Source: a bacterium (lineage in GTDB: Bacteria; Patescibacteriota; Minisyncoccia; Minisyncoccales; CG1-02-41-26). Taken from it: a DNA stretch of 49,592 bases. The position numbers were made by a program, and so were the translations under genes. This document shows positions 1 through 49,592 of this stretch, one piece after another (position 1 is the stretch's first letter; each line of letters starts with the position of its first letter). The notes beneath the pieces were generated by a model. The model was not told where the DNA came from, did not search any database, and worked only from the letters and a program-made list of their open reading frames with translations. The DNA lies in NCBI GenBank assembly GCA_021158045.1, contig JAGGVK010000018.1, positions 1 through 49,592 on the forward strand. The letters are read 5' to 3'.

Positions 1-1
1 A

Positions 2-1789
2 GACGCTTCTCAAACAGCAAGCACAAGCCTTGATGTAGGAATTATAAAATCATTTATTTCCACAACTTCTTTTTCAACTTCATCTTTAGAAAGCATATCC
101 TCAACCGCGAAAGATATAAAAGATTGCGCAGGATGTAGCGGGCATTCTTCTTACCGCAAGAGTAAAGTTTTTGCAGACATTCAAGATATTTGCGTTTATC
201 GTCCTCTTCATCCCTCTCCTTCTTCAGTCTGCGACCAAGATGTTATCTGCCCAAGTTCAGCAGATATCCAAAATGAAATTAAAAATTACATAGGCCCTAT
301 TGGAAATAAAATCAAGTATCTTAAAGGACATAATATAGGCGACGCCTCTGGAACTGAGGAAATTGTAGAAAGAGTAAAGGACTATATCCTTTCCACTAGT
401 TCAGATTTGGATTCTTCAACTACAGATTTAAAAAATAAAATTGTTTCTGATGCAGAAAACATTTACAATAACAGTGGCAAATGTGGTAAATGCAGCGACA
501 CCGAGACAATCCAAGAAAAAGCAGAATATATAGAAAAGGAGATAAATTCATTTGCTGATATTGTTTCTAAAATTGCCAATGCTGCCCAAGAACTTGTTAG
601 CATTGCCAAAGCCTATAAAATCAAAGCCAGCAGCGCTGAGGGGAAGATAGAACCAATAAAAAAAGGGTTTGAAGACATTGAAAAGGAATATTTTCTTCTA
701 CAAACATCCTTTTTTGTTTTCTATAATAAAGGAGGCGGCGAACCGGCGCCTGCTTGCGAGCCAGACACCTTAGCAGAAAAAGGCGACAGATTCTCTGCGC
801 ACGATTGCCAAGACTTGGAAGAGCCTGACCTTAGCGGAACTTGCATCACCAGCACTGTGGCTACAACTATTGACTGTTTTATAAACAAATTAAACATTAT
901 AAAAGCAAGCACCACAGACTTGATAAACAAACTTCAAGAAATAAAAAGCGCTGACGACGATATCTCTGACGAAATAAACTCTGAAATAAGCTCTCTTATA
1001 GAGAAAGCTACCGCAGTTTCAAGCACAATTGAGGATATTAAGTCCTTAACTAAAAATAAATTGCAACCCACTCTTAGAAAGGTTGAAAGTGTTTTTAAGG
1101 CTTTTGATTTCCTTGGAACTCTCTGGGATATTGTTAGTCGCCTTATTATTCCTCCTACTATTTCTGTTGATATTGGCACTTGGCACGTTGGTGAAATAGA
1201 AAATCAAAATAATATCTTGAACAATTACCAAAGATTGATGGCATCAACCTCTCAATGCACGAAAGAGTTGACCTTGCCCGAACTTAAAATAACCACTTCA
1301 GAGTCAGACAGCCTGCCTCCTGACACAAGCACTCCTACAAATCCTACACTTTTCAAATGCACTTCTGGAGAATGCACAAATTACAAAGGGGGTAAAACTA
1401 TATTTCCTGATTTGAGTTTGGGTTCAAAGATAATTAAAGGAGCACACTATACAATAAGGAGAGAAATAAGGGAAATAGAGAATATCATCGAAGCAGCAAG
1501 CCCGGAAGAAATGGAGGCATTAAATAAAATCAAAAACAAAGCCTTAAAAATAGGCGGCCAGTCTGGCGCAGATATGTGGATACGATATCTCAGCAAATTG
1601 GTTGTTAATAACGCAAGCCAATCACTTTGCGGACAAAGTTTGTGCTTTGGAATGTTCTGCTATACAGGTATACCTGCTGCTTGCAATTGGTCACCCAGTG
1701 TTTGGTATTGGCTTCTTACTTGGTTGCTCTCTTTCCCTCTTAACTCCGCAGCAGATTATTTAGGGGAAGTTCTTTCTTCTCCTGATTGA
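2..1789 (+). CDS. Large secreted/surface protein, 5'-partial. The frame is open from the window edge; the track only lists 407..1789.
   Basis: Frame 2 has no stop from nt 2 to TGA at 1787-1789. Ser/Thr-rich with paired Cys and a Trp-rich hydrophobic C-terminus (WYWLLTWLLSF). No family recognised. Confidence 0.6.
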   Translation, partial: DASQTASTSLDVGIIKSFISTTSFSTSSLESISSTAKDIKDCAGCSGHSSYRKSKVFADIQDICVYRPLHPSPSSVCDQDVICPSSADIQNEIKNYIGPIGNKIKYLKGHNIGDASGTEEIVERVKDYILSTSSDLDSSTTDLKNKIVSDAENIYNNSGKCGKCSDTETIQEKAEYIEKEINSFADIVSKIANAAQELVSIAKAYKIKASSAEGKIEPIKKGFEDIEKEYFLLQTSFFVFYNKGGGEPAPACEPDTLAEKGDRFSAHDCQDLEEPDLSGTCITSTVATTIDCFINKLNIIKASTTDLINKLQEIKSADDDISDEINSEISSLIEKATAVSSTIEDIKSLTKNKLQPTLRKVESVFKAFDFLGTLWDIVSRLIIPPTISVDIGTWHVGEIENQNNILNNYQRLMASTSQCTKELTLPELKITTSESDSLPPDTSTPTNPTLFKCTSGECTNYKGGKTIFPDLSLGSKIIKGAHYTIRREIREIENIIEAASPEEMEALNKIKNKALKIGGQSGADMWIRYLSKLVVNNASQSLCGQSLCFGMFCYTGIPAACNWSPSVWYWLLTWLLSFPLNSAADYLGEVLSSPD

Positions 1790-1828
1790 TAACAAAGGGC
1801 AAATAAAATCTTGTGAAAATTCCTTAAA

Positions 1829-3814
1829 ATGCAACCTATAAATTTCAAAAAAAACATAAAAATCGTTTTAGGCTTTCTTATAGCAGCAAACCTTTCTTTT
1901 GCCAGCCTTGGACTGGCAATTCATCTTTCCCACAGTTCTAAAACATTCGCCCAAAGCCCTGTTGACGAGTTTTCTGCCGGCTCTGCGGGCACTTGCTTTG
2001 ACAGCATCCCTATTGGCGAAGCCACTGAAAAAACAGTTGATTTTCTCAATGTTATTTACACAAACCTTCAAACCATCCATCAAATTATTCCCCAGCAAAT
2101 ACAAACGGCAGAAGGCGTTTTAGGGGAAGTAGGCTCCCCAACTTCTTCTTGCTCTTGCGGGCCTGATAAAGTTACGCCTTTCTGCGTTAATTCGCCAATA
2201 ACCATAGCATTAACAGCTACCTGCTTCGGAATACCTGCCTCCTTTAACAGCCAAATCCCTTTTTGCGTCAACAGCGCTTTGTCGTTTGACCTCACTGCTC
2301 TTTTGAAATACCTTTTCCCTCAGTTTTTTCCCGAAAGCGTTCCCTCTCCTTCAGTTAGCCTTCTCGCTAACACTTATTCAGGCAGGCCCTGCCCAAACAT
2401 AGATTTTGACTATGAAATCTTAAAAGACACTTACAACCGCCTTGCCTCTTCTGTTGAAAACATTGAAAATGTTGTTGGCTTGTCAAGGAAGAAAACAGAA
2501 AATGTTACTGATGATATTATGAACCTTGGAGAAAGCACAACTACAAAAATAACCCTCTTGGAATTCATCAAGAGAAAATTAGATATATCAAGGAAAAAGT
2601 TTGACGCTTGCTTCCAAACTGTGCCCCAGCAAAGAGCCGCTTTGAAAGGAGAAATAACATTAAAGCAAGCAATGAAATGCACAGATTCTTTTCCTGGAGG
2701 CGATTATTCGTTTACTGAAGAAAAAATTAAAGAATGCAAAGACAAGATGGTTTGCTTAAATTATCCTACAGAAACAGACGATGAAAAATGCGGAGATATT
2801 AGTTGCAGCGGCACTTATGAGAAAACTGGCATAGAAAGCCCAACTGCTACTCAGGTTTGCTGGACAAAAAAGCCTTTAACAGAAAACAGGTGCCAAAAAA
2901 TGGGGCAATGCAAAGAGCCTAATTGCTCAGATTGCGATTCCCAGCCAACATCAACGCAAGTATACAGTTGCGGGACTTGCTGCTATATCAAGGAGGAAAA
3001 CTGCACAGGAACCAATATGGGCACTTGCACTGTTTATGGCAAAGATAAATATATTGGCTATATGTATTACACAACAGGAACAGAATCTATAACTGACACT
3101 AACTGGTGGAAAGCAGGAAAAATATATTGCACAGGCGATTCTTGCGGCGCCGAGGGGACATATACAAAGAATCCAAGCGAAGACGCAACAATAGCCACTT
3201 GCGGAGTATGCCAATACGCTGACCCCAATGATTCTCCAACGCCTGACCGGTCAAAAGCCGTATGCAAAAACTATCCGGACAACACATCTTGTGGAATATG
3301 TAAGGTATGTAAAAGCGGAGAGTGTTCTCCTATAAAGAGAAGATATTACCAAGTGGTAGCGTCAGATTCCCCACACGAAAATTGCAAAGAGACACCCGTA
3401 CCTGAAGAGGGAGATGTTCGTTATTTAGGATGTTCGGATTGTCCGCAAAAAACGTTTACCTACACCACTGGTAAGGACACAAGTTCTGAGATGAATTATA
3501 CGATTTTCTACGGATGCTATAATGGCAGGTGTTTAAATAAAGAAGATATTGGCTATTACTGGTCAAACCGTGGTACTGACCGTGGCTACAGCTGTAATAC
3601 TCTCTGCCAAAACCATAATTTCGAAGGCGCTCTTTATGGGATTATTGTAGATAACGTGTTCAGAGTAAAAAGATATATTGGACCTGATAATGAGATGCCT
3701 GATGGTAGCAGCGTTTATGCTTATAGGACTATAAAAGGACAAAAAGAGTATGCTTTAAACTGCGGGTGGACAAACTGGTTCACTTTCTGCGTTTGTGTTA
3801 AGGAACCAGATTAG
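1829..3814 (+). CDS. 661-aa secreted/anchored cysteine-rich protein
   Basis: N-terminal hydrophobic anchor (IVLGFLIAANLSFASLGLAI). Many CxxC/CxC clusters in the C-terminal half (CGICKVCKSGEC etc). Long ORF in an AT-rich genome. Confidence 0.7.
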   Translation: MQPINFKKNIKIVLGFLIAANLSFASLGLAIHLSHSSKTFAQSPVDEFSAGSAGTCFDSIPIGEATEKTVDFLNVIYTNLQTIHQIIPQQIQTAEGVLGEVGSPTSSCSCGPDKVTPFCVNSPITIALTATCFGIPASFNSQIPFCVNSALSFDLTALLKYLFPQFFPESVPSPSVSLLANTYSGRPCPNIDFDYEILKDTYNRLASSVENIENVVGLSRKKTENVTDDIMNLGESTTTKITLLEFIKRKLDISRKKFDACFQTVPQQRAALKGEITLKQAMKCTDSFPGGDYSFTEEKIKECKDKMVCLNYPTETDDEKCGDISCSGTYEKTGIESPTATQVCWTKKPLTENRCQKMGQCKEPNCSDCDSQPTSTQVYSCGTCCYIKEENCTGTNMGTCTVYGKDKYIGYMYYTTGTESITDTNWWKAGKIYCTGDSCGAEGTYTKNPSEDATIATCGVCQYADPNDSPTPDRSKAVCKNYPDNTSCGICKVCKSGECSPIKRRYYQVVASDSPHENCKETPVPEEGDVRYLGCSDCPQKTFTYTTGKDTSSEMNYTIFYGCYNGRCLNKEDIGYYWSNRGTDRGYSCNTLCQNHNFEGALYGIIVDNVFRVKRYIGPDNEMPDGSSVYAYRTIKGQKEYALNCGWTNWFTFCVCVKEPD

Positions 3815-3836
3815 ATTATTTAGCGCACTGGAGAAC

Positions 3837-4258
3837 ATTATCAACGAGACCCGGACTCGTTGTTACTTGTTGTTATTCTGAGCCGTTAGGCGAAGAATCC
3901 CCCCCATCAAAATGCAAATCTCAAATCTCAAATCTCAAAATGACATCCCTTTTTTGTCATTGCGAGGAGTCCTGTGATAAGCACTTTCCTTTTTGTCATT
4001 GCGAGGAGGACCGCCGAAGACGGGACGACGCGGCAATCTCAGGATTCTTTGTCATTTGTTTTACTTGGAATGATTACCAACTGCCATTCTGAGCCGTTAG
4101 GCGAAGAACCCCAGTAAAATCTCAAATCTCAAATCTCAAAATCACATCTCAAAATTCAAAATTACAATTCAAAATTCAAAATTCAAAACCAGAAAATGCA
4201 AATCTCAAATCTCAAATCTCAAAATGTGTTATCAACGAGACCCGGACTCGTTGTCATT
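3837..4258. repeat. Mosaic dispersed-repeat cluster 1
   Basis: Contains (AAATCTC)n runs, GTCATTGCGAGGAG modules and TCTGAGCCGTTAGGCGAAGAA modules. ATCAACGAGACCCGGACTCGTTG hairpin modules sit at both ends. The same modules recur in four other clusters. Confidence 0.9.
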
Positions 4259-4322
4259 CAATCCAAAATTAGTAGCCGCTGGGTTGTTGGAGATTTTGAA
4301 TTTTTAGTTTATAATATATAGT

Positions 4323-4670
4323 ATGAACAAATCATCAGCTTTGGCTTTGACAATTATTTTCCTAATAAGCGTCTCTTTAAGTTTTCCCTTGTGCAATCTT
4401 TGGAGGAAGCACTCTTTTGCTGCGCCTGCTTTTCTTCACCCTAAAGCATTTTCCAAAACAACTCATCAAGTTTCAAAACAAGGCAAAATTCCTGAAAATG
4501 TTTTCTTTTCTATTCCTTATGCCCAAGCCCAAATAGGCACTAGCCCCCCTCTTGAAAGTTTAAACCGGCCCTTGGAACCTTGGGAAAAAGATTTTCTAAA
4601 ATGCCTTTGCGGAGGATATAGATTAAACTGGGTTTGCTGCCATGTTTACAACCAGTTTATTCCTGAGTAA
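4323..4670 (+). CDS. 115-aa small secreted Cys-containing protein
   Basis: Signal-peptide-like N-terminus (ALALTIIFLISVSLSF). C-terminal CLCGG...WVCC. Co-oriented with its neighbours. Confidence 0.45.
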   Translation: MNKSSALALTIIFLISVSLSFPLCNLWRKHSFAAPAFLHPKAFSKTTHQVSKQGKIPENVFFSIPYAQAQIGTSPPLESLNRPLEPWEKDFLKCLCGGYRLNWVCCHVYNQFIPE

Positions 4671-4718
4671 TATTGTTCTTCAGAATTGCATAATTAAAAA
4701 TTCAATTGGTTAGCAACT

Positions 4719-6221
4719 ATGTTAATAAACCCAATAAAGAAAAACAAAAAAATAATTTTTCTCTTTTTAATAGCAATTTTTTTTGCTATTTTTACAACAA
4801 ATTTTGTTTTTGCCCAAGGGCTTGAAGTCCACTACCCTTCAATACCCTCAGAAAAGGGCGAAATCACTATCACTGCCACCTCAACTGCTCCCCAATACAT
4901 TAAATATATTTTCAATTTTTCTTTAATTATCGGGGCAATTATTGCTTTTGGCGCTTTGGTTTACGCTGGATTTATTTTTCTGACATCAACCGGCAAACCT
5001 GCCTTATTAAACGAAGCCAAAGACAGAATTTTCAGCGCTGTTTTAGGACTGGCGATATTGCTCGGTTCTTTTGTTATTTTAAACACTGTAAATCCTCGCC
5101 TTACTGTGCTCAAAGTTAGAAAGGTAAAACTCCCTTACCAAGGCATACTGCTAAAAGATACAGCAAGTGGAAAGGAAAAAGTGTTTTTCACAAGCGTAAG
5201 CGACTTTGGAGATTTTGAACCTTCTGAATATAAATTTCTTTCTCCGCGAGACAAAATAGAGGTTACTCTTTATTCTGGACTTAATTTCAGCGGCACAAGC
5301 ACAAATCTTATATATTATAACGGCGATACTCTTAAGTTGCTTTCAGATGTATATCGTGCAGGTATGGATAGGGCTTATTCTATGAAAATAAAAGGCATAG
5401 GCCCAGGAGTTTATTTATATAAAGAAACAGATGGAAATTTAATAGAGTTTGGCCCAGTTACCGAGCCAATACCTGACCTTAGTTTTTATGATTTTTCCAA
5501 TCCAACAAAAATAAGAATAAAAAATGGGCCAGGAACAAATTTCTTATCTATTCTTTACAACAAAAAAAATTTCTGGGGAAAAGATAAAGGAGCAAGAGTA
5601 TTTTTCCAAAGGCAAAGAGTGCCTGGAGGAGATTGTAATCCTACCTCAACATGCGATGGCTCTTTTGGCTCTTTAGTCACTTCTGGCTGCGGATACAGAG
5701 GCATAGGTCCTTACCTTAATAGCGGCGCTGCTTCTACTTCCACTTGCGGAAATATTGCCACTTCTACACAAATGGTAGACATTAATAAACAAGACAGATA
5801 TGGAGAATTAGGAGGGACTTCCCTTTCTTTAGGTATTGCGCAATTAGACACAAGTTCTGAAGCAACTTGCACAGTTACCCTCTACAAAAAAGTAAACTAC
5901 GAAGCCTCCACAACTGCTAATGAAAAATGCGAAATACACAAATTTATTTTTGAGCCAGAAGCCATTGATAAAGAAGATATATGCGGAGATGATTGGAACG
6001 ACAATGTGCTGTCAATGGAAATAAAAGGCAGGTGCCTTGTCCTTTTATTTGAAAACAGAAGAGACAACTGTAAACTTATAAGACCTTATTATTGCTGGTC
6101 AAGTTACGGAAGCCGGGCAGGTCCAGGAATAACAAACGCTTTTGTTAGTGATGTTCCTGACCTTCGCGCATATCCTATTAAAAAGGAAGCCACAAGCATT
6201 GCCATTTATCCTTATAAATAA
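4719..6221 (+). CDS. 500-aa protein with an N-terminal CPR-type T4SS pilin-like (VirB2/TrbC-like) two-helix domain fused to a large extracellular extension
   Basis: Signal peptide, then YIKYIFNFSLIIGAIIAFGALVYAGFIFLTSTGKPALLNEAKDRIFSAVLGLAILLGSFVILNTVNP. I recognise this hydrophobic helix / charged loop / hydrophobic helix pattern as typical of that pilin family. Confidence 0.65.
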   Translation: MLINPIKKNKKIIFLFLIAIFFAIFTTNFVFAQGLEVHYPSIPSEKGEITITATSTAPQYIKYIFNFSLIIGAIIAFGALVYAGFIFLTSTGKPALLNEAKDRIFSAVLGLAILLGSFVILNTVNPRLTVLKVRKVKLPYQGILLKDTASGKEKVFFTSVSDFGDFEPSEYKFLSPRDKIEVTLYSGLNFSGTSTNLIYYNGDTLKLLSDVYRAGMDRAYSMKIKGIGPGVYLYKETDGNLIEFGPVTEPIPDLSFYDFSNPTKIRIKNGPGTNFLSILYNKKNFWGKDKGARVFFQRQRVPGGDCNPTSTCDGSFGSLVTSGCGYRGIGPYLNSGAASTSTCGNIATSTQMVDINKQDRYGELGGTSLSLGIAQLDTSSEATCTVTLYKKVNYEASTTANEKCEIHKFIFEPEAIDKEDICGDDWNDNVLSMEIKGRCLVLLFENRRDNCKLIRPYYCWSSYGSRAGPGITNAFVSDVPDLRAYPIKKEATSIAIYPYK

Positions 6222-6252
6222 TAAATAGAAATTGCGCTTCTAAAATAAAATT

Positions 6253-6277
6253 AAACCGCGTTGAGAGCGCGGTTTTT
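6253..6277. terminator. Bidirectional intrinsic terminator between convergent genes
   Basis: AAACCGCG-ttgagag-CGCGGTTT stem flanked by an A-run and a T-run. Confidence 0.6.
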
Positions 6278-6304
6278 AGTTTAGGTTTTTAATTCCAGTA
6301 AATT

Positions 6305-6760
6305 TCAAGCCGGCTTTATAACAACCCTTCTTTCAAATCTCTCGCCTATGCTTTCTGTTTTAACATCTTCTCTTTTTAATAATTCTAAATGTATAATTCT
6401 CCTTTCATAAGCAGGCATTGGTTGGAGCATCTTCTCTTTTTTGCTCAAGGAAACTTCGTCAGCCAAATTCCTTGCTAATTCTTTTAAGTAGTCAATTTTC
6501 TTTTTCTTATAATCGTTTATATCCAAATCAACAAAAAAATCGCCAACATTTTTCCTTAAAATTTTCCTTAAAAGCGTTTGCAGAACAAAAAGAGTTTCCC
6601 CGCCCTTGCCAATTAAAATTTGAGGCTCGTTCACTCTTAGAGAAATCCCCATAACCTTTTCGTCCTTGGGCTTAATTTCAATGTCGCAACTAATGCCCGC
6701 TTTTTCAAAAAACTCTTCTAAAATATTTTTTGTCTGCTTAATTATTTCTTTGTTAAACAT
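6305..6760 (-). CDS. jag: Jag/KhpB RNA-binding protein (KH + R3H)
   Basis: Position downstream of yidC. C-terminal R3H-like ERRIIHLELLKREDVKTESIGE. Confidence 0.8.
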   Translation of the reverse strand: MFNKEIIKQTKNILEEFFEKAGISCDIEIKPKDEKVMGISLRVNEPQILIGKGGETLFVLQTLLRKILRKNVGDFFVDLDINDYKKKKIDYLKELARNLADEVSLSKKEKMLQPMPAYERRIIHLELLKREDVKTESIGERFERRVVIKPA

Positions 6761-6769
6761 ATTTTCAAA

Positions 6770-7486
6770 TTAATTAACTCTGCCGTACTTCTTGTTTACT
6801 ATAACACTTTCTGCAATAGAAAACAATGTGCTGCAAACCCAATACAAGCCAATAATAGAGCCGAATTTCCAAACAATAAAAACTGTCAGCATTGGAAAGA
6901 AATAAAGCATTTGCGACTGGAACGCGCGAGAAAGTTCGCTTCCCTTGCCATCTCCTTTATTTTGCTTCCCTTGCATAATTTTTGTTTGAACATACTGCAA
7001 AACCCCTGCTAAAATAGCAAGAGCCAGACTTCCTTTTGAAAGATTGAGTATGCCAAATAATGTTGGCTTAATTGCTCCTGGGGGAGGAACAAAGGAGTAA
7101 AGAGTAGCTGAGATTACTTTGGGGTTTAAGCCTTTCAAAAACACATTATAGAGGGCTATAAAAACTGGCAATTGCACAAAAAGAGGCAAAATGCCAGAAA
7201 AAGGATTTATTTTCTCTTTCTTGTAAAGCGCCATCAATTCTCTTGACTGCTCAACTGATGTCTTATATTTTTTCTGAATCTCCTTAATTTTGGGTTGAAG
7301 GCGAGCCATTATTTTCTGGTTTTTTAAAGAATGAACAGAAAGGGGAAAAAGCAAAGTTCTTATTATCAAAGTCAAAATAACTACAGCCAACCCAAAATCA
7401 TGTCCGGGAAAATATTCATAAATCAAAATAAGAGCATTGAAAAGGGGCTTGTATAAAGCGATATTAAAAAAAGTTACAATCCACAT
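6770..7486 (-). CDS. yidC: YidC/Oxa1-family membrane protein insertase (short form)
   Basis: Multi-TM protein with the conserved rnpA-yidC-jag order and the LPLFVQLPVFIALY motif region. Confidence 0.85.
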   Translation of the reverse strand: MWIVTFFNIALYKPLFNALILIYEYFPGHDFGLAVVILTLIIRTLLFPLSVHSLKNQKIMARLQPKIKEIQKKYKTSVEQSRELMALYKKEKINPFSGILPLFVQLPVFIALYNVFLKGLNPKVISATLYSFVPPPGAIKPTLFGILNLSKGSLALAILAGVLQYVQTKIMQGKQNKGDGKGSELSRAFQSQMLYFFPMLTVFIVWKFGSIIGLYWVCSTLFSIAESVIVNKKYGRVN

Positions 7487-7506
7487 AAATAAGTTTTTTG
7501 ATTTTC

Positions 7507-7872
7507 TTAATAAAGTCCTGCTTTCTTTAAGATTTTATCAATCTCTCTTAAAATTTCTTCAAATTTTTTCTCTTTAATTTTCGGTTTCGCAAAAAAAATA
7601 AAATCGTAACCCTTTCCTTCTTTTACGACTCTTCTAACAGCCTCCCTTAGCCTTTTTTTTATCTTATTCCTTTTCACTGCTTTTCTTTCAACCTTCTTAC
7701 TAACAACGCAGCTAACCCTAAAATAATTCAGGCGGTTTTCGGCGAATTTTAAAGCCAAAAAATCACCTCTAATATTCTTTCCATTCTTTTGAATTCCCTT
7801 AAAATCCTTCTTTTTAATCCTTTTTATTTTTACTGCCACAGCATTATTAGAGAGCAGAATTAAATAAAGCAA
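7507..7872 (-). CDS. rnpA: RNase P protein component
   Basis: KKKDFKGIQKNGKNIRGDFLALKF...KKAVKRNKIKKRLREA, downstream of rpmH. The true start may be the internal GTG near 7839. Confidence 0.85.
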   Translation of the reverse strand: MLYLILLSNNAVAVKIKRIKKKDFKGIQKNGKNIRGDFLALKFAENRLNYFRVSCVVSKKVERKAVKRNKIKKRLREAVRRVVKEGKGYDFIFFAKPKIKEKKFEEILREIDKILKKAGLY

Positions 7873-7932
7873 CTTGGCTCAAACTCTGCTCCTTTTGAAT
7901 CAATCTCTTAAAAAATAGACTTTCATTAAACA

Positions 7933-8067
7933 TCAAACTGACAATTTTTTTCTTCCTTTTTTTCTTCTTCGAGCAACAATTTTCTGGCCGCTTTTCGTGC
8001 TCATTCTCTTTAGGAAACCGTGCTTTCTTTTCCTTTTTTTCTTTTTAGGATGATAGGTGATACTCAT
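7933..8067 (-). CDS. rpmH: 50S ribosomal protein L34 (not in the ORF track, below the size cutoff)
   Basis: Minus-strand translation [44 protein letters not shown] followed by a stop. Canonical L34 sequence and position. Confidence 0.9.
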
Positions 8068-8110
8068 ATAAGAATATTATTATCTTTTTTTCTTTCTATG
8101 TCAACAACAC

Positions 8111-8194
8111 TTTTTGTCATTGCGAGGAAGGAGCGAAGCGACTCTTTCTCCTCTGTCATTGCGAGGAAGGAGCGAAGCGACTGACGAAGCAATC
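8111..8194. repeat. Mosaic dispersed-repeat cluster 2 (two tandem GTCATTGCGAGGAAGGAGCGAAGCGAC modules)
   Basis: Direct duplication visible at 8115-8143 and 8154-8194. It gives rise to the spurious ORF 8114..8359. Confidence 0.85.
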
Positions 8195-8280
8195 TTGAAT
8201 TCTAATATACGCAGATATATGTTTAAATTAAGATATTGGACAACACAAAGCCCAAACATCTCCATTCCTATTTTCACAAA

Positions 8281-8289
8281 TTATCCACA
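8281..8289 (+). promoter_or_regulatory. Perfect DnaA box TTATCCACA upstream of dnaA
   Basis: Exact consensus 9-mer in the rpmH-dnaA intergenic region. Confidence 0.5.
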
Positions 8290-8444
8290 GTTTTTAAACA
8301 AGCAAGCGTTCTTCTTGATTTTTCAAGGCATTTGCTATAGTCTATGTTCTAGAGGATAATATAAAAAGGCTTTTATCTCAGTTTTTAACTTTTAGAAACA
8401 AACTTCGTTTTATATATTTGGCTTATAAGTTTCAGCCACAATTT

Positions 8445-9818
8445 ATGACCAACGAAGAACTCTGGCAAGCAGTGCTTGCTCAAATCCAATTTCACTTATC
8501 CAAGGCGAATTTTTCCACCTGGTTCCGAAATACAAAAATCGTTTCTAAAAAAAACAACGAGATTACTGTTTCTGTGCCCAATGCTTTCTCTAAAGAATGG
8601 TTAGAAAAAAAATACAACAATCTCATACTTAAAGTTTTAAGAACAATAGATAAAAAAATAAGAAGAATTAATTATATCGTTAAAACAAAAGAACCTGAAT
8701 TAAAGGTAAAAACAAAAACAAAACTATCAAAAGAAGAAGAAAAAATAAAAACAAGCCAATTAAAACTTGAGAATTTTAAAATTAACCAAAAAACAAACCT
8801 TAACCCAAAATATACTTTTGACAATTTTATTGTTGGCGGCTTTAATGAATTAGCAAGAGCAGCGGCTTGGGCTATTTCTGAAAACCCTGGAATGGTTTAC
8901 AACCCCTTATTCATTTATGGCGGCGTTGGATTAGGGAAAACCCATCTTTTAGAAGCTACAGGGAATAGAATTTTAAAAAGAAACCAAAAAGCAAATATAC
9001 AATATATTCCTTCAGACAGATTTATTTCAAGCATAGTGCAAAGCATACAAAATCACACTATTGAGGACTTCAAAGGAAAACTCAGAAAACTTGATGTTTT
9101 GATTGTTGATGATATTCAATTTTTTAGCGGCAAAGAAAAAACCCAGGAGGTGTTTTTCCATATATTTAATGAGCTTTATGAAAAAAATAAACAAATAATC
9201 CTCTCTTCCGACAAGCCTCCAAAAGCCATTCCTGCTTTAGAGGAAAGGTTAAGGTCGAGGTTTGAAGGAGGAATGATTGCTGACATAGGATTGCCGGATA
9301 TCGAAACACGTATTGCTATTTTAAAATCAAAATGTGGAGAAAATAATATAAACTTGCCCCAGGAAGTGCTGGAGTACATTGCCACAAACATCCAAAAGAA
9401 TATCAGGGAGTTAGAAGGCGCCTTAAACAGAATAATAACTTTCGAGAGAATAAATAATATAACTCCAGACCTAAAAACTACAAAGAAACTTCTCAGAAAT
9501 TTAATAGCCTCACCTTCGCGAATAACGAGCTGGAAAAAAATTTTACAAACAGTTTCTGATTTTTATAATTTGAAAAGCAATACTCTTTTAGAGAAAAGCC
9601 GCCGGAAAGAAATTGTTAAAGCCCGCCAGATAGCTATGTATTTAGCAAGAGAAGAATTAAAGGAATCTTATCCATCTATAGGTAGGAAATTTGCCCAAAA
9701 AGACCATACAACTGTTATGTACGCATGCAAAAAAATATCGCAGCAGTTAGATGTAGACGATAATTTGGTAACTGAATTAAATTTAATTAAACAAAGGATT
9801 TACAATATATTAATCTAA
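8445..9818 (+). CDS. dnaA: Chromosomal replication initiator DnaA
   Basis: MTNEELWQAVLAQIQ N-terminus, Walker A GGVGLGKTHL, and a C-terminal DNA-binding region (RQIAMYLAREE...KDHTTVMYA). The ORF also extends to a TTG at 8418. Confidence 0.95.
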   Translation: MTNEELWQAVLAQIQFHLSKANFSTWFRNTKIVSKKNNEITVSVPNAFSKEWLEKKYNNLILKVLRTIDKKIRRINYIVKTKEPELKVKTKTKLSKEEEKIKTSQLKLENFKINQKTNLNPKYTFDNFIVGGFNELARAAAWAISENPGMVYNPLFIYGGVGLGKTHLLEATGNRILKRNQKANIQYIPSDRFISSIVQSIQNHTIEDFKGKLRKLDVLIVDDIQFFSGKEKTQEVFFHIFNELYEKNKQIILSSDKPPKAIPALEERLRSRFEGGMIADIGLPDIETRIAILKSKCGENNINLPQEVLEYIATNIQKNIRELEGALNRIITFERINNITPDLKTTKKLLRNLIASPSRITSWKKILQTVSDFYNLKSNTLLEKSRRKEIVKARQIAMYLAREELKESYPSIGRKFAQKDHTTVMYACKKISQQLDVDDNLVTELNLIKQRIYNILI

Positions 9819-10059
9819 AAATAAAAAGCTGAGGAAAAAAGGTTAAAAAACTGTGATTATCTTCTTTAAAAAATGGTATAAATATAATGGAAGAAATATT
9901 AAAAACCTCCATTCCTTTTTTCTCCAAAATTTATTAACAGAAAATTAACAAAAAAGAAAAAAAGAAAACGTTTAAATTATTAATTATTTGACACCCTTCC
10001 ACTTTTATTTACTTTCTCTTAATAATAATCTAAAATTAATAATATATAATATTAAATTT

Positions 10060-11193
10060 ATGAAAATTGAAATTTTAAGAGACAACCTAAAAGAAGCTTT
10101 AAATTGCTTAGAAAGAATTGCTAAGAAAAATTTAAGCTTGCCAATTTTAAATAATATCCTTTTATCCTGTGAAGGTAATTTCTTAAGATTAGATGCTACA
10201 AATCTTGAACTAAGCGTAAGCTGGTGGGTTTTATCAAAAGTAATAGATAAAGAAGGGAAAACAACGGTCCCAGCTGCCTTTTTCTCTAATCTTATCAATC
10301 TTTTAAGGGAAAAAAATATCAAAATAGAAAGTTCAGACAATAAAAATTTAATCCTTAAAACTATAAATCGTAAAATTCAAATTCAAGGGATGCCTCCCGA
10401 GGAATTTCCTATTATCCCCAAAATAAAGAGAGAGAATATTAATGAAATCTCAAGCGAAAAACTTCAAAAAGGAATAACCGAAGTTGTAGAAATTCCATCA
10501 TTATCCCAAATTAAACCAGAAATATCTGGATTATATTTCTTTTCTAAAAAAAACAAACTAAAAATTGTAGCAACTGACAGTTTTAGATTGGCTGAAAAGA
10601 CTATAAATTTAGACAGTAATTTCAAAAAAGAAGTTTCTTTCATCCTTCCCCAAGAGACTTCAAGGCAGTTAATAAGCATTTTAAGCCAAAACTTGTCAGA
10701 AAAAATAAATATTGTTTTATCACAAAACCAAATATTATTTGAGATACCTCAAAAGGAATTCTCTAAACCAAAAGTTCAAGTTTTTTCTCGCTTAATTGAT
10801 GGAGAATTTCCTAAATACCAAGAGATTATTCCTAAATCTTTTAAAACCAAACTTTTATTAGATAAAGAAGAGTTTCAGGAAAATTTAAAAGAGGCAGGGC
10901 TGTTTAGTGGAAGGGTTTCAGAGGTTAAATTAGAATCTTTTTCTAAGGAGAATAAATTAGGGTTATTTTCCCAAAGTTCTGAGTTTGGAAAAAACGAATC
11001 GTATATTCCTGCTAAAATAGAAGGAGAGGATATTAAGACATCTTTTAATTATAAGTTCCTTTTAGCAGGATTAGATAATATTGAGAGTTCTCAAGTAGTA
11101 TTAGAATTAAGCAATGAAGAAGGTCCAGGAGTTTTGAAACCGGTTGGGAGTGATGATTATTTCTATATACTAATGCCCATAAAAGCAAGTTAG
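10060..11193 (+). CDS. dnaN: DNA polymerase III beta sliding clamp
   Basis: MKIEILRDNLKEALN start, position after dnaA, typical length. The track ORF begins upstream at 9988, but the ATG at 10060 fits the family N-terminus. Confidence 0.9.
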   Translation: MKIEILRDNLKEALNCLERIAKKNLSLPILNNILLSCEGNFLRLDATNLELSVSWWVLSKVIDKEGKTTVPAAFFSNLINLLREKNIKIESSDNKNLILKTINRKIQIQGMPPEEFPIIPKIKRENINEISSEKLQKGITEVVEIPSLSQIKPEISGLYFFSKKNKLKIVATDSFRLAEKTINLDSNFKKEVSFILPQETSRQLISILSQNLSEKINIVLSQNQILFEIPQKEFSKPKVQVFSRLIDGEFPKYQEIIPKSFKTKLLLDKEEFQENLKEAGLFSGRVSEVKLESFSKENKLGLFSQSSEFGKNESYIPAKIEGEDIKTSFNYKFLLAGLDNIESSQVVLELSNEEGPGVLKPVGSDDYFYILMPIKAS

Positions 11194-11271
11194 TATAATA
11201 AATAATTATATAGGCAACACTTTTTAACTGTTATTCTAAATTTCCCTAACTATCATCCTGAACTTCCTTAT

Positions 11272-11568
11272 CTGTTATTCTGAGCCGTTAGGCGAAGAAC
11301 CCCCATGGCAAATCTCAAATCTCAAATCTCAAAATGACATCCATTTTTTGTCATTGCGAGGAGTCCCGCTGAAGGCGGGACGACGCGGCAATCTCATTAC
11401 TTCGTCATGGAATAACTACCAATTGTCATTCTGAGCCGTTAGGCGAAGAACCCCCATGGCAAATCTCAAATCTCAAATCTCAAATCTCAAAATCACAATT
11501 CAAAGTTCAAAATTTCTTTTAATTTTAGATTTTAGATTGTTATTTTTCATTTTTCGCTTTTCATTTTT
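11272..11568. repeat. Mosaic dispersed-repeat cluster 3
   Basis: Same modules as cluster 1, plus the AT-rich module AATTCAAAGTTCAAAATTTCTTTTAATTTTAGATTTTAGATTGTTATTTTTCATTTTTC. Confidence 0.9.
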
Positions 11569-11620
11569 AATTTAATTTAGCGCCTTACTTGCGCAATTAA
11601 TTGTAATATTTGTTTTAAAA

Positions 11621-13741
11621 TTATTTTTTCTCTTGGTTGAATTTTAAGACAGCGTATTCCCAATTTTTGAATTGGATATCATCCTTAGAATTTTCCTTTC
11701 CTAAAGGGTCTTTTTTGTTTAAATAATACAAAATACAATGCGGCTTTAAATTGTTTGTTTTTCCATTAAGAATAGGCTTCTCAACTAGTGTTTCTTTTGG
11801 TTTTTCAAAACTTTCTTTTTTGAAATTTTTTAAAGCAAATTCCATAAATTCGTGCCATATAGGACCAGCCAAAGTAACGCCTGGGCCTTTCATAGGAGCG
11901 TTGTTGTTATTTCCAATCCAAACACCAACAGAAATAGAAGGCGTATATCCGATTATCCAAGCATCATTGTATTTTTGAGTAGTGCCGGTTTTTACCGCTA
12001 CTTGATAACCTTTTATATATAATGGGGAATTTATGCCAAACATTGGCGCTCTTAAATTGTTACTTGAAAGAATTTGAGAAATTTCTCTAGCAACATTGCT
12101 TTCTAACACTTTAATGGAACTATTTTTTTCTTTGAATAAAATATTGCCTTTACTGTCTTCTATTTTATAAATAAAACGTGGAAAGGTTCGGTTGCCGTCT
12201 CTTCCAAAAACCCCATAAGCAGATGTTATATCTAAAAGCGTAACTTCTCCTCCACCCAAGACTAAAGACAAGCCGTATTTTAAGGGATTTTTTAAGGTGG
12301 TTATTCCTAAGTTTTTAGCAAGTTCTAAAGTATTTTTTTCTCCAGCTAAATATAATACTTTAACAGACGGCACATTTCGAGATTGGGCTAATGCCTCTTT
12401 AGCTTTAATCAACCCCTTAAACCTGCCGTCGTAATTTTTTGGATGATAGCATTTTATTCCGTATTTATCAGTAAGTTCTTCAGCAGAGGGGGAGCAGTTT
12501 GGGTTAAATTCTGTTTTTACGTCCCAAAGCAGTGTATTAGGAGTAAATCCTTTTTGGAGAAAGGTGGCATAAGCAAAAGGCTTAAAAGCAGAGCCCGGCT
12601 GGCGAAGGGAGGTGGTTATATTTACTTTAGGGTCAAACTTACAGCCTTCTTTACCACAATCTTCTGACTCTCCATACCAATTTTTTGAGCCAACTAAAGC
12701 TAAAACCTCTCCGTTTTTTGGGTTTAGAGCCACTAAAGCGCCATTATGGGCATCAAACCTCTTGTTGTATTTAACGCCTTCTTCTATAAGTTTTTCCGCC
12801 TTTTCCTGAAAATCCCAATTTAGAGTTGTGTAAACTTTTAACCCGGCTTTTTCCAAAAAATCCTTGCTATACATTTCTTCAAGTTTCCTTTTTACCATTA
12901 AAGAAAAGTGTGGCGCCTTAATAATATTGACATTTTTGAAAAATTTTATTTTTTCTTCGAGCGCTTCTTTTTCTTGAGATTCGGTGATATAACCAGCTTT
13001 TTTCATTCCTTTGAGAATGTAATTTTTTATTTGTTGAAGCCTTTCTAAATGCTCGCCATAAGGGGAAAGATATGAGGGAGAACGGATTAAAGCCGCCAAT
13101 ACAGCGCTTTCTGATAGAGATATGTCGGAAACTTTTTTATGAAAGAAAACTTCACTAGCTGTTTCTACTCCATAGATATTTCCTCCGAAAGGGATTATGT
13201 TTAAATACCATTCTAATATCTGCTCTTTCGTATATTTTCTTTCCAATTCTAAAGTTAAAATTACTTCTCTTGTTTTTCTTTTAAGAGTTTTATTTCTAGT
13301 TAAAAAATAGGACCTTATTAACTGCTGAGAAATTGTTGAACCGCCTTCTAACGGTTTTCCTAATTTTAAATCAGCCAATATTGCGCGCAGAATGGCTTTA
13401 AAATCTAAGCCCTTGTGTTGGTAGAAACTTTTGTCTTCTGCTGTTAAAACAGCTTCTCTTAATTTCATTGGTATTTGGCTTAAAGGAACTATTGTTCTTC
13501 TTTCTTTTCCTGAAATTTCGAGTAGGAGCGTTTTTCCAGTTCTGTCATAAACTTTTGTTGATTGGGGGATATCGCCTTCGGCGAATTTTTCTGGCCTTGG
13601 AAGGTCGTTTAGTGAATAAACTAAAAATAATACAAAGCCAAAAAATATAATTGCTAAAAAAACAAGGAATATTTTCAATAGAATCTTGAACCAATTCCTG
13701 TTTTTTTTATAGACAGTTTTATGATGGACTAATTTAGCCAT
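11621..13741 (-). CDS. Class A penicillin-binding protein (PBP1A-type transglycosylase/transpeptidase)
   Basis: N-terminal TM, glycosyltransferase motifs (EDKSFYQHKGLD, GGSTISQQL) and transpeptidase motifs (SAFKP, KTGTT). Confidence 0.9.
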   Translation of the reverse strand: MAKLVHHKTVYKKNRNWFKILLKIFLVFLAIIFFGFVLFLVYSLNDLPRPEKFAEGDIPQSTKVYDRTGKTLLLEISGKERRTIVPLSQIPMKLREAVLTAEDKSFYQHKGLDFKAILRAILADLKLGKPLEGGSTISQQLIRSYFLTRNKTLKRKTREVILTLELERKYTKEQILEWYLNIIPFGGNIYGVETASEVFFHKKVSDISLSESAVLAALIRSPSYLSPYGEHLERLQQIKNYILKGMKKAGYITESQEKEALEEKIKFFKNVNIIKAPHFSLMVKRKLEEMYSKDFLEKAGLKVYTTLNWDFQEKAEKLIEEGVKYNKRFDAHNGALVALNPKNGEVLALVGSKNWYGESEDCGKEGCKFDPKVNITTSLRQPGSAFKPFAYATFLQKGFTPNTLLWDVKTEFNPNCSPSAEELTDKYGIKCYHPKNYDGRFKGLIKAKEALAQSRNVPSVKVLYLAGEKNTLELAKNLGITTLKNPLKYGLSLVLGGGEVTLLDITSAYGVFGRDGNRTFPRFIYKIEDSKGNILFKEKNSSIKVLESNVAREISQILSSNNLRAPMFGINSPLYIKGYQVAVKTGTTQKYNDAWIIGYTPSISVGVWIGNNNNAPMKGPGVTLAGPIWHEFMEFALKNFKKESFEKPKETLVEKPILNGKTNNLKPHCILYYLNKKDPLGKENSKDDIQFKNWEYAVLKFNQEKK

Positions 13742-13887
13742 AAATTATAAAAAATTTAAATTTTGTTCGTGTTTATAGAATTCATTTATTATCCAAGCTC
13801 CGAACCCATTAAATAGTATTGCTTCTATCTTGTTGTGGATTTATTTTTACCTTTACAAATATATTACTATCTATTCAACATTTTTAA

Positions 13888-13912
13888 AAGCCCTTGTGGA
13901 AAACAAGGGCTT
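13888..13912. terminator. Bidirectional intrinsic terminator
   Basis: AAGCCCTTGT-ggaaa-ACAAGGGCTT 10-bp stem with flanking A and T runs, 25 nt after the stop of the acidic micro-ORF. Confidence 0.6.
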
Positions 13913-13936
13913 AGGTTTTTTCTTTTCTGTGGCTTC

Positions 13937-14083
13937 TTAAAATTCATCATTATTTTCTTCGTCAAAGTCTTCCTCTTCGTTTTCGTCTCCCCAAACATCT
14001 TCGCTGTTTTCTGGGAAATCTTCGGGAAAATTTTCGTCAGTATTCTCTTCTGAGTCTTCAAAAGGATTAAAATTAGCTTGCAT
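13937..14083 (-). CDS. 48-aa hyper-acidic micro-protein (candidate)
   Basis: Minus-strand ATG..TAA encodes MQANFNPFEDSEENTDENFPEDFPENSEDVWGDENEEEDFDEENNDEF and is followed by a terminator. Not in the track because it is under 60 aa. Confidence 0.35.
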   Translation of the reverse strand: MQANFNPFEDSEENTDENFPEDFPENSEDVWGDENEEEDFDEENNDEF

Positions 14084-14191
14084 AAGTTGGATTTTAAAAA
14101 ATATCTTCGGCCTTTTATCCTTTATTGAAAACCATTATATTTTTTAAAACAGCCTTGTCAAGCCCTTGCGCTTAAAAAAAATCTAAAGGGC

Positions 14192-14364
14192 GTTGCTTAG
14201 CTAAGCTAAGCAACAAGCTAAGCAACAATGACGAAAAATAACCTATGGCCAAAATTCAAATCTCAAATCTCAAATCTCAAAATCACAATTCAAAATTCAA
14301 AATTTCTTTTAATTTTAGATTTTAGATTGTTATTTTTCATTTTTCATTTTTCACTTTTCATTTG
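14192..14364. repeat. Mosaic dispersed-repeat cluster 4 (hairpin GTTGCTTAGC/GCTAAGCAAC + heptamer run + AT-rich module), left flank of the island
   Basis: Same heptamer and AT-rich composite, in the same orientation, as at 25047-25165 and 25437-25550. Confidence 0.85.
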
Positions 14365-14410
14365 ACTTAATTGCTTTTACTCCTGAATTCTAAAAGAGGG
14401 GATTTTCTCC

Positions 14411-14554
14411 AGAGAGCTGCCAGCAAGTTTTAGGATAATACGAGCATTAGCTCTTAGAAGGCGAGGAGAGAGATTGCTAACCTTCCAAACTAATGTTCGA
14501 TCTAACTTTCCAGCCATCTCCGGGGGAGGGGCTAGAACTTACTGGCAGCTCTCT
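14411..14554. ncRNA. Candidate structured RNA or MITE-like element with a 23-bp closing helix
   Basis: AGAGAGCTGCCAGCAAGTTTTAG (14411-14433) pairs with CTAGAACTTACTGGCAGCTCTCT (14532-14554), with one C/A mismatch and one G-U pair. Internal hairpins are GAGC-atta-GCTC, GAAGG..CCTTC and AGCC-au-CTCC-ggg-GGAG-g-GGCT. Confidence 0.35.
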
Positions 14555-14844
14555 AAAGAAAAGAAAACGCAGATTTTGCTAAAATAAAACCTATTTTAAT
14601 TTGACTATTTTATTTCCTCGCTGTCAAATTTTGAGATTGCGCCCGTTATCACCATTTATTACAAAATAGCACAACTATAGAGACTGCGACAGAAACAGAA
14701 AAATCATTGCTATTGAAATTCTCGATGTTTCTCCGAGACTCCCTTACCATTCAAGGCTCAATTTAAGAAAGGGGAACCTCCTGTCTTAACTGCAGAATAA
14801 CAATTAGCGTTTAATTTCAGAGAACTCTATCCGCCAATTTTATC

Positions 14845-14882
14845 GGTGATTTTTTATTTCTAATCTCCTAAATTCAGAATAA
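14845..14882 (+). repeat. Direct repeat copy 1 (GGTGATTTTTTATTTCTAATCTCCTAAATTCAGAATAA) flanking the 100-aa ORF
   Basis: Near-identical to 15376-15412. A partial third copy (GGTGATTTTTTATTTT) lies at 19370-19385. Confidence 0.8.
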
Positions 14883-15003
14883 CACATATTCCGAACTTAG
14901 GAGATAAGATTTGACATTGACTCTTAATATGATAATCTAAAATTAGACTACAATCCACCCATCACTTCCTCCTATTTTTTCGCTTCGCTTAAAATAGGCA
15001 TCT

Positions 15004-15306
15004 ATGGCAGAAGAAAATATCAAAAAAGTTTTAGAGGACTACAAAGAAGAAACTAATCGGCATTTTGATGTGGTGGCTGAGAATTTGGAAGATAAAATAA
15101 AACAAGTTGCTGAAGGAGTTACGCTTAACACAGAAAAATTACAAGAACACGATCGGAGATTTGACAAAATTGATGAAACCCTAGAAGTCATTAAAGTTGA
15201 TATTGAATTTATTAAACATGAACTTAAACAGAAAATTAATCGCGACGAATTTGCTATCTTAGAAAAAAGAGTGAGCATCCTTGAAGCAAAAGTGAATCGG
15301 CGGTAA
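15004..15306 (+). CDS. 100-aa coiled-coil protein
   Basis: Heptad-like charged sequence (EDKIKQVAEGV...FAILEKRVSILEAKVNRR). It is followed by a small hairpin CACCA-ttgt-TGGTG plus a T-run. No SD. An antisense ORF of equal length exists, so the strand is not certain. Confidence 0.5.
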   Translation: MAEENIKKVLEDYKEETNRHFDVVAENLEDKIKQVAEGVTLNTEKLQEHDRRFDKIDETLEVIKVDIEFIKHELKQKINRDEFAILEKRVSILEAKVNRR

Positions 15307-15375
15307 TAATTTACATTCCAAAAACCAAGTTTCTTATCGGGCAAAATTTTGAAGAACTTCTACTTCACCATTGTT

Positions 15376-15412
15376 GGTGATTTTTTTATTTCTAATCTCC
15401 TAAATCCGGAAT
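15376..15412 (+). repeat. Direct repeat copy 2 (GGTGATTTTTTTATTTCTAATCTCCTAAATCCGGAATA)
   Basis: See 14845-14882. Confidence 0.8.
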
Positions 15413-15511
15413 AGCTTACGGAGGCCCGACCTCCGTAAAATGGCTTTGAAGACTGAAAAAGAGGTAGAAGGAGGAAGAATAATAGTAAACTCTTACCTCC
15501 TTCCTTATGTT

Positions 15512-15883
15512 TCAATCCTCGTCCCGGCGTTTAGCCGCAGGGTCGAGGTTTTCAAACTCTAGCTTTACCGCTCTTATCCTGTGGAACTTTTTGAAGCGAT
15601 AATATCTGCTAGCTGCTTCTACTTCTGATTTCTCTTCCGGTACAATTTCCATTTCTGCCCAGAGAGGATGAACTCCCATATCGCAAATCCGAGTAATAAT
15701 TGAGAGTGGAGCCACAATTACCATTTCATCGTATCCACCCTGCTTGAATATCTTTACTACTTCTTCTGCTGAAGCAAACGGATTCGGAACCTGTTCAATT
15801 TTAATCTCTCCGAAAATCCGCCTTAACTCCCTCTCTTGACTGGGAAGCCAAGGGTGCCTGCTCATCCATAAAATTTTTTTCAC
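15512..15883 (-). CDS. 123-aa protein of unknown family (last gene of the island array)
   Basis: GTG start with GGAGGG SD 7 nt upstream. No motif recognised. Confidence 0.65.
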   Translation of the reverse strand: MKKILWMSRHPWLPSQERELRRIFGEIKIEQVPNPFASAEEVVKIFKQGGYDEMVIVAPLSIITRICDMGVHPLWAEMEIVPEEKSEVEAASRYYRFKKFHRIRAVKLEFENLDPAAKRRDED

Positions 15884-16092
15884 GGATAATCCCTCCTTAT
15901 TCTTTTTTAAAACTGCTACTGAACCGAAGTTCAGGTTTTGACTTATAATTTTACATTATAGACCAAAATCTAAACTCCAAAGATAGGTAGAAGGAGAAGA
16001 AAGATGAGTGCAACATCTTTCTCCTCCTTTTTTTTCTTTTAAAGTGCATTCGGTTTTTTATTTTTGGCTGGACCGAAAATCAGCCATTTATC
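15884..16092. repeat. Island intergenic cassette, copy A
   Basis: Shares ordered blocks with 19315-19577. These are the CTGAAC-loop-GTTCAG hairpin (15919-15934), the block GACCAAAATCTAAACTCCA, the purine/pyrimidine hairpin (15992-16027) plus T8, and a GC hairpin. Confidence 0.75.
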
Positions 16093-19000
16093 TCAATCAT
16101 CACCTCCTTCTAACTTATTTTTAAGAGCTTGGAGTATTTCTTCGGTAACTTCGCCTTCTTTCTCAGAAGGTTCAGTTACTGGGTCACTGGAATCAGCTTT
16201 CTTTTTCGCTTCTTCCAGTTTCTGCTCCAATCCCCTTATTCGTTCCGCCTCCTCAGGAAATGGAGGCTCTAAATGCACTATCACCAATTTGAACCGAGAA
16301 CCACTTATTAACTCTCGACCCAAACTGCAATAGTACATCTTCCCCTCAACCGGCTGACTTCCCCAGCGGTCAACAATGTACTTCACGGTTAATTTACCGT
16401 CTTTAGTAATTGCCTCCCACTGGTCTTCGCCAGTTTTGGGATGTTTGCCCTTGGAGAATCGAAGCCGGATATAACCTTGCTGTTGAGCAATTTTTATGTC
16501 TTCCTCGTATTCTCTTTGGGCTTGCTCCAATTCCCTTTCTGTCCGTTTCAGCTTTACTGCTTCCGGGTTCAGAATCCGCTTGAAATCCTTGAATTCCAGG
16601 GAGTCAAATATCTCTCCTTCTGTCCAGCGACTATCGTCTAAATCGTAGTCAGTAAGTAAGTAGATCTCGCCTACCTCTCTCCGGCGAGAACCACAAGAAC
16701 AACGAAGTTCAGCTACCACTTTTCCGGTATCTGTAACAATTTGAGAAAGCACTGCTGCTTCAATCGGGTATCCTTCCTCATCATATTCAGGGAACTCAAT
16801 CCTTTCCAGCTCATGACTAGCTCTACATTCACCATCATCCATTTCTTTTCCGCAAAGAGGACAATGGGAATAGTGCTTAGCAATTGCCTGTTCAACTTTC
16901 CTTGTGCATTCCGCTCGTTTCTCTAGCAGTTTCTGCAACCCTTTCGTCTTCTCCGAACCCTCGTTAACCAGCTCTAAGGCTTTTTTAAAATTCTCCTTCC
17001 TTAGAGCTGCTTCGCTTTTCCGGATAAAGTTTTGGATATTCTCTTTCTCTTTATATTTAAGAAAGGTATTATCCTCAACTTCCTCCAGAAACTTCTGAAG
17101 GTTGGAGAGCTTTTTCTCCGCTTCCATTTTCAGTCTTTCCGGCTGGCGGATCAATTCTACCAAAACTGTCTCTTCTCCAACTTGAACTTTTAACTCTCTA
17201 ATTTTCTCCTCTTCTAGCAATTGATATTCATCAGCAGAGAAAGGATATAGTATCAGTCCTATCCCCGTAGCAACTTCCTTCTGGGTTTTCATTTGAGAAA
17301 TTTTTTCTAGTTTTTGGGGTGCCAGTTTTGATCCATAGAGAAATCCATCCTTTGTCACATAAAACCATTCCCAATCTGGTCTATCTTCTATTTTCCACCG
17401 TGCTTCTTCTGGCAGAGAAGCAATTTCAGGAAGAATATCTTTCCCCATTCTCCAACTATTTCTGCTCTGCCATTTCCCACTCAACAGTTCCTTCGCCTCA
17501 TTCCGTATCTGTTTCAGTTCTTCCGGGGTTAAGAGAGAAATTGCTTTTTCTCTTTTTTCCTGACTTAAGCATTTGTAGCAGAGTTTCCGTCCAGAAATTG
17601 GGGAAACAGTCGGGTAGGTTCCAGCTTTTCCACATCCTTCGCATTTCTCCTCCTGCCGGCAGAGATTACAGCGCTTATCCTTCCCCTTTGACTCATACCG
17701 CTGGCGTCCACATTTGCACAACGGAAACCATTCCTCAATTTGCGTCCTTACAACCTTGGGAAGTTTCTCAAGAGTTGTTTCTGTTTCCACCCATTTTTCG
17801 TTCCATCCGGATTTCAAAAGAGCTGAAATTCTGATAACCCATCCTGGATCCCAAACCGGGTCCAATCTGTGATTGTAGAACTCACTGCCATCGTATCGAT
17901 AACAATTCCATTCCAACGGATTCTCTTCCGCTACTATCTCTTTCGAAACCAATTTTTCCTTTCCTGTCCGACTCCACTCCAGACCATCTTTGTTATACTT
18001 TACTTTCTGTTTCTCTTCGCAAAGAAACTTCTTCTTGATGATCTGGACTTTCACTCCGGCTTCTGAAAGAACAACTTTGTATTCTTGTCGTTCCTCCGGA
18101 ACCTCTCGAGTCTCAAGTTTTACTTCTCTTGATCCGAGAGATTTTTCCGTACCATCATACTCAATGCGAACTGTACTAATTTCAACCGTATCCGTGTCCT
18201 CAGTCTCCGTTATCTGTTCTCTATATTTCGGTCCTGCTGGAATCGCACGCAGCCCCCTTCCCCGTTTAGCCAGAAATACCCGATAGGTTTTGCCTTTTTC
18301 AGGTTTCCAGCCATCTTGGGGAAAAACCGGCTTCCGTTCGTGCCAGGCAATAAGCCGCTCTTCCTTTTCAGTTGAACGACGCTCATCGCATTCAAAAGAA
18401 ACCTCATCAATTTCCATTAACTCGGCTTCCTCCGAACTCGGCTGGCCAAACCGGCCCTCTTTATCAACCGACTGGCAATGGAGAGTGTAAACTCTCATAC
18501 ACTCTTTTGAAAAAGCATCCATTGCCGTTTGAAAAGTTGCTTCGTCTTGATACTCAAATGGACGAAGCGACTTTCTAACTATAACTACCCCATGACGGAT
18601 TTCGTAATCATAGCCATACTGCCGGTCAATTTCTGCCTCTGGGAGAACCGAGGTCAACTCTTGCGCCAAGAAAGCCCGGATTCTATCCCCCCCATTGATG
18701 TGACCAGATTTAAGCTGGTCTTCACAATGAAGGAGAGTTAATCGACGGACTTCCTTTTCCACATCTGCCCAGGCCTGCTTCCAGTTTTCTTCAGAAGTAA
18801 ATTCCGTCTCAGCCAGGTGCCGCGTCAATTCCAATTCCTGTCCTTTGTGAGTCCGGTATTCAAAACCGCTCTGCCACTTGACCGTTGGGTCAATTACTTT
18901 GCCGAGCTTAACCTTTAGAGTTGGGCAAAGCGATCTGCCCCCATAATGTGTCAGTTCGAATATCACATCTGTAGTCGCCTCAAGAATATCCTTAATCTCA

Positions 19001-19314
19001 GCCATTCCATTTACAACCCGAACACCTTTTCCAGTTGTTACCCGCAGAACTGCTGCCAGAGCATGGGCCTTAAAGAACTCCACAGCAGATTTTACATTTT
19101 CCGCTTTCAGAGTTTTCCTTCCCTTTCTTTCTCCACCCACGATAAAGAAATACATTGGGTGGATGATTTGACAGTCCGATTCCAGTTCACCAATATCCTC
19201 CACCTCATTCTCCAGCCTGAAACCGTAACCGGTCAGGCCTTTGAAAAAGGTGGCTGCTGGCAATGACCTATAAAGGTCAATTGCCTCTTTCAATCCCTTA
19301 CGCACTTTTTCCAT
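16093..19314 (-). CDS. 1073-aa protein of unknown family with two zinc-ribbon clusters and coiled-coil segments
   Basis: AGGAGG SD 6 nt upstream of the ATG. Cys clusters are CKC..CNLC..CEGC..CYKC (aa 533-582) and HCPLC..C..H..CSC (aa 817-874). Acidic C-terminal tail. Confidence 0.85.
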   Translation of the reverse strand: MEKVRKGLKEAIDLYRSLPAATFFKGLTGYGFRLENEVEDIGELESDCQIIHPMYFFIVGGERKGRKTLKAENVKSAVEFFKAHALAAVLRVTTGKGVRVVNGMAEIKDILEATTDVIFELTHYGGRSLCPTLKVKLGKVIDPTVKWQSGFEYRTHKGQELELTRHLAETEFTSEENWKQAWADVEKEVRRLTLLHCEDQLKSGHINGGDRIRAFLAQELTSVLPEAEIDRQYGYDYEIRHGVVIVRKSLRPFEYQDEATFQTAMDAFSKECMRVYTLHCQSVDKEGRFGQPSSEEAELMEIDEVSFECDERRSTEKEERLIAWHERKPVFPQDGWKPEKGKTYRVFLAKRGRGLRAIPAGPKYREQITETEDTDTVEISTVRIEYDGTEKSLGSREVKLETREVPEERQEYKVVLSEAGVKVQIIKKKFLCEEKQKVKYNKDGLEWSRTGKEKLVSKEIVAEENPLEWNCYRYDGSEFYNHRLDPVWDPGWVIRISALLKSGWNEKWVETETTLEKLPKVVRTQIEEWFPLCKCGRQRYESKGKDKRCNLCRQEEKCEGCGKAGTYPTVSPISGRKLCYKCLSQEKREKAISLLTPEELKQIRNEAKELLSGKWQSRNSWRMGKDILPEIASLPEEARWKIEDRPDWEWFYVTKDGFLYGSKLAPQKLEKISQMKTQKEVATGIGLILYPFSADEYQLLEEEKIRELKVQVGEETVLVELIRQPERLKMEAEKKLSNLQKFLEEVEDNTFLKYKEKENIQNFIRKSEAALRKENFKKALELVNEGSEKTKGLQKLLEKRAECTRKVEQAIAKHYSHCPLCGKEMDDGECRASHELERIEFPEYDEEGYPIEAAVLSQIVTDTGKVVAELRCSCGSRRREVGEIYLLTDYDLDDSRWTEGEIFDSLEFKDFKRILNPEAVKLKRTERELEQAQREYEEDIKIAQQQGYIRLRFSKGKHPKTGEDQWEAITKDGKLTVKYIVDRWGSQPVEGKMYYCSLGRELISGSRFKLVIVHLEPPFPEEAERIRGLEQKLEEAKKKADSSDPVTEPSEKEGEVTEEILQALKNKLEGGDD

Positions 19315-19577
19315 CTTTTCCCTCCTTTCCCGAAATTCGGGATTGCTCGTCTGTGCCAGACGGACAAAAGGTGATTTTTTATTTTTTAAAGTGCCTTCTG
19401 AACCTGAAGTTCAGGTTTTAGGCTATGTTTTTTACAGACCAAAATCTGAATTCCAGGAAAATTTGGTTAGAGGGAGAAGAAAGTGCAAGCTCTTCTCCCT
19501 CTTTTATTTTTATTTTACGAGTGCGGCCCTTTTGTTTTTTACGGCCAGCCAAGGGCAATGCTGGCTAACCGGTTCGG
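19315..19577. repeat. Island intergenic cassette, copy B
   Basis: CTGAAC-ctgaa-GTTCAG (19398-19414), the block GACCAAAATCTGAATTCCA, a 12-bp perfect hairpin AGAGGGAGAAGA/TCTTCTCCCTCT (19469-19502) plus a T-rich tail, and the hairpin CCAGC..GCTGG. Confidence 0.75.
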
Positions 19578-21182
19578 TCAGACTTTACCAAAGACCTCAC
19601 CGGCTTCCTCCGAGTTCAGCTCCGAGACCAGAACAATCTCATCGCTGAACTCTTTTGCTGCCGCACGACTCGAGCTACCAACGTCAACAAGAACTGTCAC
19701 TACTTGAACTTCTTCTTTCCTCTTGAATTCCTGAAACTGCTCTCGAAACGAATCCGACACCGCGCATTCCCCATCGGTCACAAAACAGATATCAGCCCGC
19801 GGTAACTTTCCGGACTCCACAATTTCTTGTGCTTTCCCGAGTGGTTTTTCAAAATCCGTACCGCCACCCAGAAAGAATTCTGCCATCTGAATCAGTTTCT
19901 TGTAATTCGCTTCTCCTGTGCGAATCCAAAACTCCTTTATCGGGTCATCTCTGCTTCCGAACATCAGGTAGACGAAGTCGCGTCGTTTTGACTTGGAAAC
20001 TTGCCACAATCCAAGTGCCACCGCTTTCGCCCAAATCTCTTTCGCGCCTTCCATTGAGCCAGAATTATCAATTCCTACGATAATCGGTCCCTCACCCAGT
20101 TTCTCCTTCCGCTCCACTTCGTATTGCAACAACTGCTGATTAGCGAATTTCCGCAAGAATTCCATTTTCAGTACAGGATGAGCTAAGAATTGCATTTCTG
20201 AAGGAATAACCTTATCCAAGTCATTTCCCCGACGAACATTGACTACCATTCCAGCTGGAGCTTGGATTTTCTCTTTCTGTCGCGCAATTGCGAGCCGTCT
20301 GAACTTCCCTAAGAGTTTGGAAATCTGTTTTAGTTTTGAAGACGATTCCAGTTTCTTTTTCAATTCCAGTTTCTGTTCATAATCCAGTTTCTGTATTTCA
20401 CCCGGTTCTACTCCCCAGGATTCCAACATTTCACTCGTTTCCTTCGCATTCTCCGCTGCTTCTTTTGCTGCTTTCCGCATTCCTCTCCGGAACTGTTCCG
20501 AATTCTGCTGTAAGTCCTGTTCCAGTCCATCTGCCATCTGTTCCAACTGCTGTTTTGCCTCATCAAGCGTCATTTGGGCTTGAGAGGTCTGTTGTCCGAG
20601 AGAATTCGCCTGCTGTTGCATCTGTTGTGCCTGTTGCTGCAGCTGTTGAGCTTGAGTTCCAGTTGCAGTCTGCGCCTGTTGTTGTAAGTCATCTGCCTGT
20701 CCCTGCGCTGCTTCTGCTTGCTGTTGCAAATCCTGTGTCTGCTGCTGCAACTGCTGGCTCTTCTGCTCTTGTTGCTGTAGCTGCTGAATTTTCTGTTTTG
20801 TCTCTTCTGGAATCAGTTCCAACGCTACTGGTCCGAGGGTAAGAGTTGCCATCGCAGAACCAAATTCGTCCAGTTCAGTATACTGCCGTAACTCTGGATA
20901 CTGCTTCGTGGCCAATAACTTTTCCATCAGCATCCGATTAACCCGTCGCGAAGGAACCACTGCCCCTGCTTTCCGCAGTTGGGGATCCGCTTTGTAGAGC
21001 GCTGAGTAGATATCTTGTATCAAATCCGAAAATACCGGTAGAGTTTGAATTCCATTTCGTTCCATTTCCACCAACTTTTCCGACTTCTGTTTCAACTGGG
21101 AAAATGCTGCCCGATCATATCTGTCACAGCGGATTGCCCAAGGGAATTGCTGGATTTCTTCCTCTCTTCTTTTCATTTTCAT
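19578..21182 (-). CDS. ViaA-like von Willebrand factor A (vWA) protein with a Gln-rich central insert
   Basis: C-terminal vWA with an intact MIDAS (IVGIDNSGSM ... GGGTDF ... FVTDGE). The linker QQLLQYEV preceding the vWA resembles ViaA KQLLTYRL. The GGAGG SD overlaps the end of the upstream AAA+ gene. Confidence 0.85.
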   Translation of the reverse strand: MKMKRREEEIQQFPWAIRCDRYDRAAFSQLKQKSEKLVEMERNGIQTLPVFSDLIQDIYSALYKADPQLRKAGAVVPSRRVNRMLMEKLLATKQYPELRQYTELDEFGSAMATLTLGPVALELIPEETKQKIQQLQQQEQKSQQLQQQTQDLQQQAEAAQGQADDLQQQAQTATGTQAQQLQQQAQQMQQQANSLGQQTSQAQMTLDEAKQQLEQMADGLEQDLQQNSEQFRRGMRKAAKEAAENAKETSEMLESWGVEPGEIQKLDYEQKLELKKKLESSSKLKQISKLLGKFRRLAIARQKEKIQAPAGMVVNVRRGNDLDKVIPSEMQFLAHPVLKMEFLRKFANQQLLQYEVERKEKLGEGPIIVGIDNSGSMEGAKEIWAKAVALGLWQVSKSKRRDFVYLMFGSRDDPIKEFWIRTGEANYKKLIQMAEFFLGGGTDFEKPLGKAQEIVESGKLPRADICFVTDGECAVSDSFREQFQEFKRKEEVQVVTVLVDVGSSSRAAAKEFSDEIVLVSELNSEEAGEVFGKV

Positions 21183-21194
21183 CTTCCGCCTCCT

Positions 21195-22364
21195 TTAGAG
21201 TTCAATCCCAAGGCATTCTTTAACCACATCCCGGAGGTACCGTTCCACCGCATCCTTCACATCCTCAATTTTCCCAGTAGGTGCACCAGCCCGCTTCGCC
21301 TCATCCAGAAGATTTACCACATTCGTTCGGATGTTTTTGAGTTTTGCATTTGCCTCAGTTCCTAATTTGGATTTTCTGCTCTCATCCTGTTCACCGAGTG
21401 CCTCATCACGGATTTCCGTTGCTGTATCCAGAAGTTCTTGAGCCCGAAGTGCTAAAGGATTTGCCACCTCCAATACGACATCCCTGACTTTCCGAATATC
21501 CTTTTGCTCATCCCACAAGCAGTGCTGAAGCATCAGCAGGTCTTCCTCTTCCACTTTCTGCCTGTCTTCCAGTAACGCGTGCGCTTGCAATACTAGGTTC
21601 AGTCGGACATCCCTACGGCCATAGACAACAATCCCTTGGTCATAGAGTTTTTCAATAATTTCCTCTACTTTTTCGTCTATGGTTTCCGGGACTTCAACTT
21701 CCACCACCTGCTGTTGCAACTGTTGGAGTTCTGTAAGAGAAATTTTGGGAGCATCGAACTTTCCTTTCGGATCGCCTTTCCTCCGCAGATACGATAACTG
21801 CCTCATCCGAATCCTTTCGGACTTTTCCTTTATCCGTCCTACTACGAATCGGAACATAAACCGGTCGTAGAACGCCTCCAAATCTTCTTCTGGAGCATTG
21901 TTCGTTGCCCCGAAAAGAGAAATTAGAGGGCAGTCCAGTTGGCGTCCTTTTAGTGTCCATTTCCGTTCGTTAATCAACAGCAATAAAGCGTTCAAGGTAG
22001 CCGGATTGCAACGGAAGATTTCCTCCAATACGGCAATGTGTGCCTGCTGGAGCATTCCTTCGCCGCGTGGAGTAATCTCAATCCTTTTTCTGCCGTCACC
22101 GAGATCCTGTTCAACATAGTCCCTATCCGAAACGAACAAGTCATCTGGAACAGTGTCCTGTGCGAGTAGGTGTTTGAAGTAGGTCACTCCATCCAAGGTC
22201 CGGCACAGCAGCTCTATCAACATACTTTTCGCTTCCCCCGGAGGGCCAAATAATATGCCGTGCTGCTTTGACAGCAAAGCACATATTAGCCCCCGGATGA
22301 CTTCCTTTCTTCCTACCAAGAGACGGTTCAGTTCCGTCTCTATTCTCTTCATTTTTTCAATCAT
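21195..22364 (-). CDS. RavA/MoxR-family AAA+ ATPase
   Basis: Walker A GPPGEAKS, Walker B IAVLEEIF, sensor GATN, DRFMFR. The LLMLQHCLWDEQKD segment parallels RavA LILLKDCLWYDAQS. I prefer the ATG at 22364 (AAGGAGG 5 nt upstream) over the track start at 22391. Confidence 0.9.
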   Translation of the reverse strand: MIEKMKRIETELNRLLVGRKEVIRGLICALLSKQHGILFGPPGEAKSMLIELLCRTLDGVTYFKHLLAQDTVPDDLFVSDRDYVEQDLGDGRKRIEITPRGEGMLQQAHIAVLEEIFRCNPATLNALLLLINERKWTLKGRQLDCPLISLFGATNNAPEEDLEAFYDRFMFRFVVGRIKEKSERIRMRQLSYLRRKGDPKGKFDAPKISLTELQQLQQQVVEVEVPETIDEKVEEIIEKLYDQGIVVYGRRDVRLNLVLQAHALLEDRQKVEEEDLLMLQHCLWDEQKDIRKVRDVVLEVANPLALRAQELLDTATEIRDEALGEQDESRKSKLGTEANAKLKNIRTNVVNLLDEAKRAGAPTGKIEDVKDAVERYLRDVVKECLGIEL

Positions 22365-22500
22365 TCTTTCCTCCTTTCCGGCATCTTTCATCTTTGCCGG
22401 TTCTCATTTTTTTAAGGTTCCTCTCTGATAACCCAGAGAGAATACTGAGGGCAAAATTTTCGTCCCCAATATTCTCCCAAGGTTTCTTATAAAAAAGAGA

Positions 22501-22537
22501 AGAGAGTAGGAGTAGAGTTGCATTGCCCCTACCCTCT
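22501..22537 (-). terminator. Bidirectional hairpin terminator after csx3
   Basis: AGAGAGTAGG / CCTACCCTCT stem with one mismatch. A6 lies upstream and T6 downstream on the + strand, which gives a U6 tail on the minus strand too. Confidence 0.55.
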
Positions 22538-22547
22538 TTTTTCGGTA

Positions 22548-22865
22548 CTAATCGATTAAGTCACCGGGGCGGTACTTATCGCCGTGAGAAACGGCGACAA
22601 CATACCTTCCCAGTTTGGGGTCAAACACCGCCACCACCTCGTAGAGGTGGACCACCGCGTGCCCAATCGCGATGGCAACTGGGAGACTCGCCGGCCCGTT
22701 TATCTTAATCAGGGAGCCGCCGGCAAGCTCACCTGATTTGACCATCTCGTCCAGACGCGCAACCGCGTCACGGACGATTTGGTCATTTTGAGCCGGGTCG
22801 CCAAACCCGACCCTCAACACATCGCCCTCTTCGAGGGTAATGTGATAAGTTTTTTCTTTAGCCAT
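22548..22865 (-). CDS. csx3: Csx3-family protein (CRISPR-associated cA4 ring nuclease, Crn3 type), orphan
   Basis: LIKINGPASLPVAIAIGHAVVHLYEVVAVFDPKLGRYVVAVSHGDKYRPGDLID matches my recollection of the A. fulgidus Csx3 core (VVISGRGPIWLHCFLAHKYHHTPFVAVYDPRLGAVVVQSHSELREGDVID). AAGGAGGG SD before the ATG at 22865. Confidence 0.7.
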   Translation of the reverse strand: MAKEKTYHITLEEGDVLRVGFGDPAQNDQIVRDAVARLDEMVKSGELAGGSLIKINGPASLPVAIAIGHAVVHLYEVVAVFDPKLGRYVVAVSHGDKYRPGDLID

Positions 22866-22992
22866 TTTTACCCTCCTTATGTTCACCCAGAATAAAATGG
22901 CAAATTCTGGACTAAGGGATTGTTAGTTTAAGCCTCTTTTTCAGCCCCCTATGGTTTATTTTTACATCGTCTCCAATCGACGATGGGCAAAA

Positions 22993-23586
22993 TTACTTTT
23001 CCTCGGCGGTTGCCATCCGCACGAGGAATTGGGCAAGTGCGACCACACAGGGTCGCTGGCTCACATCCTCACCTCTTTCAAGGTAATGGATGGAGCCTCT
23101 AAAGATACCGTCCTTGCCCACACCATGAACGGTATCTTCCTGGCCATGATAATCGCTGAAAATTTCAGCGATTATCTTTAACCCGAGTTCTGAACAAAAC
23201 GCTCTCCACTCGGGTACCTTATCCATGTCACCAGCCAGGATGATGGCATGGGTGGCGGTTTTGCAAATTTTTTTATTTTCCACTGATGGAATACCGCCAA
23301 TATCCACCAGAGTGAGCGGGAGTTGACAGTTGACGACTGAGTCTGCCACCCGCTTGACAAACTCAGGAGAAAACCCACTTAAGGAGGCCTTATATTCCTC
23401 CTTTAAGCGGCGGGCTTCCTCGGGCGACCGGTTTGCAGTCTCTTGAAACCAGGCGCCCTCGCCGTCCGGGCACGCCGTAATTACGTAGGGATACGGCGCC
23501 CCCGGAATTCTTTTGATTGCCTGCTTCAATCCCTCTCGCAGGCAACTCTTCCCGCTACGTGGCGGGCCACAGAGCACAATTTTCAT
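22993..23586 (-). CDS. 197-aa P-loop NTPase, operonic with csx3
   Basis: Walker A GPPRSGKS at the N-terminus. Walker B/DxxG LTLVDIGG. GGAGGTG SD 8 nt upstream. Confidence 0.75.
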   Translation of the reverse strand: MKIVLCGPPRSGKSCLREGLKQAIKRIPGAPYPYVITACPDGEGAWFQETANRSPEEARRLKEEYKASLSGFSPEFVKRVADSVVNCQLPLTLVDIGGIPSVENKKICKTATHAIILAGDMDKVPEWRAFCSELGLKIIAEIFSDYHGQEDTVHGVGKDGIFRGSIHYLERGEDVSQRPCVVALAQFLVRMATAEEK

Positions 23587-24136
23587 TGTGCTCTCACCTC
23601 CTTTGCCCGCCTGCGCGGGCTTTTTTTATTCTCCTTTTTTTTAGCAAGGAGTGCACCGTGCACTTTCAACCAATCGCTTACTTTTGGACAGCAAGTGTTG
23701 GCTGGCGCGTCCGCCAATGAAAGTGCACGGGCGCACTCATTACTAAGGTTGAGAGAGGTGGAGGCAACCGAAACTGACCTTCCATCTCCTCGATGTGATA
23801 GGTTAACCTCAGTTGTATCTCACTTTTTACCCCTGATTGTCACAAAACCTGTATTTTAAAGAGCTAATTCTCTCCTCTTGGGAGAAGGATAGAGAAGAAC
23901 ATTTTTATCTGTTTGATGTAGATGATTGTTTGGCTGGCTAACAAACAGTCAGGATAGCCTAATTCGAGCCTTATTCTCCCTCCTCTATCCTTCTCCCCTG
24001 AACCAATCTTTGCTCTAGTTCAGCAGGAGGAAGAGGTTATTTATATTGTTAAAAGGGCTAAATAATAGGCGACTCTCAGAGAGAGTCGCCTATTGCAGCA
24101 TTTCTACAATTTCGCTCTCTCCTCGAAACTTGATAA
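23587..24136 (-). promoter_or_regulatory. ~550-nt structured leader or ncRNA region between the tandem promoters and the P-loop gene
   Basis: No credible ORF. It holds a 13-bp hairpin (24064-24094), a CTGAAC..GTTCAG hairpin (23998-24023) and a 15-bp long-range stem (23880-23894 / 23983-23997). It also holds two AGTGCAC-type palindromes (23650-23664, 23722-23737) and the GC hairpin GCCCGC-ctgc-GCGGGC (23605-23620). Confidence 0.5.
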
Positions 24137-24142
24137 TATTTA

Positions 24143-24302
24143 ATTGTAGTATATTTTCGGGATTTTGTCAAGGTATTCTCTATATGTCTGTCCTTTTTCT
24201 AAGTACCTCTATTATAATACATTCAAATTTCCTTGTCAATAGTTTATTTTTATTTCTCTTCTAAAGCACTCTGATTATAGCATATTTAATTTTGTTTGTC
24301 AA
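24143..24302 (-). promoter_or_regulatory. Three tandem near-consensus sigma70 promoters reading leftward
   Basis: On the minus strand: TTGACA(24302-24297)-17nt-TATAAT(24279-24274), TTGACA(24239-24234)-17nt-TATAAT(24216-24211) and TTGACA(24171-24166)-17nt-TACAAT(24148-24143). Confidence 0.55.
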
Positions 24303-24540
24303 TAGTTCCTGCCTATTACTTTTTCATTTTTCTTACCTGTCTATTTTCCCAATCTTTCTCTCAAGAGACTCTTTAAAAGAATTTGATAGATTCTTAGAAG
24401 TAATAGAATAGAGAGCAAGTAATTCTTCTTACTCAAAACTAAAATAAACGGCTGATGACAGTTAGTTGTTGCTCAGTCTTGATTAGGCTTATTTGGCAAT
24501 TTTGGACTGTCCTTAGGAGGGAAAGTTGATTGTATATATA

Positions 24541-24570
24541 AAAAACCGCTTGTTGAGCGCAAACAAGCGG
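24541..24570 (-). terminator. Intrinsic terminator of the small membrane-protein gene
   Basis: On the minus strand, CCGCTTGTT-tgcgctc-AACAAGCGG followed by TTTTT, 15 nt after the stop. Confidence 0.75.
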
Positions 24571-24584
24571 TAATGAATTTTCTG

Positions 24585-24776
24585 CTACTTTTCTGCTGCT
24601 TCTATAGAAGCAGCAGAAAAAATTACAAATAAAATTACTATAGCAGCCCCCATACCGAGAACTGTCTTCCAGGCCATCGGCATTGTGCTGTTTCTTAACA
24701 GCACAAGGCCACAACCTGTACTGTATCCTATCCCCAAGATTACTACCCTGAGGATAATTCTTTTTAAAAAGCTCAT
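24585..24776 (-). CDS. 63-aa two-TM small membrane protein
   Basis: ATG at 24776 is preceded by AAGGAGGTGGG. Sequence MSFLKRIILRVVILGIGYSTGCGLVLL...TVLGMGAAIVILFVIFSAASI. It has its own promoter and terminator. The track start at 24785 is a GTG inside the SD. Confidence 0.55.
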   Translation of the reverse strand: MSFLKRIILRVVILGIGYSTGCGLVLLRNSTMPMAWKTVLGMGAAIVILFVIFSAASIEAAEK

Positions 24777-24800
24777 TTTTCCCACCTCCTTTCGTTCTTC

Positions 24801-24830
24801 ATTATAGCATGTTTATAATATTCTTGTCAA
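24801..24830 (-). promoter_or_regulatory. Consensus sigma70 promoter for the small membrane-protein gene
   Basis: On the minus strand, TTGACA(24830-24825)-18nt-TATAAT(24806-24801). The sequence is paralogous to the three tandem promoters. Confidence 0.6.
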
Positions 24831-24875
24831 GAGGCTGGTTCTTTCATTTTAAGACATAGAGTATATAACCAATGA

Positions 24876-25550
24876 CCAAAATCTCAAATCTCAAATCTCA
24901 AATCTCAAAATGACATCTCAAAATGCAAAATTAGAAAATTCAAAATGCAAATTTAGAAAAGCAAAATCTCAAATCTCAAAATGACCCTGAAGCAGAACAA
25001 GTTCGCTACAGGGCAGGCAGTATTGCTTACCCTGGGTAAGCAATAGGAATCTCAAACCTCAAATCTCAAATCTCAAAATGACAATTCAAAGTTCAAAATT
25101 TCTTTTAATTTTAGATTTTAGATTGTTATTTTTCATTTTTCACTTTTCATTTTTAATTTTTCATTGCCTTGCGAGGAGTCCTGCTGAAGGCGGGACGACG
25201 CGGCAATCTCAGGATTGCAGTAATAGGAGGAAGGGATTGCTTCGTCAGTCGCTTCGCTCCTTCCTCGCAATGACAGGGGAATGGAATCGTTTCACTCAGG
25301 ATGACAGTGAGGATAAAATAAAAAAGACAAGGACTTTTTAAATGACGAAACCCGAATGACGAATGACGAAAAAATGTTATCAACGAGACCCGGACTCGTT
25401 GTCGTTCTGAGCCGTTAGGCGAAGAATCCCAGCCAAAATGCAAATCTCAAATCTCAAATCTCAAAATGACAATTCAAAGTTCAAAATTTCTTTTAATTTT
25501 AGATTTTAGATTGTTATTTTTCATTTTTCACTTTTCATTTTTCATTTTTT
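24876..25550. repeat. Mosaic dispersed-repeat cluster 5 (largest), right flank of the island
   Basis: All module types are present. The heptamer and AT-rich composite occurs twice (25047-25165, 25437-25550). The GAAGCGACTGACGAAGCAATC module is in inverted orientation at 25235-25275. Confidence 0.9.
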
Positions 25551-25552
25551 TG

Positions 25553-26077
25553 CTACCTTACGAAAAGTCCTGCTCTCTTAGAGGGCTTTATTGAGTTTGA
25601 GCAATATATAGCAATTGCTAAAGCGTCGGCAGCATCGTCAGGTTTAGGAATTTTATCTAAATCCAACAAATCTTTTATCATCTTTTGTATTTGTTGCTTT
25701 TCTGCTCTCCCGTAACCGCAAATGCCCATTTTAACTTCAAGAGGCGTGAATTGTTGGATTTTAATTTTTTTTCTTGCTGCTGCCAGAAGAATTACACCTC
25801 GGGCTTCGCTTACTGGCATAGCTGTTTTTAAGTTTTTGAAGAAATAAAGCTTTTCAATTGCCATTACTTTTGGTTTGTACTTTCTTAATAGCTTTAAAAT
25901 TTCAAAGTGCAGTTTCTTTAACCTTTCTTCTGGTTTTAAAGAAGGATTAGTTTTAATAACGCCGTATCCTAAACACTCCAGTGAATTTTTTTCGCTTTTT
26001 GTTTTTCTTTTTTTAATCTTTCTTATTACGCCAAATCCAGTAGTGGCTGTGCCTGGGTCAATACCTAAAATGGTCAT
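25553..26077 (-). CDS. ruvC: Holliday junction resolvase RuvC
   Basis: MTILGIDPGTATTGFGVI N-terminus and the C-terminal DAADALAIAI motif. Confidence 0.9.
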   Translation of the reverse strand: MTILGIDPGTATTGFGVIRKIKKRKTKSEKNSLECLGYGVIKTNPSLKPEERLKKLHFEILKLLRKYKPKVMAIEKLYFFKNLKTAMPVSEARGVILLAAARKKIKIQQFTPLEVKMGICGYGRAEKQQIQKMIKDLLDLDKIPKPDDAADALAIAIYCSNSIKPSKRAGLFVR

Positions 26078-26118
26078 AATTTAGTTAAGAGTTGCAGTGG
26101 GAACTGGGAATTTTCAAT

Positions 26119-26853
26119 TCAACTTACCAAGTTTGAGTAAATGTCTTGAACAGCGTCATTTTCATCAAGTTCCTCAAAGAGTTTTTCTAAGCTGATTTTG
26201 TCTTTTTCCGATACCTCAATTTCTTGGTTCGGAACCCAATCTAAAGAGGCTGATTTAATTTTTATGCCTTGAGATTTAAGATTTTCTTTAACTTTCTCTA
26301 ATTCTTCTGGTTTTGTGTAAACATCTAAAAGATTGCTATTTTTCTGCTGCCAAATATCTTCAGCTCCTGCTTCAATTGCTTTTAATTCTAAATCTTCTTT
26401 ACTTTTTTCAGGATTTTCGCCAGAGAATTCAATGGTAATAACTCCCTTTCTCTTAAATTGCCATTTAAGGGAACCTGACTGGGTAAGTTTTCCACCGTGC
26501 TTTTGCAATATCTGTTTTATTTCTAACAAGGTGCGGTTTTTGTTGTCGGTTATGGCTTCAATAATAATGGCTACTCCTCCTGGTCCTAAAGCTTCATAAC
26601 TTGCCTCTGTTAGTTTTTTTCCTTCAATTTCTCCTGTTCCTCTCTTAATTGCTTTTTCAATATTATCTTTTGGCAAATTAAAACTTTTAGCTTCTTCTAA
26701 AGCTTGCCTAAGTTTTGGGTTTGTGTCAGGATTTGCTCCTTCTTTTGCCGCAATTGTGATTTGGCGAGCAAGTTTGGAAAATATTTTGCCTCTTTTTTGG
26801 TCCTCTAAGGACTTTTTGTGCTTAATGCCTGCCCAATGCGAATGTCCGCTCAT
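26119..26853 (-). CDS. yebC: YebC/PmpR-family transcriptional regulator
   Basis: MSGHSHWAGIKHKK N-terminus, diagnostic of the family. Confidence 0.9.
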   Translation of the reverse strand: MSGHSHWAGIKHKKSLEDQKRGKIFSKLARQITIAAKEGANPDTNPKLRQALEEAKSFNLPKDNIEKAIKRGTGEIEGKKLTEASYEALGPGGVAIIIEAITDNKNRTLLEIKQILQKHGGKLTQSGSLKWQFKRKGVITIEFSGENPEKSKEDLELKAIEAGAEDIWQQKNSNLLDVYTKPEELEKVKENLKSQGIKIKSASLDWVPNQEIEVSEKDKISLEKLFEELDENDAVQDIYSNLVS

Positions 26854-27036
26854 AGGTTTAAATAGAATTAAAAATTAAAAACTAAAAACTAAAAGTATAA
26901 AATAAAGTTTTTGTTTTGGTTTTCATTTTTTGAATTAAATACCTGTTATTACACCTTAGCCTAAAAGTTTTTTAAAATCAATATTGGTTTAATATTGGTT
27001 CAATGAAGTTGGGTTTATTTTTAGCAGATTCTCTCC

Positions 27037-28275
27037 TTATGCATTTACCCGTTTTTTGATAATTAAGACAACAATTCCAGAACCTATAGCAATGCTTACA
27101 GCCATAAAAAAGGTTATTAGTGGGTGCTGATTTCCTTTTTTAAATTCTTGGTTTATATTTTTGTTAATATTTGCCAGTGCGGTTTTATTAGAGATGGTTT
27201 TTTTGTTGGCTATTGCTTTTTCATTCAGTGCTTTAGATTTTTTAGAACTTGCCGAAAGCATTGAGCCTTTAACTTTTATTTGCTCAGTAACATTTTCCCT
27301 CCCAGGGGTTAAGGTTTGGCTCCACTGCCAACCTTTTTGTGTGAGATTATATGATTGATTTAGAAGCGCTTTTTTATAAGTGACTTTGTTTATGATATTT
27401 CCGTTTGGCTGAATAAGTTTTAAGGTATCGCCGCTATTTTGTAAAGTAATTTTTGAAGTGGGTCGGCGGAGAACTAAAAAACCTTTGGCTTGAATTTTTG
27501 CCCCTTTCGGAAATGAGTAAGTTGTTATTGTTCCAACTACATCCTGAATTTTCCAGCCGGACAAATCAACTTCAAAATTATTTTCATTGAAAATTTCAAT
27601 CCATTCATTTTGGGCATCAGAACCTTTTGGGGAGGGTAAAATTTCGTTAATGAAAATATTTTTGGGATAAACTATCGGTTCCGGTTTTGCTTTTTGTTCT
27701 GGCTCTGGCTTTATTTTAACTGGACTGTTTTTATCTCTTGGCGTTCCCCCTGGACTCTGGCTGGTTTGCCAATTTTTGAGTTCTGACCCAAGAGCCAAAG
27801 GGCAAATCCTTTCCATTGTTTTCTTTGGTTTTTGGTTATTGCCAGCGGGCCATTTTTGGTTAACTGCTTCAGGGGTAGCATCAATAATATCTCCGGCTTT
27901 GTTTTTCAAAACAAGCTTACCATTTTTATCATATTTGTTGTGGAGCGATAATTTACTCTCTACCAAGTCGCAGTTGCCGATTTCTTTCCGGCAAATTAAA
28001 AAATACCCATAAGCGGGTATTTTGCCAGCAGAAATTTCTAAAGTGTTGTTCTTGACTCCGGCATTTTCAATTTCCCAGCCAGAAATATCAACTTCTTTGT
28101 TTGCTGGATTATAAAGCTCAATCCACTCTTCATTAGAAGAAACTTTTGTTCCCATCCAGGCTATTTCATTAATAACTACATTTGGGTTGTAAGCAAAAGA
28201 AATAAACGGTTCAGAACTCAAACCCAGAAGCAAAATAAAAAAAATTAGCCGAGTTATAATCATTATATTTTGCAA
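27037..28275 (-). CDS. Secreted protein with two lamin-tail domains (LTD) and a C-terminal TM anchor
   Basis: Two copies of the NEI..WIE(L/I)(Y/F)N...(D/V)(I/L)SGW(E/K)I pattern. N-terminal signal and C-terminal hydrophobic helix. Confidence 0.75.
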   Translation of the reverse strand: MQNIMIITRLIFFILLLGLSSEPFISFAYNPNVVINEIAWMGTKVSSNEEWIELYNPANKEVDISGWEIENAGVKNNTLEISAGKIPAYGYFLICRKEIGNCDLVESKLSLHNKYDKNGKLVLKNKAGDIIDATPEAVNQKWPAGNNQKPKKTMERICPLALGSELKNWQTSQSPGGTPRDKNSPVKIKPEPEQKAKPEPIVYPKNIFINEILPSPKGSDAQNEWIEIFNENNFEVDLSGWKIQDVVGTITTYSFPKGAKIQAKGFLVLRRPTSKITLQNSGDTLKLIQPNGNIINKVTYKKALLNQSYNLTQKGWQWSQTLTPGRENVTEQIKVKGSMLSASSKKSKALNEKAIANKKTISNKTALANINKNINQEFKKGNQHPLITFFMAVSIAIGSGIVVLIIKKRVNA

Positions 28276-28293
28276 CTATCTTTAGAAAATAGT

Positions 28294-29295
28294 TTAGAAC
28301 AAAAGTTTTCTCTTTTGCGCCTTTAAACCCAAATGCCGCCTGGCAAGGTCTGTTGCCACCCTTCCCCTGGGAGTTCTAATAATAAAACCAAGCCGCATTA
28401 GGTAAGGTTCGTAGATATCCAATATAGTGTCTTCTTCTTCAGCGGTTGCAGCCGCCAATGTTTTTAAGCCTACAGGACCACCATTAAATTTGTTAATAAT
28501 TGTTTTTAAAATACGCCGGTCTTCTGCCAAAAGCCCTATATTGTCAATTTCTAACGAATCAAAAGCCTGTTTTGTAATTTCCTTTGTAATTCTACCATTC
28601 CCTTTTACTTGGGCAAAATCCCTTACTCTTTTAAGGAGATGGTTAGCGGTTCTGGGGGTAAAGCGGGATGATTTAGCAATAATTTTTAGGGCATCGTCAT
28701 CAGCCTCAATATTTAATATTCGGCTTGACCTCTGGAGGATTCTTTCAATATCAGACAAGTTATAGAAGTTTAATCCAAATATAACTCCAAATCTTGACCT
28801 GAGAGGCGCTGATACTAAAGAGAGGCGAGTGGTTGAGCCAATTAGGGTAAAGCGGGGAATTTTTAATTCTGTGGTGCGCGCCATAGGGCCTCTGCCTAAA
28901 ATTAAATTCAGTTTAAACTCTTCCATTGCCGGATAAAGATATTCTTCTAAGGTTTTGTTTAAGCGATGTATTTCATCACAGAACAGAATGCTTCCTTCAT
29001 TTAAATTTGTTAATATGGCTGCTAAGTCACCGGCTTTTTCAAGAGAAGGGCCAGAAGTAATTCTTATTTCAGTTCCTATTTCTTTAGATACTAAATGGGC
29101 GAGAGTTGTTTTTCCCAAGCCGGGATTTCCATAAAAGAGCAAGTGCTCTGGCGGTTCGTTTCTTTGTTTAGCTGCCTCAATGATAATTCTGATATTTTTT
29201 TTAACCTTTTCCTGGCCAACGTAATCCTCCCATCGTTGAGGTCGGAGAGTAAGGTCTAAATTATCTAGTTCATTTTTTGAGCCTTGACTTGACAT
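28294..29295 (-). CDS. ruvB: Holliday junction branch-migration helicase RuvB
   Basis: LRPQRWEDYVGQEKVK, Walker A GNPGLGKTT, DEIHRL. Confidence 0.95.
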   Translation of the reverse strand: MSSQGSKNELDNLDLTLRPQRWEDYVGQEKVKKNIRIIIEAAKQRNEPPEHLLFYGNPGLGKTTLAHLVSKEIGTEIRITSGPSLEKAGDLAAILTNLNEGSILFCDEIHRLNKTLEEYLYPAMEEFKLNLILGRGPMARTTELKIPRFTLIGSTTRLSLVSAPLRSRFGVIFGLNFYNLSDIERILQRSSRILNIEADDDALKIIAKSSRFTPRTANHLLKRVRDFAQVKGNGRITKEITKQAFDSLEIDNIGLLAEDRRILKTIINKFNGGPVGLKTLAAATAEEEDTILDIYEPYLMRLGFIIRTPRGRVATDLARRHLGLKAQKRKLLF

Positions 29296-29323
29296 TTTTA
29301 AATTAATATATTACAATATAAGC

Positions 29324-29441
29324 TAGCCCGAAACTAATTTGGGATTTTTCTTTGGAATGGATAATTAAGCTTTGGCTTAATTACTCCCCGGGAAAATTCT
29401 AACTTTAAAGCAACTTTGAGGCAATAATTAGTTTCGGGCTA
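29324..29441. other. 118-nt structured inverted-repeat element between gspE-like and ruvB
   Basis: Perfect 16-bp closing stem TAGCCCGAAACTAATT (29324-29339) / AATTAGTTTCGGGCTA (29426-29441). Internal 9-bp hairpin TAATTAAGC-tttg-GCTTAATTA. The 3' arm overlaps the TAG stop of the upstream gene. Confidence 0.5.
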
Positions 29442-30740
29442 TTTTGGTGGAGCGGTTACCCTATTTACTTCTTCAAATGTTGTGATTTGAGAGATAACTT
29501 TAATTAAGCCATCCTTCCTTAAAGGAATCATTCCTTTTTTAATAACAAATTTTTTTAAGTCAGTGATAGAGGGAGACTTCAAGATGAAATTTTTAACATC
29601 ATCGTCAGCAACAAAGAATTCATAAATTCCAATTCGCCCTTTATAACCAGTGAAATTACAGAATTTGCAGCCTTGGGGCCTTGGAATTTTTAAATTTTTA
29701 TCAATTTTTGGAATTTTTATCCCTTTAGGCAAAGAGCTTAATTCCTTTTTAAGGATTTTTATTTCTTCATCTGTGGGAGGAGAAAATTTTACGCATTTTT
29801 TGCAAACTTTCCTAACAAGCCTTTGAGCAATGGCTATATTCATAGCTGGGGCGATATTTATGGCTTTTTCTCCCAATGCTTGAAGCCTGGCAATGGTGCC
29901 TGTTGAATCGTTTGTATGCAAAGTAGTTAAAACTGAATGTCCTGTTAAAGCGGCTTGTATGGCTATCTTGGCTGTTTCTAAATCTCTTATTTCTCCCACA
30001 AGAATAACATCAGGGTCTTGTCTCACTATTGCTCTTAATCCGTTAGAGAAAGTATAGCCTTTTTTAGGATGCACTTGCGTTTGAGAAATTCCTTCTAAGT
30101 GGTATTCAATGGGGTCTTCTATTGTTATAATTTTGATTTCAGGATTTCGAATTCTCTTTAAAATGGCATACAAAGTGGTTGTTTTTCCAGAACCGGTTGG
30201 GCCAGTAACAATTATCATCCCGTTTGGCTTTTTAATTTCTCTTTTAAGAATAGGGAGCATATCTTTCCTTAATCCCAAATCTTCTATCTCTATGAGATTT
30301 CTTGGGTCCAGAGTTCTCATTACTACTGATTCTCCATATTCGGAAGGGAGAGTTGATACTCTAACTTCTATTTTGTTTTCTCCTGTTATTATTTCAAAGC
30401 TGCCATCTTGAGGCCTGGAAGTAACGTTTAATTTAATGCCTGATAAGAGCTTTATCCTTGAAAGAAGCGGTTTTTCTTCTTGCGGGTTTAAAAATATTAT
30501 GTCGTGCAAAAGACCATCTACTCTCATTCTAAGCTTAACCTTTTTCTCTTCTGGCTCTAAGTGAATGTCTGAAGCCCTTAGGGAAATTGCTCCCCCTAAA
30601 ATTACTGCCATAACTTCTGTTATAGAGCCTTGTAGAACTTCTTCAATTTTTTCTTTTAGCTCCTTAACGTTCCTTATTTCCTTTTGTAGTTTTTTAAATT
30701 TTTCTCCTTCAATTTTTATCTCGCCAGCAATTGTTCTCAT
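29439..30740 (-). CDS. PilB/GspE-family type II/IV secretion ATPase
   Basis: Walker A GPTGSGKTTT, GEIRDLETA, HTNDS, and the C-terminal tetracysteine CKKC...CKFC. Confidence 0.9.
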   Translation of the reverse strand: MRTIAGEIKIEGEKFKKLQKEIRNVKELKEKIEEVLQGSITEVMAVILGGAISLRASDIHLEPEEKKVKLRMRVDGLLHDIIFLNPQEEKPLLSRIKLLSGIKLNVTSRPQDGSFEIITGENKIEVRVSTLPSEYGESVVMRTLDPRNLIEIEDLGLRKDMLPILKREIKKPNGMIIVTGPTGSGKTTTLYAILKRIRNPEIKIITIEDPIEYHLEGISQTQVHPKKGYTFSNGLRAIVRQDPDVILVGEIRDLETAKIAIQAALTGHSVLTTLHTNDSTGTIARLQALGEKAINIAPAMNIAIAQRLVRKVCKKCVKFSPPTDEEIKILKKELSSLPKGIKIPKIDKNLKIPRPQGCKFCNFTGYKGRIGIYEFFVADDDVKNFILKSPSITDLKKFVIKKGMIPLRKDGLIKVISQITTFEEVNRVTAPPK

Positions 30741-30744
30741 AAGT

Positions 30745-31815
30745 TTATAAATTTAGGAACTTTTCTTTTAATAAACTAAAATCGTTTTCTTGGGAAAGAA
30801 ACAACACGCCATTTCCTTTTTCCTCCCCTTCGAATGCCCTTAGGAATTTTTCTCTTAAAGAATTGTCTGGGCAGTAGAAAACGCCTTTAATTTTTAAGGG
30901 AGAATTACGCTCTTGCCATAAGAGAAGAAAGTTTTTTGAGAAAAATTCATATTTAAGTTTTTCTAAAACAAAAGTCAAATCTGATTCTTTGGAAAAAGTT
31001 TCTCTAAAATCTTTCTCTTCCAAAAAAGAGAAGAAGGTATTTTTCTCTTTATAAAAACTGGCTTTTCCAAGAATTCTCCCTAAAAGCTGAAGTTGGCTCT
31101 TTGAAGGCTCTTTTAGGATATTTGTTATAACCTCCTGATAATCTGCAGTTTCTGTTAGTTTTTTTACCCTTGCAAAAGTTTGGGAGGTGGTTTTCTGGTT
31201 GCGAAAATTATTAGTTGCTGATACTATTCCTGCCAAGAGAGAGGCTGCTGCTTTTTGCGGGATTTTTTCTTTTATTGAGTTTAGAAAATCAAAGACAATT
31301 TCCGAGAGAGAGGATTTTGCCTCTATTAGGTTTGTTTGCCCATAGTTTTCGTTTCCGGTTTGGTTATCAATGTTTATAATTTGGAGGTTGCTTTTGGGAA
31401 AAACTTTTTCCACCTCTTTTAATTTATCTATTCCTATGGTTATTAAAAGGTCTGGGGAGAATAATGGCTCAAAAGACAAATCTTCTTCTTGGATAGGATT
31501 AGGGAAACTTTCCAAGTAGAGTTTTAACTTTCCGCTTTCCTTTTCGTAGGAGATTTGGGATATTTTGGTTTTTTGTTCTTTTATGGTTATTAATGATTGT
31601 TGAGTAAGCGTTTTTGTGGATAACTCTTTGGTTAGAAACTGAAATTTTTTTGGAACTCTTTTGAAAATTAGGTTTACATTTTTCCCTAAATCCTTTAAAC
31701 TGTAAAAAAAGCCCAAAGAAGCGGGAAATGAATCTGCCCGTAAGTTCTGACAGGGCAAGAGGTGAATGTTTTGAGCTCCCGAAATTATCTTTTGGGCTTG
31801 GCTAAAATTTTCCAT
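30745..31815 (-). CDS. DHH/DHHA1-like protein (NrnA-like architecture, catalytic motifs apparently degenerate)
   Basis: IHLLPCQNLRADSFPASLGFFYSLKDLGKNV aligns by eye with the DHH motif I-II region but lacks the His/Asp residues. Confidence 0.45.
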   Translation of the reverse strand: MENFSQAQKIISGAQNIHLLPCQNLRADSFPASLGFFYSLKDLGKNVNLIFKRVPKKFQFLTKELSTKTLTQQSLITIKEQKTKISQISYEKESGKLKLYLESFPNPIQEEDLSFEPLFSPDLLITIGIDKLKEVEKVFPKSNLQIINIDNQTGNENYGQTNLIEAKSSLSEIVFDFLNSIKEKIPQKAAASLLAGIVSATNNFRNQKTTSQTFARVKKLTETADYQEVITNILKEPSKSQLQLLGRILGKASFYKEKNTFFSFLEEKDFRETFSKESDLTFVLEKLKYEFFSKNFLLLWQERNSPLKIKGVFYCPDNSLREKFLRAFEGEEKGNGVLFLSQENDFSLLKEKFLNL

Positions 31816-31872
31816 TTTGTTTTAACGCTAATTAGATTGTAGATTATACAAAACTACCTCAAAATCAGTTCA

Positions 31873-32370
31873 ATGTCAAATAAAACTAAAGATAAAAAAC
31901 TGCGCACTAAAAAATTTCTTATTAATTCTCCAGAAGAAATGAAAATTTTAGGGAAAGAAATAGCCGAGAGCCAACTTGTGCGCAAGCACAAGAAAGCAGC
32001 GATTGTTTTTGGCCTTCAAGGAAATCTTGGAAGCGGAAAAACTACCTTTTTGCAGGGATTTGCTCAGGGCCTTGGCTTGAAAGAGAGGATTTTAAGCCCG
32101 ACCTTTGTAATAATGAAGCGATTCCGATTTAACAATTCAGCAACAAAGCAATTTAACGATTTCTTTCATATTGACTGCTATAGAATAAAAAAACCAGAAG
32201 AGATTTTAGACATTGGCTTTAAAAAGGTTATTTCTAACCCTCGCAATATTGTCTGCGTTGAGTGGGCAGACCGTATTAAGAAAATTATGCCTCCTAATAC
32301 TATCTGGTTAAGGTTCTCTTTTTTAGGCAAAGAAAAAAGAAAAGTAATTTCTTTTCTTTCTGATTTTTAA
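31873..32370 (+). CDS. tsaE: tRNA t6A biosynthesis protein TsaE
   Basis: GLQGNLGSGKTTFLQGFAQGLG, SPTF, and H.D.YR motifs. Confidence 0.85.
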   Translation: MSNKTKDKKLRTKKFLINSPEEMKILGKEIAESQLVRKHKKAAIVFGLQGNLGSGKTTFLQGFAQGLGLKERILSPTFVIMKRFRFNNSATKQFNDFFHIDCYRIKKPEEILDIGFKKVISNPRNIVCVEWADRIKKIMPPNTIWLRFSFLGKEKRKVISFLSDF

Positions 32371-32380
32371 TTTTTATTTT

Positions 32381-33322
32381 ATGGGCAAGAAAAAATTTCT
32401 TATCATTGATAGTAATTCTTTAATCCATCGCGCTTTTCATGCTTTACCTCCTCTAACTACTCGTGATGGTAAAATAGTTAATGCTCTTTATGGATTTTCA
32501 TCTGTTTTCCTTAAAGTTTTAAAAGAAATAAAGCCGGATTTTATTGCTGCAGCTTTTGATTACCCTGCCCTTACTTTCCGCCATAAGGAGTTTAAAGAAT
32601 ATAAAGCCCAAAGGCCCAAAACTCCTCCAGAACTCAGTCAACAAATTCCCGAGATAAAAGAATTTTTAGCAAGTTTTGATGTGCCGATTTTTGAAAAAGA
32701 AGGGTTTGAGGCAGACGATATTATCGGGACGATTTCTAAAACCTTGCAGAAAGATAAGCCTGATAACGACGAAATTGAGATAGTAATTTTAAGTGGCGAT
32801 TTGGACCTTTTACAATTGGTTACAGAAAAAGCAAGGGTTTATTTTCTTCAAAAAGGCGTTAAAGAAACTGTTAGTTACAATGTGGAAGAAGTTAAAAAGA
32901 GATTTCAAGGATTACTGCCTCGTCAACTTATTGATTTCAAAGCCCTAAGAGGAGACCCTTCTGACAATATTCCCGGAGTGCCAGGAGTTGGAGAAAAAAC
33001 AGCAATTAAATTAATTAAAGAATTCGGCAGCTTAGACAATTTGTATGGAGCCATCGCTGCGGGGAGAAAATTGGCGGTTAGCCAGGGCCTTTTGGATAAA
33101 CTCAAAAAATATAAAAACCAAGCTTTTCTTTCAAGAAAACTTTCTAAGATATATTCTCAAGTGCCGATTGTTTTTAAATTAGAGGCTTGTTGCCTAAAAG
33201 GTTATGGCAAAGAGAAGGTGGCTAGATTTTTAAAAAAATTTGAATTTTCAACGCTTCTGAAAAGATTAAGCAACCTTGAATCGGAAACTAAAAAGCAATT
33301 AGTGTTGGGTGATAATTTTTAA
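32381..33322 (+). CDS. Stand-alone 5'-3' exonuclease / FEN (Pol I N-terminal domain homologue)
   Basis: LIIDSNSLIHRAFHALP, GDPSDNIPGVPGVGEKTA. Confidence 0.85.
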   Translation: MGKKKFLIIDSNSLIHRAFHALPPLTTRDGKIVNALYGFSSVFLKVLKEIKPDFIAAAFDYPALTFRHKEFKEYKAQRPKTPPELSQQIPEIKEFLASFDVPIFEKEGFEADDIIGTISKTLQKDKPDNDEIEIVILSGDLDLLQLVTEKARVYFLQKGVKETVSYNVEEVKKRFQGLLPRQLIDFKALRGDPSDNIPGVPGVGEKTAIKLIKEFGSLDNLYGAIAAGRKLAVSQGLLDKLKKYKNQAFLSRKLSKIYSQVPIVFKLEACCLKGYGKEKVARFLKKFEFSTLLKRLSNLESETKKQLVLGDNF

Positions 33323-33557
33323 TGTTTGTTTTCGCTAAAACTGTGCTAAAATGATTAGAAACGCTTGTATATTTAATATGATAGAATCAGCAGCGAGAAA
33401 AGCGTTGTTAGAAAAAGAGATGGCAAGGAAAATAATTTTAGAGAACTTGGATAAAGAAGCGCAATTTAGAAAATATGTAATTTTAGGGATGATTCTCGTT
33501 TTTGCAGTTTTGAAAATTATCCTGAAACCTATCCCCGTTGCATTTTGATATGTCTTT

Positions 33558-33904
33558 ATGTTTTTGCAGCTCTCTGCCGTTAAAGCGTGCATGGTTCTTG
33601 TTTCAATACTAGTTCTGAAAGTGCTTACGCTTTTTATTGCTGGGAAGTGTCGTATCTTTTTTGGAGAGAATTTAGAAATAAGAATTTCGGAACAAGGCTC
33701 TTTGACAAGAGCCTTAGCCAAAAGCAGAATAAAAAATCAACAATTAAAGGCAATAAATGAAGTTTTAGAGGCAAAAGTGAGAATGAGAACCCAGCGGGCT
33801 TGGAGAGATTTTATAAACTTACCGTTGGCAGAGAGTTAAAGATGATAGAATTGAAGAAAGAAATTGAGGAACTAAAAAAGAAGGTTACCTTAAAGAATAA
33901 TTAA
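33558..33904 (+). pseudogene. Decayed, frameshifted fragment of a membrane sensor protein (TM + coiled-coil linker)
   Basis: The frame of 33558..33839 reads ...QQLKAINEVLEAKVRMRTQ. A different frame then reads GLERFYKLTVGRELKMIELKKEIEELKKK and stops at 33902-33904. I recall this ERFxKLxVGRELKMIELKKEI linker motif from PAS/kinase proteins. There is no continuous ORF. Confidence 0.4.
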
Positions 33905-33921
33905 CAGCGGTATTAAATAAT

Positions 33922-34551
33922 ATGACCATAAATCAAATATTGGAAAATTCATCGCTTAGAAAAGAAATGGAAAAGTTGTGGAAATTTACAAAAGGAAAAG
34001 TAAGGGCTGAGACAATCAAGAATCATTTCCAATGCATTGAAGCGATGGAAGGCAAAGAAGGGCTGATAAAAGTTCAAAATAAGTTGGAAGAATTAGGGCA
34101 CCCTATAAGAGATTTGAAAAAGTTTAGTCCCTTGGAGTTTGTGCCTACTGCCTTAGCTGATTCAGTTGTCTTGGTGGCGACTTATGTGTTTCATTGGACG
34201 GACAGGGATATTTTTCAAATGGGGAATTCAGCCCCGAAGTTTTCCTTCATTGTAAGATTGCTGATGAAAACATTTTTAAGTTTAAGAAAAGTTTTTGAAG
34301 AAGCCCCGAAGTATTGGCAAGAACACTTCACTGAAGGGCGAGTGGAAGCTGCTGTGTTCAATGCAAAAGAGAAATACCTTATTTTACGACTATATCATTG
34401 GTGCCATCCAGTTATGTGCGTATTTTATGCTGGGTATTTCTTAAGAATAGGCCAGTATGTGATAAGAAGCAAGAATGTTGCTATTAAAGAAACGAAATGC
34501 ATGAACAGAGGTGATCCTTATCATGAGTTTTTAATACATTGGGAAAGTTAA
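33922..34551 (+). CDS. 209-aa putative ligand-sensor protein (V4R-like C-terminus)
   Basis: C-terminal ETKCMNRGDPYHEFLIHW resembles the V4R signature seen clearly in 37270..37821. It lies immediately upstream of the histidine kinase. Confidence 0.45.
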   Translation: MTINQILENSSLRKEMEKLWKFTKGKVRAETIKNHFQCIEAMEGKEGLIKVQNKLEELGHPIRDLKKFSPLEFVPTALADSVVLVATYVFHWTDRDIFQMGNSAPKFSFIVRLLMKTFLSLRKVFEEAPKYWQEHFTEGRVEAAVFNAKEKYLILRLYHWCHPVMCVFYAGYFLRIGQYVIRSKNVAIKETKCMNRGDPYHEFLIHWES

Positions 34552-34554
34552 ATT

Positions 34555-36162
34555 ATGTGCCCGGTTTTTTTAAAAAAAGAGAATAAGGAGCAAGAAAGAG
34601 AATGCCAGGAACTTCAAAGCGACCTAAACGACCTCACCTCGTATTTAAATAGTTTCTCTTCTTTCTTGCCTTTAGCTGTTTGCACTGTTAATCCAGCAGG
34701 TATTATTATTGATATTAATAAAGCCTTCACTAACCTCACAGGATTTGAGGTGGTTGATGTAGTAGGAAAGCCTTTGAAAAGTTTGTTCTTAGAGAAAGAA
34801 AAACTTGCTCTTGTGTTGGAGAAAATTACCGGAAGCAGAAAGCCTATTACCACTAGGGAACTGACATTGTTAACCAAGTTAGGAAAAAAAATATCAGTTG
34901 ATTTTTCAGCTCAAGCAAGGATAGACAAGGTGGGTCGTTATGTTGGTTGTTTTGTCGCCCTTTCAGACATCACTGAATTCAGAAAATTCCAGGAAGAGCT
35001 AGAAAAAAGCGTGAAGAAAAAGACAAGAGAGCTTCAGCAAAAAACGGAAGACCTTATGCGTTCTAGGGAAGCTTTGATGAATATTCTTGAGGATGTCCAG
35101 GCTGCTCGGGAAGCATCAGAAGAAGAAAGGGATAGAACATTGGCTATTATAGAGAATTTTACTGATGGACTTTTGCTTTTTGACAACCATAATTTGCTTT
35201 TGTTGATTAATCCTCAAGCCCAAGAGTTTTTTGGCGTAAGGTCGCAAGATATAATAGAGAAGTCGTTAAGTGACTTAAGAAAGGTAAAATCCTTGCAGCC
35301 TTTAGTAAAGCTTCTCGGCAAGGAAATCAGAGGCTTTTTTAGGAAAGAACTGGATTTAGGGAAAAATTTAATTCTTGAAGTTTCCGCAATACCTATTATT
35401 ATCAAGGGGAAGAAAAGCCAGAATTTGGTTATTTTACATAATGTGACTAGGGAAAAAACCGTTGAAAGATTGAAAACAGAATTTGTTTCTATTTCTGCCC
35501 ATCAATTAAGAACGCCGCTATCAGCTATTAAGTGGACATTGAGGATGCTTTTAGATGGAGACATTGGGAAGATTTCTTCAGACCAAAGAAACATTCTTGA
35601 GAAGGCTTATAAAAGCAATGAAAGAATGATAAAATTGATTAACGACCTTTTAGACGTGACAAGAATTGAAGAAGGGAGGTTTCTTTACAATATAAAGAAA
35701 GCAGACTTTATAAAGATAGTGAAGGGGGTAATCTCGGCTTTAAGGGATGTGGCTAAGAAGTCGAAACTTACCCTTCATCTTTTGCTTCCCAGTAATAAGA
35801 TACCTGAGGTTAAAGTGGACGCTGAGAAGATTTCTTTGGCTGTGCAGAATTTGATAGAAAATGCAGTTCATTACACTCCTGCGGGAGGGAAGGTGACAGT
35901 TTCAATAAAATATGACAAAGAACATAAAGAGGTGCTCTTTTCTGTTGAGGATACTGGCATTGGCATTCCAGAAAGCCAGCAAAAGAGAGTTTTTAGCAAG
36001 TTTTTCAGGTCGCCAAACGCAATAAGAAAAGAGACGGTAGGGACAGGGCTTGGCCTTTTTACTACTAAAAATATTGTTGAAGCGCATGGTGGCAAAATTT
36101 GGTTTAAGTCAAAAGAAGGGAAAGGGACAACCTTTTACTTCTCTTTACCCGTAAAGAGATAA
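34555..36162 (+). CDS. PAS-domain sensor histidine kinase
   Basis: Two PAS-like segments, H-box ISAHQLRTPLSAI, N-box NLIENAVHYT, and G-boxes DTGIGI and GTGLGL. Confidence 0.9.
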   Translation: MCPVFLKKENKEQERECQELQSDLNDLTSYLNSFSSFLPLAVCTVNPAGIIIDINKAFTNLTGFEVVDVVGKPLKSLFLEKEKLALVLEKITGSRKPITTRELTLLTKLGKKISVDFSAQARIDKVGRYVGCFVALSDITEFRKFQEELEKSVKKKTRELQQKTEDLMRSREALMNILEDVQAAREASEEERDRTLAIIENFTDGLLLFDNHNLLLLINPQAQEFFGVRSQDIIEKSLSDLRKVKSLQPLVKLLGKEIRGFFRKELDLGKNLILEVSAIPIIIKGKKSQNLVILHNVTREKTVERLKTEFVSISAHQLRTPLSAIKWTLRMLLDGDIGKISSDQRNILEKAYKSNERMIKLINDLLDVTRIEEGRFLYNIKKADFIKIVKGVISALRDVAKKSKLTLHLLLPSNKIPEVKVDAEKISLAVQNLIENAVHYTPAGGKVTVSIKYDKEHKEVLFSVEDTGIGIPESQQKRVFSKFFRSPNAIRKETVGTGLGLFTTKNIVEAHGGKIWFKSKEGKGTTFYFSLPVKR

Positions 36163-36167
36163 CTTTT

Positions 36168-36440
36168 TTGGCATCTGATATTTTGTTTACATTTTTGGAT
36201 TCTGGGTTTTTAATGTTTGCTTTAATTATTTTGTTTGTTATAATAAATATAATTCAGACTTGGCTAATCCTAAGTTATAAACGTTTGATTAGAGGGGGTG
36301 TGATGATAGGGGTAATCGAGGCTATAGAATTTCCAATTTTAATATTAGTTATTATAAAAGCAGGCCTGATAGGGCTTTTAACAGTGGTAATTGTAGAGGC
36401 GGTTCAATGGTCAACTATTGCTTTTTTAACTTTGCGCTAG
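36168..36440 (+). CDS. Small membrane protein (about 3 TM)
   Basis: Hydrophobic ORF with a non-ATG start in the track. Weak support. Confidence 0.4.
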   Translation: MASDILFTFLDSGFLMFALIILFVIINIIQTWLILSYKRLIRGGVMIGVIEAIEFPILILVIIKAGLIGLLTVVIVEAVQWSTIAFLTLR

Positions 36441-36464
36441 TAAAATAAAACAAGGCGGTAAAAT

Positions 36465-36893
36465 ATGTTTAGGGAAAAATTATCTAAGTTTCTTCCATAT
36501 TTAGCTATAGTTCCCGCTAATCCCCACCCTCCTGTAATTGGAATAAAATATTTTGATTTAAATACTTTAATGGGGCAATCTTTAGGTTGGCTGAAATGGC
36601 CTATATTGTTTAGCCTTTGTTTTGCAGCCGTGACTTTTGTTGTTGCCACTTTTTATATTATCCGCTACACCCGAGGTTATTACGAGAAAAGGGCAGTCTC
36701 TAAATCTTGGAAATGTATTCTAGCAGGATTTTTTATTACGGCTATAGCTGAAACTGGTGAACTTCTCTGTTATTACGAATGGCCCAATGCAGGCTTAATA
36801 GAGTCAAATTTCATTTTAGCCATTCCTCATGCTTTAGGCGGTTTTTTGATTGGTTTGGGTGCTTATTTGCTTTATAAAGAAGTAACACCATAA
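36465..36893 (+). CDS. 142-aa membrane protein, paralogue of the next gene
   Basis: FYIIRYTRGYYEKRAVSKSWKCILAGFFITAIAETGEL parallels IYIIKYLKKFYGSRPIPLEWKVFWTALIWATIHELIEV in 36905..37261. Confidence 0.6.
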   Translation: MFREKLSKFLPYLAIVPANPHPPVIGIKYFDLNTLMGQSLGWLKWPILFSLCFAAVTFVVATFYIIRYTRGYYEKRAVSKSWKCILAGFFITAIAETGELLCYYEWPNAGLIESNFILAIPHALGGFLIGLGAYLLYKEVTP

Positions 36894-36904
36894 ATAGAAA
36901 TAAT

Positions 36905-37261
36905 ATGCCTTTATTAGAATTTCATGCTTTAAATCCCCTAAATTTTGCTCCCTCTATTGGTTTAAGTTTGTATATGATTTTGGTTCATATTCCGATTGTA
37001 GGCGGATTTGCTTTTGCAGCTATCTACATCATAAAGTATCTTAAAAAATTCTACGGTTCTCGTCCCATTCCTTTAGAGTGGAAAGTTTTCTGGACGGCAT
37101 TAATTTGGGCTACAATCCATGAACTTATTGAAGTTCCTCTTCTTTATCAGTGGGTGGTAGGGCAGGTTTTGCTTATTGTTTTCTTTTTTGTGCAGATAAT
37201 AGCAGGTGTGTATTTAGTATGGGGAGCTTATCTTTTGGCTAAAAAATATATTTTAAAGTAA
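36905..37261 (+). CDS. 118-aa membrane protein, paralogue of the previous gene
   Basis: See 36465..36893. Confidence 0.6.
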   Translation: MPLLEFHALNPLNFAPSIGLSLYMILVHIPIVGGFAFAAIYIIKYLKKFYGSRPIPLEWKVFWTALIWATIHELIEVPLLYQWVVGQVLLIVFFFVQIIAGVYLVWGAYLLAKKYILK

Positions 37262-37269
37262 TTAAGTAA

Positions 37270-37821
37270 ATGGAAAGGATAATTGAAGATTTGCAAGAAG
37301 ACCTTAGAAACATCATAGAAGGCAAACCGCCTAAAGTTTTAAGGAAGGAATCAGGCGATTTAATAGATTTGAGATTGCTAAGGATAGTTGATTTTTCTTT
37401 ACAATGGGCTTCGGTTGGCTATAAATCGGCTTTAAGGTTTGCTGGAATGAAGTTTGGCAGGAGGATGGGAGAGGATAGCGTTACAAGAGAGCTGTCGTCT
37501 TTATTAGGAGAAATTAAGGTATTGATTGAAAAATTAAAAGATGGTAAAGTAGAAATTGAAGTTTTGCCAGAAAAGGAAAAAGCGCAGTTTAGGGTGCACA
37601 GTTCTTCCTTAGTTAGTTCTGTGCCAAATATTTCTCAAACAATCTGCTTTTTTAAAGAAGGATTTATAGAGGGCTATCTTGATGGAGTAATTAAAAAGCA
37701 AGGCTCTTTAACGGCAAATTTTAAGAAAATAAGCGAAGTTGTGGTTGAAGAAACAAAATGTCAAGGGAAAGGCGATAAATATTGTCAATTTACCATTTAT
37801 CTTAAAGGTCAAAGCAAATAA
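37270..37821 (+). CDS. V4R-domain protein
   Basis: C-terminal VVEETKCQGKGDKYCQFTIYLK, the V4R C-x-x-GD-x-x-C-x-F signature. Confidence 0.65.
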   Translation: MERIIEDLQEDLRNIIEGKPPKVLRKESGDLIDLRLLRIVDFSLQWASVGYKSALRFAGMKFGRRMGEDSVTRELSSLLGEIKVLIEKLKDGKVEIEVLPEKEKAQFRVHSSSLVSSVPNISQTICFFKEGFIEGYLDGVIKKQGSLTANFKKISEVVVEETKCQGKGDKYCQFTIYLKGQSK

Positions 37822-37826
37822 AAAAT

Positions 37827-38195
37827 ATGGCAAAAAAAATTTTGATTGCAGAGGACGAAGAAATTCTTTACTCTCTCTTAAAACAGAAATTGGTTCAGCA
37901 GGGTTATGAAGTCTCGGTAGTCAAAAATGGTAAAGAGGCTTTAGAGCAAATGCGGAAAGAAAAACCAGACCTTCTTTTGCTTGATATTATTATGCCCGAG
38001 AAAGGAGGTTTTGAGGTAATGGAAGAGATGCAAAAAGACCCTTCCTTGAAGGATATTCCTATTGTTATTATTTCTAATTCCGGACAGCCTGTAGAAATAG
38101 ATAAAGCTAAGAGGTTGGGGGCAAAGGACTGGGTTATAAAAACAGAATTTGACCCCCAAGAGGTAATGGAAAAAGTCAAAAAGGAAATAGGGTAA
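37827..38195 (+). CDS. Stand-alone CheY-like response-regulator receiver
   Basis: KILIAEDEE, DLLLLDIIMP, ISNSG, and K at AKDWVIK. Confidence 0.9.
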   Translation: MAKKILIAEDEEILYSLLKQKLVQQGYEVSVVKNGKEALEQMRKEKPDLLLLDIIMPEKGGFEVMEEMQKDPSLKDIPIVIISNSGQPVEIDKAKRLGAKDWVIKTEFDPQEVMEKVKKEIG

Positions 38196-38316
38196 ATGTG
38201 CGTGCTAGCCAATCACTAGTTTGTTCGCGAATATTCAGTAAATAATTAGAGGATGATTCATATTAGGCATATTGTGAGGTATTTGTGATTTAATTAGAGA
38301 TTGGTTAGCAGTTTCT

Positions 38317-38688
38317 ATGGCAGCCAAAATATTAATAATTGAAGACGACAGGTTTTTAAGAGAATTAATGGCAAGAAAACTTGAGCAGGTTGGCTACGAG
38401 GTTGTTGAATCTGTTGATGGTGAAGATGGCTTAAAGAAAGTGTCTCAAGAAAAGCCAGATTTAGTTTTGCTTGATTTAATTCTACCCGGCATAGACGGTT
38501 TTGAAGTTCTCTCAAAAGTGAAAGAAAAACCAGAATTAAGCGCCATTCCAGTTATTATACTTTCTAACCTTGGGCAGAGAGAGGATATAGAAAAGGGCTT
38601 AAAATTAGGAGCAGTTGACTTTTTGGTTAAAGCCCATTTTACTCCAAACGAGATTGTTGATAAAGTAAAACACTTGCTGAAGAAATAA
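38317..38688 (+). CDS. Stand-alone CheY-like response-regulator receiver
   Basis: KILIIEDD, DLVLLDLILPGIDG, LSNLG, DFLVKAHF. Confidence 0.9.
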   Translation: MAAKILIIEDDRFLRELMARKLEQVGYEVVESVDGEDGLKKVSQEKPDLVLLDLILPGIDGFEVLSKVKEKPELSAIPVIILSNLGQREDIEKGLKLGAVDFLVKAHFTPNEIVDKVKHLLKK

Positions 38689-38772
38689 ACATTGAGTCCT
38701 ATTTTTGCGCTATGCAAAAATCCGTTATTTGTTTTTTGGCATAGGGGAAATAGGATTTTTGTTATTTTTAGT

Positions 38773-39675
38773 ATGCCCGAACTTCCAGAAGTGGAAACCA
38801 CAATTCGTGAGATGAAAAAAGAAAAAATCCCCGGATTAAAAATTAAGGATATCTGGACAGACTTTCCTAAAATGATTCATCTAATGCCTGCTAAAAAAAT
38901 CTCAAAGCAGGATGCTGAAAGAAGTATTTTTAAAATTTTTAAAAAAAAGACAGAAAATAAAACAATAGAAAATATTTGGAGGAAAGGCAAGAATATTATT
39001 TTTGACTTATCAGATAATCTCACTTTACTTTTGCACCAAAAATTAACTGGGCATCTCCTATACGGTGTATGGCATTTAGAACGGAAGGAATGGAAGTCTA
39101 ATGCGTCTGGTCCCTTGAGGGAAAGAATAAATTCTTACATCCATTTAATTTTCTTTCTTGATAATGGGAAAATGTTAGCCCTTTCTGACCCGAGAAAATT
39201 TGCCAAAGTTGAACTTTGGAGAAAAAGTGATTTTAAAGAATCAAACACTTATAAAGATTTGGGAGACGACCCGCTAAAAATTAGCTTTGAAAAGTTTAAG
39301 GAAGGCTTGAAAAGAAGAAAAACTCCAGTGAAGAAGGTTTTAATGGACCAAAATTTTATAGCCGGCATAGGAAATATTTATTCTAGTGAAATTTTATTTG
39401 AAGCAAAAATTCATCCTTTAAAAAAGGCAAGCGAGTTGAGCCGAAAAGAAATCGAAAAATTGTATAAGGCTATGCAAAAGATTTTGAAGGAAGCCATTAA
39501 TGTTAAAGGGGAATCGATTTCTGATTACAGGACACTTTCGGGAAAGAAAGGAGGTTTTGATAAGTTAAGGAAGGTTTATAGAAGAGAGGCGTGTTCTCGG
39601 TGCGGAGCAAAAATAAAAAGGATAGAAATAAGCGGCAGGAGCGCCTATTATTGCCCAGTTTGCCAGAAAATGTAA
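38773..39675 (+). CDS. mutM: Formamidopyrimidine-DNA glycosylase
   Basis: MPELPEVETT N-terminus at the ATG at 38773 (the track ORF starts earlier). C-terminal zinc finger CSRCG...CPVCQ. Confidence 0.9.
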   Translation: MPELPEVETTIREMKKEKIPGLKIKDIWTDFPKMIHLMPAKKISKQDAERSIFKIFKKKTENKTIENIWRKGKNIIFDLSDNLTLLLHQKLTGHLLYGVWHLERKEWKSNASGPLRERINSYIHLIFFLDNGKMLALSDPRKFAKVELWRKSDFKESNTYKDLGDDPLKISFEKFKEGLKRRKTPVKKVLMDQNFIAGIGNIYSSEILFEAKIHPLKKASELSRKEIEKLYKAMQKILKEAINVKGESISDYRTLSGKKGGFDKLRKVYRREACSRCGAKIKRIEISGRSAYYCPVCQKM

Positions 39676-39693
39676 TATTGTTAAATTATTAAG

Positions 39694-40641
39694 ATGATTA
39701 TATTCCTATACGGCAAAGATACATATCGAGCTAGGGTAAAGATGAGAGAAATAGAGAAGCGTTACAGAAGAATTCACGCCGAGAACTTAGATTTGATAAG
39801 GGTTAACGCTTCAGAAGTGAGTTTCCAAGATTTTCTGGACCAAGCCTTGCAAACTTCAATTTTTGTTAAAAAGAAACTGGTTTTTTTAGAAGATGTTTTT
39901 CTCACCACAGATTTTGAGAAAAAGTTTTTGAAGAAAATAGAAGAGTTTGCTAAACTTGAAAATATCATTTTAGTGCTTTTTCAAGCAGGAGAAATCTCTA
40001 AAAAGAATAAGTTATTTTTAGCTCTTGAGAAATATGCGGAATGCCAGGAATTTCAAGTTCTCAAGGGAGAAAGCCTAAAAAAGCAGTTGATAAAAAAGGC
40101 AAGGGAGAACGGTTTGGAATTTTCTGATGTTTTGTTGCAGAGGTTAATTGACAGTTTTGGGAATGATTTATGGAAATTGTCGAATGAAATAGATAAAATA
40201 GCCGCTTTCTTGAGAAACAAGCCTCAGAAGAGAGTTCGCCTTGAAGATATTGAATATCTGTGTTCTGTTTCGCCTGAGGTAGATATTTTTAAAACTATTG
40301 GTTATTTAGGCAGGAAGAACAAAAAGATAGCCTTGGAATTGTTAGAGCAGCATTTGAAAAATGGAGATAACCCATTTTATCTTTTATCAATGGTTAATTA
40401 CCAATTTAAGAATCTTTTAGCAACAAAAGATTTTATTATGAGAGGGAAATCATTAAGCCAGCTTTTAGCTTTGCGGGGGCTTCCCTCTTTTGCTTTAAAG
40501 AAGTATTGGCTCCAGGCGGAAAAATTTAGTTTGAAGGAATTAAAAAAAATCTGCCAGCAAATTTTTGAGGCAGACTTAGACATTAAAACTGGCAAGGCAA
40601 AGCCAGAGGAGGAATTGAGAACCTTAATAGCAGAAATCTGA
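39694..40641 (+). CDS. holA: DNA polymerase III delta subunit
   Basis: MIIFLYGKDTYR N-terminus, matching size and helical C-terminal domain pattern. Confidence 0.75.
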   Translation: MIIFLYGKDTYRARVKMREIEKRYRRIHAENLDLIRVNASEVSFQDFLDQALQTSIFVKKKLVFLEDVFLTTDFEKKFLKKIEEFAKLENIILVLFQAGEISKKNKLFLALEKYAECQEFQVLKGESLKKQLIKKARENGLEFSDVLLQRLIDSFGNDLWKLSNEIDKIAAFLRNKPQKRVRLEDIEYLCSVSPEVDIFKTIGYLGRKNKKIALELLEQHLKNGDNPFYLLSMVNYQFKNLLATKDFIMRGKSLSQLLALRGLPSFALKKYWLQAEKFSLKELKKICQQIFEADLDIKTGKAKPEEELRTLIAEI

Positions 40642-40656
40642 AAATTTGGCAAGGAT

Positions 40657-40923
40657 TTAAGATTGGTTTTTGTTTATAAGTTGGCTCACCCTTGATTTTT
40701 TTCTTGAGGCTGTATTTTTCTTTATGGTTTTGCTTTTTACTGCCTTGTCCAAAGCTTGGTAAAATTGAGGTAGAACTTTTTTAGCCTCCTCAATCTTTTT
40801 TTCGGAAACCAAAGACAAAATCTTCTTTTGAAGATTCTTTACTTTCCCTTTCCTCTTAATATTCCTTTGCCTCCTTTTGATGTTTTGCCTAAGGGCTTTT
40901 TTAGCGGACTTAGTAGTTGGCAT
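40657..40923 (-). CDS. rpsT: 30S ribosomal protein S20
   Basis: MPTTKSAKKALRQNIKRRQRN. Confidence 0.9.
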   Translation of the reverse strand: MPTTKSAKKALRQNIKRRQRNIKRKGKVKNLQKKILSLVSEKKIEEAKKVLPQFYQALDKAVKSKTIKKNTASRKKSRVSQLINKNQS

Positions 40924-41079
40924 AATAATAACGCAGGGTTAGTTGCGGCACGGCTTGCTCCGTTCCTCTAGCGCTGCTCTTTTTAAAATTAATATAGGAT
41001 ATGGCGGGTGGGTGGCGTCCTGCGCGGGCGCCTGCGATTTCCCGGCTTTCTTCCGAACATATCTATACTTTAGGTTACA

Positions 41080-43032
41080 CTATTTTATTTTTTTAATCAA
41101 GTCGCGTATCTCAGCTGCCCTTTCAAAATCTAAATTGCGGGCAGCTTCTTTCATCTCTTTCTCTAAGAGTTTGACATCCCGAATTATAGCAAACTCTGGG
41201 CTTATTTGTTTTTCTTTTGAAACAAATGACCATTCTCTGATTTCCTTAACAATTGGTTTTGGAGTAATATGGTGAGTTTTATTATATTCCATTTGAATTT
41301 TTCTTCGCCGCTCAATTTCCTTTATTGCTCTTTTCATTGAACGGGTATTCTTTTCAGCATACAAAATGCAATGGCCGTTGATATGTCTAGCTGCTCTGCC
41401 CATTGTTTGGATTAGAGTTGTCTTATTTCTTAGAAAACCTTCTTTGTCAGCATCTAAAATTGCAACAAGGCTTACTTCTGGCAAATCTAGTCCTTCTCTT
41501 AAAAGGTTTATTCCCACAATTACATCATATTCGCCTTCTCTCAGTTTTTTTAAAATTTCAGGCCTTTCTAAGGTTTTAACCTCAGAATGCAAATAGCTTG
41601 TTTTAATTCCTTCATCTTTAAAATAATCTGTTAATTCTTCAGCTAACCGTTTAGTTAGAGTGATAACCAAAATACGCTGGTATTTTTTTATTCTTTTTTT
41701 AACCTCTTTAATTAAATCTTTAACTTGCTCTTTAGCAGGCCTTATCTCAATAGATGGTTCCAAGAGTCCCGTGGGGCGGATAAGTTGTTGAACGAGCAGT
41801 TTTGATTTTTGGTTTTTAATTTTTCCTAATTCATAAGGGCCAGGAGTTGCTGAAACATAGATTGTCTGTTTTATTTTCTTTTCAAGCTCCTCAAAACTTA
41901 AAGGGCGGTTGTCTAAGGAGGAAGGAAGCCGAAAACCATATTTAATTAAGGTTTCTTTTCTGCGGCGGTCGGTGTTGTACATTGCATGCAGTTGGGGGAT
42001 AGTCATATGAGACTCGTCAATGAAAACAATATAATCTTTGGGAAAATAATCCAATAAAGTAAATGGCGGTTTTCCAGGCTTCCTGAATTCTAAGTGCCTT
42101 GAATAATTCTCAATCCCATGGCAATAGCCGGTTTCTTTTAGCATTTCTAAATCATAATTTGTCCGTTGCTCTAAACGTTCTGCTTCGAGCAGCTTTCCTT
42201 TATTTTTTAATTCTTTTAACCTTTCTTGCAATTCAAGTTTTATATTTTCTATGGCAACCTTCAATTTTTCTTGGGGGGCTATCCAAAATTGAGCAGGAAA
42301 TATTCTTATTTTTGAGTTTTGAGTTTTGAATTTTGAATTTGAGAAATTTTTGCCACGAACTTCTTTTATTAATATTTGGTCAAGCTTATCTCCAAAAAAC
42401 TCAATCCGGATAATTTTCTCTCCAGTAACCACAAAAATTTCAACAGTGTCTCCCTGAACTCTAAAAGTGCCTGGCTGGAAGTCGATGTTGTTTCTTTGGT
42501 ATTGCAAAGAGCTTAAAATTTTCAGGAAATCTCTTCTTTTTATTTTTTGCCCCTTTTTTATCTCTAAGGCAACTTTTTGGTAAGTTTCAGGCGAGCCGAG
42601 ATTATAAATACAAGAAACCGAAGCCACCACTATTACATCTCTTTTGCTCAAGATGTCTTGAACAGCAGCGTGCCTTAACTTATCGATTTCTTTATTTATT
42701 TTCGCATCCTTTTCAATATAAATGTCTGTTTGGGGAATATAGGCTTCTGGCTGATAGTAATCGTAATAGCTTACGAAGTAATGCACCCCATTTTCTGGGA
42801 AGAATTCCTTGAATTCCTGGTAAACCTGCGCAGCTAAGGTTTTATTGTGGGAAATCCAGAGTGCTGGCTTTTGGAGGTTTTCAATTACTTTAGCGCAGGT
42901 ATAGGTTTTTCCACTGCCTGTTACACCGAGGAGCACAGAGTTGCTCTGTCCCTGTTTAATATTTTGAGTTAGCTTTTTGATTGCTCTTGGCTGGTCGCCG
43001 GTTGGCTTTAACTTTGAAACTAACTTAAACAT
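41080..43032 (-). CDS. uvrB: Excinuclease ABC subunit B
   Basis: GVTGSGKTYT, DESH, helicase motifs, and a C-terminal UVR domain (EAARNLDFERAAEIRD). Confidence 0.95.
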   Translation of the reverse strand: MFKLVSKLKPTGDQPRAIKKLTQNIKQGQSNSVLLGVTGSGKTYTCAKVIENLQKPALWISHNKTLAAQVYQEFKEFFPENGVHYFVSYYDYYQPEAYIPQTDIYIEKDAKINKEIDKLRHAAVQDILSKRDVIVVASVSCIYNLGSPETYQKVALEIKKGQKIKRRDFLKILSSLQYQRNNIDFQPGTFRVQGDTVEIFVVTGEKIIRIEFFGDKLDQILIKEVRGKNFSNSKFKTQNSKIRIFPAQFWIAPQEKLKVAIENIKLELQERLKELKNKGKLLEAERLEQRTNYDLEMLKETGYCHGIENYSRHLEFRKPGKPPFTLLDYFPKDYIVFIDESHMTIPQLHAMYNTDRRRKETLIKYGFRLPSSLDNRPLSFEELEKKIKQTIYVSATPGPYELGKIKNQKSKLLVQQLIRPTGLLEPSIEIRPAKEQVKDLIKEVKKRIKKYQRILVITLTKRLAEELTDYFKDEGIKTSYLHSEVKTLERPEILKKLREGEYDVIVGINLLREGLDLPEVSLVAILDADKEGFLRNKTTLIQTMGRAARHINGHCILYAEKNTRSMKRAIKEIERRRKIQMEYNKTHHITPKPIVKEIREWSFVSKEKQISPEFAIIRDVKLLEKEMKEAARNLDFERAAEIRDLIKKIK

Positions 43033-43173
43033 ATTCTAAAATCAAATATTTTATAAAATATCGACAAACATATTTTGTCGTAAAACAGATTTTTAATACA
43101 ATCCTCTTTTTATTTGTAGGCTTTCAAAATTTGGTAAATTAAGGTATGATAAAAAAAGATTATTGTTTGAATT

Positions 43174-43746
43174 ATGATTTCCTTTTTAGAAGGGAAAATT
43201 ATTTTGAAGAGAGACAATTTCCTTATTGTAGAAGTTGGAGGCGTTGGTTATAAAGTCTTCCTTTCCCGTAGCTCTCTTCAGAGAATAGCAGAAAAAGGCG
43301 AGAACATCAAACTTTTTTGCTACCTTGACATTGGCGAGAGGAGCTTAAAACTTTATGGTTTTCTGACTTTCGAAGAACTAGAGTTCTTTGAAATTTTAAG
43401 GAATATTTCTGGCGTAGGGCCTAAAGCTTCCTTGGAGATTGTTTCCCTGGGCAAGGTTGAGGAAGTAAAAAAAGAAATAGAAAAAGGAAATGTGAAATTT
43501 TTTGTTGATATTCCTGGTATTGGCGCTAAGAAAGCCAAAAAAATTATTCTGGAACTCTCTGGAAAATTGAAAGCCTTAACTCCTCCCTTAAAAAAAGAGA
43601 AATTTCCAGAAGATGAAGTATTTTTAGCTTTATTAAATCTTGGCTTTAAAAAAGAGGCGATAAAAGATGCTCTTTCGCAACTTCCAAAGGGGGTTAAAGA
43701 CGCTCAGGAGAGAATTAAATATGCCTTGAAAATTTTAGGGGAATAG
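43174..43746 (+). CDS. ruvA: Holliday junction DNA helicase RuvA
   Basis: MISFLEGKI...VEVGGVGYKV and the HhH motifs ISGVGPK and IPGIGAKKA. Confidence 0.9.
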   Translation: MISFLEGKIILKRDNFLIVEVGGVGYKVFLSRSSLQRIAEKGENIKLFCYLDIGERSLKLYGFLTFEELEFFEILRNISGVGPKASLEIVSLGKVEEVKKEIEKGNVKFFVDIPGIGAKKAKKIILELSGKLKALTPPLKKEKFPEDEVFLALLNLGFKKEAIKDALSQLPKGVKDAQERIKYALKILGE

Positions 43747-43764
43747 GTAAAATTATAACTGTCT

Positions 43765-43965
43765 ATGGAAACCATTGAGATTCCAAAAACTAAATATGAA
43801 AAACTCATAAGAAATCAGCGTGAGTTGGCTAAAAGACTTGAGCAAGTAGTTGCTAAGCTTAAAGCCTTGGGCAGGCTTGAAGATTTTGAGAAACTGGCTC
43901 TCTTGGGTAGAAAATTTGCCAAAGAGAGAGGTATTAAACCCCAAGATGTTTTAGCTGATGATTAA
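43765..43965 (+). CDS. 66-aa putative antitoxin
   Basis: Small ORF overlapping the downstream PIN gene by 8 nt. Confidence 0.5.
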   Translation: METIEIPKTKYEKLIRNQRELAKRLEQVVAKLKALGRLEDFEKLALLGRKFAKERGIKPQDVLADD

Positions 43966-44368
43966 AGCAGTTTTAGATACTAATGTAATAATTTCTGCTT
44001 TGTTTTGGCGTGGCGCTCCTTTTTTAATTCTCCGAAAAGCCATTAAAGGAGATTTTTTATTTTTGAGTTCACCGAATATTTTAAAAGAAGTAAAAGATAA
44101 ATTAATTTCGAAATTTAATTTTCCAAAAGAGAAGACAGACCAATATTTAAAAATTTTAATAGTCAATTGTGAATTAATTAAACCCGAGAAGAAACTAAGA
44201 GTGGTGGAAGATGACCCGAGCGATAATAAGATTGTTGAGTGTGCTGACGAAGGAAAGGCGAGCTTAATAATTTCTGGCGATAATCATTTAAGGAAATTAA
44301 AGAGATATAAAGACATTAAAATAGTTTCTCCTGCTCAAGCCTTGAAAATTTTGGGGGATAAGAGATAA
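43958..44368 (+). CDS. PIN-domain toxin (PIN_3 / TIGR00305-like)
   Basis: MIKAVLDTNVIISALF N-terminus and the later acidic residues (EDDPSDNKIVECA, ISGD). Confidence 0.8.
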   Translation: MIKAVLDTNVIISALFWRGAPFLILRKAIKGDFLFLSSPNILKEVKDKLISKFNFPKEKTDQYLKILIVNCELIKPEKKLRVVEDDPSDNKIVECADEGKASLIISGDNHLRKLKRYKDIKIVSPAQALKILGDKR

Positions 44369-44412
44369 TCAGCAATATTTTATCTGTAATAATTATTCTT
44401 AAGCGTTAAAAA

Positions 44413-45705
44413 ATGATAAAAGGTGTGGTTGAAAAATTCGTGCCTTCTATTTTCTTAAGATGGTATCATTTTTTGCTGGCTTTTTTTGGCGCTGTGCTCT
44501 ATAGGTTTCCGTCACGAAGATTAAAAGTTATTGGCGTTACAGGTACTAATGGGAAATCAACAGTGGTTGAACTGGCTGATAGAATTTTGGAGGAGGCAGG
44601 ATATAAAGTTGCTTCTGTTTCCTCAATCAAATTTAAATTAGGTCCAAAGGAATGGAAAAACGATTTAAAAATGACAATGCCCGGCCGCTTGAAACTTCAG
44701 AAATTTTTAAGAAAAGCAGTAAACAACGGGTGTCAGTATGCGGTTTTAGAAGTAACCTCAGAGGGGATTTTGCAGTATCGCCATCGGTTTATCAATTTTG
44801 ACATAGCCGTCTTTACAAATTTGTCTCCAGAGCATATTGAGCGCCACGGTAGTTTCGAGAAATACAGAGAAGCAAAAGGAGAACTTTTTAGGGCAGCTAA
44901 AAAAGTCCATATAATTAATTTAGACGACAAGTCAGCGGAATATTTCTTGCAGATTCCAGCTATTGAGAAAATATCTTATGGAATAAAACAAAATGTTGGC
45001 ACTCAAAACCATAAATTTATTAAAGCCAGCAACATAAAATTGTCTGAGAAGGGAGTGGAGTTTACCATTGGCAATACGAAGTTCTGTTTGAACTTAATAG
45101 GCGAATTTAATGTTTACAATGCTTTAGCAGCTGTTTGTGTTGGAATTTCTCAAGGCATAGATTTAGGAATTTGCAAAAGAGCCCTAGAGAAGATTCGCCT
45201 AATTCCGGGAAGAATGGAAATGGTTATTGCTAAGCCCTTTAAAGTATATGTTGATTACGCTCATACGCCTGATTCGCTTCGTAAAGTTTATGAAACTTTA
45301 ATTAATTTAAAGCCGAAAATTAAAAATCAAGAACCGAAAATGATATGTGTTTTAGGAGCCTGTGGTGGAGGGAGGGATAAATGGAAAAGGCCAGTGTTAG
45401 GGAAGTTAGCGTCTATGTATTGTGACAAAGTGATTATTACTAACGAGGACCCTTATGATGAAGACCCGATGGAGATTATAAATCAAGTAGCAGAGGGAGC
45501 AGAAGGAAAAGCAGAGAAAGTTTTAGACAGAAAAAGAGCCATAAGAGAGGCTATTAAGATGGCAAAAACAGGTGATGTAGTTGTTATTACCGGTAAAGGT
45601 TTAGAGCCATGGATGTGCATAGCAGGAGGTAAAAAAATTCCGTGGGATGATAGAAAAATTGCGCAAGACGAATTCAAAAGGGAGTATTCTGCCCTTGAAA
45701 GTTGA
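44413..45705 (+). CDS. murE: Mur ligase, MurE-like
   Basis: GVTGTNGKST, DYAHTPDSL, TNEDPYDEDP. Confidence 0.75.
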   Translation: MIKGVVEKFVPSIFLRWYHFLLAFFGAVLYRFPSRRLKVIGVTGTNGKSTVVELADRILEEAGYKVASVSSIKFKLGPKEWKNDLKMTMPGRLKLQKFLRKAVNNGCQYAVLEVTSEGILQYRHRFINFDIAVFTNLSPEHIERHGSFEKYREAKGELFRAAKKVHIINLDDKSAEYFLQIPAIEKISYGIKQNVGTQNHKFIKASNIKLSEKGVEFTIGNTKFCLNLIGEFNVYNALAAVCVGISQGIDLGICKRALEKIRLIPGRMEMVIAKPFKVYVDYAHTPDSLRKVYETLINLKPKIKNQEPKMICVLGACGGGRDKWKRPVLGKLASMYCDKVIITNEDPYDEDPMEIINQVAEGAEGKAEKVLDRKRAIREAIKMAKTGDVVVITGKGLEPWMCIAGGKKIPWDDRKIAQDEFKREYSALES

Positions 45706-45763
45706 AAATTTGTCTTAAAGGGGTAGAATCTTAATATGCTCTTGTGGCTTTTGTTTTTTATAA

Positions 45764-45837
45764 CTCCCTGTAGCTCAATTGGATAGAGCAGGACCCTTCT
45801 AAGGTCAAGGTTGGAGGTTCGACTCCTCCCAGGGAGG
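45764..45837 (+). tRNA. tRNA-Arg (anticodon TCT), no encoded CCA
   Basis: Hand-folded cloverleaf with acceptor CTCCCTG/CAGGGAG, T-arm GGAGG-TTCGACT-CCTCC and anticodon loop CTTCTAA. Confidence 0.85.
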
Positions 45838-45846
45838 CTAATTTAT

Positions 45847-45918
45847 GGTGGCTATGGTGTAATGGCAGCACTAGAGTCTGTGGAACTCTCGGTAAGGGTT
45901 CAAATCCCTTTAGCCACC
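45847..45918 (+). tRNA. tRNA-His (anticodon GTG) with encoded G-1
   Basis: G-1 plus acceptor GTGGCTA/TAGCCAC plus C73. Anticodon arm AGAGT-CTGTGGA-ACTCT. T-arm AAGGG-TTCAAAT-CCCTT. Confidence 0.85.
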
Positions 45919-45944
45919 CAATAGGCAAATGTAGATACTAAAAA

Positions 45945-45966
45945 AGACAGATTAGTCTGTCTTTTT
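45945..45966 (+). terminator. Intrinsic terminator after the tRNA pair
   Basis: AGACAGA-ttag-TCTGTCT followed by TTTT. Confidence 0.65.
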
Positions 45967-46056
45967 AAATTTTTAACTGATTTTTGGTTTATCTATTTTA
46001 GCTGTAGATATTGGATTGTTAGATATGTTATTTATAACGGACTTAAGAGCGCATTT

Positions 46057-47076
46057 TCAAGGGCGTTCCCCGATAGTTACCATTATGGTTTTTTCTTTTT
46101 TGCTTCTTAATACCTTAAGAGGAATTTTTTCGCCTATTTTAAGAGGTATTAGAATGTCAGTTAAACTATTGTCAGGCGTGATTTTCTTACCATTGGCTTC
46201 TAATATTATATCGTATTCTTTCAAGCCTGCTTTTTGGGCTGGACTGTTAGGCACAATGGCTCTTCCTTGGGGTTCGGAAATGATTAAAGCGCCATAATCT
46301 TGCGGCAAGCCCCATTTTTCCTGCAAGTTCCTGTCAACAAGAATATATCTTACCCCTAAAAACGGGTGAATAATTTTCCCATACTGTTTAAATTCTTCTA
46401 AATCCTTTTTAGGCCCAGTAATTGGTAAAGCAAAGCTTATGTTTTCTGCTCCAAAAACCATTGCTGCGTTTATGCCTATAACTTTTCCTCTAATGTTTAT
46501 TAATGGGCCCCCAGAGTTTCCAGGGTTTACAGCTGCGTCTGTTTGTATTAACCCTCTTAGCCTTGCCTTCTCTCCTGTTAGCGTGCTGCCAGCTATAATG
46601 TTGCGGCTTAGCCCAGAAACAACCCCCACTGAAACTGTGTTTTGAAACATTCCCAATGCATTTCCTATGGCAATAACTGTTTCTCCAAGTTCAATTTGCG
46701 ATGTGTCTTCTAACTTCAGAAAAGGAAAGTTATTGCCTTCTATTTTCAAAATGGCGGTATCATTAATGGGGTCTTTTACTAAAATTTGAGCTGGATATTT
46801 TTCTCCATTGTTAAGTATAACAGAATAATCGGCTTTGCTGTCAGCAACTACATGGCGATTGGTTAAAATTGTTCCCTTTTCATCTACAAGGAAACCCGAG
46901 CCTCCCCCCACCTTTATCTTCTTTCTTTTTAATGGCTGTTGTAGGGAACCTTCAAATTTTAAGGGGAGGGAAAAAGGTAATTTTTGGATGTTATGGTGCT
47001 TTGATATTACAATGCTTACCACTGCTGGGAGGGCCATTTTGACGATTTTTGTGATTGGATAAGATTCTTGTTGCAT
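46057..47076 (-). CDS. htrA: HtrA/DegP-family serine protease with a PDZ domain
   Basis: Catalytic triad context TNRHVV, DTAILKI and GNSGGPL. C-terminal PDZ-like region. Confidence 0.9.
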   Translation of the reverse strand: MQQESYPITKIVKMALPAVVSIVISKHHNIQKLPFSLPLKFEGSLQQPLKRKKIKVGGGSGFLVDEKGTILTNRHVVADSKADYSVILNNGEKYPAQILVKDPINDTAILKIEGNNFPFLKLEDTSQIELGETVIAIGNALGMFQNTVSVGVVSGLSRNIIAGSTLTGEKARLRGLIQTDAAVNPGNSGGPLINIRGKVIGINAAMVFGAENISFALPITGPKKDLEEFKQYGKIIHPFLGVRYILVDRNLQEKWGLPQDYGALIISEPQGRAIVPNSPAQKAGLKEYDIILEANGKKITPDNSLTDILIPLKIGEKIPLKVLRSKKEKTIMVTIGERP

Positions 47077-47155
47077 ACAGTCATTATGATTATTGAACTA
47101 ATTATACAAATTTCTATTGCCTAAGGCAAATTTCTGTGATATCTTTAATATATCC

Positions 47156-47228
47156 GCCCCTGTAGCTCAACGGATTAGAGCTTCGCACTCCTAAGGCGAA
47201 GATAGAGGTTCGATTCCTCTCAGGGGCA
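47156..47228 (+). tRNA. tRNA-Arg (anticodon CCT)
   Basis: Acceptor GCCCCTG/CAGGGGC, anticodon loop CTCCTAA, T-arm AGAGG-TTCGATT-CCTCT. There is one A/G mismatch at the base of the anticodon stem. Confidence 0.8.
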
Positions 47229-47282
47229 CTTGTTCTCCTAACTTTCACCTTTCTAAGTTTTTATAAAACTTGGGAGAATAAA

Positions 47283-47356
47283 GGGCCCATGGCGCAGTTG
47301 GCTAGCGCGTCCCGATGGCATCGGGAAGGTCGTGGGTTCAAATCCCACTGGGTCCA
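47283..47356 (+). tRNA. tRNA-Ala (anticodon GGC)
   Basis: Acceptor GGGCCCA/TGGGTCC contains the G3-U70 identity pair. Anticodon arm TCCCG-ATGGCAT-CGGGA. T-arm GTGGG-TTCAAAT-CCCAC. Confidence 0.85.
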
Positions 47357-47481
47357 AAATAGTGCTTAGTTTCGTGTGATAGATATCTTAGTTGTGGATA
47401 AACTTGGTTCTGGCTTTGATACAAAATGAAAGAAGTCTTCAAAGCAGAGATTAGCCAAGCATAACAGATTGTTTGAGGAGT

Positions 47482-47625
47482 TTATTTCTTGTTAAAAGTA
47501 GACCGGAAAATAACCCTGACTAATAAAAAAGCCATAGTAGTGGCAATAATCATTAGGGAGGGAGAAAAAACAGCCGGTGAAAAGATACAATAGCCTGCAA
47601 CTGTTAAGATACCGATGAGTGTCAT
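47482..47625 (-). CDS. 47-aa hydrophobic micro-ORF (candidate)
   Basis: Minus-strand MTLIGILTVAGYCIFSPAVFSPSLMIIATTMAFLLVRVIFRSTFNKK. There is no supporting signal beyond hydrophobicity. Confidence 0.25.
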   Translation of the reverse strand: MTLIGILTVAGYCIFSPAVFSPSLMIIATTMAFLLVRVIFRSTFNKK

Positions 47626-47644
47626 CTGCCTTTATGGCAATATT

Positions 47645-48496
47645 TTATTTATATCGCTTCCAGTTAATCTTTGGAACTCTCTTACTTATAATTTTTTTAC
47701 CATCAGGTTTTTTGGCTAAAATTAGGTATTTAAATCCACGGAGAAAGAAATTAAATTTTTTAGCTCGGTAATGCCAAACTCCTGTATTAGAACTTTGATT
47801 TCTTCTTGTTACGCAGACTAAATCTATTGGTTCAAATCCTATTTTATCCATTAACATCTCATAGACCTTGAAACCAACAGGGGTAAACTTTCTTTTTACC
47901 CATTGGTCTCCAATGAGCCAACCCATAACTTTCCCGGGCTTCAAAATTCGATAAATCTCATAAGCTACTTTTTCTAATTCGTTATAAAATCTTTGACTCT
48001 CTGCTGAAATTTTTCCAATATCTCTAGGGTCGTCAGAGTAACTGACATTATCTCCGTAAGGAGAATCTATAAAGACCATATCAACTGAAGCATCTTTAAG
48101 AGGAATTTTCCGAGAGTCATTTTTAATTACTTTTGGGTGTTGGGGATTTACATCATATCCGATTGCTCTTCTTCCTTCTTCTTCACAAACATCAATAGTT
48201 GTTCCGCTTCCGGCCATTGGGTCAACAACTAAATCGCCCGGTTTTGTATAGCGCTGTATCATATTCCAAATAATAAATGCAGGGGTTACTCCTTGAAATT
48301 TATTATTCCCTTTGGGCTTTTTACCGTAACTCTGTTTTGGATAATCCCATAGAGTAGTTGTCTCAAAAGGCGGCTTATCCTCTTTTAAGTTCTCTGCAAG
48401 AGTTTTTTTCCCTTCTAAACCTGTCTTCTTTAAGGTTGAGCCTAATGGTAATAAACTTGCCTGATTAACTTTTTTGTCCTTTATCTCTTTTGGCAT
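47645..48496 (-). CDS. SAM-dependent DNA methyltransferase (motif I before motif IV)
   Basis: VVDPMAGSGTT (motif I) and FIDSPYG (DPPY-like motif IV). It overlaps the upstream endonuclease-like gene by 32 nt. Confidence 0.8.
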   Translation of the reverse strand: MPKEIKDKKVNQASLLPLGSTLKKTGLEGKKTLAENLKEDKPPFETTTLWDYPKQSYGKKPKGNNKFQGVTPAFIIWNMIQRYTKPGDLVVDPMAGSGTTIDVCEEEGRRAIGYDVNPQHPKVIKNDSRKIPLKDASVDMVFIDSPYGDNVSYSDDPRDIGKISAESQRFYNELEKVAYEIYRILKPGKVMGWLIGDQWVKRKFTPVGFKVYEMLMDKIGFEPIDLVCVTRRNQSSNTGVWHYRAKKFNFFLRGFKYLILAKKPDGKKIISKRVPKINWKRYK

Positions 48497-49175
48497 AAAC
48501 TAAATTTTTTAAATCTATTAGAAACTTGTCAAATTTTTTAACTTTATCACTTTCTTCAATTTCTTCCTCGCTCATTATGTAGCTGCCATCGGTGTCTACC
48601 TCAACGATTGCTCTCCCTTTCTTAGCTGGCTTGCGAATGCTTAATGTTTTATCTTCATCAGGCGTGACAAAGAAAACTTTGATGTTTTTTGTAACCTCGT
48701 CTTGACTAAGTTTAATTTTCCAATAACCTGTTTGAGCAATTCTTTCTCGTAAAGTGACTTTGCTTGAGATTACGGCAATTACTTCATAGTTTTTGGGATT
48801 ATAGATGATTATATCTACATCGGGTAAATGCGAGCCAAATTCGCCGTAATCAACTAAAAGATTTCTTTTTACATGATTTAATTCCTCTGAAAGATTTTTA
48901 CTATTTGTTCTTTCTATCATATTGCCATCTACTACTTTTAATCCTAGTTTTTCTACTTCATCTTCAATAATATAGAGAATTAATTTTTCTAAATTCTTGC
49001 CCTTGAATGCTCTCCATGATTGTTCGTGGTCTCCGTTAGGCGTAGGAGATTTGAACCAGTCTTGTTTGTGTAGTTCTTTTGCCTCTCTTAATAATTCGGA
49101 GATATATTGAAAAGCATTTTCTCCATGCTGCTTTTTCTTCTTTTCGTAAAGTTTTACCAGGTCTTGAAATTTCAT
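48465..49175 (-). CDS. Putative type II restriction endonuclease (PD..SxK..E-like)
   Basis: LPDVDIIIY...VISSKVTLRER resembles a PD-(D/E/S)xK core. It is translationally coupled to the methyltransferase. Confidence 0.5.
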   Translation of the reverse strand: MKFQDLVKLYEKKKKQHGENAFQYISELLREAKELHKQDWFKSPTPNGDHEQSWRAFKGKNLEKLILYIIEDEVEKLGLKVVDGNMIERTNSKNLSEELNHVKRNLLVDYGEFGSHLPDVDIIIYNPKNYEVIAVISSKVTLRERIAQTGYWKIKLSQDEVTKNIKVFFVTPDEDKTLSIRKPAKKGRAIVEVDTDGSYIMSEEEIEESDKVKKFDKFLIDLKNLVYAKRDKGQKS

Positions 49176-49427
49176 AAATCTTATTAGCTATTTTTATAAA
49201 ATAGCATTCTTTTGATTAAAATACAAGATAAATTTTACTGCACTGATTCCCTCATCGTTTGGTCTATTTCTTGAACACATAACCTTATTGGAGTTTTAAA
49301 TCTAATTTAAAGCAACCAAGTAGCTGTTTAAATAAGTGATGTTTTGTCCCTTCACTGATTTTTAGATATTTTTAGATTTTTATCTATAGGAAATTGCAGA
49401 TTGGACATAAGTCTCTTTATTAAAAGT

Positions 49428-49592
49428 TCATAGTTTTTTGACGATTTTTCCTGCTCCGAGGCAAGCATTTCTGTTATAAAAAACAGCAAATTGGCCTGGA
49501 GTGGGAGCTATTTGGGGTTTGTTAAAAATGAGTTTTGCTTTTCTGTTATAAAGAAGGCAAAGCCGAGCTTTAGATAAAGGTTGGCGGTAACG
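49428..49592 (-). CDS. mnmA: tRNA 2-thiouridylase MnmA, 3'-terminal fragment (gene continues past the window end)
   Basis: Minus-strand RYRQPLSKARL...FNKPQIAPTPGQFAVFYNRNACLGAGKIVKKL followed by a stop. This matches the conserved MnmA C-terminus (RYRQ, PQ.A.TPGQ, VFY, LG.G.I). Confidence 0.8.
   Translation of the reverse strand, partial: RYRQPLSKARLCLLYNRKAKLIFNKPQIAPTPGQFAVFYNRNACLGAGKIVKKL

Follow-up and report, generated by a model that had tools for sequence, protein, structure and literature searches.

Between the PBP1A and ruvC genes, the window analysed here (49,592 nt; GCA_021158045.1, contig JAGGVK010000018.1, positions 1-49,592 of the forward strand; lineage Minisyncoccales CG1-02-41-26) carries an island whose cargo is a single long minus-strand operon encoding, in this order, AAA, Csx3, MoxR, vWA, a 1,073-aa protein and a 123-aa protein. 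The host is a tiny, uncultured member of Parcubacteria-like Patescibacteria (CPR); the best named relatives of its RuvB, at 69-77% identity, are from Patescibacteria, Nealsonbacteria, Pacebacteria and Gribaldobacteria.

The operon opens with a gene (22993-23586) for a 197-aa P-loop NTPase with the Walker A motif GPPRSGKS, which corresponds to the AAA half of AAA-Csx3 proteins (PADLOC PDLC01045 at 1.6e-59; C3a67 AAA-Csx3 at 8e-35). The next product is a 105-aa protein with a Csx3/Crn3 domain (22548-22865; PF09620 at 24.5 bits, cut-off 21; Csx3-AAA at 5e-27). Its alignment to 6yud/3wzi retains H57, H60, D69 and H80 of A. fulgidus Csx3 and has K for R71 (for the catalytic residues, see PMC7371418). 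In relatives, the two parts are fused in the same order. The MoxR-type AAA+ ATPase (bpMoxR; 21195-22364; PF20030 at 2e-33, NCBIfam RavA at 6e-36) has its SD-led start at 22364, and the longest reading frame begins at 22391. Its Walker A is GPPGEAKS and its Walker B has LEE in place of LDE, with R there in 15 relatives; the replacement of this aspartate means that ATP hydrolysis may be altered or lost.

The vWA protein (534 aa, 19578-21182; VWA_CoxE weakly, ViaA at 4e-18, phrog_24053 at 2e-88) combines a helical N-terminus containing a Gln-rich coiled coil with a C-terminal vWA domain, in which the MIDAS alignment shows an intact site, DNSGS...T...D; the protein contains no beta-propeller. The third component (1,073 aa, 16093-19314) belongs to a novel family, having no Pfam, PHROG, NCBIfam or PADLOC match and no significant structural match. 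Its conserved N-terminal domain (about residues 1-465) is beta-rich; a Cys4 zinc-ribbon cluster (~519-585) and a helical region follow, and additional Cys motifs lie in the C-terminal part. A C-terminal module is shared with DEAH-type helicases. The last gene, for the 123-aa protein (15512-15883), has an AGGAGG SD, and its product has no Pfam match.

A hairpin module internal to the island occurs in three mutually alignable copies (repeat families D7 and D13): at 15307-15511, likely the operon terminator region, and as structured spacers at 15884-16092 (z = -5.0) and 19315-19577 (z = -6.1). Upstream of the first gene lies a 554-nt structured leader (23587-24140, minus strand) with a minimum free energy of -213.8 versus -147.3 +/- 6.3 (z = -10.5; antisense strand, z = -7.6) and no Rfam match. 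It is preceded by three tandem sigma-70 promoters (24143-24302, minus strand), at 24302 and 24239 (12 of 12 consensus positions each) and at 24171 (11 of 12), part of which is a duplicated unit (repeat family D6). Beside the operon and transcribed apart from it is a monocistronic unit (24545-24830, minus strand), which comprises a perfect promoter (24830-24801), an SD, a gene for a 63-aa membrane protein (24776-24585) and an intrinsic terminator (24571-24545).

The composition of this region is deviant, as the sequence-only reading proposed from a few hand counts. G+C is 0.42-0.52 over ~15.5-24 kb and 0.28-0.41 in the rest of the window; island genes have a GC of 0.41-0.55 and GC3 of 0.39-0.64 versus 0.29-0.41 and 0.23-0.39 in backbone genes (dnaN, GC 0.29). 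The tetranucleotide correlation between island and backbone is 0.78, whereas backbone windows of equal size give at least 0.98. The skew of the coding strand also distinguishes the core at 15.3-24.9 kb. Composition and SD use together place the core at about 15,307-24,860; the promoter segment (24141-24860) is AT-rich and host-like (G+C 0.34). In the interval proposed earlier, 14366-24875, the left kilobase (14366-15340) has host-like G+C (0.33) and no SD. There, an AT-rich non-coding stretch (14366-15003; G+C of 13742-15339 is 0.33), uncertain as part of the island, contains an inverted repeat with 31-nt arms (14403-14433 / 14532-14562) and a hairpin with 23-nt arms (14859-14909). A 100-aa coiled-coil ORF (15004-15306, plus strand) is convergent to the operon, has a GC of 0.33, a GC3 of 0.27 and no SD, lies between copies of a 32-nt direct repeat (14850-14881 / 15382-15413) and has no homologue in related cassettes or related genomes.

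Translation signals also separate the island. GGAGG with a start codon 4-10 nt later marks exactly the seven island starts listed previously (15883, 19314, 21182, 22364, 22865, 23586 and 24776), while in the 40-kb backbone the pattern occurs only twice, both times inside genes, and no backbone gene start has an SD of this type. SD-led starts are also rare in relatives, 16 in 1.04 Mb (0.15 per 10 kb) against 7 in 9.5 kb of the island. The promoters are a different matter. The four near-perfect ones are present (three 12 of 12, including the one at 24830, and one 11 of 12), but they do not indicate foreign origin: relatives have 100 perfect TTGACA-N16-18-TATAAT sites in 1.04 Mb, about one per 10 kb, where we estimate ~2 from base composition, so the island promoters are of the host type, and a fifth perfect one lies in the backbone at 14161. 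The view that the expression signals are alien to the host is therefore retained for translation and dropped for transcription.

The island had also been described as bracketed by direct copies of a host repeat. The copies are there in direct orientation (14248-14363 and 24865-25159), although they are not specific to the island, since the repeat is a general intergenic one found in a single orientation at five places of the window (positions 14192-14364, and 3.9-4.2, 11.3-11.57, 24.87-25.16 and 25.43-25.55 kb). The left copy (14192-14364) has a hairpin, CAAATCT heptamers and a TTTTCAT run and belongs to the host rather than to the island; on the right there are a partial copy and a full one with a hairpin at 25021-25045 (together 24865-25165), and a third at 25432-25547, adjoining ruvC. 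In agreement with the earlier reading, our searches found no integrase, transposase or tRNA target for the island. They also found no recombinase and no element-specific terminal repeat.

In the host lineage, the gene order ruvC-PBP1A-dnaN-dnaA is unbroken in 65 related genomes, and in the corresponding 65 Patescibacteria loci ruvC and PBP1A lie next to each other at a distance of -9 to 1,623 nt (median 485), compared with 11,811 nt in the window. None of the 80 related loci fetched contains any island gene. The empty site, intact around a gap in which these genes are missing, supports the entry of a block of ~9.5-10.5 kb into the short, variable ruvC-PBP1A spacer by horizontal transfer, as had been suggested; so do homologous cassettes in other Patescibacteria chromosomes, mostly with a like contrast in composition and SD.

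The other origin considered at the outset, a chimeric contig in which DNA of a second, SD-using organism was fused to CPR sequence via the common repeat, is not supported: the junctions are matched at 99.9-100% identity in several separate assemblies (JGI 3300016457, ENA ERZ23499535 and ERZ23499514, Logan SRR14000035). In favour of a chimera, four contigs of the same samples (L004, L008, L009 and L010) end within the host repeats, and in another (L005) the repeat leads from the left end of the island into a 93% copy of positions 25169-25376. Against it, one JGI contig of 28.5 kb spans the right junction, the entire island and the repeat copy on its left, reaching 13859, and separate ENA and JGI contigs connect the island with PBP1A (99.9-100% identity). 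The composition shifts at ~15.3 kb and ~24.1-24.9 kb, on the left not at the repeat, and the sequence is host-like in the promoter segment as well as in the left kilobase. Homologous cassettes lie inside chromosomal contigs of other Patescibacteria (206 and 42 kb), and several metagenome contigs show such a cassette with the contrast repeated; a chimera explanation would have to cover every one of them as well. The island is a genuine insertion; we consider an assembly artefact extremely improbable.

The core (AAA with or without Csx3, MoxR, vWA and the large protein) recurs in about nine other loci (L014-L023), at least two of them in Patescibacteria (two named genome assemblies), and a Parcubacteria group bacterium has the nearest named MoxR, at 50% identity. 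An AGGAGG SD precedes the cassette genes in most of these loci, and their GC and GC3 exceed those of flanks largely devoid of SD. The genome around a distant cassette (L017) uses SD in part and contains biosynthetic genes, so the family is not exclusive to CPR. The closest relatives of the AAA protein and of the 123-aa protein are in the Saccharibacteria cassette L023 (61% and 47% identity, respectively), while MoxR and vWA are ~50% identical to those of L014, L018, L020 and L022 and only 25-31% to those of L023; this points to module shuffling. Such mosaicism is typical of conflict systems.

These relationships also bear on the idea that the cluster is an old resident, lost in all sampled relatives, with odd composition and SD reflecting its own expression needs. 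The host-type promoters agree with it, as does the persistence of the SD and G+C contrast in cassettes whose proteins are now only 30-50% identical, a sign that the contrast is maintained and not simply recent. However, the cluster is absent from 80 of 80 related loci despite strictly conserved flanking gene order, the mosaic relationships among its genes are incompatible with a single host tree, and the family is extremely rare, with a scattered distribution (11 clusters among 5.8 billion proteins; 2 of 185,579 species genomes). We regard long residence as very unlikely.

As to function, we read the island as a mobile and probably defensive representative of a new MoxR-vWA ternary subtype. 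It encodes a variant of a MoxR-vWA conflict system, not described before, that includes a Csx3 nuclease of the CRISPR type, and its role is most likely defence against phages or other mobile elements. The operon is transcribed from host-type promoters and translated via the canonical AGGAGG SD missing from the host's own genes. The following model is by analogy with MoxR-vWA ternary conflict systems (Kaur et al. 2020, PMC7159879). The MIDAS site of vWA would bind a peptide of the large third protein, which the MoxR ring may remodel or release in a nucleotide-dependent manner, toggling the system on or off. The third protein would serve as sensor or scaffold, and nucleic-acid binding is suggested by its zinc ribbons together with the C-terminal module also present in DEAH-type helicases. 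Csx3/Crn3, with its catalytic histidines and aspartate retained, may cleave cyclic oligoadenylate or trim RNA, as an effector or an off-switch; the window contains no cyclase, Cas10, cas gene or CRISPR array as a cyclic oligoadenylate source. PADLOC recognised only the Csx3 and AAA parts.

In an alternative reading, the island would be a remnant or cargo of a phage or other episome and no defence system, and its MoxR-vWA pair would help, as a chaperone, to assemble the element's own large protein. The vWA and MoxR proteins match phrog_24053 (2e-88) and phrog_19600 (7e-66), and full-length homologues are adjacent or nearly so in Moorella phage MTATph1 (39%) and Bacillus phage 0305phi8-36 (gp63/gp66, 31%). 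Such large Firmicute phages contain the closest viral homologues of the pair, for which a chaperone or assembly role is equally possible; their hosts use SD, which would fit the SD sites. Parallels would be tail assembly in archaeal viruses or the 0305phi8-36 pair, and a gene for a large serine recombinase lies 1.2 kb from one related cassette. On the other hand, capsid, portal, terminase, tail, replication and integrase genes were not found in the island; neither 50,697 phage records nor IMG/VR contain a member of the 1,073-aa family; and the Csx3-associated P-loop protein is always in the cassette, usually along with Csx3, which is a hallmark of immune signalling modules. A phage origin of this kind seems unlikely to us, and we hold with reasonable confidence that a block acquired by a CPR host carries a MoxR-vWA-Csx3 operon, most likely for defence against phages or mobile elements.

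Like classical genomic islands, the block is missing at the relatives' syntenic site, deviates in G+C, codon third positions and oligonucleotides, and carries accessory cargo, although it has no integrase, tRNA target or element-specific direct repeats. Its MoxR and vWA form the same two-gene chaperone pair as enterobacterial RavA-ViaA (NCBIfam RavA 6e-36, ViaA 4e-18), with scores far under the equivalog cut-offs, and the vWA is 31-39% identical over most of its length to those of the large Firmicute phages (0305phi8-36 gp66/gp63, MTATph1); however, neither kind of pair has the 1,073-aa protein and the Csx3 module. With the type III CRISPR-Cas ring nuclease Csx3/Crn3, the island protein shares H57, H60, D69 and H80, but it stands beside a MoxR-vWA module and not an effector complex, in a window with no cas gene, cyclase or array. 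Its partner is the P-loop 'AAA' domain often fused to Csx3 in accessory proteins (PADLOC PDLC01045, PDLC01059); here two genes, each preceded by an SD, encode the domains separately, and R71 is K.

There is also a close likeness to the MoxR-vWA ternary systems (Kaur, Burroughs, Iyer, Aravind 2020, eLife 9:e52696): one operon combines adjacent MoxR and vWA genes with that of a large, conserved third protein, the N-terminal region of vWA is long and helical, accessory modules are shuffled, and Csx3 is reported as an effector domain in one VMAP system. The beta-propeller and FtsH subtypes are nearest by their PF20030 bpMoxR family, which the island MoxR matches (2e-33), and by the unusual GxxGxAKS P-loop described for them (PMC7159879), which it shares. 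In contrast, the island lacks a beta-propeller after vWA, FtsH, VMAP and iSTAND, its MoxR has the Walker B aspartate replaced, its third protein is of an undescribed family, and a separate P-loop AAA and Csx3 are constant partners. Finally, the ternary systems are concentrated in multicellular lineages, whereas the hosts of the type presented here are minimal, non-multicellular CPR.

The sequence-only reading had proposed the block at 14366-24875, between ruvC and the PBP1A gene, as a foreign island, and its composition agrees with this. In 1-kb windows, the G+C content is 0.42-0.52 at about 15.5-24 kb versus 0.28-0.41 elsewhere in the window; the core at 15340-24860 has an overall G+C of 0.449, while that of the backbone (the rest of the window) is 0.354. 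The genes differ likewise, with G+C of 0.41-0.55 in the island and 0.29-0.41 in the backbone and GC3 of 0.39-0.64 and 0.23-0.39, respectively, and the G>C skew on the coding strand is far stronger in the island than in the adjacent backbone genes of the same orientation. The tetranucleotide comparison suggested earlier gives a correlation with the backbone of r = 0.78 for the island and at least 0.98 for 20 backbone windows of equal size, so that G+C, GC3 and tetranucleotides all set the island apart, and it shows the deviant composition by which genomic islands are recognized. By composition and Shine-Dalgarno (SD) use the core is at about 15,307-24,860; the left kilobase of the proposed interval (14366-15340), including a 100-aa ORF on the + strand, is SD-free and host-like in composition. 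This ORF alone lies between the two copies of a 32-nt direct repeat (14850 / 15382).

A metagenome scan with the PBP1A protein gave 80 related Patescibacteria loci (PBP1A 49-58% identical, some contigs 650-800 kb long), in which tblastn with the window proteins found the order T2SSE-RuvB-(LTD)-YebC-RuvC-PBP1A-dnaN-dnaA strictly conserved. The ruvC-PBP1A gap ranges from -9 to 1,623 nt (median 485) in the 65 loci holding both genes; that of the window measures 11,811 nt. Since ruvC adjoins PBP1A in the relatives and none of the 80 loci contains an island gene, the search for an empty site proposed in the sequence-only reading supports insertion into a short, variable spacer. A contig of the same population with an empty ruvC-PBP1A site was looked for and not found. 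For the host RuvB, the best-matching named proteins (69-77% identity) are from Patescibacteria group bacteria, Ca. Nealsonbacteria, Pacebacteria and Gribaldobacteria. Concerning the chromosome as such, the cumulative GC skew has its minimum near 31 kb (region of about 30.7-31.9 kb), where the gene strand switches (30745-31815 on the - strand, then 31873-32370 on the + strand); since this is about 22 kb away from dnaA-dnaN (8.4-11.2 kb), the replication origin may not adjoin dnaA.

The alternative to horizontal acquisition was a chimeric join of two organisms at a shared repeat. It is not supported: exact island proteins are found on contigs of JGI 3300016457, ENA ERZ23499535, ERZ23499514 and Logan SRR14000035, and separate assemblies span the junctions. 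One JGI contig of 28.5 kb (the part retrieved, L001, corresponds to 13859-32391 of the window) extends across the right junction, the entire island and the repeat copy on the left, and two other contigs (L002, L003) join the island to PBP1A; all three match the window at 99.9-100% identity. A recurring assembly artefact is very unlikely because homologous cassettes are embedded in other chromosomes. Many contigs terminate within repeats, as repeats would give. One contig, L005, continues from the left end of the island via the host repeat into a 93% copy (L005 9959-10167) of window 25169-25376; this continuation is probably another repeat-bearing spacer, and it could also reflect strain variation or a past recombination of two repeat copies. 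Horizontal acquisition is thus supported by the empty-site comparison, the composition and the related cassettes described below. For genome curation this means that a sharp switch of composition and signals in a contig from a candidate phyla radiation (CPR) bacterium is not necessarily an error of binning or assembly.

The ends of the island are less informative. Copies of the repeat composite (heptamers and an AT-rich run) do occur at both edges, as had been described, but the bracketing is not specific to the island: the family (hairpin, CAAATCT heptamers, TTTTCAT run) occupies five spacers within 22 kb in one orientation (3840-4260, 11280-11573, 14192-14364, 24865-25165 and 25432-25547), and most copies closely follow the ends of - strand genes. 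The family is a repeat of host spacers in general and no island terminus; as an island att site it was rejected, being found in unrelated spacers too. The reported absence of an integrase, a transposase and a tRNA target was borne out: no ORF of at least 40 aa has an integrase or transposase match in Pfam, PHROG or NCBIfam, small ORFs of the island spacers and flanks contain no decayed remnant with a Pfam match, ARAGORN finds no tRNA or tmRNA in the island, Rfam (gathering and E-value thresholds) gives nothing there except two chance matches to microRNA models, and no tRNA or Rfam insertion target was found in 13.7-25.6 kb.

The translation signals separate the island from its host clearly. 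The scan for GGAGG with a start codon 4-10 nt on that opens an ORF of 50 codons or more recovers all seven island starts listed in the sequence-only reading, while in 40 kb of backbone it yields only two sites, both within genes. None of the 36 backbone gene starts carries a GGAGG-type SD site; one gene (7872) has a weaker AGGAG. It had been conceded that such sites might be common in the host; the related loci are SD-poor, since their 1.04 Mb contain 16 ORF starts led by GGAGG (0.15 per 10 kb), versus seven in 9.5 kb of island. The four near-perfect promoters are indeed present on the - strand of the island (three match 12/12, one 11/12), but the argument from them to foreignness fails. A perfect TTGACA-N16-TATAAT also occurs in the backbone at 14161, and the 80 related loci contain 100 perfect sites in 1.04 Mb (about 1 per 10 kb; the base-composition estimate is about 2); therefore the consensus promoter is the host lineage's own, and we rejected it as a mark of foreignness. 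The island promoters sit in a segment of host-like G+C (24141-24860, 0.34). We conclude that the island is an insertion of foreign composition with promoters of the host type but translation signals of a non-host type.

Two observations belong here by subject. Directly downstream of the promoter at 14161 there is a 48-aa extremely acidic (D/E-rich) ORF (13937-14083, - strand) with no family match. In a related CPR genome, locus L053 carries at 4493-6077 two SD-led accessory genes, for a DUF4037 protein and an NDK-NUDIX fusion, at the spot of the conserved block that RuvB would normally occupy; accessory genes inserted in the host lineage may often bear SD sites.

All island genes are on the - strand. 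A 63-aa membrane protein (24776-24585) has its own perfect promoter and an intrinsic terminator; it is followed by three tandem promoters (24302-24143) and a structured leader of 554 nt (24140-23587), whose folding energy is -213.8 kcal/mol versus -147.3 +/- 6.3 for shuffles (z = -10.5; the antisense strand has z = -7.6). Then come a 197-aa P-loop NTPase (23586-22993), the "AAA" half of Csx3-AAA proteins (PADLOC 1.6e-59); a 105-aa Csx3 domain (22865-22548); a MoxR AAA+ protein (22364-21195; PF20030 bpMoxR 2e-33, RavA 6e-36); a vWA protein (21182-19578; ViaA 4e-18) with a Gln-rich coiled coil and an intact DxSxS...T...D MIDAS; a 1,073-aa protein (19314-16093) without a match in Pfam, PHROGs, NCBIfam or PADLOC; and a 123-aa protein without assigned function (15883-15512; weak phrog_31280 match, E 0.0018). 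PDB sequence searches with the P-loop protein and the 123-aa protein gave nothing useful, and the cluster look-up of the window's own proteins gave no names. The vWA, 1,073-aa and 123-aa genes are each followed by a copy of a homologous hairpin module (19315-19577, 15884-16092 and 15307-15511), and these spacers are strongly structured (z = -5 to -6). In each copy a purine-rich SD-like arm (GGAGGAGAAAGATG) pairs with a pyrimidine-rich arm; the arms vary in sequence among the three copies, and the pairing is kept in every one.

The intergenic regions of related cassettes are likewise highly structured (z = -4 to -14). Long non-coding spacers with z = -8 to -14 are the leader (23587-24140, - strand) and, in other loci, L014 2079-2522, L020 3011-3296, L018 1-490 and L023 5524-6468. 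The spacers repeat within a locus and have no Rfam match; no primary sequence common to the intergenic regions of different cassettes was found, and therefore no covariance model of the leader could be built. We presume that these spacers may be processing or attenuation elements.

The cassette is rare. Its core order, namely, the P-loop AAA gene (usually fused, AAA-Csx3), MoxR, vWA and the large protein or its N-terminal domain alone, is seen in L014-L016, L018-L019, L020, L021 and L017; accessory genes differ, in all related cassettes the vWA gene is followed by that for the large protein or its N-terminal domain, and one related locus has a large serine recombinase gene close by. Of 185,579 species genomes only two give a match, both of them MAGs, one from the Patescibacteria group (206-kb contig) and one from Ca. 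Saccharibacteria; among named MoxR proteins, that of a Parcubacteria group bacterium comes nearest (50% identity). The relationships form a mosaic: for the AAA protein (61%) and the 123-aa protein (47%) the best match is in the Saccharibacteria cassette, whereas MoxR and vWA have only 25-31% identity to that cassette and about 50% to four others. The family to which the island belongs is thus rare and shuffled, and it occurs mainly in CPR genomes. Where the flanks are long enough, most loci have cassette genes that are led by AGGAGG or GGAGG and exceed in GC and GC3 the flanking chromosomal genes, which are largely without SD; L017 shows this contrast less strongly, as do L022 and L023 on one flank.

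The MoxR gene (here 21195-22391) matches PF20030, AAA_5 and AAA_lid_8 and is separated from the vWA gene by 12 nt. Its P-loop reads GPPGEAKS (GPxGEAKS in the clade, GPPGTAKS in the next relatives). In Walker B another residue stands in place of the aspartate: the window has LEEIF and 15 relatives (P0025-P0039) have LREIF or LRELF, while the next bpMoxR relatives, used as an outgroup, have LDEIF or LDEVF; the sensor-1 region of the clade is TNN, not SNE. Taken together, the replaced aspartate and changed sensor-1 suggest that ATP hydrolysis in this clade is altered or lost.

The 1,073-aa family comprises only 11 clusters among 5.8 billion proteins, all metagenomic, and a scan of all 11 members at E <= 1 gave no consistent Pfam family. 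When 1.84 billion representatives were searched exhaustively with a profile, its N-terminal domain was found in about 25 proteins and the middle and C-terminal part in about 120 further ones, in a few of which this part is fused at the C-terminus of DEAD/Helicase_C/HA2 helicases. The fused part is helical and zinc-containing (profile positions about 640-975) and ends helicases of 1,300-1,600 aa; DEAD, Helicase_C and HA2 domains are found in P0209 (on locus L107) and P0267, and P0241 has a weak DEAD match only. These fusions point weakly to a possible role of the protein on nucleic acid. The AlphaFold model (mean pLDDT 72; 80-90 in the N-terminal domain) is beta-rich, with zinc ribbons and no P-loop; Foldseek gives nothing at E <= 0.001 in PDB or BFVD, and the weak matches (LEF-3, HIN domains, urate oxidase) are leads only.

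The main rival explanation is that the cassette is a phage-derived chaperone module. The vWA and MoxR genes match PHROGs 24053 (2e-88) and 19600 (7e-66), and two large phages that infect SD-using Firmicutes, Moorella phage MTATph1 and Bacillus phage 0305phi8-36 (gp63/gp66), have full-length homologues of both, adjacent or nearly so. However, the 1,073-aa protein is absent from 50,697 phage records (tblastn) and from IMG/VR (pattern scan), and the island lacks virion, packaging, replication and integration genes. In this respect the island does not resemble a prophage, and only these two genes match PHROGs strongly.

We infer that the cassette represents a new subtype of the MoxR-vWA ternary conflict systems. 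The state of the large protein would depend on the MIDAS site of vWA and on the MoxR ring, and RNA or cyclic-oligoadenylate chemistry would come from the pair of Csx3 and P-loop proteins. CPR genomes are about 0.6-1 Mb long and are thought to hold few defence systems; more than 1% of such a genome would go to one acquired system. A defensive role may be proposed by analogy only, with the conflict systems of Kaur et al. (PMC7159879) and through the PADLOC matches to the Csx3 parts.

That SD sites and a G+C surplus persist in SD-poor hosts among cassettes only 30-50% identical can possibly be explained by repeated recent arrival from an SD-using pool and possibly by selection that maintains them. 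Selection leads to a bolder proposal, which we consider rather unlikely: SD sites, raised G+C and long structured spacers would be maintained properties of a family circulating mainly among CPR, not leftovers of a recent donor, and the cassette would be a translationally insulated module and a new, fifth MoxR-vWA subtype. If so, its mRNAs initiate by SD pairing in cells whose mRNAs do not; its expression can be uncoupled from host translation or switched independently of it, e.g., upon infection or ribosome remodelling; and the 1,073-aa protein defines the fifth ternary subtype, with Csx3 signalling without CRISPR. SD-led cassettes in SD-poor hosts are a natural test case for whether and how the ribosomes of such lineages use SD, and the contrast bears on whether mobile genes retain their own translation signals.

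Compared to known systems, the 105-aa island protein shares its sequence family with the Csx3/Crn3 ring nucleases of type III CRISPR-Cas, which are characterized by Mn-dependent cA4 cleavage (PF09620 24.5 bits, cut-off 21; PADLOC Csx3-AAA 5e-27; NCBIfam below its cut-off), but the window has no CRISPR array and no type III locus or other source of cyclic oligoadenylates; the identified ORFs outside the island are housekeeping ones. Residues H57, H60, D69, R71 and H80 of Csx3 are absolutely conserved and needed to cleave cA4 (PMC7371418); against A. fulgidus Csx3, all of them align except R71, replaced by K, in an alignment to 6yud/6vjg that is weak (E = 0.04-0.06). The cassette would place a catalytically plausible Csx3/Crn3 outside the CRISPR context. 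As in the MoxR-vWA ternary systems (Kaur et al. 2020), a MoxR-clade AAA+ gene adjoins a vWA gene and a conserved third component is encoded with the pair. The variant P-loop GxxxTAKS was noted for the FtsH and beta-propeller ternary systems (PMC7159879), and GPPGEAKS of the island corresponds to their variant form. Unlike in the beta-propeller subtype (bpMoxR), the vWA protein ends at residue 534, straight after the vWA domain, with no repeat or propeller match and no room for a propeller; the third component of the VMAP, iSTAND and FtsH subtypes is VMAP, an inactive STAND NTPase or FtsH, and that of the island is none of these. Finally, ternary conflict systems are enriched in multicellular or aggregating bacteria, whereas the named carriers of the cassette are Patescibacteria; both the third component and the host range are new to MoxR-vWA conflict systems.

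Follow-up and report, generated by a model that had tools for sequence, protein, structure and literature searches.

A MoxR-vWA gene pair joined to a new zinc-ribbon protein and a Csx3-type sensor: a candidate conflict module in a candidate-phyla-radiation bacterium

Does a RavA/ViaA-like gene pair that is followed by a giant protein of unfamiliar sequence serve as a dedicated chaperone, or does it belong to a system of biological conflict? The question is raised by a locus in a 49,592-nucleotide stretch of DNA (contig JAGGVK010000018.1; hereafter the window) from a bacterium of the candidate phyla radiation (CPR). An initial annotation had proposed four ORFs on the minus strand between positions 15512 and 22391, and all were found there, encoding in order a MoxR ATPase, a vWA protein, a 1073-aa zinc-ribbon protein, and a 123-aa protein. 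The setting had been called a foreign island, and base composition bears this out: GC content is 0.44–0.50 at 16–24 kb versus 0.31–0.38 in the flanks (44–50% for the block versus 33–37% for the genome). The block has PBP1 and ruvC as its borders, amid housekeeping genes not far from dnaA/dnaN, and is best read as an imported, horizontally acquired island. Repeats of 116 nt that bracket it were considered as att sites and rejected, as they represent a dispersed host repeat.

The MoxR-class AAA+ ATPase (398 aa; 21195–22391, minus strand) consists of a RavA-like AAA+ module and lid and has no LARA domain. The features originally assigned to it, namely Walker A and B motifs, a sensor, and a RavA-like LLMLQHCLW segment, are upheld by Pfam, by a RavA match in the PDB, and by motif conservation. 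Specifically, the protein matches Pfam bpMoxR (PF20030; E 2e-33, 115.6 bits, cutoff 27) as well as AAA_5 and AAA_lid_8, and among solved structures the RavA AAA+ module comes closest (E 3e-29, residues 10–309), with DLLMLQHCLW aligned to DLILLKDCLW of RavA. Walker A (GPPGEAKS), sensor-1 N164, R177, and R259/R260/R263 are all invariant across 25 family members. The Walker B motif of the window protein is LEE, against D-E in 19 of 25 relatives, and this conservative D-to-E change is unique to the window copy among family members. Translation perhaps starts at M10 (nt 22364), where the Shine-Dalgarno (SD) sequence is better.

The 534-aa vWA/MIDAS adaptor (19578–21182, minus strand) has a ViaA-like N-terminal region, helical and Q-rich with coiled coil, and its vWA domain is C-terminal. 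Its MIDAS (D372-x-S374-x-S376, T442, and D470) is intact, as had been claimed, and is invariant across 30 homologues. The likeness to ViaA is real, with an almost full-length match to NCBIfam PRK10997 (E 4e-18), but this match is sub-threshold (65.7 bits; cutoff 500). Neither protein comes near its curated equivalog cutoff in score and there is no LARA region; the pair is therefore not RavA/ViaA proper. The junction between the two genes reads TAA-AGGAGGCGGAAG-ATG, which confirms the proposed 12-nt spacer between stop and start; the SD sequence, however, is located in this spacer right after the stop codon rather than inside the AAA+ gene. The gap between the vWA gene and the giant gene measures 263 nt and contains a hairpin, and coupling there is therefore not translational. 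An intergenic element with a purine-rich hairpin, recognized by reading the sequence, occupies 19376–19517 (minus strand) upstream of the giant gene. A second copy lies at 15897–16041 (minus strand) upstream of the 123-aa gene (families D5 and D6), and the two are 71.5% identical over 151 nt.

The giant protein (1073 aa; 16093–19314, minus strand) can be divided into three parts. Its N-terminal domain (residues 1 to ~310; 18385–19314) is composed of four repeated units, each a helix with 3–4 strands, predicted by AF2 with pLDDT ~85–90. Invariant polar and Gly-rich motifs were evident in alignment A1 (LRVTTGxG, FE[LV]TH[YF]GGRS, and WQSGF), and no Foldseek match at E ≤ 1e-3 was obtained for this orphan domain in the PDB or BFVD. 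The family-defining core, which we call module B (residues ~311–690; 17245–18384), comprises a β-rich domain, four Cys pairs that form zinc ribbons (C533/C535, C549/C552, C558/C561, and C579/C582), and a helical domain; these pairs are conserved, in line with the zinc-ribbon label given earlier. The C-terminal region (residues ~691–1073; 16093–17244) is variable and includes a second Cys cluster, a coiled coil, and a segment of low pLDDT (residues 835–915). Alignment A1 distinguishes two C-terminal subtypes, of which the window protein has type 1, in common with P0002 and P0003, and the other is 48% identical to the C terminus of a DEAH-helicase protein. An exhaustive profile search located the N-domain in ~22 of 147 cluster representatives, and ~100 representatives have module B without it. 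For module B, the N-domain, and the 123-aa protein, comparisons with Pfam, PADLOC, and PDB sequences and by Foldseek all ended without a match, the fold matches of module B to the OB-fold DNA binders LEF-3 and HIN being weak only (Foldseek E > 0.03). The proposal that the giant protein is a third component was thus right in that it is new to Pfam, PADLOC, and the PDB, but the conserved third partner is the middle of the protein, module B, and not the whole.

Module B is directly downstream of MoxR-vWA in ~30/30 non-redundant metagenomic locus groups, a set made up of loci with the N-domain form plus module-B-only loci having upstream sequence. The triad is kept in nine of nine loci with the N-domain form, and MoxR is directly upstream of vWA at every related locus with sequence there. 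Moreover, MoxR, vWA, and module B co-diverge (Spearman 0.76–0.90), a level attained in 0 of 2000 permutations. The three genes therefore constitute a genuinely co-conserved, co-diverging triad. The 123-aa protein (15512–15883, minus strand), which had been counted as a fourth member of the unit, is found in only 7 of the ~30 locus groups, where it precedes MoxR or follows module B, and is an occasional accessory only. It has a small Rossmann-like βαβαβαβ fold (AF2 pLDDT 92.4; generic Rossmann matches only, best Foldseek E 0.011) with invariant S8, H10, Q16, and A58-P59-L60, and its 27 homologues are all small, the sole organism-named one coming from the CPR lineage Magasanikbacteria.

Relatives of the giant protein are scarce (10 among 5.8 billion proteins; present in 2 of 185,579 species genomes), and the family is almost confined to Patescibacteria. 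Flanking genes are different at every locus and include PIN/HicB genes and, at one locus, a CD-NTase; no constant metabolic partner recurs in the flanks of the related operons. Because the triad is co-conserved and its flanks are variable, comparison of genomic contexts leaves the initial idea of a ternary conflict system standing for the triad. These findings also bear on an explanation in which the RavA/ViaA-like pair is a dedicated chaperone or assembly system that matures or remodels the zinc-ribbon protein or its complex and has no conflict role. Its function would be CPR-specific, for example nucleic-acid handling or episymbiosis, and the Csx3/AAA proteins described below would act as a nucleotide-responsive regulator. 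That MoxR is nearest to RavA and vWA to ViaA agrees with this explanation, as does the fact that all characterised MoxR-vWA pairs are maturation or remodelling chaperones (PMC9976466, PMC3893208). More distant homologous pairs without module B reside in ordinary metabolic surroundings, and three points count against a conflict role: RavA-ViaA-type pairs can serve as housekeeping chaperones, a distant vWA relative is surrounded by CoA-transferase genes in a genome of 4.4 Mb, and no part of the system shows a known toxin or nuclease domain. Such a chaperone is nevertheless hard to reconcile with the very patchy spread, the foreign GC content, flanks that differ per locus and carry recombinases and toxin-antitoxin genes, the rapid shuffling of the partner protein's termini, and the consistent link to CRISPR-accessory families. 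We consider it unlikely.

This link begins with the two genes that precede MoxR on the minus strand. The first encodes a 197-aa P-loop NTPase (22993–23586) that corresponds to the AAA portion of an AAA-Csx3 protein divided between two genes (C3a67/Csx3-AAA family; PADLOC Csx3-AAA PDLC01045, E 1.6e-59; C3a67, E 7.8e-35), and its motifs GPP[HR]SGK[ST], PDGEG, and LVDxGG are invariant across 18 relatives. The second (22548–22886) encodes a Csx3/Crn3 domain protein that is 112 aa long when read from GTG; the likely true start is the ATG at 22865 (105 aa), preceded by a AAGGAGGG SD, and the protein is called as 105 aa on a sister contig. It is recognized by PADLOC as Csx3 (E 5e-27) and by Pfam Cas_csx3 above cutoff. 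Relative to Archaeoglobus fulgidus Csx3, H57, H60, D69, and H80 are kept, and are conserved in nine split homologues, whereas R71 is replaced by K. A putative promoter and leader (23587–24302, minus strand) lie upstream of the AAA gene: a promoter scan gave three σ70 matches at 24143–24302 (two 12/12, one 11/12), followed by an ORF-free, GC-rich leader of ~550 nt. This stretch has no Rfam match and is not conserved among related loci.

The initial annotation had noted a CRISPR-signalling gene next to the module, and the Csx3 assignment confirms it, but this gene is not a mere neighbour. Of the 21 loci whose sequence extends 3 kb or more upstream of MoxR, 19 have AAA and/or Csx3, split or fused (profile match of the fused form, E 2e-47), and these are integral, near-constant components of the system. 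Two points count against the conflict reading preferred below: two loci (L004 and L048) have ample upstream sequence and lack AAA/Csx3, and PADLOC recognised only the Csx3/AAA parts of the window and not MoxR, vWA, the giant, or the 123-aa protein. Type III accessory families recur as further neighbours: C3a69/Unk_01 ('sometimes fused to CARF'), Mvol_0529-fam, and Csx15. HD_4 and PHP phosphoesterases recur as well. The unannotated proteins X249/X439 recur between AAA-Csx3 and MoxR at other loci and are absent from the window. Overall, the system comprises five or more components (five to six genes) and is tied to cyclic-oligoadenylate signalling families.

The signal source is not encoded within the island, and neither Cas10, a CRISPR array, nor a constant cyclase was found in the window or in ~25 neighbourhoods, which weighs against the conflict reading preferred below. 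CRISPR is often absent from CPR genomes. Given that cA4-family sensors are nearly always there and yet no Cas10 or constant CD-NTase is linked to them, the system might make its own signal independently of CRISPR, with the orphan N-domain or X249/X439 as a new cyclase and Csx3-AAA as receiver and off-switch. The many Gly, Asp, Glu, His, and Arg residues that never vary in the N-domain hint at an active site, the fold of this domain is unmatched, and the recurrence of X249/X439 would fit as well. However, the N-domain is missing in most systems and X249/X439 are missing in the window, and there is therefore no universal cyclase candidate; furthermore, no similarity to a nucleotidyltransferase or Palm fold was detected, and the argument is one from absence. 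We judge this explanation to be very improbable.

Another possibility is that the locus is cargo of a mobile element, in which the Csx3 ring nuclease counters type III CRISPR by degrading the host's cA4, as viral ring nucleases do, and MoxR-vWA-module B aids replication, partition, or transfer of the element. Viruses and plasmids use ring nucleases against type III signalling (PMC7371418; PMC13148439), the island is compositionally foreign, serine recombinases adjoin three related loci, and a role in handling DNA would fit the zinc ribbons, OB-like features, and the C-terminal domain shared with a helicase. Yet integrase, replication, conjugation, and phage structural genes are absent from the island and from most related loci, and the bracketing repeats are not att sites. 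No relatives occur among 2.9 million viral contigs, a result that does not separate defence from other roles. In addition, the presence of an NTPase partner for Csx3 and of other CARF-associated families suggests that the signal is received and not only destroyed, and we hold this explanation to be quite unlikely.

The reading that we prefer, and to which we would give an even chance, is that the locus is a self-contained module for conflict, gained by horizontal transfer, which belongs to the MoxR-vWA 'ternary' type and has a new third component and a cyclic-oligoadenylate (cA4) input. From the evidence above we infer a defence role, probably anti-phage or abortive infection. A Csx3 dimer would bind cA4, as judged from the binding and cleavage residues retained in alignment and from family biochemistry; in Crn3, bound cA4 is sandwiched between dimers and oligomerisation follows (PMC7371418). 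Csx3-cA4 may then control the partner P-loop NTPase, whose motifs are intact and whose coupling is suggested by recurrent fusion. A RavA-like MoxR hexamer, recruited via the MIDAS of the ViaA-like vWA adaptor, would next drive ATP-dependent remodelling, assembly, or release of the module-B protein, by analogy with RavA-ViaA, NorQ-NorD, and the published ternary-system model. With its β-domain and zinc ribbons, module B could contact nucleic acid, as its OB-like fold matches, its ribbons, and the helicase-shared domain in paralogues weakly suggest. The variable terminal domains, in the window the orphan N-domain and the type-1 C terminus, would serve as effector or sensor, and the signal may be reset by Csx3 ring-nuclease activity or, elsewhere, by HD_4 or PHP phosphoesterases. 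We found no earlier description of such a system in the literature; the novelty lies in a CRISPR-type cyclic-nucleotide sensor combined with a RavA-like ATPase, its vWA adaptor, and a zinc-ribbon protein that is itself new.

Among known systems, the MoxR-vWA ternary systems (Kaur, Burroughs, Iyer & Aravind 2020, PMC7159879) likewise have invariant adjacent MoxR AAA+ and vWA/MIDAS genes, a system-specific third protein with variable N and C termini shuffled around a constant core, and a mobile, patchy distribution. The window MoxR scores best on bpMoxR, a model built from their β-propeller class, and a Csx3 domain in fusion with a vWA component is a known precedent among them. The third component differs from those of their VMAP, iSTAND, FtsH, and β-propeller classes (nothing in Pfam at E ≤ 0.01), the vWA protein lacks a C-terminal effector or β-propeller and instead places its vWA domain C-terminally after ViaA-like helices, AAA-Csx3 is a near-constant partner, and the hosts are ultra-small unicellular CPR bacteria and not multicellular lineages. 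E. coli RavA-ViaA, the nearest solved and curated relatives, share the gene order and the N-helical, C-terminal vWA layout. Nonetheless, the scores (124.6 versus 681 and 65.7 versus 500) are far below the equivalog cutoffs, the RavA alignment stops at ~residue 309 of 398 with the triple-helical/LARA region absent, LdcI, Frd, or Nuo context is lacking, and a third gene and Csx3/AAA are added.

The AAA-Csx3 accessory proteins of type III CRISPR (clusters 35 and 67; Shah et al. 2018, PMC6546367) and Crn3 resemble the window pair in their strong profile matches, catalytic His and Asp residues, and companion families C3a69, Mvol_0529-fam, and Csx15. The window version differs in being split into two genes, in its R71-to-K change, in having no cas genes or CRISPR array nearby, and in its constant link to MoxR-vWA-module B, of which no mention was found in the surveys consulted. 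Finally, the UAS-55/64/66 loci near type III CRISPR (Altae-Tran et al. 2023, PMC10910872), in which CARF is linked to vWA-MoxR-VMAP, offer a precedent for combining a cyclic-oligonucleotide sensor domain with a MoxR-vWA ternary system. They carry VMAP, TCAD9, and EAD7 beside CRISPR arrays, whereas in the CRISPR-free window system the sensor is Csx3 (a STAS-like fold, not canonical CARF) and module B replaces VMAP. By analogy, the shared combination suggests that such machines may be activated by cyclic oligoadenylates.

Six co-oriented genes, all on the minus strand, make up the island: a 197-aa P-loop NTPase ("AAA", 22993–23586), Csx3 (22548–22886, with a probable start at 22865), a 398-aa MoxR AAA+ protein (21195–22391), a 534-aa vWA protein (19578–21182), a giant protein of 1073 aa (16093–19314), and a 123-aa protein (15512–15883). 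Within the window, GC content is 0.44–0.50 at 16–24 kb compared with 0.31–0.38 in both flanks. On one side the island is flanked by a class A PBP gene and on the other by ruvC-yebC-ruvB, with dnaA/dnaN/yidC a few kilobases away, and the remainder of the window carries replication, repair, cell-wall, and tRNA genes; no cas genes are present in its 49.6 kb. The host is of low GC, and its T4SS-type pilin and lamin-tail-domain protein are features that we take to be typical of CPR/Patescibacteria, a reading that agrees with where the relatives of the system occur.

The initial annotation had described an AAA+ protein with a RavA-like segment, translationally coupled to a vWA protein with an intact MIDAS. 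Its AAA+ assignment is borne out by Pfam matches to PF20030 (bpMoxR; 115.6 bits, cutoff 27), AAA_5 (66.2, cutoff 22), and AAA_lid_8 (53.3, cutoff 22.8). Together with the core motifs, which were mapped on 25 homologues (Walker A, Walker B, sensor 1, arginine finger, and sensor 2), these above-threshold matches place the protein in the MoxR clade. Walker B reads L-E-E in the window protein and D-E in 19 of the 25 relatives, a conservative D-to-E change that is probably still functional. The resemblance to RavA also holds; an alignment with the RavA AAA+ module among PDB sequences (E 3e-29) runs through the LLMLQHCLW segment. Members of the RavA family proper match at full length above the curated cutoff and have C-terminal triple-helical and LARA domains, whereas the 398-aa window protein reaches 124.6 bits against a cutoff of 681 for the NCBIfam equivalog NF010054, and the PDB alignment spans RavA residues 9–303 of ~498.

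The MIDAS signature of the vWA protein (DxSxS … T … D) is likewise as described, and its residues (D372, S374, S376, T442, and D470) are invariant across 30 homologues. The homologues bear PF13519 (VWA_2); for the window protein itself, Pfam yields no more than a weak match to VWA_CoxE. On the ViaA equivalog NF008230, the match covers model positions 77–444 of 487 and scores 65.7 bits, compared with a full-length cutoff of 500. The vWA domain (~residues 360–534) forms the end of the protein and leaves no room for a propeller. With regard to coupling, the 12-nt gap between the MoxR stop and the vWA start is confirmed (AGGAGGCGGAAG), but the SD falls within this spacer rather than at the 3′ end of the AAA+ gene. 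A dedicated chaperone system is a rival explanation for the system.

The giant protein has 10 relatives in 5.8 billion clustered proteins and two in 185,579 species (one genome each), both of them from Patescibacteria MAGs and one from Saccharibacteria. An exhaustive profile search of 1.84 billion representatives recovered the N-terminal ~310 residues (N-domain) in only ~22, and ~100 more representatives of 500–900 aa match only window-protein residues ~310–690. This latter part, termed module B, has a β-rich domain, a helical domain, and four Cys pairs that are all invariant; the zinc-ribbon character noted in the initial annotation fits the Cys pairs, all four of which are conserved in the giant family. 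Invariant Gly and polar residues mark the N-domain, among them R91, T93, D109, E120, T122, H123, R165, D184, E188, and R191, and this domain could be catalytic.

An AlphaFold2 model of the giant protein, built with an 11-sequence family alignment, has a mean pLDDT of 71.8. Residues 1–400 (pLDDT ~85–90) are built of four repeats, each a helix and then three to four long strands; after them come a β-rich region with very long hairpins and then poorly modelled zinc ribbons, and residues 580–815 form a confident helical domain, with a weaker C-terminus. Foldseek comparison of the full-length model with PDB and BFVD yielded no match at E ≤ 1e-3. Among the weak matches, the one theme to recur was that of DNA binders with an OB fold, namely baculovirus LEF-3 (in PDB and BFVD alike) and HIN domains; weak matches to urate-oxidase (T-fold), SycT, and ARPC2 were judged uninformative. 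The giant protein has no Pfam match at E ≤ 0.01 and none in NCBIfam or PADLOC, 10 module-B proteins match no Pfam family (VMAP models included) at E ≤ 0.001, and the giant-family profile returned nothing meaningful from PDB sequences.

The C-termini of the giant family fall into two subtypes. The one that the window lacks shares 48% identity with the C-terminal end of a DEAH-helicase protein and is an uncharacterised shuffled domain, located at residues 791–1006 of the protein P0007 and 1081–1292 of the protein P0047; the helicases are DEAH/HA2 proteins of 1300–1600 aa. These fusions were not accepted as a tie between the window protein and helicases, since they match only the alternative subtype.

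All nine distinct loci with the giant protein carry MoxR and vWA homologues that precede it (9/9), including divergent loci in which MoxR is only ~25% and vWA ~31% identical. A metagenome scan with an alignment of the shorter module-B proteins returned 35 loci, and wherever upstream sequence is available the order is MoxR, vWA, and then the module-B gene directly downstream. The vWA genes of these loci are homologous to that of the window (E 1e-60 to 1e-91), as are the MoxR genes. When loci were identified by family HMMs and collapsed to non-redundant groups, the triad of MoxR, vWA, and module B was present in ~30/30 groups, with one or two small ORFs intervening in five. Moreover, the pairwise divergences of the three proteins across 18 loci are correlated (Spearman 0.76–0.90; 0/2000 permutations reach the observed value). 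Synteny of the three is obligate, and the genes are inherited together, as a single unit. The co-occurrence proposed in the initial annotation is therefore upheld for the triad, which is both co-conserved and co-diverging, but not for the four-gene unit that it had envisaged, because the 123-aa protein occurs in only seven locus groups and its position varies, either 5′ of MoxR or 3′ of module B. The 123-aa protein is an optional accessory.

A single exception to the module-B rule is found in L010, a locus from a Patescibacteria MAG, where the third gene (9977–11200) codes for nothing but the orphan N-domain (407 aa) and its vicinity shows no detectable module B. Either this copy is degenerate or the N-domain may be able to work by itself.

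Homologues of the vWA protein number more than 186. Those with at least 40% identity come from CPR-type metagenomes, and one contig labelled Woesearchaeota bears the full system plus HD_4. Relatives outside CPR at 31–35% identity, from a Moorellaceae locus and a 4.4-Mb genome, were not counted as the same system because neither has module B; the 4.4-Mb genome carries a plain MoxR-vWA pair amid CoA-transferase genes. Module B is thus specific to one clade of RavA/ViaA-like pairs. The Moorellaceae locus (L050, 8075–11479) has the arrangement MoxR-Imm70-vWA, with an Imm70 immunity-domain gene inserted between the distant pair, and lies in an IS/toxin-rich region with an IS605/TnpB element, a group II intron, and a gene for a PemK toxin; it is a separate candidate MoxR-vWA conflict module.

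The 150 neighbour proteins taken from ~25 related loci match 107 Pfam families, none in more than three proteins, and recurring families include serine recombinases, methyltransferases, PIN, HicB, and housekeeping proteins (e.g. FtsK, Mur ligase). No cas families were among the matches listed for these neighbours (top 25 families per library), and the system is not a type III CRISPR-Cas accessory in the sense of adjoining a type III cas cassette or CRISPR array. A scan of 2.9 million viral contigs with both family alignments revealed no relatives. The distribution is mobile and patchy, and with its synteny, co-divergence, and variable flanks the system falls within the general definition of Kaur et al. 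2020, namely MoxR and vWA genes joined by a further conserved protein that is specific to the system, all within a single neighbourhood that is conserved and mobile.

Upstream of MoxR, the 197-aa protein matches the PADLOC model "Csx3-AAA" (E 1.6e-59), and the neighbouring gene matches Csx3 (E 5e-27). AAA-Csx3 fusions constitute type III CRISPR accessory clusters 35 and 67 (PMC6546367), and the two window genes are a split form of these. Homologues, split or fused, lie 5′ of MoxR in 19 of the 21 locus groups that have at least 3 kb of sequence upstream of MoxR; AAA and Csx3 are system components and not bystanders. The window Csx3 scores 24.5 bits on Pfam Cas_csx3 (cutoff 21) and 25.4 bits on NCBIfam TIGR02579, compared with a cutoff of 55.4. 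Roles in the ring nuclease have been described for H57, H60, D69, R71, and H80 (PMC7371418); the window protein keeps H57, H60, D69, and H80 (A. fulgidus numbering), with R71 replaced by a conserved Lys, and is a putative ring nuclease of the Csx3/Crn3 family. In its partner NTPase the P-loop is invariant and the motifs PDGEG and LVDxGG are present, and the function of the AAA domain fused to Crn3/Csx3 has been described as unknown (bioRxiv 10.1101/2024.09.24.614671). A rival explanation takes the island for mobile-element cargo carrying an anti-CRISPR ring nuclease.

Neighbours that recur in related loci include HD_4 and PHP phosphoesterases as well as Csx15, Mvol_0529-fam, and C3a69/"Unk_01, sometimes fused to CARF". 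The unannotated domains X249 and X439 recur between AAA-Csx3 and MoxR in ~11 and ~4 locus groups, respectively, and are at times fused together or to AAA-Csx3. Examples of the two, taken together, are located in the related loci L020 (4053–4799), L007 (5081–5851), L010 (C-terminus of 4599–6317), L027 (2199–3515), L026 (2969–4396), L031 (2516–3817), and L039 (1238–3220). Neither domain has a Pfam or PADLOC match, and one X439 protein had no match among PDB sequences. The window has none of these recurrent neighbours (HD_4, PHP, C3a69, Mvol_0529-fam, Csx15, X249, or X439) and so represents the system in a minimal form. The 123-aa protein is modelled (pLDDT 92.4) as a small Rossmann-like βαβαβαβ domain with invariant S8, H10, and Q16 and an invariant APL motif, and Foldseek returned no significant structural neighbour. 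Its weak matches, one to HAD (NCBIfam) and one CARF-like (Cam1, Foldseek probability 0.38), were not accepted as assignments.

A CD-NTase gene is present in the related locus L025 (11173–12138, minus strand; PADLOC cyclase E 2e-55; PDB CdnD-type nucleotidyltransferase E 2e-12), where it adjoins an unannotated 426-aa gene (12153–13430, minus strand) and lies 1.5 kb downstream of the related operon on the opposite strand. On this contig from a CPR-type metagenome, the two genes have the look of a CBASS-like system. Because the CD-NTase occurs in this one locus only and on the opposite strand, it was ruled out as a component and treated as part of an adjacent CBASS-like system. A further rival explanation is a self-contained pathway with a novel cyclase.

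The 116-nt direct repeats that bracket the island (14248–14363, 25044–25159, and 25432–25547) were ruled out as att sites, given further copies at 3.9–4.2 kb and 11.3–11.5 kb. They are members of a dispersed host repeat family, with intergenic copies at 3916, 4117, 4200, 11310, 11468, 14258, 24886, 25054, and 25442 that are 90–96% identical to one another. The unit is AAATCTCAAATCTCAAATCTCAAAAT... followed by a near-complement of itself (chance expectation, none); a MITE/REP-like nature is possible, as is a role as a hotspot of recombination or assembly breaks. Sister-strain contigs terminate within this repeat beside ruvC. The same sample contains the island-bearing contig and another that stops in the repeat beside ruvC, which may hint at heterogeneity; a look-up of sister strains on the PBP1 side gave a 2.3-kb contig only and hence no view of that flank.

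Several other elements were observed in and around the island. At 14403–14562, 31-nt inverted-repeat arms (87% complementary) are spaced 98 nt apart, and as RNA this stretch has a folding energy of −67.8 kcal/mol (z = −5.1 vs shuffles). The element has no Rfam match and no counterpart in related loci; it could be a structured RNA of novel type or a DNA element at the island edge. Within the operon, a ~150-nt intergenic element with a purine-rich hairpin is present in two copies with 71.5% identity, 5′ of the giant gene (19376–19517) and 5′ of the 123-aa gene (15897–16041), and a related hairpin 3′ of the 123-aa gene (15456–15486) is a third hairpin copy; the duplicated elements may be attenuators, terminators, or processing sites. 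Minus-strand matches to the σ70 consensus promoter (12/12 at 24302–24274, 24239–24211, and 24830–24801; 11/12 at 24171–24143) are followed, before the AAA gene, by ~550 nt that are ORF-free and 50% GC (region 23587–24830). This leader has no Rfam match and no conservation in related loci, and when the non-coding DNA of the island was compared permissively with Rfam, chance miRNA matches were all that emerged. A 100-aa coiled-coil ORF (15004–15306, plus strand), bracketed by 32-nt direct repeats (14850–14881 and 15382–15413, 94% identical), is possibly a small gene that is mobile or associated with the island; the related locus L034 has a close homologue (E 6e-46; 12309–12860, minus strand) ~2 kb downstream of its module-B gene.

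We propose with moderate confidence that Csx3 and its partner NTPase would form the module through which a signal, cA4 or a related nucleotide, is received and reset. A MoxR hexamer, recruited via the vWA MIDAS site, would remodel or assemble the module-B protein, a step that we hold with comparable, moderate confidence, as we do the last, in which module B and the variable end domains would bind nucleic acid and perform an effector or sensing step. The analysis itself shows intact catalytic and binding motifs, the synteny and co-divergence, accessory genes that belong to cOA-associated families, and the patchy, mobile distribution; the ligand, the direction of information flow, the MoxR-vWA substrate, nucleic-acid binding, and a defence outcome are all predictions of this scheme. 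Its main gap is that a signal source is missing. A bolder reading, which we consider unlikely, is that ultra-small CPR bacteria have an immune pathway based on cyclic oligoadenylate and independent of CRISPR, in which the MoxR-vWA remodeller would be a cA4-controlled executor and the N-domain or module B a new nucleic-acid-directed effector class, or even the signal generator. If true, cOA signalling would for the first time have an AAA+ chaperone as its output, and a first function would be assigned to the "AAA" partner of Crn3.

The interest of the system lies mainly in its tying of an unexplained Crn3-associated NTPase to an AAA+ remodelling machine, and in a lineage-specific mobile system in CPR bacteria. 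The constant link of AAA/Crn3 to MoxR-vWA-module B provides a concrete, testable downstream partner for that NTPase. Known defence systems are considered scarce in CPR bacteria, and a mobile, lineage-specific one would go some way towards explaining how these bacteria deal with phages. For three protein modules, namely the N-domain, module B, and the 123-aa protein, the models are confident or fairly so and find no structural match, which makes them candidates for new folds or activities.

In PADLOC-DB v2.0.0, only the AAA and Csx3 proteins of the system find matches; there is none for MoxR, the giant protein, or the 123-aa protein, and the vWA protein gives only low-complexity coiled-coil matches to JetC/ZorA. 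The PADLOC search suggested in the initial annotation thus identified no known defence system covering the MoxR, vWA, giant, and 123-aa proteins. No description of the operon was found in literature on Csx3, Crn3, cyclic oligoadenylate, MoxR, vWA, and Patescibacteria, coverage of which was incomplete, so that this is absence of evidence only. Four classes of MoxR-vWA ternary systems have been described (VMAP, iSTAND, FtsH, and β-propeller; Kaur et al., PMC7159879), and the window system shares their logic, its MoxR scoring best on their bpMoxR model. However, the third protein of VMAP systems has VMAP-C, whereas the giant and module-B proteins lack any VMAP Pfam match. Unlike the β-propeller systems, the window vWA has no propeller and the giant protein neither TPR nor propeller (AF2 secondary structure, Pfam), and unlike the iSTAND (inactive STAND NTPase) and FtsH (tandem FtsH-type AAA+) systems, the giant protein has no P-loop or AAA match in Pfam, NCBIfam, or PADLOC. 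The pair resembles RavA/ViaA but falls far below both equivalog cutoffs, and the LARA region is missing. Partial precedents are CARF-linked vWA-MoxR-VMAP loci near type III arrays (PMC10910872) and a fusion of a Csx3 domain with a vWA component, seen once (PMC7159879). Beside the four described classes, the system would constitute a fifth, and its presence in reduced, unicellular episymbionts would challenge the proposed tie of such systems to multicellularity.

Follow-up and report, generated by a model that had tools for sequence, protein, structure and literature searches.

The window, i.e. the whole 49.6-kb stretch of DNA that was analysed, contains on its minus strand a gene for a protein of 1073 aa, which follows a MoxR-vWA gene pair and is accompanied by several smaller genes:

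15512-15883, minus strand: 123-aa protein recurrent at such loci (orthologues in related loci)
16093-19314, minus strand: third-component gene, 1073 aa (ORF and translation), with the following parts
16096-16476, minus strand: C-terminal part, with a beta module (aa 947-1018), helices and the tail ending in EEILQALKNKLEGGDD (AlphaFold model)
16693-16866, minus strand: second Cys/His cluster (aa 817-874), variable C-terminal module (sequence positions)
16870-17544, minus strand: helical region (aa 591-815), last part of the shared core (AlphaFold model)
17569-17718, minus strand: double zinc ribbon with eight Cys (aa 533-582; sequence positions)
17770-18429, minus strand: start of the core, a small barrel of five strands (aa 296-362) followed by a beta sheet with long strands (aa 363-515; AlphaFold model)
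18430-19314, minus strand: N-terminal alpha+beta domain (aa 1-295), in the full-length subfamily only (AlphaFold)
19315-19577, minus strand: structured spacer or leader of 263 nt between the vWA gene and the big gene (MFE -84.2 kcal/mol)
19578-21182, minus strand: vWA protein, 534 aa, Gln-rich coiled coil and C-terminal vWA domain (phrog_24053, 2e-88)
21195-22391, minus strand: MoxR-class AAA+ ATPase, 398 aa, bpMoxR clade (Pfam)
22548-22886, minus strand: stand-alone Csx3/Crn3 ring-nuclease-type domain protein, 112 aa (PADLOC Csx3, 5e-27)
22993-23586, minus strand: small P-loop ATPase, 197 aa; ATPases of this kind are fused to Csx3 elsewhere (PADLOC Csx3-AAA, 1.6e-59)
24143-24239, minus strand: tandem pair of sigma-70-type consensus promoters (hexamers matching at 12/12 and 11/12), upstream of the island genes

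The big gene had been picked out by a sequence-only reading of this DNA, and the open reading frame is real: it lies on the minus strand, starts with ATG, has a ribosome-binding site (GGAAAGGAGGG) 5 nt upstream and encodes both of the Cys clusters that had been described. The computed mass of the protein is 124 kDa and its pI 5.8. Because its highest 19-residue hydropathy is only 1.0, the protein has no transmembrane helix; it is soluble and apparently cytoplasmic. Long helical stretches, a C-terminal beta module and an acidic tail, all proposed from the letters, recur in the AlphaFold model as helices at 702-714, 726-746, 754-772, 776-814 and 917-945, a small beta module at 948-1014 and the acidic end ...LEGGDD. 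The tail is a loose, acidic version of a pattern found among the relatives, L-x-A-L-[RK]-x-K-[FW]-G-G or A-M-R-K-A-G-L, which in its strict form ends 35 of 107 sequences against an expectation of 0.28.

The description of the protein as family-less is true of curated libraries: there is no match in Pfam (E<=0.1), PHROGs, PADLOC, PDB sequences, PDB folds or BFVD. It does not hold for metagenomes, in which a rare but real family exists. Among 1.84 billion representative proteins, a profile search recovered about 22 full-length relatives and about 95 shorter, core-only ones, which consist of the small barrel, the beta sheet, the double zinc ribbon and the helical region. An iterated HMM of 125 relatives finds the core segments in 104-117 of them (barrel/sheet segment in 113, helical region in 104), the N-domain in 30 and the window-type C-terminal end in just six, and it reveals the C-terminal half of the family as a mosaic of modules that vary between relatives. 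All named sources are Patescibacteria, none viral, and the locus is patchy, being carried by only two of 185,579 species representatives. This is a rare, undescribed family of the ultra-small, unicellular Patescibacteria bacteria.

The family's best-conserved feature is a set of eight cysteines. The double zinc ribbon had been placed exactly, at C533, C535, C549, C552, C558, C561, C579 and C582 (nt 17569-17718), and since these residues are conserved at 80-99% across 119 family members, the pattern is not due to chance. R539 is conserved with them (99%), as are G536 and R537, and the surrounding segment (aa 516-590) is the most basic long segment of the protein (net +9, pI 9.3). The ribbon has low pLDDT in the AlphaFold model, and Pfam zinc-ribbon matches in family members are weak and scattered. 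Paired CxxC and CxC knuckles are kept across the relatives, as in zinc-ribbon proteins, and a metal site is predicted from this pattern. The second cluster, H817-C818-P-L-C821-x8-C830-x3-H834 ... C872-S-C874, is present as claimed, except that it ends at nt 16866 and not at 16863. Its module occurs in just 23 of the 125 relatives, and the terminal CSC is not conserved (CYSG in the relative P0002, FLSG in P0003).

The N-terminal domain is modelled well (pLDDT 86.4, pTM 0.81). It carries the invariant motif FELTHYGGRS and the invariant residues Y15, T28, G31, P53, G60, E120, H123, G125, G126 and W147, and it contains an internal duplication (aa 4-37 vs 70-103; hhalign probability 94.8%, E 5e-8). 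Fold searches with this domain gave no significant match (best PDB E 0.034), the only sub-matches being type III secretion chaperone-like (probability <=0.77, TM <=0.44). An assignment to Sua5/YrdC/YciO was rejected: the window sequence itself has no match to PF01300, and no YrdC/Sua5 chain turned up in the PDB profile or fold search. The core strands lie at 301-359 and 363-513 of the model. The barrel at aa 296-362 is without a fold match, and 'TRAM-like' denotes a resemblance only, because the TRAM profile PF01938 matches just one of 22 members (E 0.16). The 1073-aa protein has no recognisable catalytic fold.

One could nevertheless see in the big protein an enzyme-effector or signal generator of new fold. 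Its conserved N-domain (E120, H123, GG, R127, S128) would then synthesise or process RNA or a nucleotide, and the Csx3, Csx15, HD and PHP proteins would degrade the product. The invariant polar residues do lie in Gly-rich hairpin turns (TGYG, TTGKG, THYGGRS), five of 23 members match the Sua5/YrdC profile PF01300 below threshold (best E 0.0025), and ring-nuclease-type domains recur in these loci with no cyclase, cas gene or CRISPR array nearby. However, the GG motif is not followed by an acidic metal-binding pair, Foldseek retrieves no polymerase, cyclase, nuclease or YrdC fold despite the confident model, and the profile search of PDB sequences is empty. Moreover, the roughly 95 relatives that lack the N-domain still stand behind MoxR-vWA, some of them with Csx3. 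We regard such an enzymatic role as unlikely.

The two partner proteins are of recognisable type. MoxR matches PF20030 best (2e-33), then AAA_5 (4e-18) and AAA_lid_8 (2e-14). Its P-loop, GPPGEAKS, resembles GxxxTAKS with Glu in the place of Thr; a pattern scan detected no hhhh[DE]E Walker B, and LEE (in IAVLEEIF) is a candidate Walker B picked out by eye in the translation. The vWA protein, with orthologues in all loci, matches VWA_CoxE of Pfam weakly and has an intact MIDAS (DNSGS at 372, T at 442, D at 470). Its vWA domain (aa 363-534) terminates the protein, and Pfam shows neither a fused effector domain nor a propeller match. PADLOC has no model for MoxR or for the big protein.

The sequence-only reading had suggested that the big protein is the variable partner of a vWA-MoxR ternary system, a view that would sit badly with a housekeeping family or with homologues that are never linked to MoxR/vWA genes. 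No housekeeping match emerged by sequence or fold, and the linkage is nearly universal: at each of the 12 distinct full-length loci whose flank is long enough, a vWA gene lies immediately upstream of the big gene, each of the 11 with longer flank also has MoxR, and core-only relatives follow a MoxR-vWA pair at five of six loci. The order MoxR-vWA-big is found in the window and in the related loci L001, L004, L005, L008, L009, L010, L017, L018, L020 and L023, and vWA-big is seen in L028; the core-only cases are L013, L015, L029, L030 and L031. The sixth core-only locus, L016, lacks this pair; the relative is linked there to a radical SAM gene, DUF1257/DUF2997 and an AAA ATPase of classical type. 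The triad is intact even where MoxR is only 23-25% identical to that of the window (L004, L009, L018). As the family is found nearly always directly behind MoxR and vWA, a role as third subunit, be it as sensor, effector or scaffold, is the most likely one.

Within the triad the big protein diverges fastest. The identities of MoxR, vWA and big protein are 88, 81 and 55% between L001 and L005, 76, 70 and 37% between L001 and L008, 73, 71 and 44% between L004 and L009, 78, 76 and 49% between L018 and L004, and 50, 45 and 35% between the window and L001, with the vWA protein not notably faster-diverging than MoxR. This divergence and the mosaic C-terminal half fit the 'variable partner' and thus support the earlier suggestion. 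They also bear on the alternative that the big protein is a client, and MoxR-vWA a dedicated chaperone for maturation of, or metal insertion into, its eight-Cys zinc site or for the assembly of a complex with an ordinary cellular function. Each characterised MoxR-vWA pair outside conflict systems has a single dedicated client encoded next to it, and several of the pairs insert metal (PMC9976466, PMC13036017), with NorQ/NorD, CoxD/CoxE, CbbQ/CbbO and the chelatases as precedents; the outstanding conservation of the eight Cys and a vWA protein without an effector domain agree with this. One would, however, expect a client of this kind to be slow in evolution and recognisable as an enzyme by its fold, whereas here it would be the fastest gene of the triad with a mosaic C-terminus, on a GC-deviant island, patchily distributed and accompanied by Csx3-type genes and toxin-antitoxin neighbours. 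We therefore give the client explanation little credence.

The housekeeping pairs NorQ/NorD, CbbQ/CbbO, RavA/ViaA and CoxD/CoxE likewise combine an AAA+ hexamer with a vWA adaptor that binds an adjacently encoded, dedicated protein via MIDAS, and maturation of metal sites is a common theme among them; but their clients are conserved enzymes of known fold, in contrast to the present gene, which is the most variable of its locus, has no known fold and shares its island with Csx3-type genes. Of the features in the general definition of ternary systems (Kaur et al. 2020), the locus has a MoxR-clade ATPase, a MIDAS-bearing vWA protein and a third gene in fixed synteny. The rapid divergence of non-ATPase components is seen in the big protein (35-55% identity where MoxR has 50-88%). 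The only domain of the locus that could pass for an effector is Csx3; the vWA protein carries no fusion, and neither Pfam nor PADLOC recognises a domain in the big protein.

Nevertheless, the system is outside all four described ternary types (VMAP, iSTAND, FtsH and beta-propeller). With the VMAP type (Kaur, Burroughs, Iyer, Aravind 2020, eLife; PMC7159879) it shares co-inherited MoxR, MIDAS vWA and a large third protein with conserved and variable parts, fast-evolving non-ATPase components, mobile and patchy loci, and Csx3, which is recorded as an effector domain of ternary systems (PMC7159879). Membership was rejected because Pfam detects no VMAP-C, nor VMAP-M, in the big protein and because the gene order is MoxR-vWA-third in all loci, not VMAP-MoxR-vWA; in addition, the vWA protein lacks a C-terminal effector array, and the host belongs to the Patescibacteria, whereas the hosts of the VMAP type are actinobacteria, cyanobacteria and further multicellular forms. 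It is in multicellular bacteria that the described ternary systems are enriched, and the clades listed for them do not include Patescibacteria (PMC7159879). The iSTAND type was dismissed as well, since neither Pfam nor fold searches show a P-loop or a STAND NTPase in the big protein. Closer in its ATPase are the beta-propeller and FtsH types: MoxR is of the bpMoxR clade, has Ala before the P-loop Lys, as in the GxxxTAKS variant reported by Kaur et al. for these systems (PMC7159879), and no conventional effector module is visible. Their third component, however, differs from the present one, which has no TPR, propeller or membrane segment. The beta-propeller type is rejected given that the vWA domain ends its protein without a propeller and that the big protein has no transmembrane segment or repeat-domain match, and unlike in the FtsH type there is neither FtsH nor any ubiquitin-like conjugation gene.

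The sole experimental support so far for a conflict role of such modules comes from the Esr pathway of Actinomycetales, in which MoxR-vWA-linked sensing modules mediate threat responses (bioRxiv 2026, PMC13622651). A variable sensing protein that signals via a conserved MoxR-vWA pair is the common element; the surface filamentous beta-propeller proteins, the kinase/phosphatase pair and the FHA proteins of Esr are all absent here, and the big protein is apparently cytoplasmic.

The genes had been said to form an island, which agrees with a GC shift: GC is 42-50% over 16-24 kb, and the stretches on either side (8-16 kb and 24-36 kb) have 28-39%. Such a region, GC-deviant and flanked by 116-nt direct repeats, might be the remnant of a virus or mobile element, with the big protein structural or replication-associated and assembled by a virus-type MoxR-vWA pair. 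Jumbo phages contain pairs of this type, and archaeal viruses have been proposed to use them in tail growth. Both partner proteins of the window have strong PHROG matches (vWA 2e-88, MoxR 7.5e-66), and homologues of the pair occur in Bacillus phage 0305phi8-36 (gp66/gp63) and Moorella phage MTATph1, with the same layout of N-terminal region, coiled coil and C-terminal vWA (31-39% identity) and a MoxR-type ATPase adjoining the vWA gene. In both jumbo phages, however, the pair is bare, amid replication and nucleotide-metabolism genes and without a relative of the big protein. No such relative was found in 2.9 million viral contigs either, nor a fold match in BFVD, and there is no capsid, terminase, integrase or other phage gene in the island or the related loci, which are flanked by ordinary chromosomal genes. 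A viral origin of this kind is very improbable. What the bare pair of the same subfamily among phage replication genes does indicate is that the pair can serve other clients.

Co-transcription of the big gene with MoxR-vWA, as supposed earlier, is plausible from the arrangement of the DNA: the genes are on the same strand, a search of the minus strand gave no terminator-like site, and consensus promoters occur only ahead of the first island gene, where a third promoter was noted by eye at about 24274-24302. The spacer between vWA and the big gene is strongly structured (z -5.63; none of 200 shuffles as stable), which counts as a caveat on co-transcription. A covarying RNA hairpin precedes the big gene in related loci; the window spacer holds no canonical copy of this motif.

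The accessory genes had been missed by the sequence-only reading: the P-loop ATPase and Csx3 pair upstream and the 123-aa gene downstream are recurrent members of the locus. Orthologues of the 123-aa protein, 46-52% identical and 115-123 aa long in the family, adjoin the system in L015, L018, L029 and L031, and the protein has no Pfam, PADLOC or PDB match. Csx3 scores 24.5 bits with Pfam Cas_csx3 (cut-off 21) and, aligned to A. fulgidus Csx3 (AF_1864), keeps H57, H60, D69 and H80, i.e. the catalytic His, Asp, His of the type III CRISPR Csx3/Crn3 proteins (PMC7371418, PMC12409355). Another island gene specifies the P-loop ATPase described as 'sometimes fused to Crn3' (PMC7371418, PMC12409355). 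Unlike in the Csx3-AAA fusions, there are two separate genes, and R71 is replaced by Lys. This split arrangement is real, because both genes occur in L010, L015, L018, L023 and L030 (identity 60-83%). Other loci contain Csx15 (one locus) or HD and PHP phosphoesterases. In contrast to type III CRISPR systems, the 49.6-kb window has no array of CRISPR-like period, the island and ten other large window ORFs give no match to Cas10 or other cas genes, and the flanks of related loci show neither cas genes nor arrays. Relatives have toxin-antitoxin, serine recombinase, PIN and Fic genes as neighbours, which together with the GC shift is a context typical of defence loci; the window's island itself holds no recognisable toxin.

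Taken further, the locus could represent a CRISPR-independent immunity of Patescibacteria based on nucleotide signalling, a conjecture that we rate slightly below the enzymatic and client alternatives. The big protein would sense an invader via its variable C-terminus and basic zinc ribbon, MoxR-vWA would license it, it or an unrecognised partner would make or respond to a cyclic-oligoadenylate-like signal, and Csx3, Csx15, HD or PHP proteins would clear that signal. The duplicated N-domain might then be a new nucleotide-handling or peptide-clamping fold, and the covarying leader hairpin of related loci an autoregulatory site bound by the protein's own zinc ribbon.

The explanation that we prefer, and hold to be somewhat probable, is that a Patescibacteria-specific MoxR-vWA 'ternary' system, acquired on a GC-rich island, has the 1073-aa protein as its fast-evolving third subunit. 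Counted against it were L016 without MoxR-vWA, the bare pair of the jumbo phages, the missing toxin, a vWA protein without effector, the lack of a PADLOC model and the multicellular bias of described systems. If the system works like the characterised MoxR-vWA pairs and the ternary conflict systems of Kaur et al. 2020, the vWA protein would grip an exposed peptide of the big protein via its MIDAS, and the MoxR hexamer would use ATP to remodel or release it, a step that may convert the big protein from a latent to an active form or back. Sensing or target binding would most likely fall to its variable C-terminal modules and basic zinc ribbon, with nucleic acid as a reasonable ligand. The recurrence of the P-loop ATPase and Csx3 suggests that RNA or a cyclic-oligoadenylate-like nucleotide is linked to the output or to its shut-off. 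The overall role of this system in Patescibacteria is most likely one in defence or conflict rather than in housekeeping.

The gene for the 1073-aa protein with two cysteine clusters (the big protein) lies in an island in which every gene is on the minus strand and the GC content is 42-50% (16-24 kb), against 28-39% in the adjoining 8-16 kb and 24-36 kb. In transcription order the island holds the following elements.

Genes and spacer of the island
22993-23586 (-): P-loop ATPase, 197 aa; PADLOC 'Csx3-AAA', 1.6e-59; transcribed first
22548-22886 (-): Csx3 domain protein, 112 aa; PADLOC, 5e-27; Pfam Cas_csx3 over cut-off
21195-22391 (-): MoxR-class AAA+ ATPase, 398 aa; PF20030 bpMoxR, 2e-33
19578-21182 (-): vWA protein, 534 aa; phrog_24053, 2e-88; MIDAS intact
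19315-19577 (-): structured spacer, 263 nt; z -5.6
16093-19314 (-): big protein gene, 1073 aa; ORF and translation
15512-15883 (-): small protein, 123 aa; orthologues in related loci; transcribed last

A promoter scan placed tandem consensus sigma-70-type promoters (12/12 and 11/12) at 24143-24239 (-), and no minus-strand terminator-like site was found inside the island. A third promoter of this type was spotted by eye at ~24274-24302 (-). Between the promoters and the P-loop ATPase gene extends a GC-rich leader of ~550 nt without an ORF (window 23587-24302, -), which in comparison with related loci showed conservation of neither sequence nor coding, and a hairpin, GCCCGC/GCGGGC, adjoins the ribosome-binding site. 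The island is flanked by housekeeping genes (dnaA, dnaN, class A PBP, ruvC, yebC, ruvB, uvrB), and all named close homologues of the window RuvB are from Patescibacteria (Parcubacteria, Nealsonbacteria, Pacebacteria, Gribaldobacteria). Because dnaA and dnaN (8418-11193) are only ~5 kb away, the island is near the probable replication origin of a patescibacterial chromosome. A 116-nt direct repeat, its copies 90-96% identical (14248-14363, 25044-25159 and 25432-25547), brackets the GC-rich island and abounds in the heptamers CAAATCT and TTTTCAT; like heptamer arrays lie also at 3915-4225 and 11224-11573, which makes the repeat an intergenic element spread genome-wide, and possibly a recombination or insertion site. 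Just beyond the island a 32-nt repeat (94% identical; 14850-14881 and 15382-15413) brackets a 100-aa coiled-coil ORF (15004-15306, +) for which no family match was found.

The association of the big gene with MoxR and vWA genes is fixed across its full-length relatives. We gathered 31 loci (L001-L031), which after collapsing of duplicates left 13 distinct full-length loci including the window, that is, loci whose protein has the N-domain (residues 1-295) in addition to the core; the mixed alignment of full-length and core-only relatives was too diverse a query for a metagenome locus scan. An orthologous vWA gene stands directly upstream of the big gene in all 12 full-length loci whose upstream flank reaches 0.8 kb or more, and MoxR precedes vWA in 11 of 11 with at least 3 kb. 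The triad persists even in a divergent clade (L004, L009, L018), where MoxR is only 23-25% identical to that of the window. Among the core-only loci, whose shorter proteins lack the N-domain, five of six have the order MoxR, vWA, core relative, so that the neighbourhood check bore out the proposed linkage of homologues to MoxR/vWA genes. The exception (L016 5330-9728, core-only relative P0031) has no MoxR-vWA pair and carries a classical AAA ATPase (AAA + AAA_lid_3), DUF1257, DUF2997 and a small radical SAM protein, which hints that the core may be coupled to another ATPase.

Within this fixed arrangement the big gene is the fastest-evolving gene of the triad in every pair compared.

Identity of the triad products between pairs of loci
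L001 / L005: MoxR 88%, vWA 81%, big protein 55%
L001 / L008: MoxR 76%, vWA 70%, big protein 37%
L004 / L009: MoxR 73%, vWA 71%, big protein 44%
L018 / L004: MoxR 78%, vWA 76%, big protein 49%
Window / L001: MoxR 50%, vWA 45%, big protein 35%

Relatives align poorly past residue ~600. In L010 two consecutive ORFs (631 and 373 aa; 10001-11896 and 11921-13042) encode the protein, and in L017, from Patescibacteria, only the N-domain and barrel are kept, as a 407-aa protein (7977-9200) after MoxR-vWA.

The sequence-only reading had described the protein as family-less. Its full length indeed matched nothing in Pfam, PHROGs, PADLOC or PDB sequences, but it is no orphan: it belongs to a rare, unannotated family. 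When 5.8 billion proteins were searched with a word index, ten relatives emerged, each of metagenomic origin. A profile built on residues 1-590 recovered, from 1.84 billion cluster representatives, ~22 full-length members (E < 1e-150) together with ~95 shorter proteins of 450-910 aa, whose N-termini match the profile only at positions ~330-600. Iterated HMM searches of 125 relatives revealed a mosaic architecture: the N-domain is confined to the full-length subfamily, a core of barrel, sheet, zinc ribbon and helical region (residues ~296-815) is common to 104-117 of them, and the C-terminal modules vary, the window-type end occurring in 6. Among 185,579 species representatives an N-domain protein was present in only two genomes, both Patescibacteria and one a Saccharibacteria MAG; KKS93535.1, from a Parcubacteria MAG, is a core-only member. 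The family is thus real and conserved, yet rare.

A less likely rival explanation holds that the big protein is a structural protein of a mobile element. Relatives of the big protein were absent from 2.9 million viral contigs, and tblastn found none in 50,697 phage records; with both searches empty for this protein, we rejected a phage origin. Jumbo phages do possess a vWA protein of the same architecture (31-39% identity) with an adjoining MoxR, but as a bare pair without a third protein, among replication and nucleotide-metabolism genes; such pairs are found in Moorella phage MTATph1 (L011 6874-9452) and Bacillus phage 0305phi8-36 (L012 6189-9611).

The double zinc ribbon lies, with its eight Cys, at exactly the residues and bases where it had been placed from the sequence, and no feature of the family is better conserved than these Cys (80-99% over 119 sequences, in which R539 is conserved at 99%). 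The segment around it, residues 516-590, has the largest net positive charge in the protein (net +9, pI 9.3). In another, less likely explanation the big protein would be the client of a dedicated chaperone pair, perhaps for maturation of the zinc site. The second Cys/His cluster likewise exists (nt 16693-16866); of 125 relatives, however, only 23 have its module, and the final two Cys of the cluster are not conserved. The proposed helical stretches, small C-terminal beta module and acidic end were all seen in the predicted model, and a hydrophobic segment is absent from the protein.

Most members end in a short basic Ala/Leu-rich peptide (e.g. ...TAMAxALRKAGL, ...LxALRxKFGGR, ...LKAKFGGR, ...DLSRLFGG), and the strict tail pattern is found in 35 of 107 family tails, where internal windows would predict 0.28. 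The window tail EEILQALKNKLEGGDD (aa 1054-1073, nt 16096-16155) is a loose, acidic version. In about ten members the C-terminus is instead a zinc ribbon, GNRHFKC...C..CG..G.VKK. Many tails resemble the membrane-targeting sequence of E. coli MinD, KGFLKRLFGG, but the hydrophobic moment of tails and of internal windows is not separable (p 0.098) and the window tail is acidic, and we rejected a MinD-like helix. A beta-clamp-binding motif, suggested by tails of the DLSRLFGG type, was also set aside. The tail could equally be a handle for vWA or MoxR recognition.

A further, less likely rival is that the big protein is an enzyme or signal generator with a new fold. The full-length model (11 sequences; mean pLDDT 71.8, high at 1-460 and 590-810) gave nothing at E<=0.001 in Foldseek searches of PDB and BFVD, the best matches having TM below 0.1. 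Profile searches of PDB with the N+core and N-domain alignments returned chance matches only. The N-domain model (23 sequences; pLDDT 86.4, pTM 0.81) is predicted as a series of helix plus long beta-strand units, in which residues 4-37 and 70-103 represent an ancient duplication (hhalign 94.8%, E 5e-8); each repeat closes with a Gly-rich turn (LTGYG, TTGKG), and a third turn holds the invariant FELTHYGGRS. Foldseek found nothing significant in PDB or BFVD for this model (best E 0.034, for ARPC2 and urate oxidase, TM about 0.2). Local matches of ~110 residues to the type III secretion class I chaperones SycT, SycH, ExsC and VecA, at probability <=0.77 and TM <=0.44, are taken as a likeness of shape and not as homology, and the fold is accordingly left unassigned. 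Sua5/YrdC, sub-threshold in 5 of 23 sequences, was not borne out by a profile search of PDB or by fold search, and the TRAM-like resemblance of the barrel (residues 296-362) is a single weak match. From the model, a peptide-binding, non-catalytic N-domain may be regarded as a lead, not a result.

The window MoxR has the P-loop GPPGEAKS, close to the GxxxTAKS variant of the FtsH and beta-propeller ternary systems, in which MoxR and vWA proteins act with a third protein (Kaur et al., PMC7159879). A pattern scan found no canonical Walker B hhhh[DE]E in this MoxR; an LEE within IAVLEEIF was spotted by eye in the translation. The vWA domain carries DxSxS, T and D, and since it forms the end of its protein, there is no fused effector or propeller. 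The window locus differs from the VMAP, iSTAND, FtsH and beta-propeller types in each case by the defining third component, and our claim is limited to its probably working like a ternary system, not to its being a VMAP system.

The P-loop ATPase and Csx3 genes accompany 7 of 11 full-length loci and two core-only loci, although the window has no cas gene and no CRISPR array. The two are fused in L001, L008 and L017, and separate in the window, L010, L015, L018, L023 and L030, so that the split in the window is genuine. The Csx3 protein aligns to A. fulgidus Csx3 with H57, H60, D69 and H80 kept and R71 replaced by Lys. Other recurrent components are a 115-123-aa protein (window, L015, L018, L029, L031; identity 46-52%) and a ~90-aa domain ('X'), stand-alone or fused to other genes; L008 adds, at 2165-3010 and 5851-6447, genes for a 281-aa Csx15-domain protein (5e-8) and an HD_4 phosphohydrolase, and L015 a PHP phosphoesterase gene (3237-4094). 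Apart from the Csx15 domain in L008, PADLOC detected no defence domain, and no cyclase, among the accessory proteins of related loci. Often found as neighbours are genes of the toxin-antitoxin, PIN, Fic, patatin and recombinase kinds.

A two-tier RNA hairpin of ~38 nt stands 15-60 nt upstream of the big-gene start codon in nine related loci. Its outer and inner stems are 6 bp each, its loop is GYGAGA, and it has a bulge, NNNATYTA, on the 3' side.

Sites of the leader hairpin
L004 9928-9975
L008 9938-9986
L009 6056-6104
L010 9924-9972
L017 7917-7965
L018 7857-7904
L020 6085-6133
L026 87-134
L028 696-744

Paired cells amount to 95.4%, versus 71.9% in shuffles (0/500 as high) and 26-48% in slid controls, and 8 of 12 pairs show compensatory changes. 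Across 296 kb the covariance model matches each training locus precisely once and hits nothing else; Rfam recognised no family on these loci apart from a single tRNA at the end of L009. A copy in the window was rejected (best leader match 6.3 bits, E 4.6), and the window spacer 19315-19577 (-), which has an MFE of -84.2 (z -5.6 vs shuffles) and several long hairpins, is not homologous to the motif. Spacers of 190-240 nt occupy the same position between vWA and big gene in several relatives. Downstream of the L017 system, two intergenic hammerhead-like cores (CUGAUGAGUCC...GACGAAAGGG) lie at ~9.9-10.4 kb, where Rfam at gathering thresholds reports no ribozyme.

In the best-supported explanation the big protein would be the third subunit of a MoxR-vWA ternary system whose type has yet to be catalogued: synteny is fixed, the genes co-diverge, their evolutionary rates are asymmetric, the architecture is mosaic, the locus lies in an island and there is no housekeeping or enzymatic match. 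The sequence-only reading, a variable partner in such a system, gains support from the synteny, the rate asymmetry and the mosaic architecture. By analogy with characterised MoxR-vWA pairs and with the systems of Kaur et al. 2020, the vWA MIDAS site would bind a peptide exposed on the big protein, and MoxR would use ATP to remodel the complex. The variable C-terminus and the basic zinc ribbon may be the sensing or target-binding parts, and the Csx3 and ATPase genes could couple the system to a cyclic-oligoadenylate-like nucleotide or RNA.

The big protein would represent another, fifth kind of third component for ternary systems, with folds that match nothing solved. The recurrence of Csx3-type, and once Csx15-type, ring-nuclease domains without CRISPR-Cas genes is unexpected, and the Csx3 pairing opens a way to study the unexplained 'Csx3-AAA' proteins. 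The near-invariant eight-Cys site, the short conserved C-terminal tail and, in the relatives, the covarying 5' leader hairpin offer experimental entry points. MoxR-vWA ternary systems, predicted to be immune machines of prokaryotes, form a large class that is almost entirely uncharacterised and has until now been catalogued chiefly in multicellular bacteria. Our data now place them in Patescibacteria, genome-reduced and episymbiotic organisms whose defences are little known.

Follow-up and report, generated by a model that had tools for sequence, protein, structure and literature searches.

A gene for a standalone Csx3/Crn3-family protein lies, together with that of a P-loop NTPase, directly upstream of a MoxR-vWA gene triad in a GC-rich island of the genome of an ultra-small bacterium that resembles Patescibacteria (CPR), and the same arrangement recurs in other lineages. 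The repeated tie between a CRISPR-less Csx3 module and MoxR, vWA, and a large third protein (Big) suggests a defence-type system that is yet to be described. Our favoured reading, held tentatively and with somewhat less than even confidence, is that the island is a horizontally acquired conflict system of the MoxR-vWA ternary type, in which the P-loop/Csx3 pair would act as an oligoadenylate-like sensing/clearing module. The following features were recognised in the window, i.e., the whole 49.6-kb stretch of DNA that was analysed:

15512–15883, minus strand: 123-aa ORF with its own RBS at the island end (GC3 0.42; cluster C7)
16093–19314, minus strand: Big, the conserved third component, 1073 aa (conserved after MoxR-vWA; AF2 model)
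19578–21182, minus strand: vWA partner, 534 aa (NCBIfam ViaA, 4.4e-18; VWA_CoxE, 0.0065)
21195–22391, minus strand: MoxR-class AAA+ ATPase, bpMoxR/RavA-like, 398 aa, P-loop GPPGEAKS (Pfam, NCBIfam)
22490–22536, minus strand: terminator-like hairpin with a 13-bp stem and a U-tract (-19.5 kcal/mol, z = -3.7)
22548–22865, minus strand: csx3-like gene, standalone Csx3/Crn3-family protein of catalytic type by its residues, 105 aa (profile matches, residue alignment)
22993–23586, minus strand: P-loop NTPase, 'AAA' partner of Csx3, predicted SIMIBI-like, 197 aa (PADLOC, AF2, Foldseek)
23587–24142, minus strand: long structured 5' leader (hairpins 24064–24094, 23880–23997, and 23605–23620)
24143–24302, minus strand: three tandem sigma-70-like promoters, predicted (consensus matches 12/12, 12/12, and 11/12)

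The coordinates of both the csx3-like and the P-loop genes were confirmed. The csx3 start codon is an ATG preceded by AAGGAGGG, and an alternative 112-aa GTG start is unlikely because all Csx3 homologues begin with MA. The first-pass annotation of this DNA had assigned the 105-aa protein to the Csx3 family from a core motif, which is indeed present as INGPASLPVAIAIGHAVVHLYEVVAVFDPKLGRYVVAVSHGDKYRPGDLID. The assignment was supported by Pfam PF09620, whose match covers the C-terminal half only (24.5 bits against a gathering score of 21; profile positions 45–77 of 78), by the PADLOC profiles 'Csx3 (CARF)' (2e-14; profile positions 8–81 of 84) and 'Csx3-AAA' (5e-27), and by a diverse family profile that reached Archaeoglobus fulgidus Csx3 (AfCsx3, 6yud) with E = 5e-10 over residues 41–97. 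The HMM search named at the outset as a check on this identity gave a divided answer, as PF09620 exceeded its gathering score but the NCBIfam equivalog TIGR02579 reached only 25.4 bits, below its cut-off of 55.4. On its profile scores, the protein is thus a member of the wider Csx3 family and not a Crn3 equivalog.

Five residues (H69, H73, D82, K84, and H94) were invariant in 30 Csx3 homologues and aligned with H57, H60/H61, D69, R71, and H80 of AfCsx3, respectively; the second histidine, H73, pairs with H61, or with H60 if the gap is left out. AfCsx3 G45 corresponds to G57, which is likewise conserved and invariant. The His and Asp to which the first-pass annotation had drawn attention are thus conserved, as the aspartate, the basic residue that follows it, and the histidines are all kept. 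Since three positions that touch cA4 in AfCsx3 carry other residues here (R46 to P58, S44 to N56, and R71 to K84), cA4 is a substrate that we infer only. The fused Csx3 domains of the cyanobacterial and C3a67 types have lost the histidines, whereas the standalone protein described here keeps them.

The P-loop protein carries the Walker A motif GPPRSGKS and the Walker B motif LVDIGG, and GPPxSGKS and LVDIGG were invariant among its homologues. The combination of a Csx3 domain with this specific P-loop domain was recognised by the PADLOC profiles PDLC01045, PDLC01515, and PDLC01059. Positions 109–285 of the Csx3-AAA profile matched the P-loop protein at 1.6e-59, PDLC01515 at 1.4e-56, and the AAA-Csx3 C3a67 profile at 8e-35, and it shares 38% identity with the AAA portion of Synechocystis slr7080. 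These matches identify the protein as the 'AAA' domain already known from Csx3-AAA and AAA-Csx3, split into its own gene, and not as a novel neighbour. That Csx3 stands here beside a P-loop domain as a separate ORF, while elsewhere the two are fused, as had been proposed, was borne out by PADLOC and by the fused homologues.

Despite the 'AAA' label, the fold is predicted to be SIMIBI-like and not AAA+. The AF2 model (pLDDT 85.6) had its best Foldseek matches among SRP54/FtsY, GPN-loop GTPases, and ParA/MinD/Get3 (TM 0.44–0.56), i.e., SIMIBI-class and kinase-type P-loops, and neither Foldseek of this model nor Pfam AAA returned an AAA+ match. An AAA+ ATPase was rejected on these grounds together with the short length of the protein and its Walker B, which is of the DxxG type (DIGG). 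SIMIBI-type NTPases with such a motif usually act as nucleotide-dependent dimers. Fusions of the P-loop and Csx3 domains exist in both orders, which implies that the two separate proteins probably interact physically.

The P-loop, csx3, moxR, vWA, and Big genes all lie within a GC-rich island at approximately 15.5–24.05 kb (~8.5 kb), where GC3 is 0.42–0.63 versus 0.27–0.33 in the flanking genes. The island lies in the chromosome, close to dnaA, ruvABC, and mur genes; neither its own ORFs (ORF list, Pfam) nor the Pfam families listed across the remainder of the window included a phage, plasmid, or integrase gene. As its junctions are identical in several independent assemblies, the island is not an assembly artefact, and the GC jump was not ascribed to a chimera. 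In most CPR loci, the GC content of the pair is 10–20 points above that of its flanks. Vertical inheritance with synteny near ruvB was considered because four loci have ruvB and pilB neighbours in common; GC3 spoke against it, as did the identities of P-loop/Csx3 between loci (66–79%), which exceed those of RuvB (55–58%) and do not track them. The best reading is that the island was horizontally acquired by the chromosome of a low-GC CPR-like bacterium. The 123-aa ORF at its end had no match in a family search, and a homologue is located just upstream of moxR in one other triad locus (L018).

The predicted promoters, which are consensus matches only, lie in AT-rich, host-like DNA and are directed at the P-loop gene, and two of the three fall inside a 50-nt tandem duplication (D8). 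The claim that the genes sit on a foreign element with strong promoters therefore held in part: GC3 is foreign and promoter-like sites are present, but the location is chromosomal and no phage or plasmid hallmark gene was found. The leader that follows has a minimum free energy of -227.8 kcal/mol against -150.7 ± 6.7 kcal/mol for shuffled sequences (z = -11.5). It matched no Rfam family, with nothing credible even at E ≤ 1, and across the window the Rfam scan placed only tRNAs above the gathering score. Blastn against all loci found no conservation of the leader sequence, and the sole match upstream of the P-loop gene was a 32-nt promoter-like stretch in one locus (L031); long hairpins precede the P-loop gene in other CPR loci too, according to an inverted-repeat scan. 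The P-loop gene and csx3 are on the same strand, 127 nt apart, and no terminator was found between them, so that co-transcription, asserted in the first-pass annotation, is plausible from this layout.

The first three genes downstream of csx3 form a rare but conserved triad, of which 11 lineages were found. MoxR matched Pfam PF20030 (bpMoxR, 2.1e-33), AAA_5, and AAA_lid_8, as well as NCBIfam RavA (5.6e-36). The translated vWA protein begins with a helical region, continues with a Gln-rich coiled coil, and ends in the vWA domain itself, which carries the MIDAS motif DNSGS and has nothing after it; PF13519 was present in its homologues. Big follows MoxR-vWA in every locus examined, at 35–45% identity across the triad lineages, and consists of an N-terminal alpha+beta part of approximately 400 aa, a Cys cluster (C533–C582), and a helical C-terminal part (AF2 pLDDT 71.8 overall and about 85 for residues 1–410). 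It had no match in Pfam, NCBIfam, PADLOC, or a profile search of PDB sequences, and Pfam found none in 11 Big homologues. Foldseek of the model against PDB and BFVD returned nothing (best E = 0.04 and 0.0065, respectively, with TM below 0.1), and faint matches to LEF-3, HIN, and a T3SS chaperone were dismissed as noise. A deep HMMER search with Big gave 147 clusters; among the 59 relatives scanned, four had a known domain, an N-terminal DEAH/HA2 helicase.

Analysis of the neighbourhoods of P-loop homologues, which had been proposed as a check, was run and revealed the link to the triad: in 7 of the 11 lineages, P-loop and Csx3 immediately precede it on the same strand. The pair is split in four of them (the window, L007, L018, and L103) and fused in three (L092/L113, L102, and L120), where the fused type is a different, highly divergent AAA-Csx3. 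Given that the gene occurs in only ~0.1% of species genomes, chance adjacency is very unlikely. In lineages without Csx3, its place is taken by other nucleotide-handling proteins, namely HD_4 in L104/L115 and an AAA_33 kinase-like P-loop in L095; HD_4 is present in L102 as well. Two small ORFs upstream of moxR in L101 (194 and 99 aa) were ruled out as Csx3 or P-loop proteins, with no signal for either. Variable accessory genes around such loci include a PIN toxin-antitoxin pair, HD_4, and Csx3, and a serine recombinase is found at the edge of L102. The proposal that Csx3 is the off-switch of a cOA pathway involving the MoxR, vWA, and 1073-aa proteins thus survives as regards the link, but not as regards an off-switch alone. 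Triad-linked fused versions of Csx3 have lost the catalytic residues, which argues that its conserved role would be ligand sensing and not switching off alone.

The island may accordingly be pictured as a CRISPR-independent, NTP-dependent conflict/defence-type system of two modules. The first would consist of the SIMIBI-like P-loop NTPase and the standalone Csx3, a split form of Csx3-AAA/AAA-Csx3. Csx3 dimers would bind an oligoadenylate-like ligand (cA4 or a relative), sandwiched between stacked dimers as in AfCsx3, and the Csx3 described here, with its His/Asp/Lys set intact, may also cleave it in a metal-dependent manner. The P-loop partner could link this ligand-driven stacking to its own nucleotide-dependent dimerisation and hydrolysis, and the pair would then constitute a self-resetting sensor or switch. 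The second module would comprise the MoxR AAA+ ATPase, the vWA/MIDAS adaptor, and Big, in which the chaperone pair would remodel or release the third component, as in the systems of Kaur et al. 2020. The two modules would work together. The analysis shows the family assignments, the split and fused forms, the residue conservation, the foreign composition, the lack of CRISPR, and the recurrent linkage of the genes; we infer the identity and source of the ligand, catalysis, physical coupling, and the defence role, the last of these from genomic context. Points against a two-module system are that no cyclic-oligonucleotide synthase and no effector or sensor domain of Big could be recognised, the altered cA4-contact residues and the one-residue offset of the second His, the TIGR02579 score below its cut-off, the lack of a Kaur-type class for Big, the hairpin between csx3 and moxR, and the occurrence of most CPR pairs without the triad.

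The last two points lead to the strongest rival, that two independent cassettes, a mobile P-loop/Csx3 module and an unrelated MoxR-vWA-Big set, lie side by side in a common hot spot or defence island, with the pair acting, e.g., as a ring nuclease or an RNA 3'-end nuclease with its own regulator. We regard this as unlikely, though a serious contender. Most CPR copies of the pair occur without the triad, so it can work, or at any rate be maintained, by itself; in eight CPR loci, a TrmB-family regulator adjoins it in place of the triad. Four triad lineages have no Csx3, and GC3 within the island is higher for the pair (0.57–0.63) than for MoxR, vWA, and Big (0.42–0.50). The terminator-like hairpin just after csx3 also fits separate units; it was absent from the consensus terminator scan, which we attribute to its 13-nt loop. 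Against independence, the pair precedes the triad in the same order and orientation in the seven linked lineages, including those with the divergent fused AAA-Csx3, and the C6 protein, which in L102 is encoded separately between the fusion and moxR, has become part of the fusion in L120.

An extension of the two-module reading, which we consider improbable, is a self-contained oligonucleotide-signalling immunity in which a synthase within Big or another island gene would make a cA4-like signal on infection, P-loop/Csx3 would sense and clear it, and MoxR-vWA would gate a large effector. No cyclic-oligonucleotide synthase was recognisable in the island or the window, and no effector or sensor domain was recognisable in Big by Pfam, PDB profiles, or Foldseek.

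It is quite improbable that the pair is a conventional accessory of a type III CRISPR-Cas locus situated beyond the window or in another part of the genome. Source databases do label the protein 'CRISPR-associated Csx3'; among close cyanobacterial relatives (58–68% identity), an array occurs within 10 kb in ~17 of ~58 loci, and slr7080 on pSYSA is located beside cmr genes. In CPR genomes, however, where the split pair is sporadic and loci with the P-loop-then-Csx3 order show the same division into two ORFs, none of ~22 loci (20 kb each) contained a CRISPR array, and the pair was never within 10 kb of one. Nor did a TRF and k-mer spacing scan find an array in the window, and its 39 other ORFs had no strong match to cas10, CARF, SAVED, or CD-NTase among the matches listed, in agreement with the initial claim that CRISPR-Cas is missing there. 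The only array-like signal in the window was a heptamer repeat at 24892–25066. Instead of cas genes, the conserved partners in this lineage are MoxR, vWA, and Big. To our knowledge, CPR bacteria rarely carry CRISPR-Cas and largely lack it.

The first-pass annotation had also raised the possibility of an anti-type-III or anti-CBASS ring nuclease on a mobile element, directed at host cA4 and similar to AcrIII-1. This fits the foreign DNA composition, the strong promoter-like sites, and the intact catalytic residues, and standalone Csx3 relatives do occur on IMG/VR contigs (45–56% identity), two of them 5–9 kb from DarB-like anti-restriction genes. Nevertheless, the P-loop partner was encoded in none of the seven IMG/VR loci with a Csx3 relative, and neither protein had a match in 50,697 cultured-phage records. 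Together with the chromosomal position near dnaA, ruvABC, and mur genes, the lack of phage, plasmid, or integrase genes among the matches listed, an arrangement fixed in several assemblies, and the tie to chaperone-type host genes, this leaves the anti-CRISPR reading of Csx3 poorly supported and the anti-defence explanation very unlikely. Finally, a role outside defence, in which Csx3 as a Mn-dependent deadenylating exoribonuclease and the NTPase would process cellular RNA, is the least probable of all: AfCsx3 was first described as such an exoribonuclease (Yan et al. 2015, cited in PMC7371418) and the pair is very strongly conserved and lies among housekeeping genes, but its distribution is sporadic (185 stretches with Csx3 relatives of this kind in a one-genome-per-species collection of 185,579 species), and its GC3 is foreign, with signs of horizontal transfer and a link to conflict-system-type genes.

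So far, the sole role understood for Csx3/Crn3 is that of switching off type III CRISPR signalling, and this locus presents the module without CRISPR in CPR-like bacteria. The retention of catalytic residues in standalone Csx3 and their loss in fused Csx3 offer a testable division between nuclease and sensor. If the linkage to the triad is functional, it would add a new branch to the MoxR-vWA ternary conflict systems, possibly with CRISPR-independent oligoadenylate-type ligands; if not, the locus would still be a clear example of how a cas accessory module is exapted and spread horizontally. Were the island a self-contained signalling system, it would define a new class of signalling defence in CPR bacteria, and the 'AAA' part of Csx3-AAA, whose function is unassigned in the literature (PMC8284326, PMC9676260, bioRxiv 2024.09.24.614671), would gain one as a ligand-coupled SIMIBI-type switch.

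Among known systems, AcrIII-1 (DUF1874) resembles the pair only in the proposed activity, whereby a small protein encoded on foreign DNA degrades cA4; its family and fold are unrelated, and the gene described here resides in the chromosome and is linked to chaperone genes of host type. AcrIII-1 is metal-independent and borne by phages or plasmids. The similarity to RavA-ViaA of E. coli extends to the RavA and ViaA matches (5.6e-36 and 4.4e-18, respectively) and to the ATPase-then-vWA gene order, but both matches fall far short of the equivalog cut-offs, and the extra 1073-aa partner, the Csx3 module, and the foreign-island composition set the locus apart. Crn3/Csx3 of A. fulgidus (AF1864; 3WZI, 6YUD) is of similar size (~105 aa), and the equivalents of its D69, H80, G45, and H57 are conserved, with a second His next to the H60 position. 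It differs in having HxxH in place of HxxxH, in the R71 to K, R46 to P, and S44 to N changes, in a C-terminal helix after GDVID that is absent here, where the protein ends in GDLID, and in its CRISPR context, and the comparison by sequence covers the C-terminal half only. Csx3-AAA (cluster 35 of Shah et al. 2019, e.g., Synechocystis Slr7080) and AAA-Csx3 (cluster 67, C3a67) contain the same two domains. They are single polypeptides, whereas the domains here form two ORFs, P-loop then Csx3, separated by 127 nt; they are type III CRISPR accessories, whereas this locus is not beside type III cas genes or arrays and belongs to a CPR-like genome; their fused domains have lost the histidines that this Csx3 keeps; and the domain they label 'AAA' is predicted here to be SIMIBI-like, not AAA+. 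[quoted passage not shown] 2020, eLife, PMC7159879). In the island, the host is CPR-like, the vWA protein has no beta-propeller, and Big is not VMAP, iSTAND, FtsH, or TPR/beta-propeller; instead of being fused to the C-terminus of vWA, Csx3 has its own gene and a P-loop partner. What they share is the succession of a bpMoxR (PF20030), a vWA/MIDAS protein, and a large conserved third protein, along with variable accessory modules.

Both ORFs that the first-pass annotation had read as a Csx3-like protein and a Walker A/B NTPase were present on the minus strand, within a GC-rich island that also encodes a MoxR-class ATPase, a vWA protein, and a 1073-aa protein (hereafter Big).

Genes of the island (window coordinates)
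22993–23586, minus strand: P-loop protein, 197 aa (Walker A GPPRSGKS, Walker B LVDIGG)
22548–22865, minus strand: Csx3-like protein, 105 aa, bearing the motif quoted in the first-pass annotation
21195–22391, minus strand: MoxR-class AAA+ ATPase, 398 aa, downstream of csx3
19578–21182, minus strand: vWA protein, 534 aa, with a MIDAS motif
16093–19314, minus strand: Big, 1073 aa, downstream of the vWA gene
15512–15883, minus strand: 123-aa ORF, downstream of the Big gene

The csx3 start for the 105-aa form is an ATG preceded by AAGGAGGG, and this start was taken as correct because every homologue begins with MA. GC contents were 0.44–0.50 in the island and 0.33–0.38 in its flanks, and GC3 values were 0.42–0.63, compared with 0.27–0.33 in the flanking ruvC, yebC, ruvB, and pilB; the surrounding chromosome carries dnaA, yidC, and mur and PBP genes. 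Chimeric assembly as the source of this jump was ruled out because independent assemblies from other samples recovered identical junctions. Elsewhere in the window, outside the island, an RE_BsaWI-like endonuclease and an N6/N4 DNA methylase make up a type II restriction-modification pair.

By profile matching, the 105-aa protein belongs to Csx3 at the family level, with caveats. Pfam Cas_csx3 scored only just over its gathering score (24.5 against 21, C-terminal half only), the PADLOC profiles 'Csx3 (CARF)' (2e-14, nearly full length) and 'Csx3-AAA' (5e-27) matched, and the score for the NCBIfam Crn3 equivalog was below its cut-off (25.4 against 55.4). A profile built from close homologues only matched the solved Archaeoglobus fulgidus Csx3/Crn3 (AfCsx3) weakly (E ~0.009), while a more diverse family profile reached it at 5e-10 over residues 41–97. 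Across 30 aligned homologues, H69, H73, D82, K84, and H94 were invariant; they align with AfCsx3 H57, H60/H61 (register ambiguous by one residue), D69, R71, and H80, respectively. In AfCsx3, H60, D69, R71, and H80 are required for cA4 cleavage, and H57 was described as invariant and as a probable Mn2+ ligand (Athukoralage et al., PMC7371418). Unlike AfCsx3, the window protein has Lys at the R71 position, Pro and Asn in place of the cA4-contacting R46 and S44, and no C-terminal helix, since it ends at GDLID. cA4 is a putative substrate of the window protein.

The P-loop protein matched the 'AAA' half of PADLOC Csx3-AAA (1.6e-59) and the AAA-Csx3 fusion family C3a67 (8e-35), which are clusters 35 and 67 of Shah et al. 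(PMC6546367), and shared 38% identity with the C-terminal portion of Synechocystis Slr7080, whose gene adjoins cmr genes on pSYSA. These matches mark the window pair as a split version of an already described type III accessory family. In the literature, the 'AAA' domain is classed as an AAA+ ATPase whose function is unknown (PMC8284326; PMC9676260; bioRxiv 2024.09.24.614671). The confident AF2 model (pLDDT 85.6) resembled SRP54/FtsY, GPN-loop GTPases, ParA/MinD/Soj, Get3, and Cfd1 (TM-scores 0.44–0.56), with no AAA+ protein among the matches listed in the structure search. The domain thus appears mislabelled, its predicted fold resembling SIMIBI-class and kinase-type P-loops instead, and the invariant DxxG-type Walker B fits the SIMIBI class. 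The earlier description of a P-loop NTPase beside Csx3 in split ORFs is retained, and PADLOC matches it to the 'AAA' half of Csx3-AAA, but its predicted fold is SIMIBI-like, not AAA+.

Big is rare: a word-seeded search retrieved 11 relatives and an exhaustive HMMER search 147 clusters, only ~20 of which have its N-terminal domain. MoxR and vWA genes precede the Big relative at every locus examined. The suggested tie between Csx3 and this downstream triad was supported as gene linkage, P-loop and Csx3 lying directly upstream on the same strand in 7 of 11 triad lineages. Four carry the split pair (the window and compared loci L007, L018, and L103) and three a divergent C3a67-type fusion (L092/L113, L102, and L120; PADLOC 2e-47 and 3e-59); a 257-aa protein is a separate gene in L102 and is absorbed into the fusion in L120. 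Slots without Csx3 hold an HD_4 phosphohydrolase (L104/L115) or an AAA_33 kinase-like P-loop (L095), and an HD_4 gene also occurs in L102, which has the fusion.

Small HD_4 (PF13328) genes immediately upstream of moxR (coordinates within each locus)
L102, 5851–6447
L104, 1807–2340
L115, 3033–3566

Because only 185 stretches encode a Csx3 relative among 185,579 species (one genome per species), chance adjacency is not credible; the pair and the triad either function together or are co-mobilised as one island.

The AF2 model of Big was good across residues 1–410, and Foldseek with it returned nothing meaningful. Its C-terminal module recurs within a wider uncharacterised family and is fused to an N-terminal DEAH/HA2 helicase in 4 of 59 relatives scanned, which hints faintly at a function involving nucleic acids. 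Four to five long relatives (P0287, P0319, P0345, P0346, and P0388; 1327–1630 aa) match this module only and are taken to be the helicase-bearing ones.

Alternatively, the pair and the triad could be independent neighbours that share only the island. Its main supporting point is transcriptional: a 13-bp hairpin and U-tract lie directly 3' of csx3, so the pair may form a separate or attenuated transcription unit. The strong promoters earlier ascribed to a foreign element were recovered as consensus matches in host-like DNA.

Predicted transcription signals upstream of the pair
24143–24302: three tandem consensus sigma-70-like promoters in host-like AT-rich DNA
23587–24142, minus strand: structured leader of ~550 nt between these promoters and the P-loop gene

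The leader's minimum free energy was -227.8 (-150.7 ± 6.7 for shuffles; z = -11.5); it had no Rfam match and its sequence was not conserved in the other loci, and other CPR loci likewise have long hairpins upstream of the P-loop gene. Between the island promoters and a repeat region lies a 66-aa hydrophobic ORF (24585–24785, minus strand) with its own predicted perfect consensus promoter (24801–24830) and strong bidirectional terminator hairpin (24545–24571).

Composite AT-rich intergenic repeat modules (CAAATCT and TTTTCAT heptamer runs, GC-rich hairpin boxes) in the window
3830–4260
11273–11579
14223–14369
24842–25553

Their 120-nt unit occurs in four copies (92–93% identity), two of which, in direct orientation, bracket the island (14250–14369 and 25046–25165). 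The two arms of a 46-nt inverted repeat (8149–8194/25235–25280; 98% complementary) are separated by 17 kb, and one of them falls within the repeat-rich intergenic stretch beside ruvC.

Metagenomes contained ~900–1100 relatives of each pair protein, the best 120 being 65–85% identical. At the listed loci, Patescibacteria/CPR MAGs have standalone P-loop then standalone Csx3 genes, and filamentous cyanobacteria a standalone Csx3 that precedes either a standalone P-loop gene or a Csx3-AAA fusion. CRISPR arrays lay within 10 kb in ~17 cyanobacterial loci and in none of ~22 CPR loci; the window has none, and its Csx3 is orphaned from CRISPR, as first described. The pair is a sporadic, horizontally moving accessory module rather than a housekeeping gene, since its GC content in CPR loci is typically 10–20 points above the flanks and its pairwise identities (66–79%) exceed those of RuvB in the same genomes (55–58%) without tracking them. 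The anti-type-III or anti-CBASS role once proposed has little support: neither protein matched any cultured-phage record. Plasmid matches were all cyanobacterial. Our literature search found no paper connecting Csx3 with CPR bacteria.

Large viral contigs from IMG/VR encode standalone Csx3 relatives (45–56% identity) that have no P-loop gene beside them and lie 5–9 kb from DarB-like anti-restriction genes; these are candidate viral ring nucleases. A TrmB-family regulator (~255–270 aa, Pfam), absent from the window, adjoins the pair in eight CPR loci and may be its dedicated regulator.

Intervals of the Csx3 relatives and DarB-like genes on IMG/VR contigs
L105, 888–4403 and 9878–10312
L108, 847–4476 and 9992–10672

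TrmB-family regulators
L001, 6293–7111
L015, 4366–5124
L017, 8936–9709
L018, 407–1219
L023, 1455–2222
L038, 5479–6243
L073, 6967–7830
L092, 10959–11720

In alignments, standalone Csx3 proteins retain the His/Asp/Lys/His set in CPR and cyanobacteria and on most of the IMG/VR contigs. In the Csx3-AAA fusions of cyanobacteria, Slr7080 among them, the Csx3 domain retains the DPK motif and has lost the second His and H94, with both helix histidines gone in some copies. No equivalents of H57, D69, R71, and H80 are present in the C3a67-type fusions linked to the triad, where an insertion of ~20 aa replaces the DPR motif; two of three (L092 and L102) keep the SG[KR]GP ligand loop. From this pattern, a Csx3 domain attached to a P-loop appears to be a binder or sensor, and a free Csx3 the nuclease. 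In cyanobacteria, a standalone Csx3 with intact catalytic residues also lies directly upstream of a Csx3-AAA fusion without the histidines, which suggests a nuclease-plus-sensor pair.

Cyanobacterial examples
L036, 9995–11271
L122 (pSYSA), 8653–9585

SIMIBI NTPases usually switch through nucleotide-dependent dimerisation. The AfCsx3 active site is formed between stacked dimers, and the protein polymerises on cA4 (PMC7371418). Taking these properties together with the residue losses, we infer that ligand may drive Csx3 stacking coupled to the P-loop switch. As the window Csx3 is of the catalytic type only, the ligand would also be destroyed and the switch reset. In this scheme, the MoxR-vWA pair would next act on Big, the putative sensor or effector, by remodelling or releasing it; no signal synthase was recognisable.

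The first-pass observation is confirmed, and its interpretation is borne out in part. The locus relates to two known kinds of system, the Csx3-AAA accessory proteins and the MoxR-vWA 'ternary' conflict systems, which include Csx3 among their effector domains (Kaur et al., PMC7159879). As in the latter, the window MoxR matches the bpMoxR model (2e-33) and its vWA partner contains a MIDAS motif. Big corresponds to no third component described for those systems, and no beta-propeller is present on the vWA protein.
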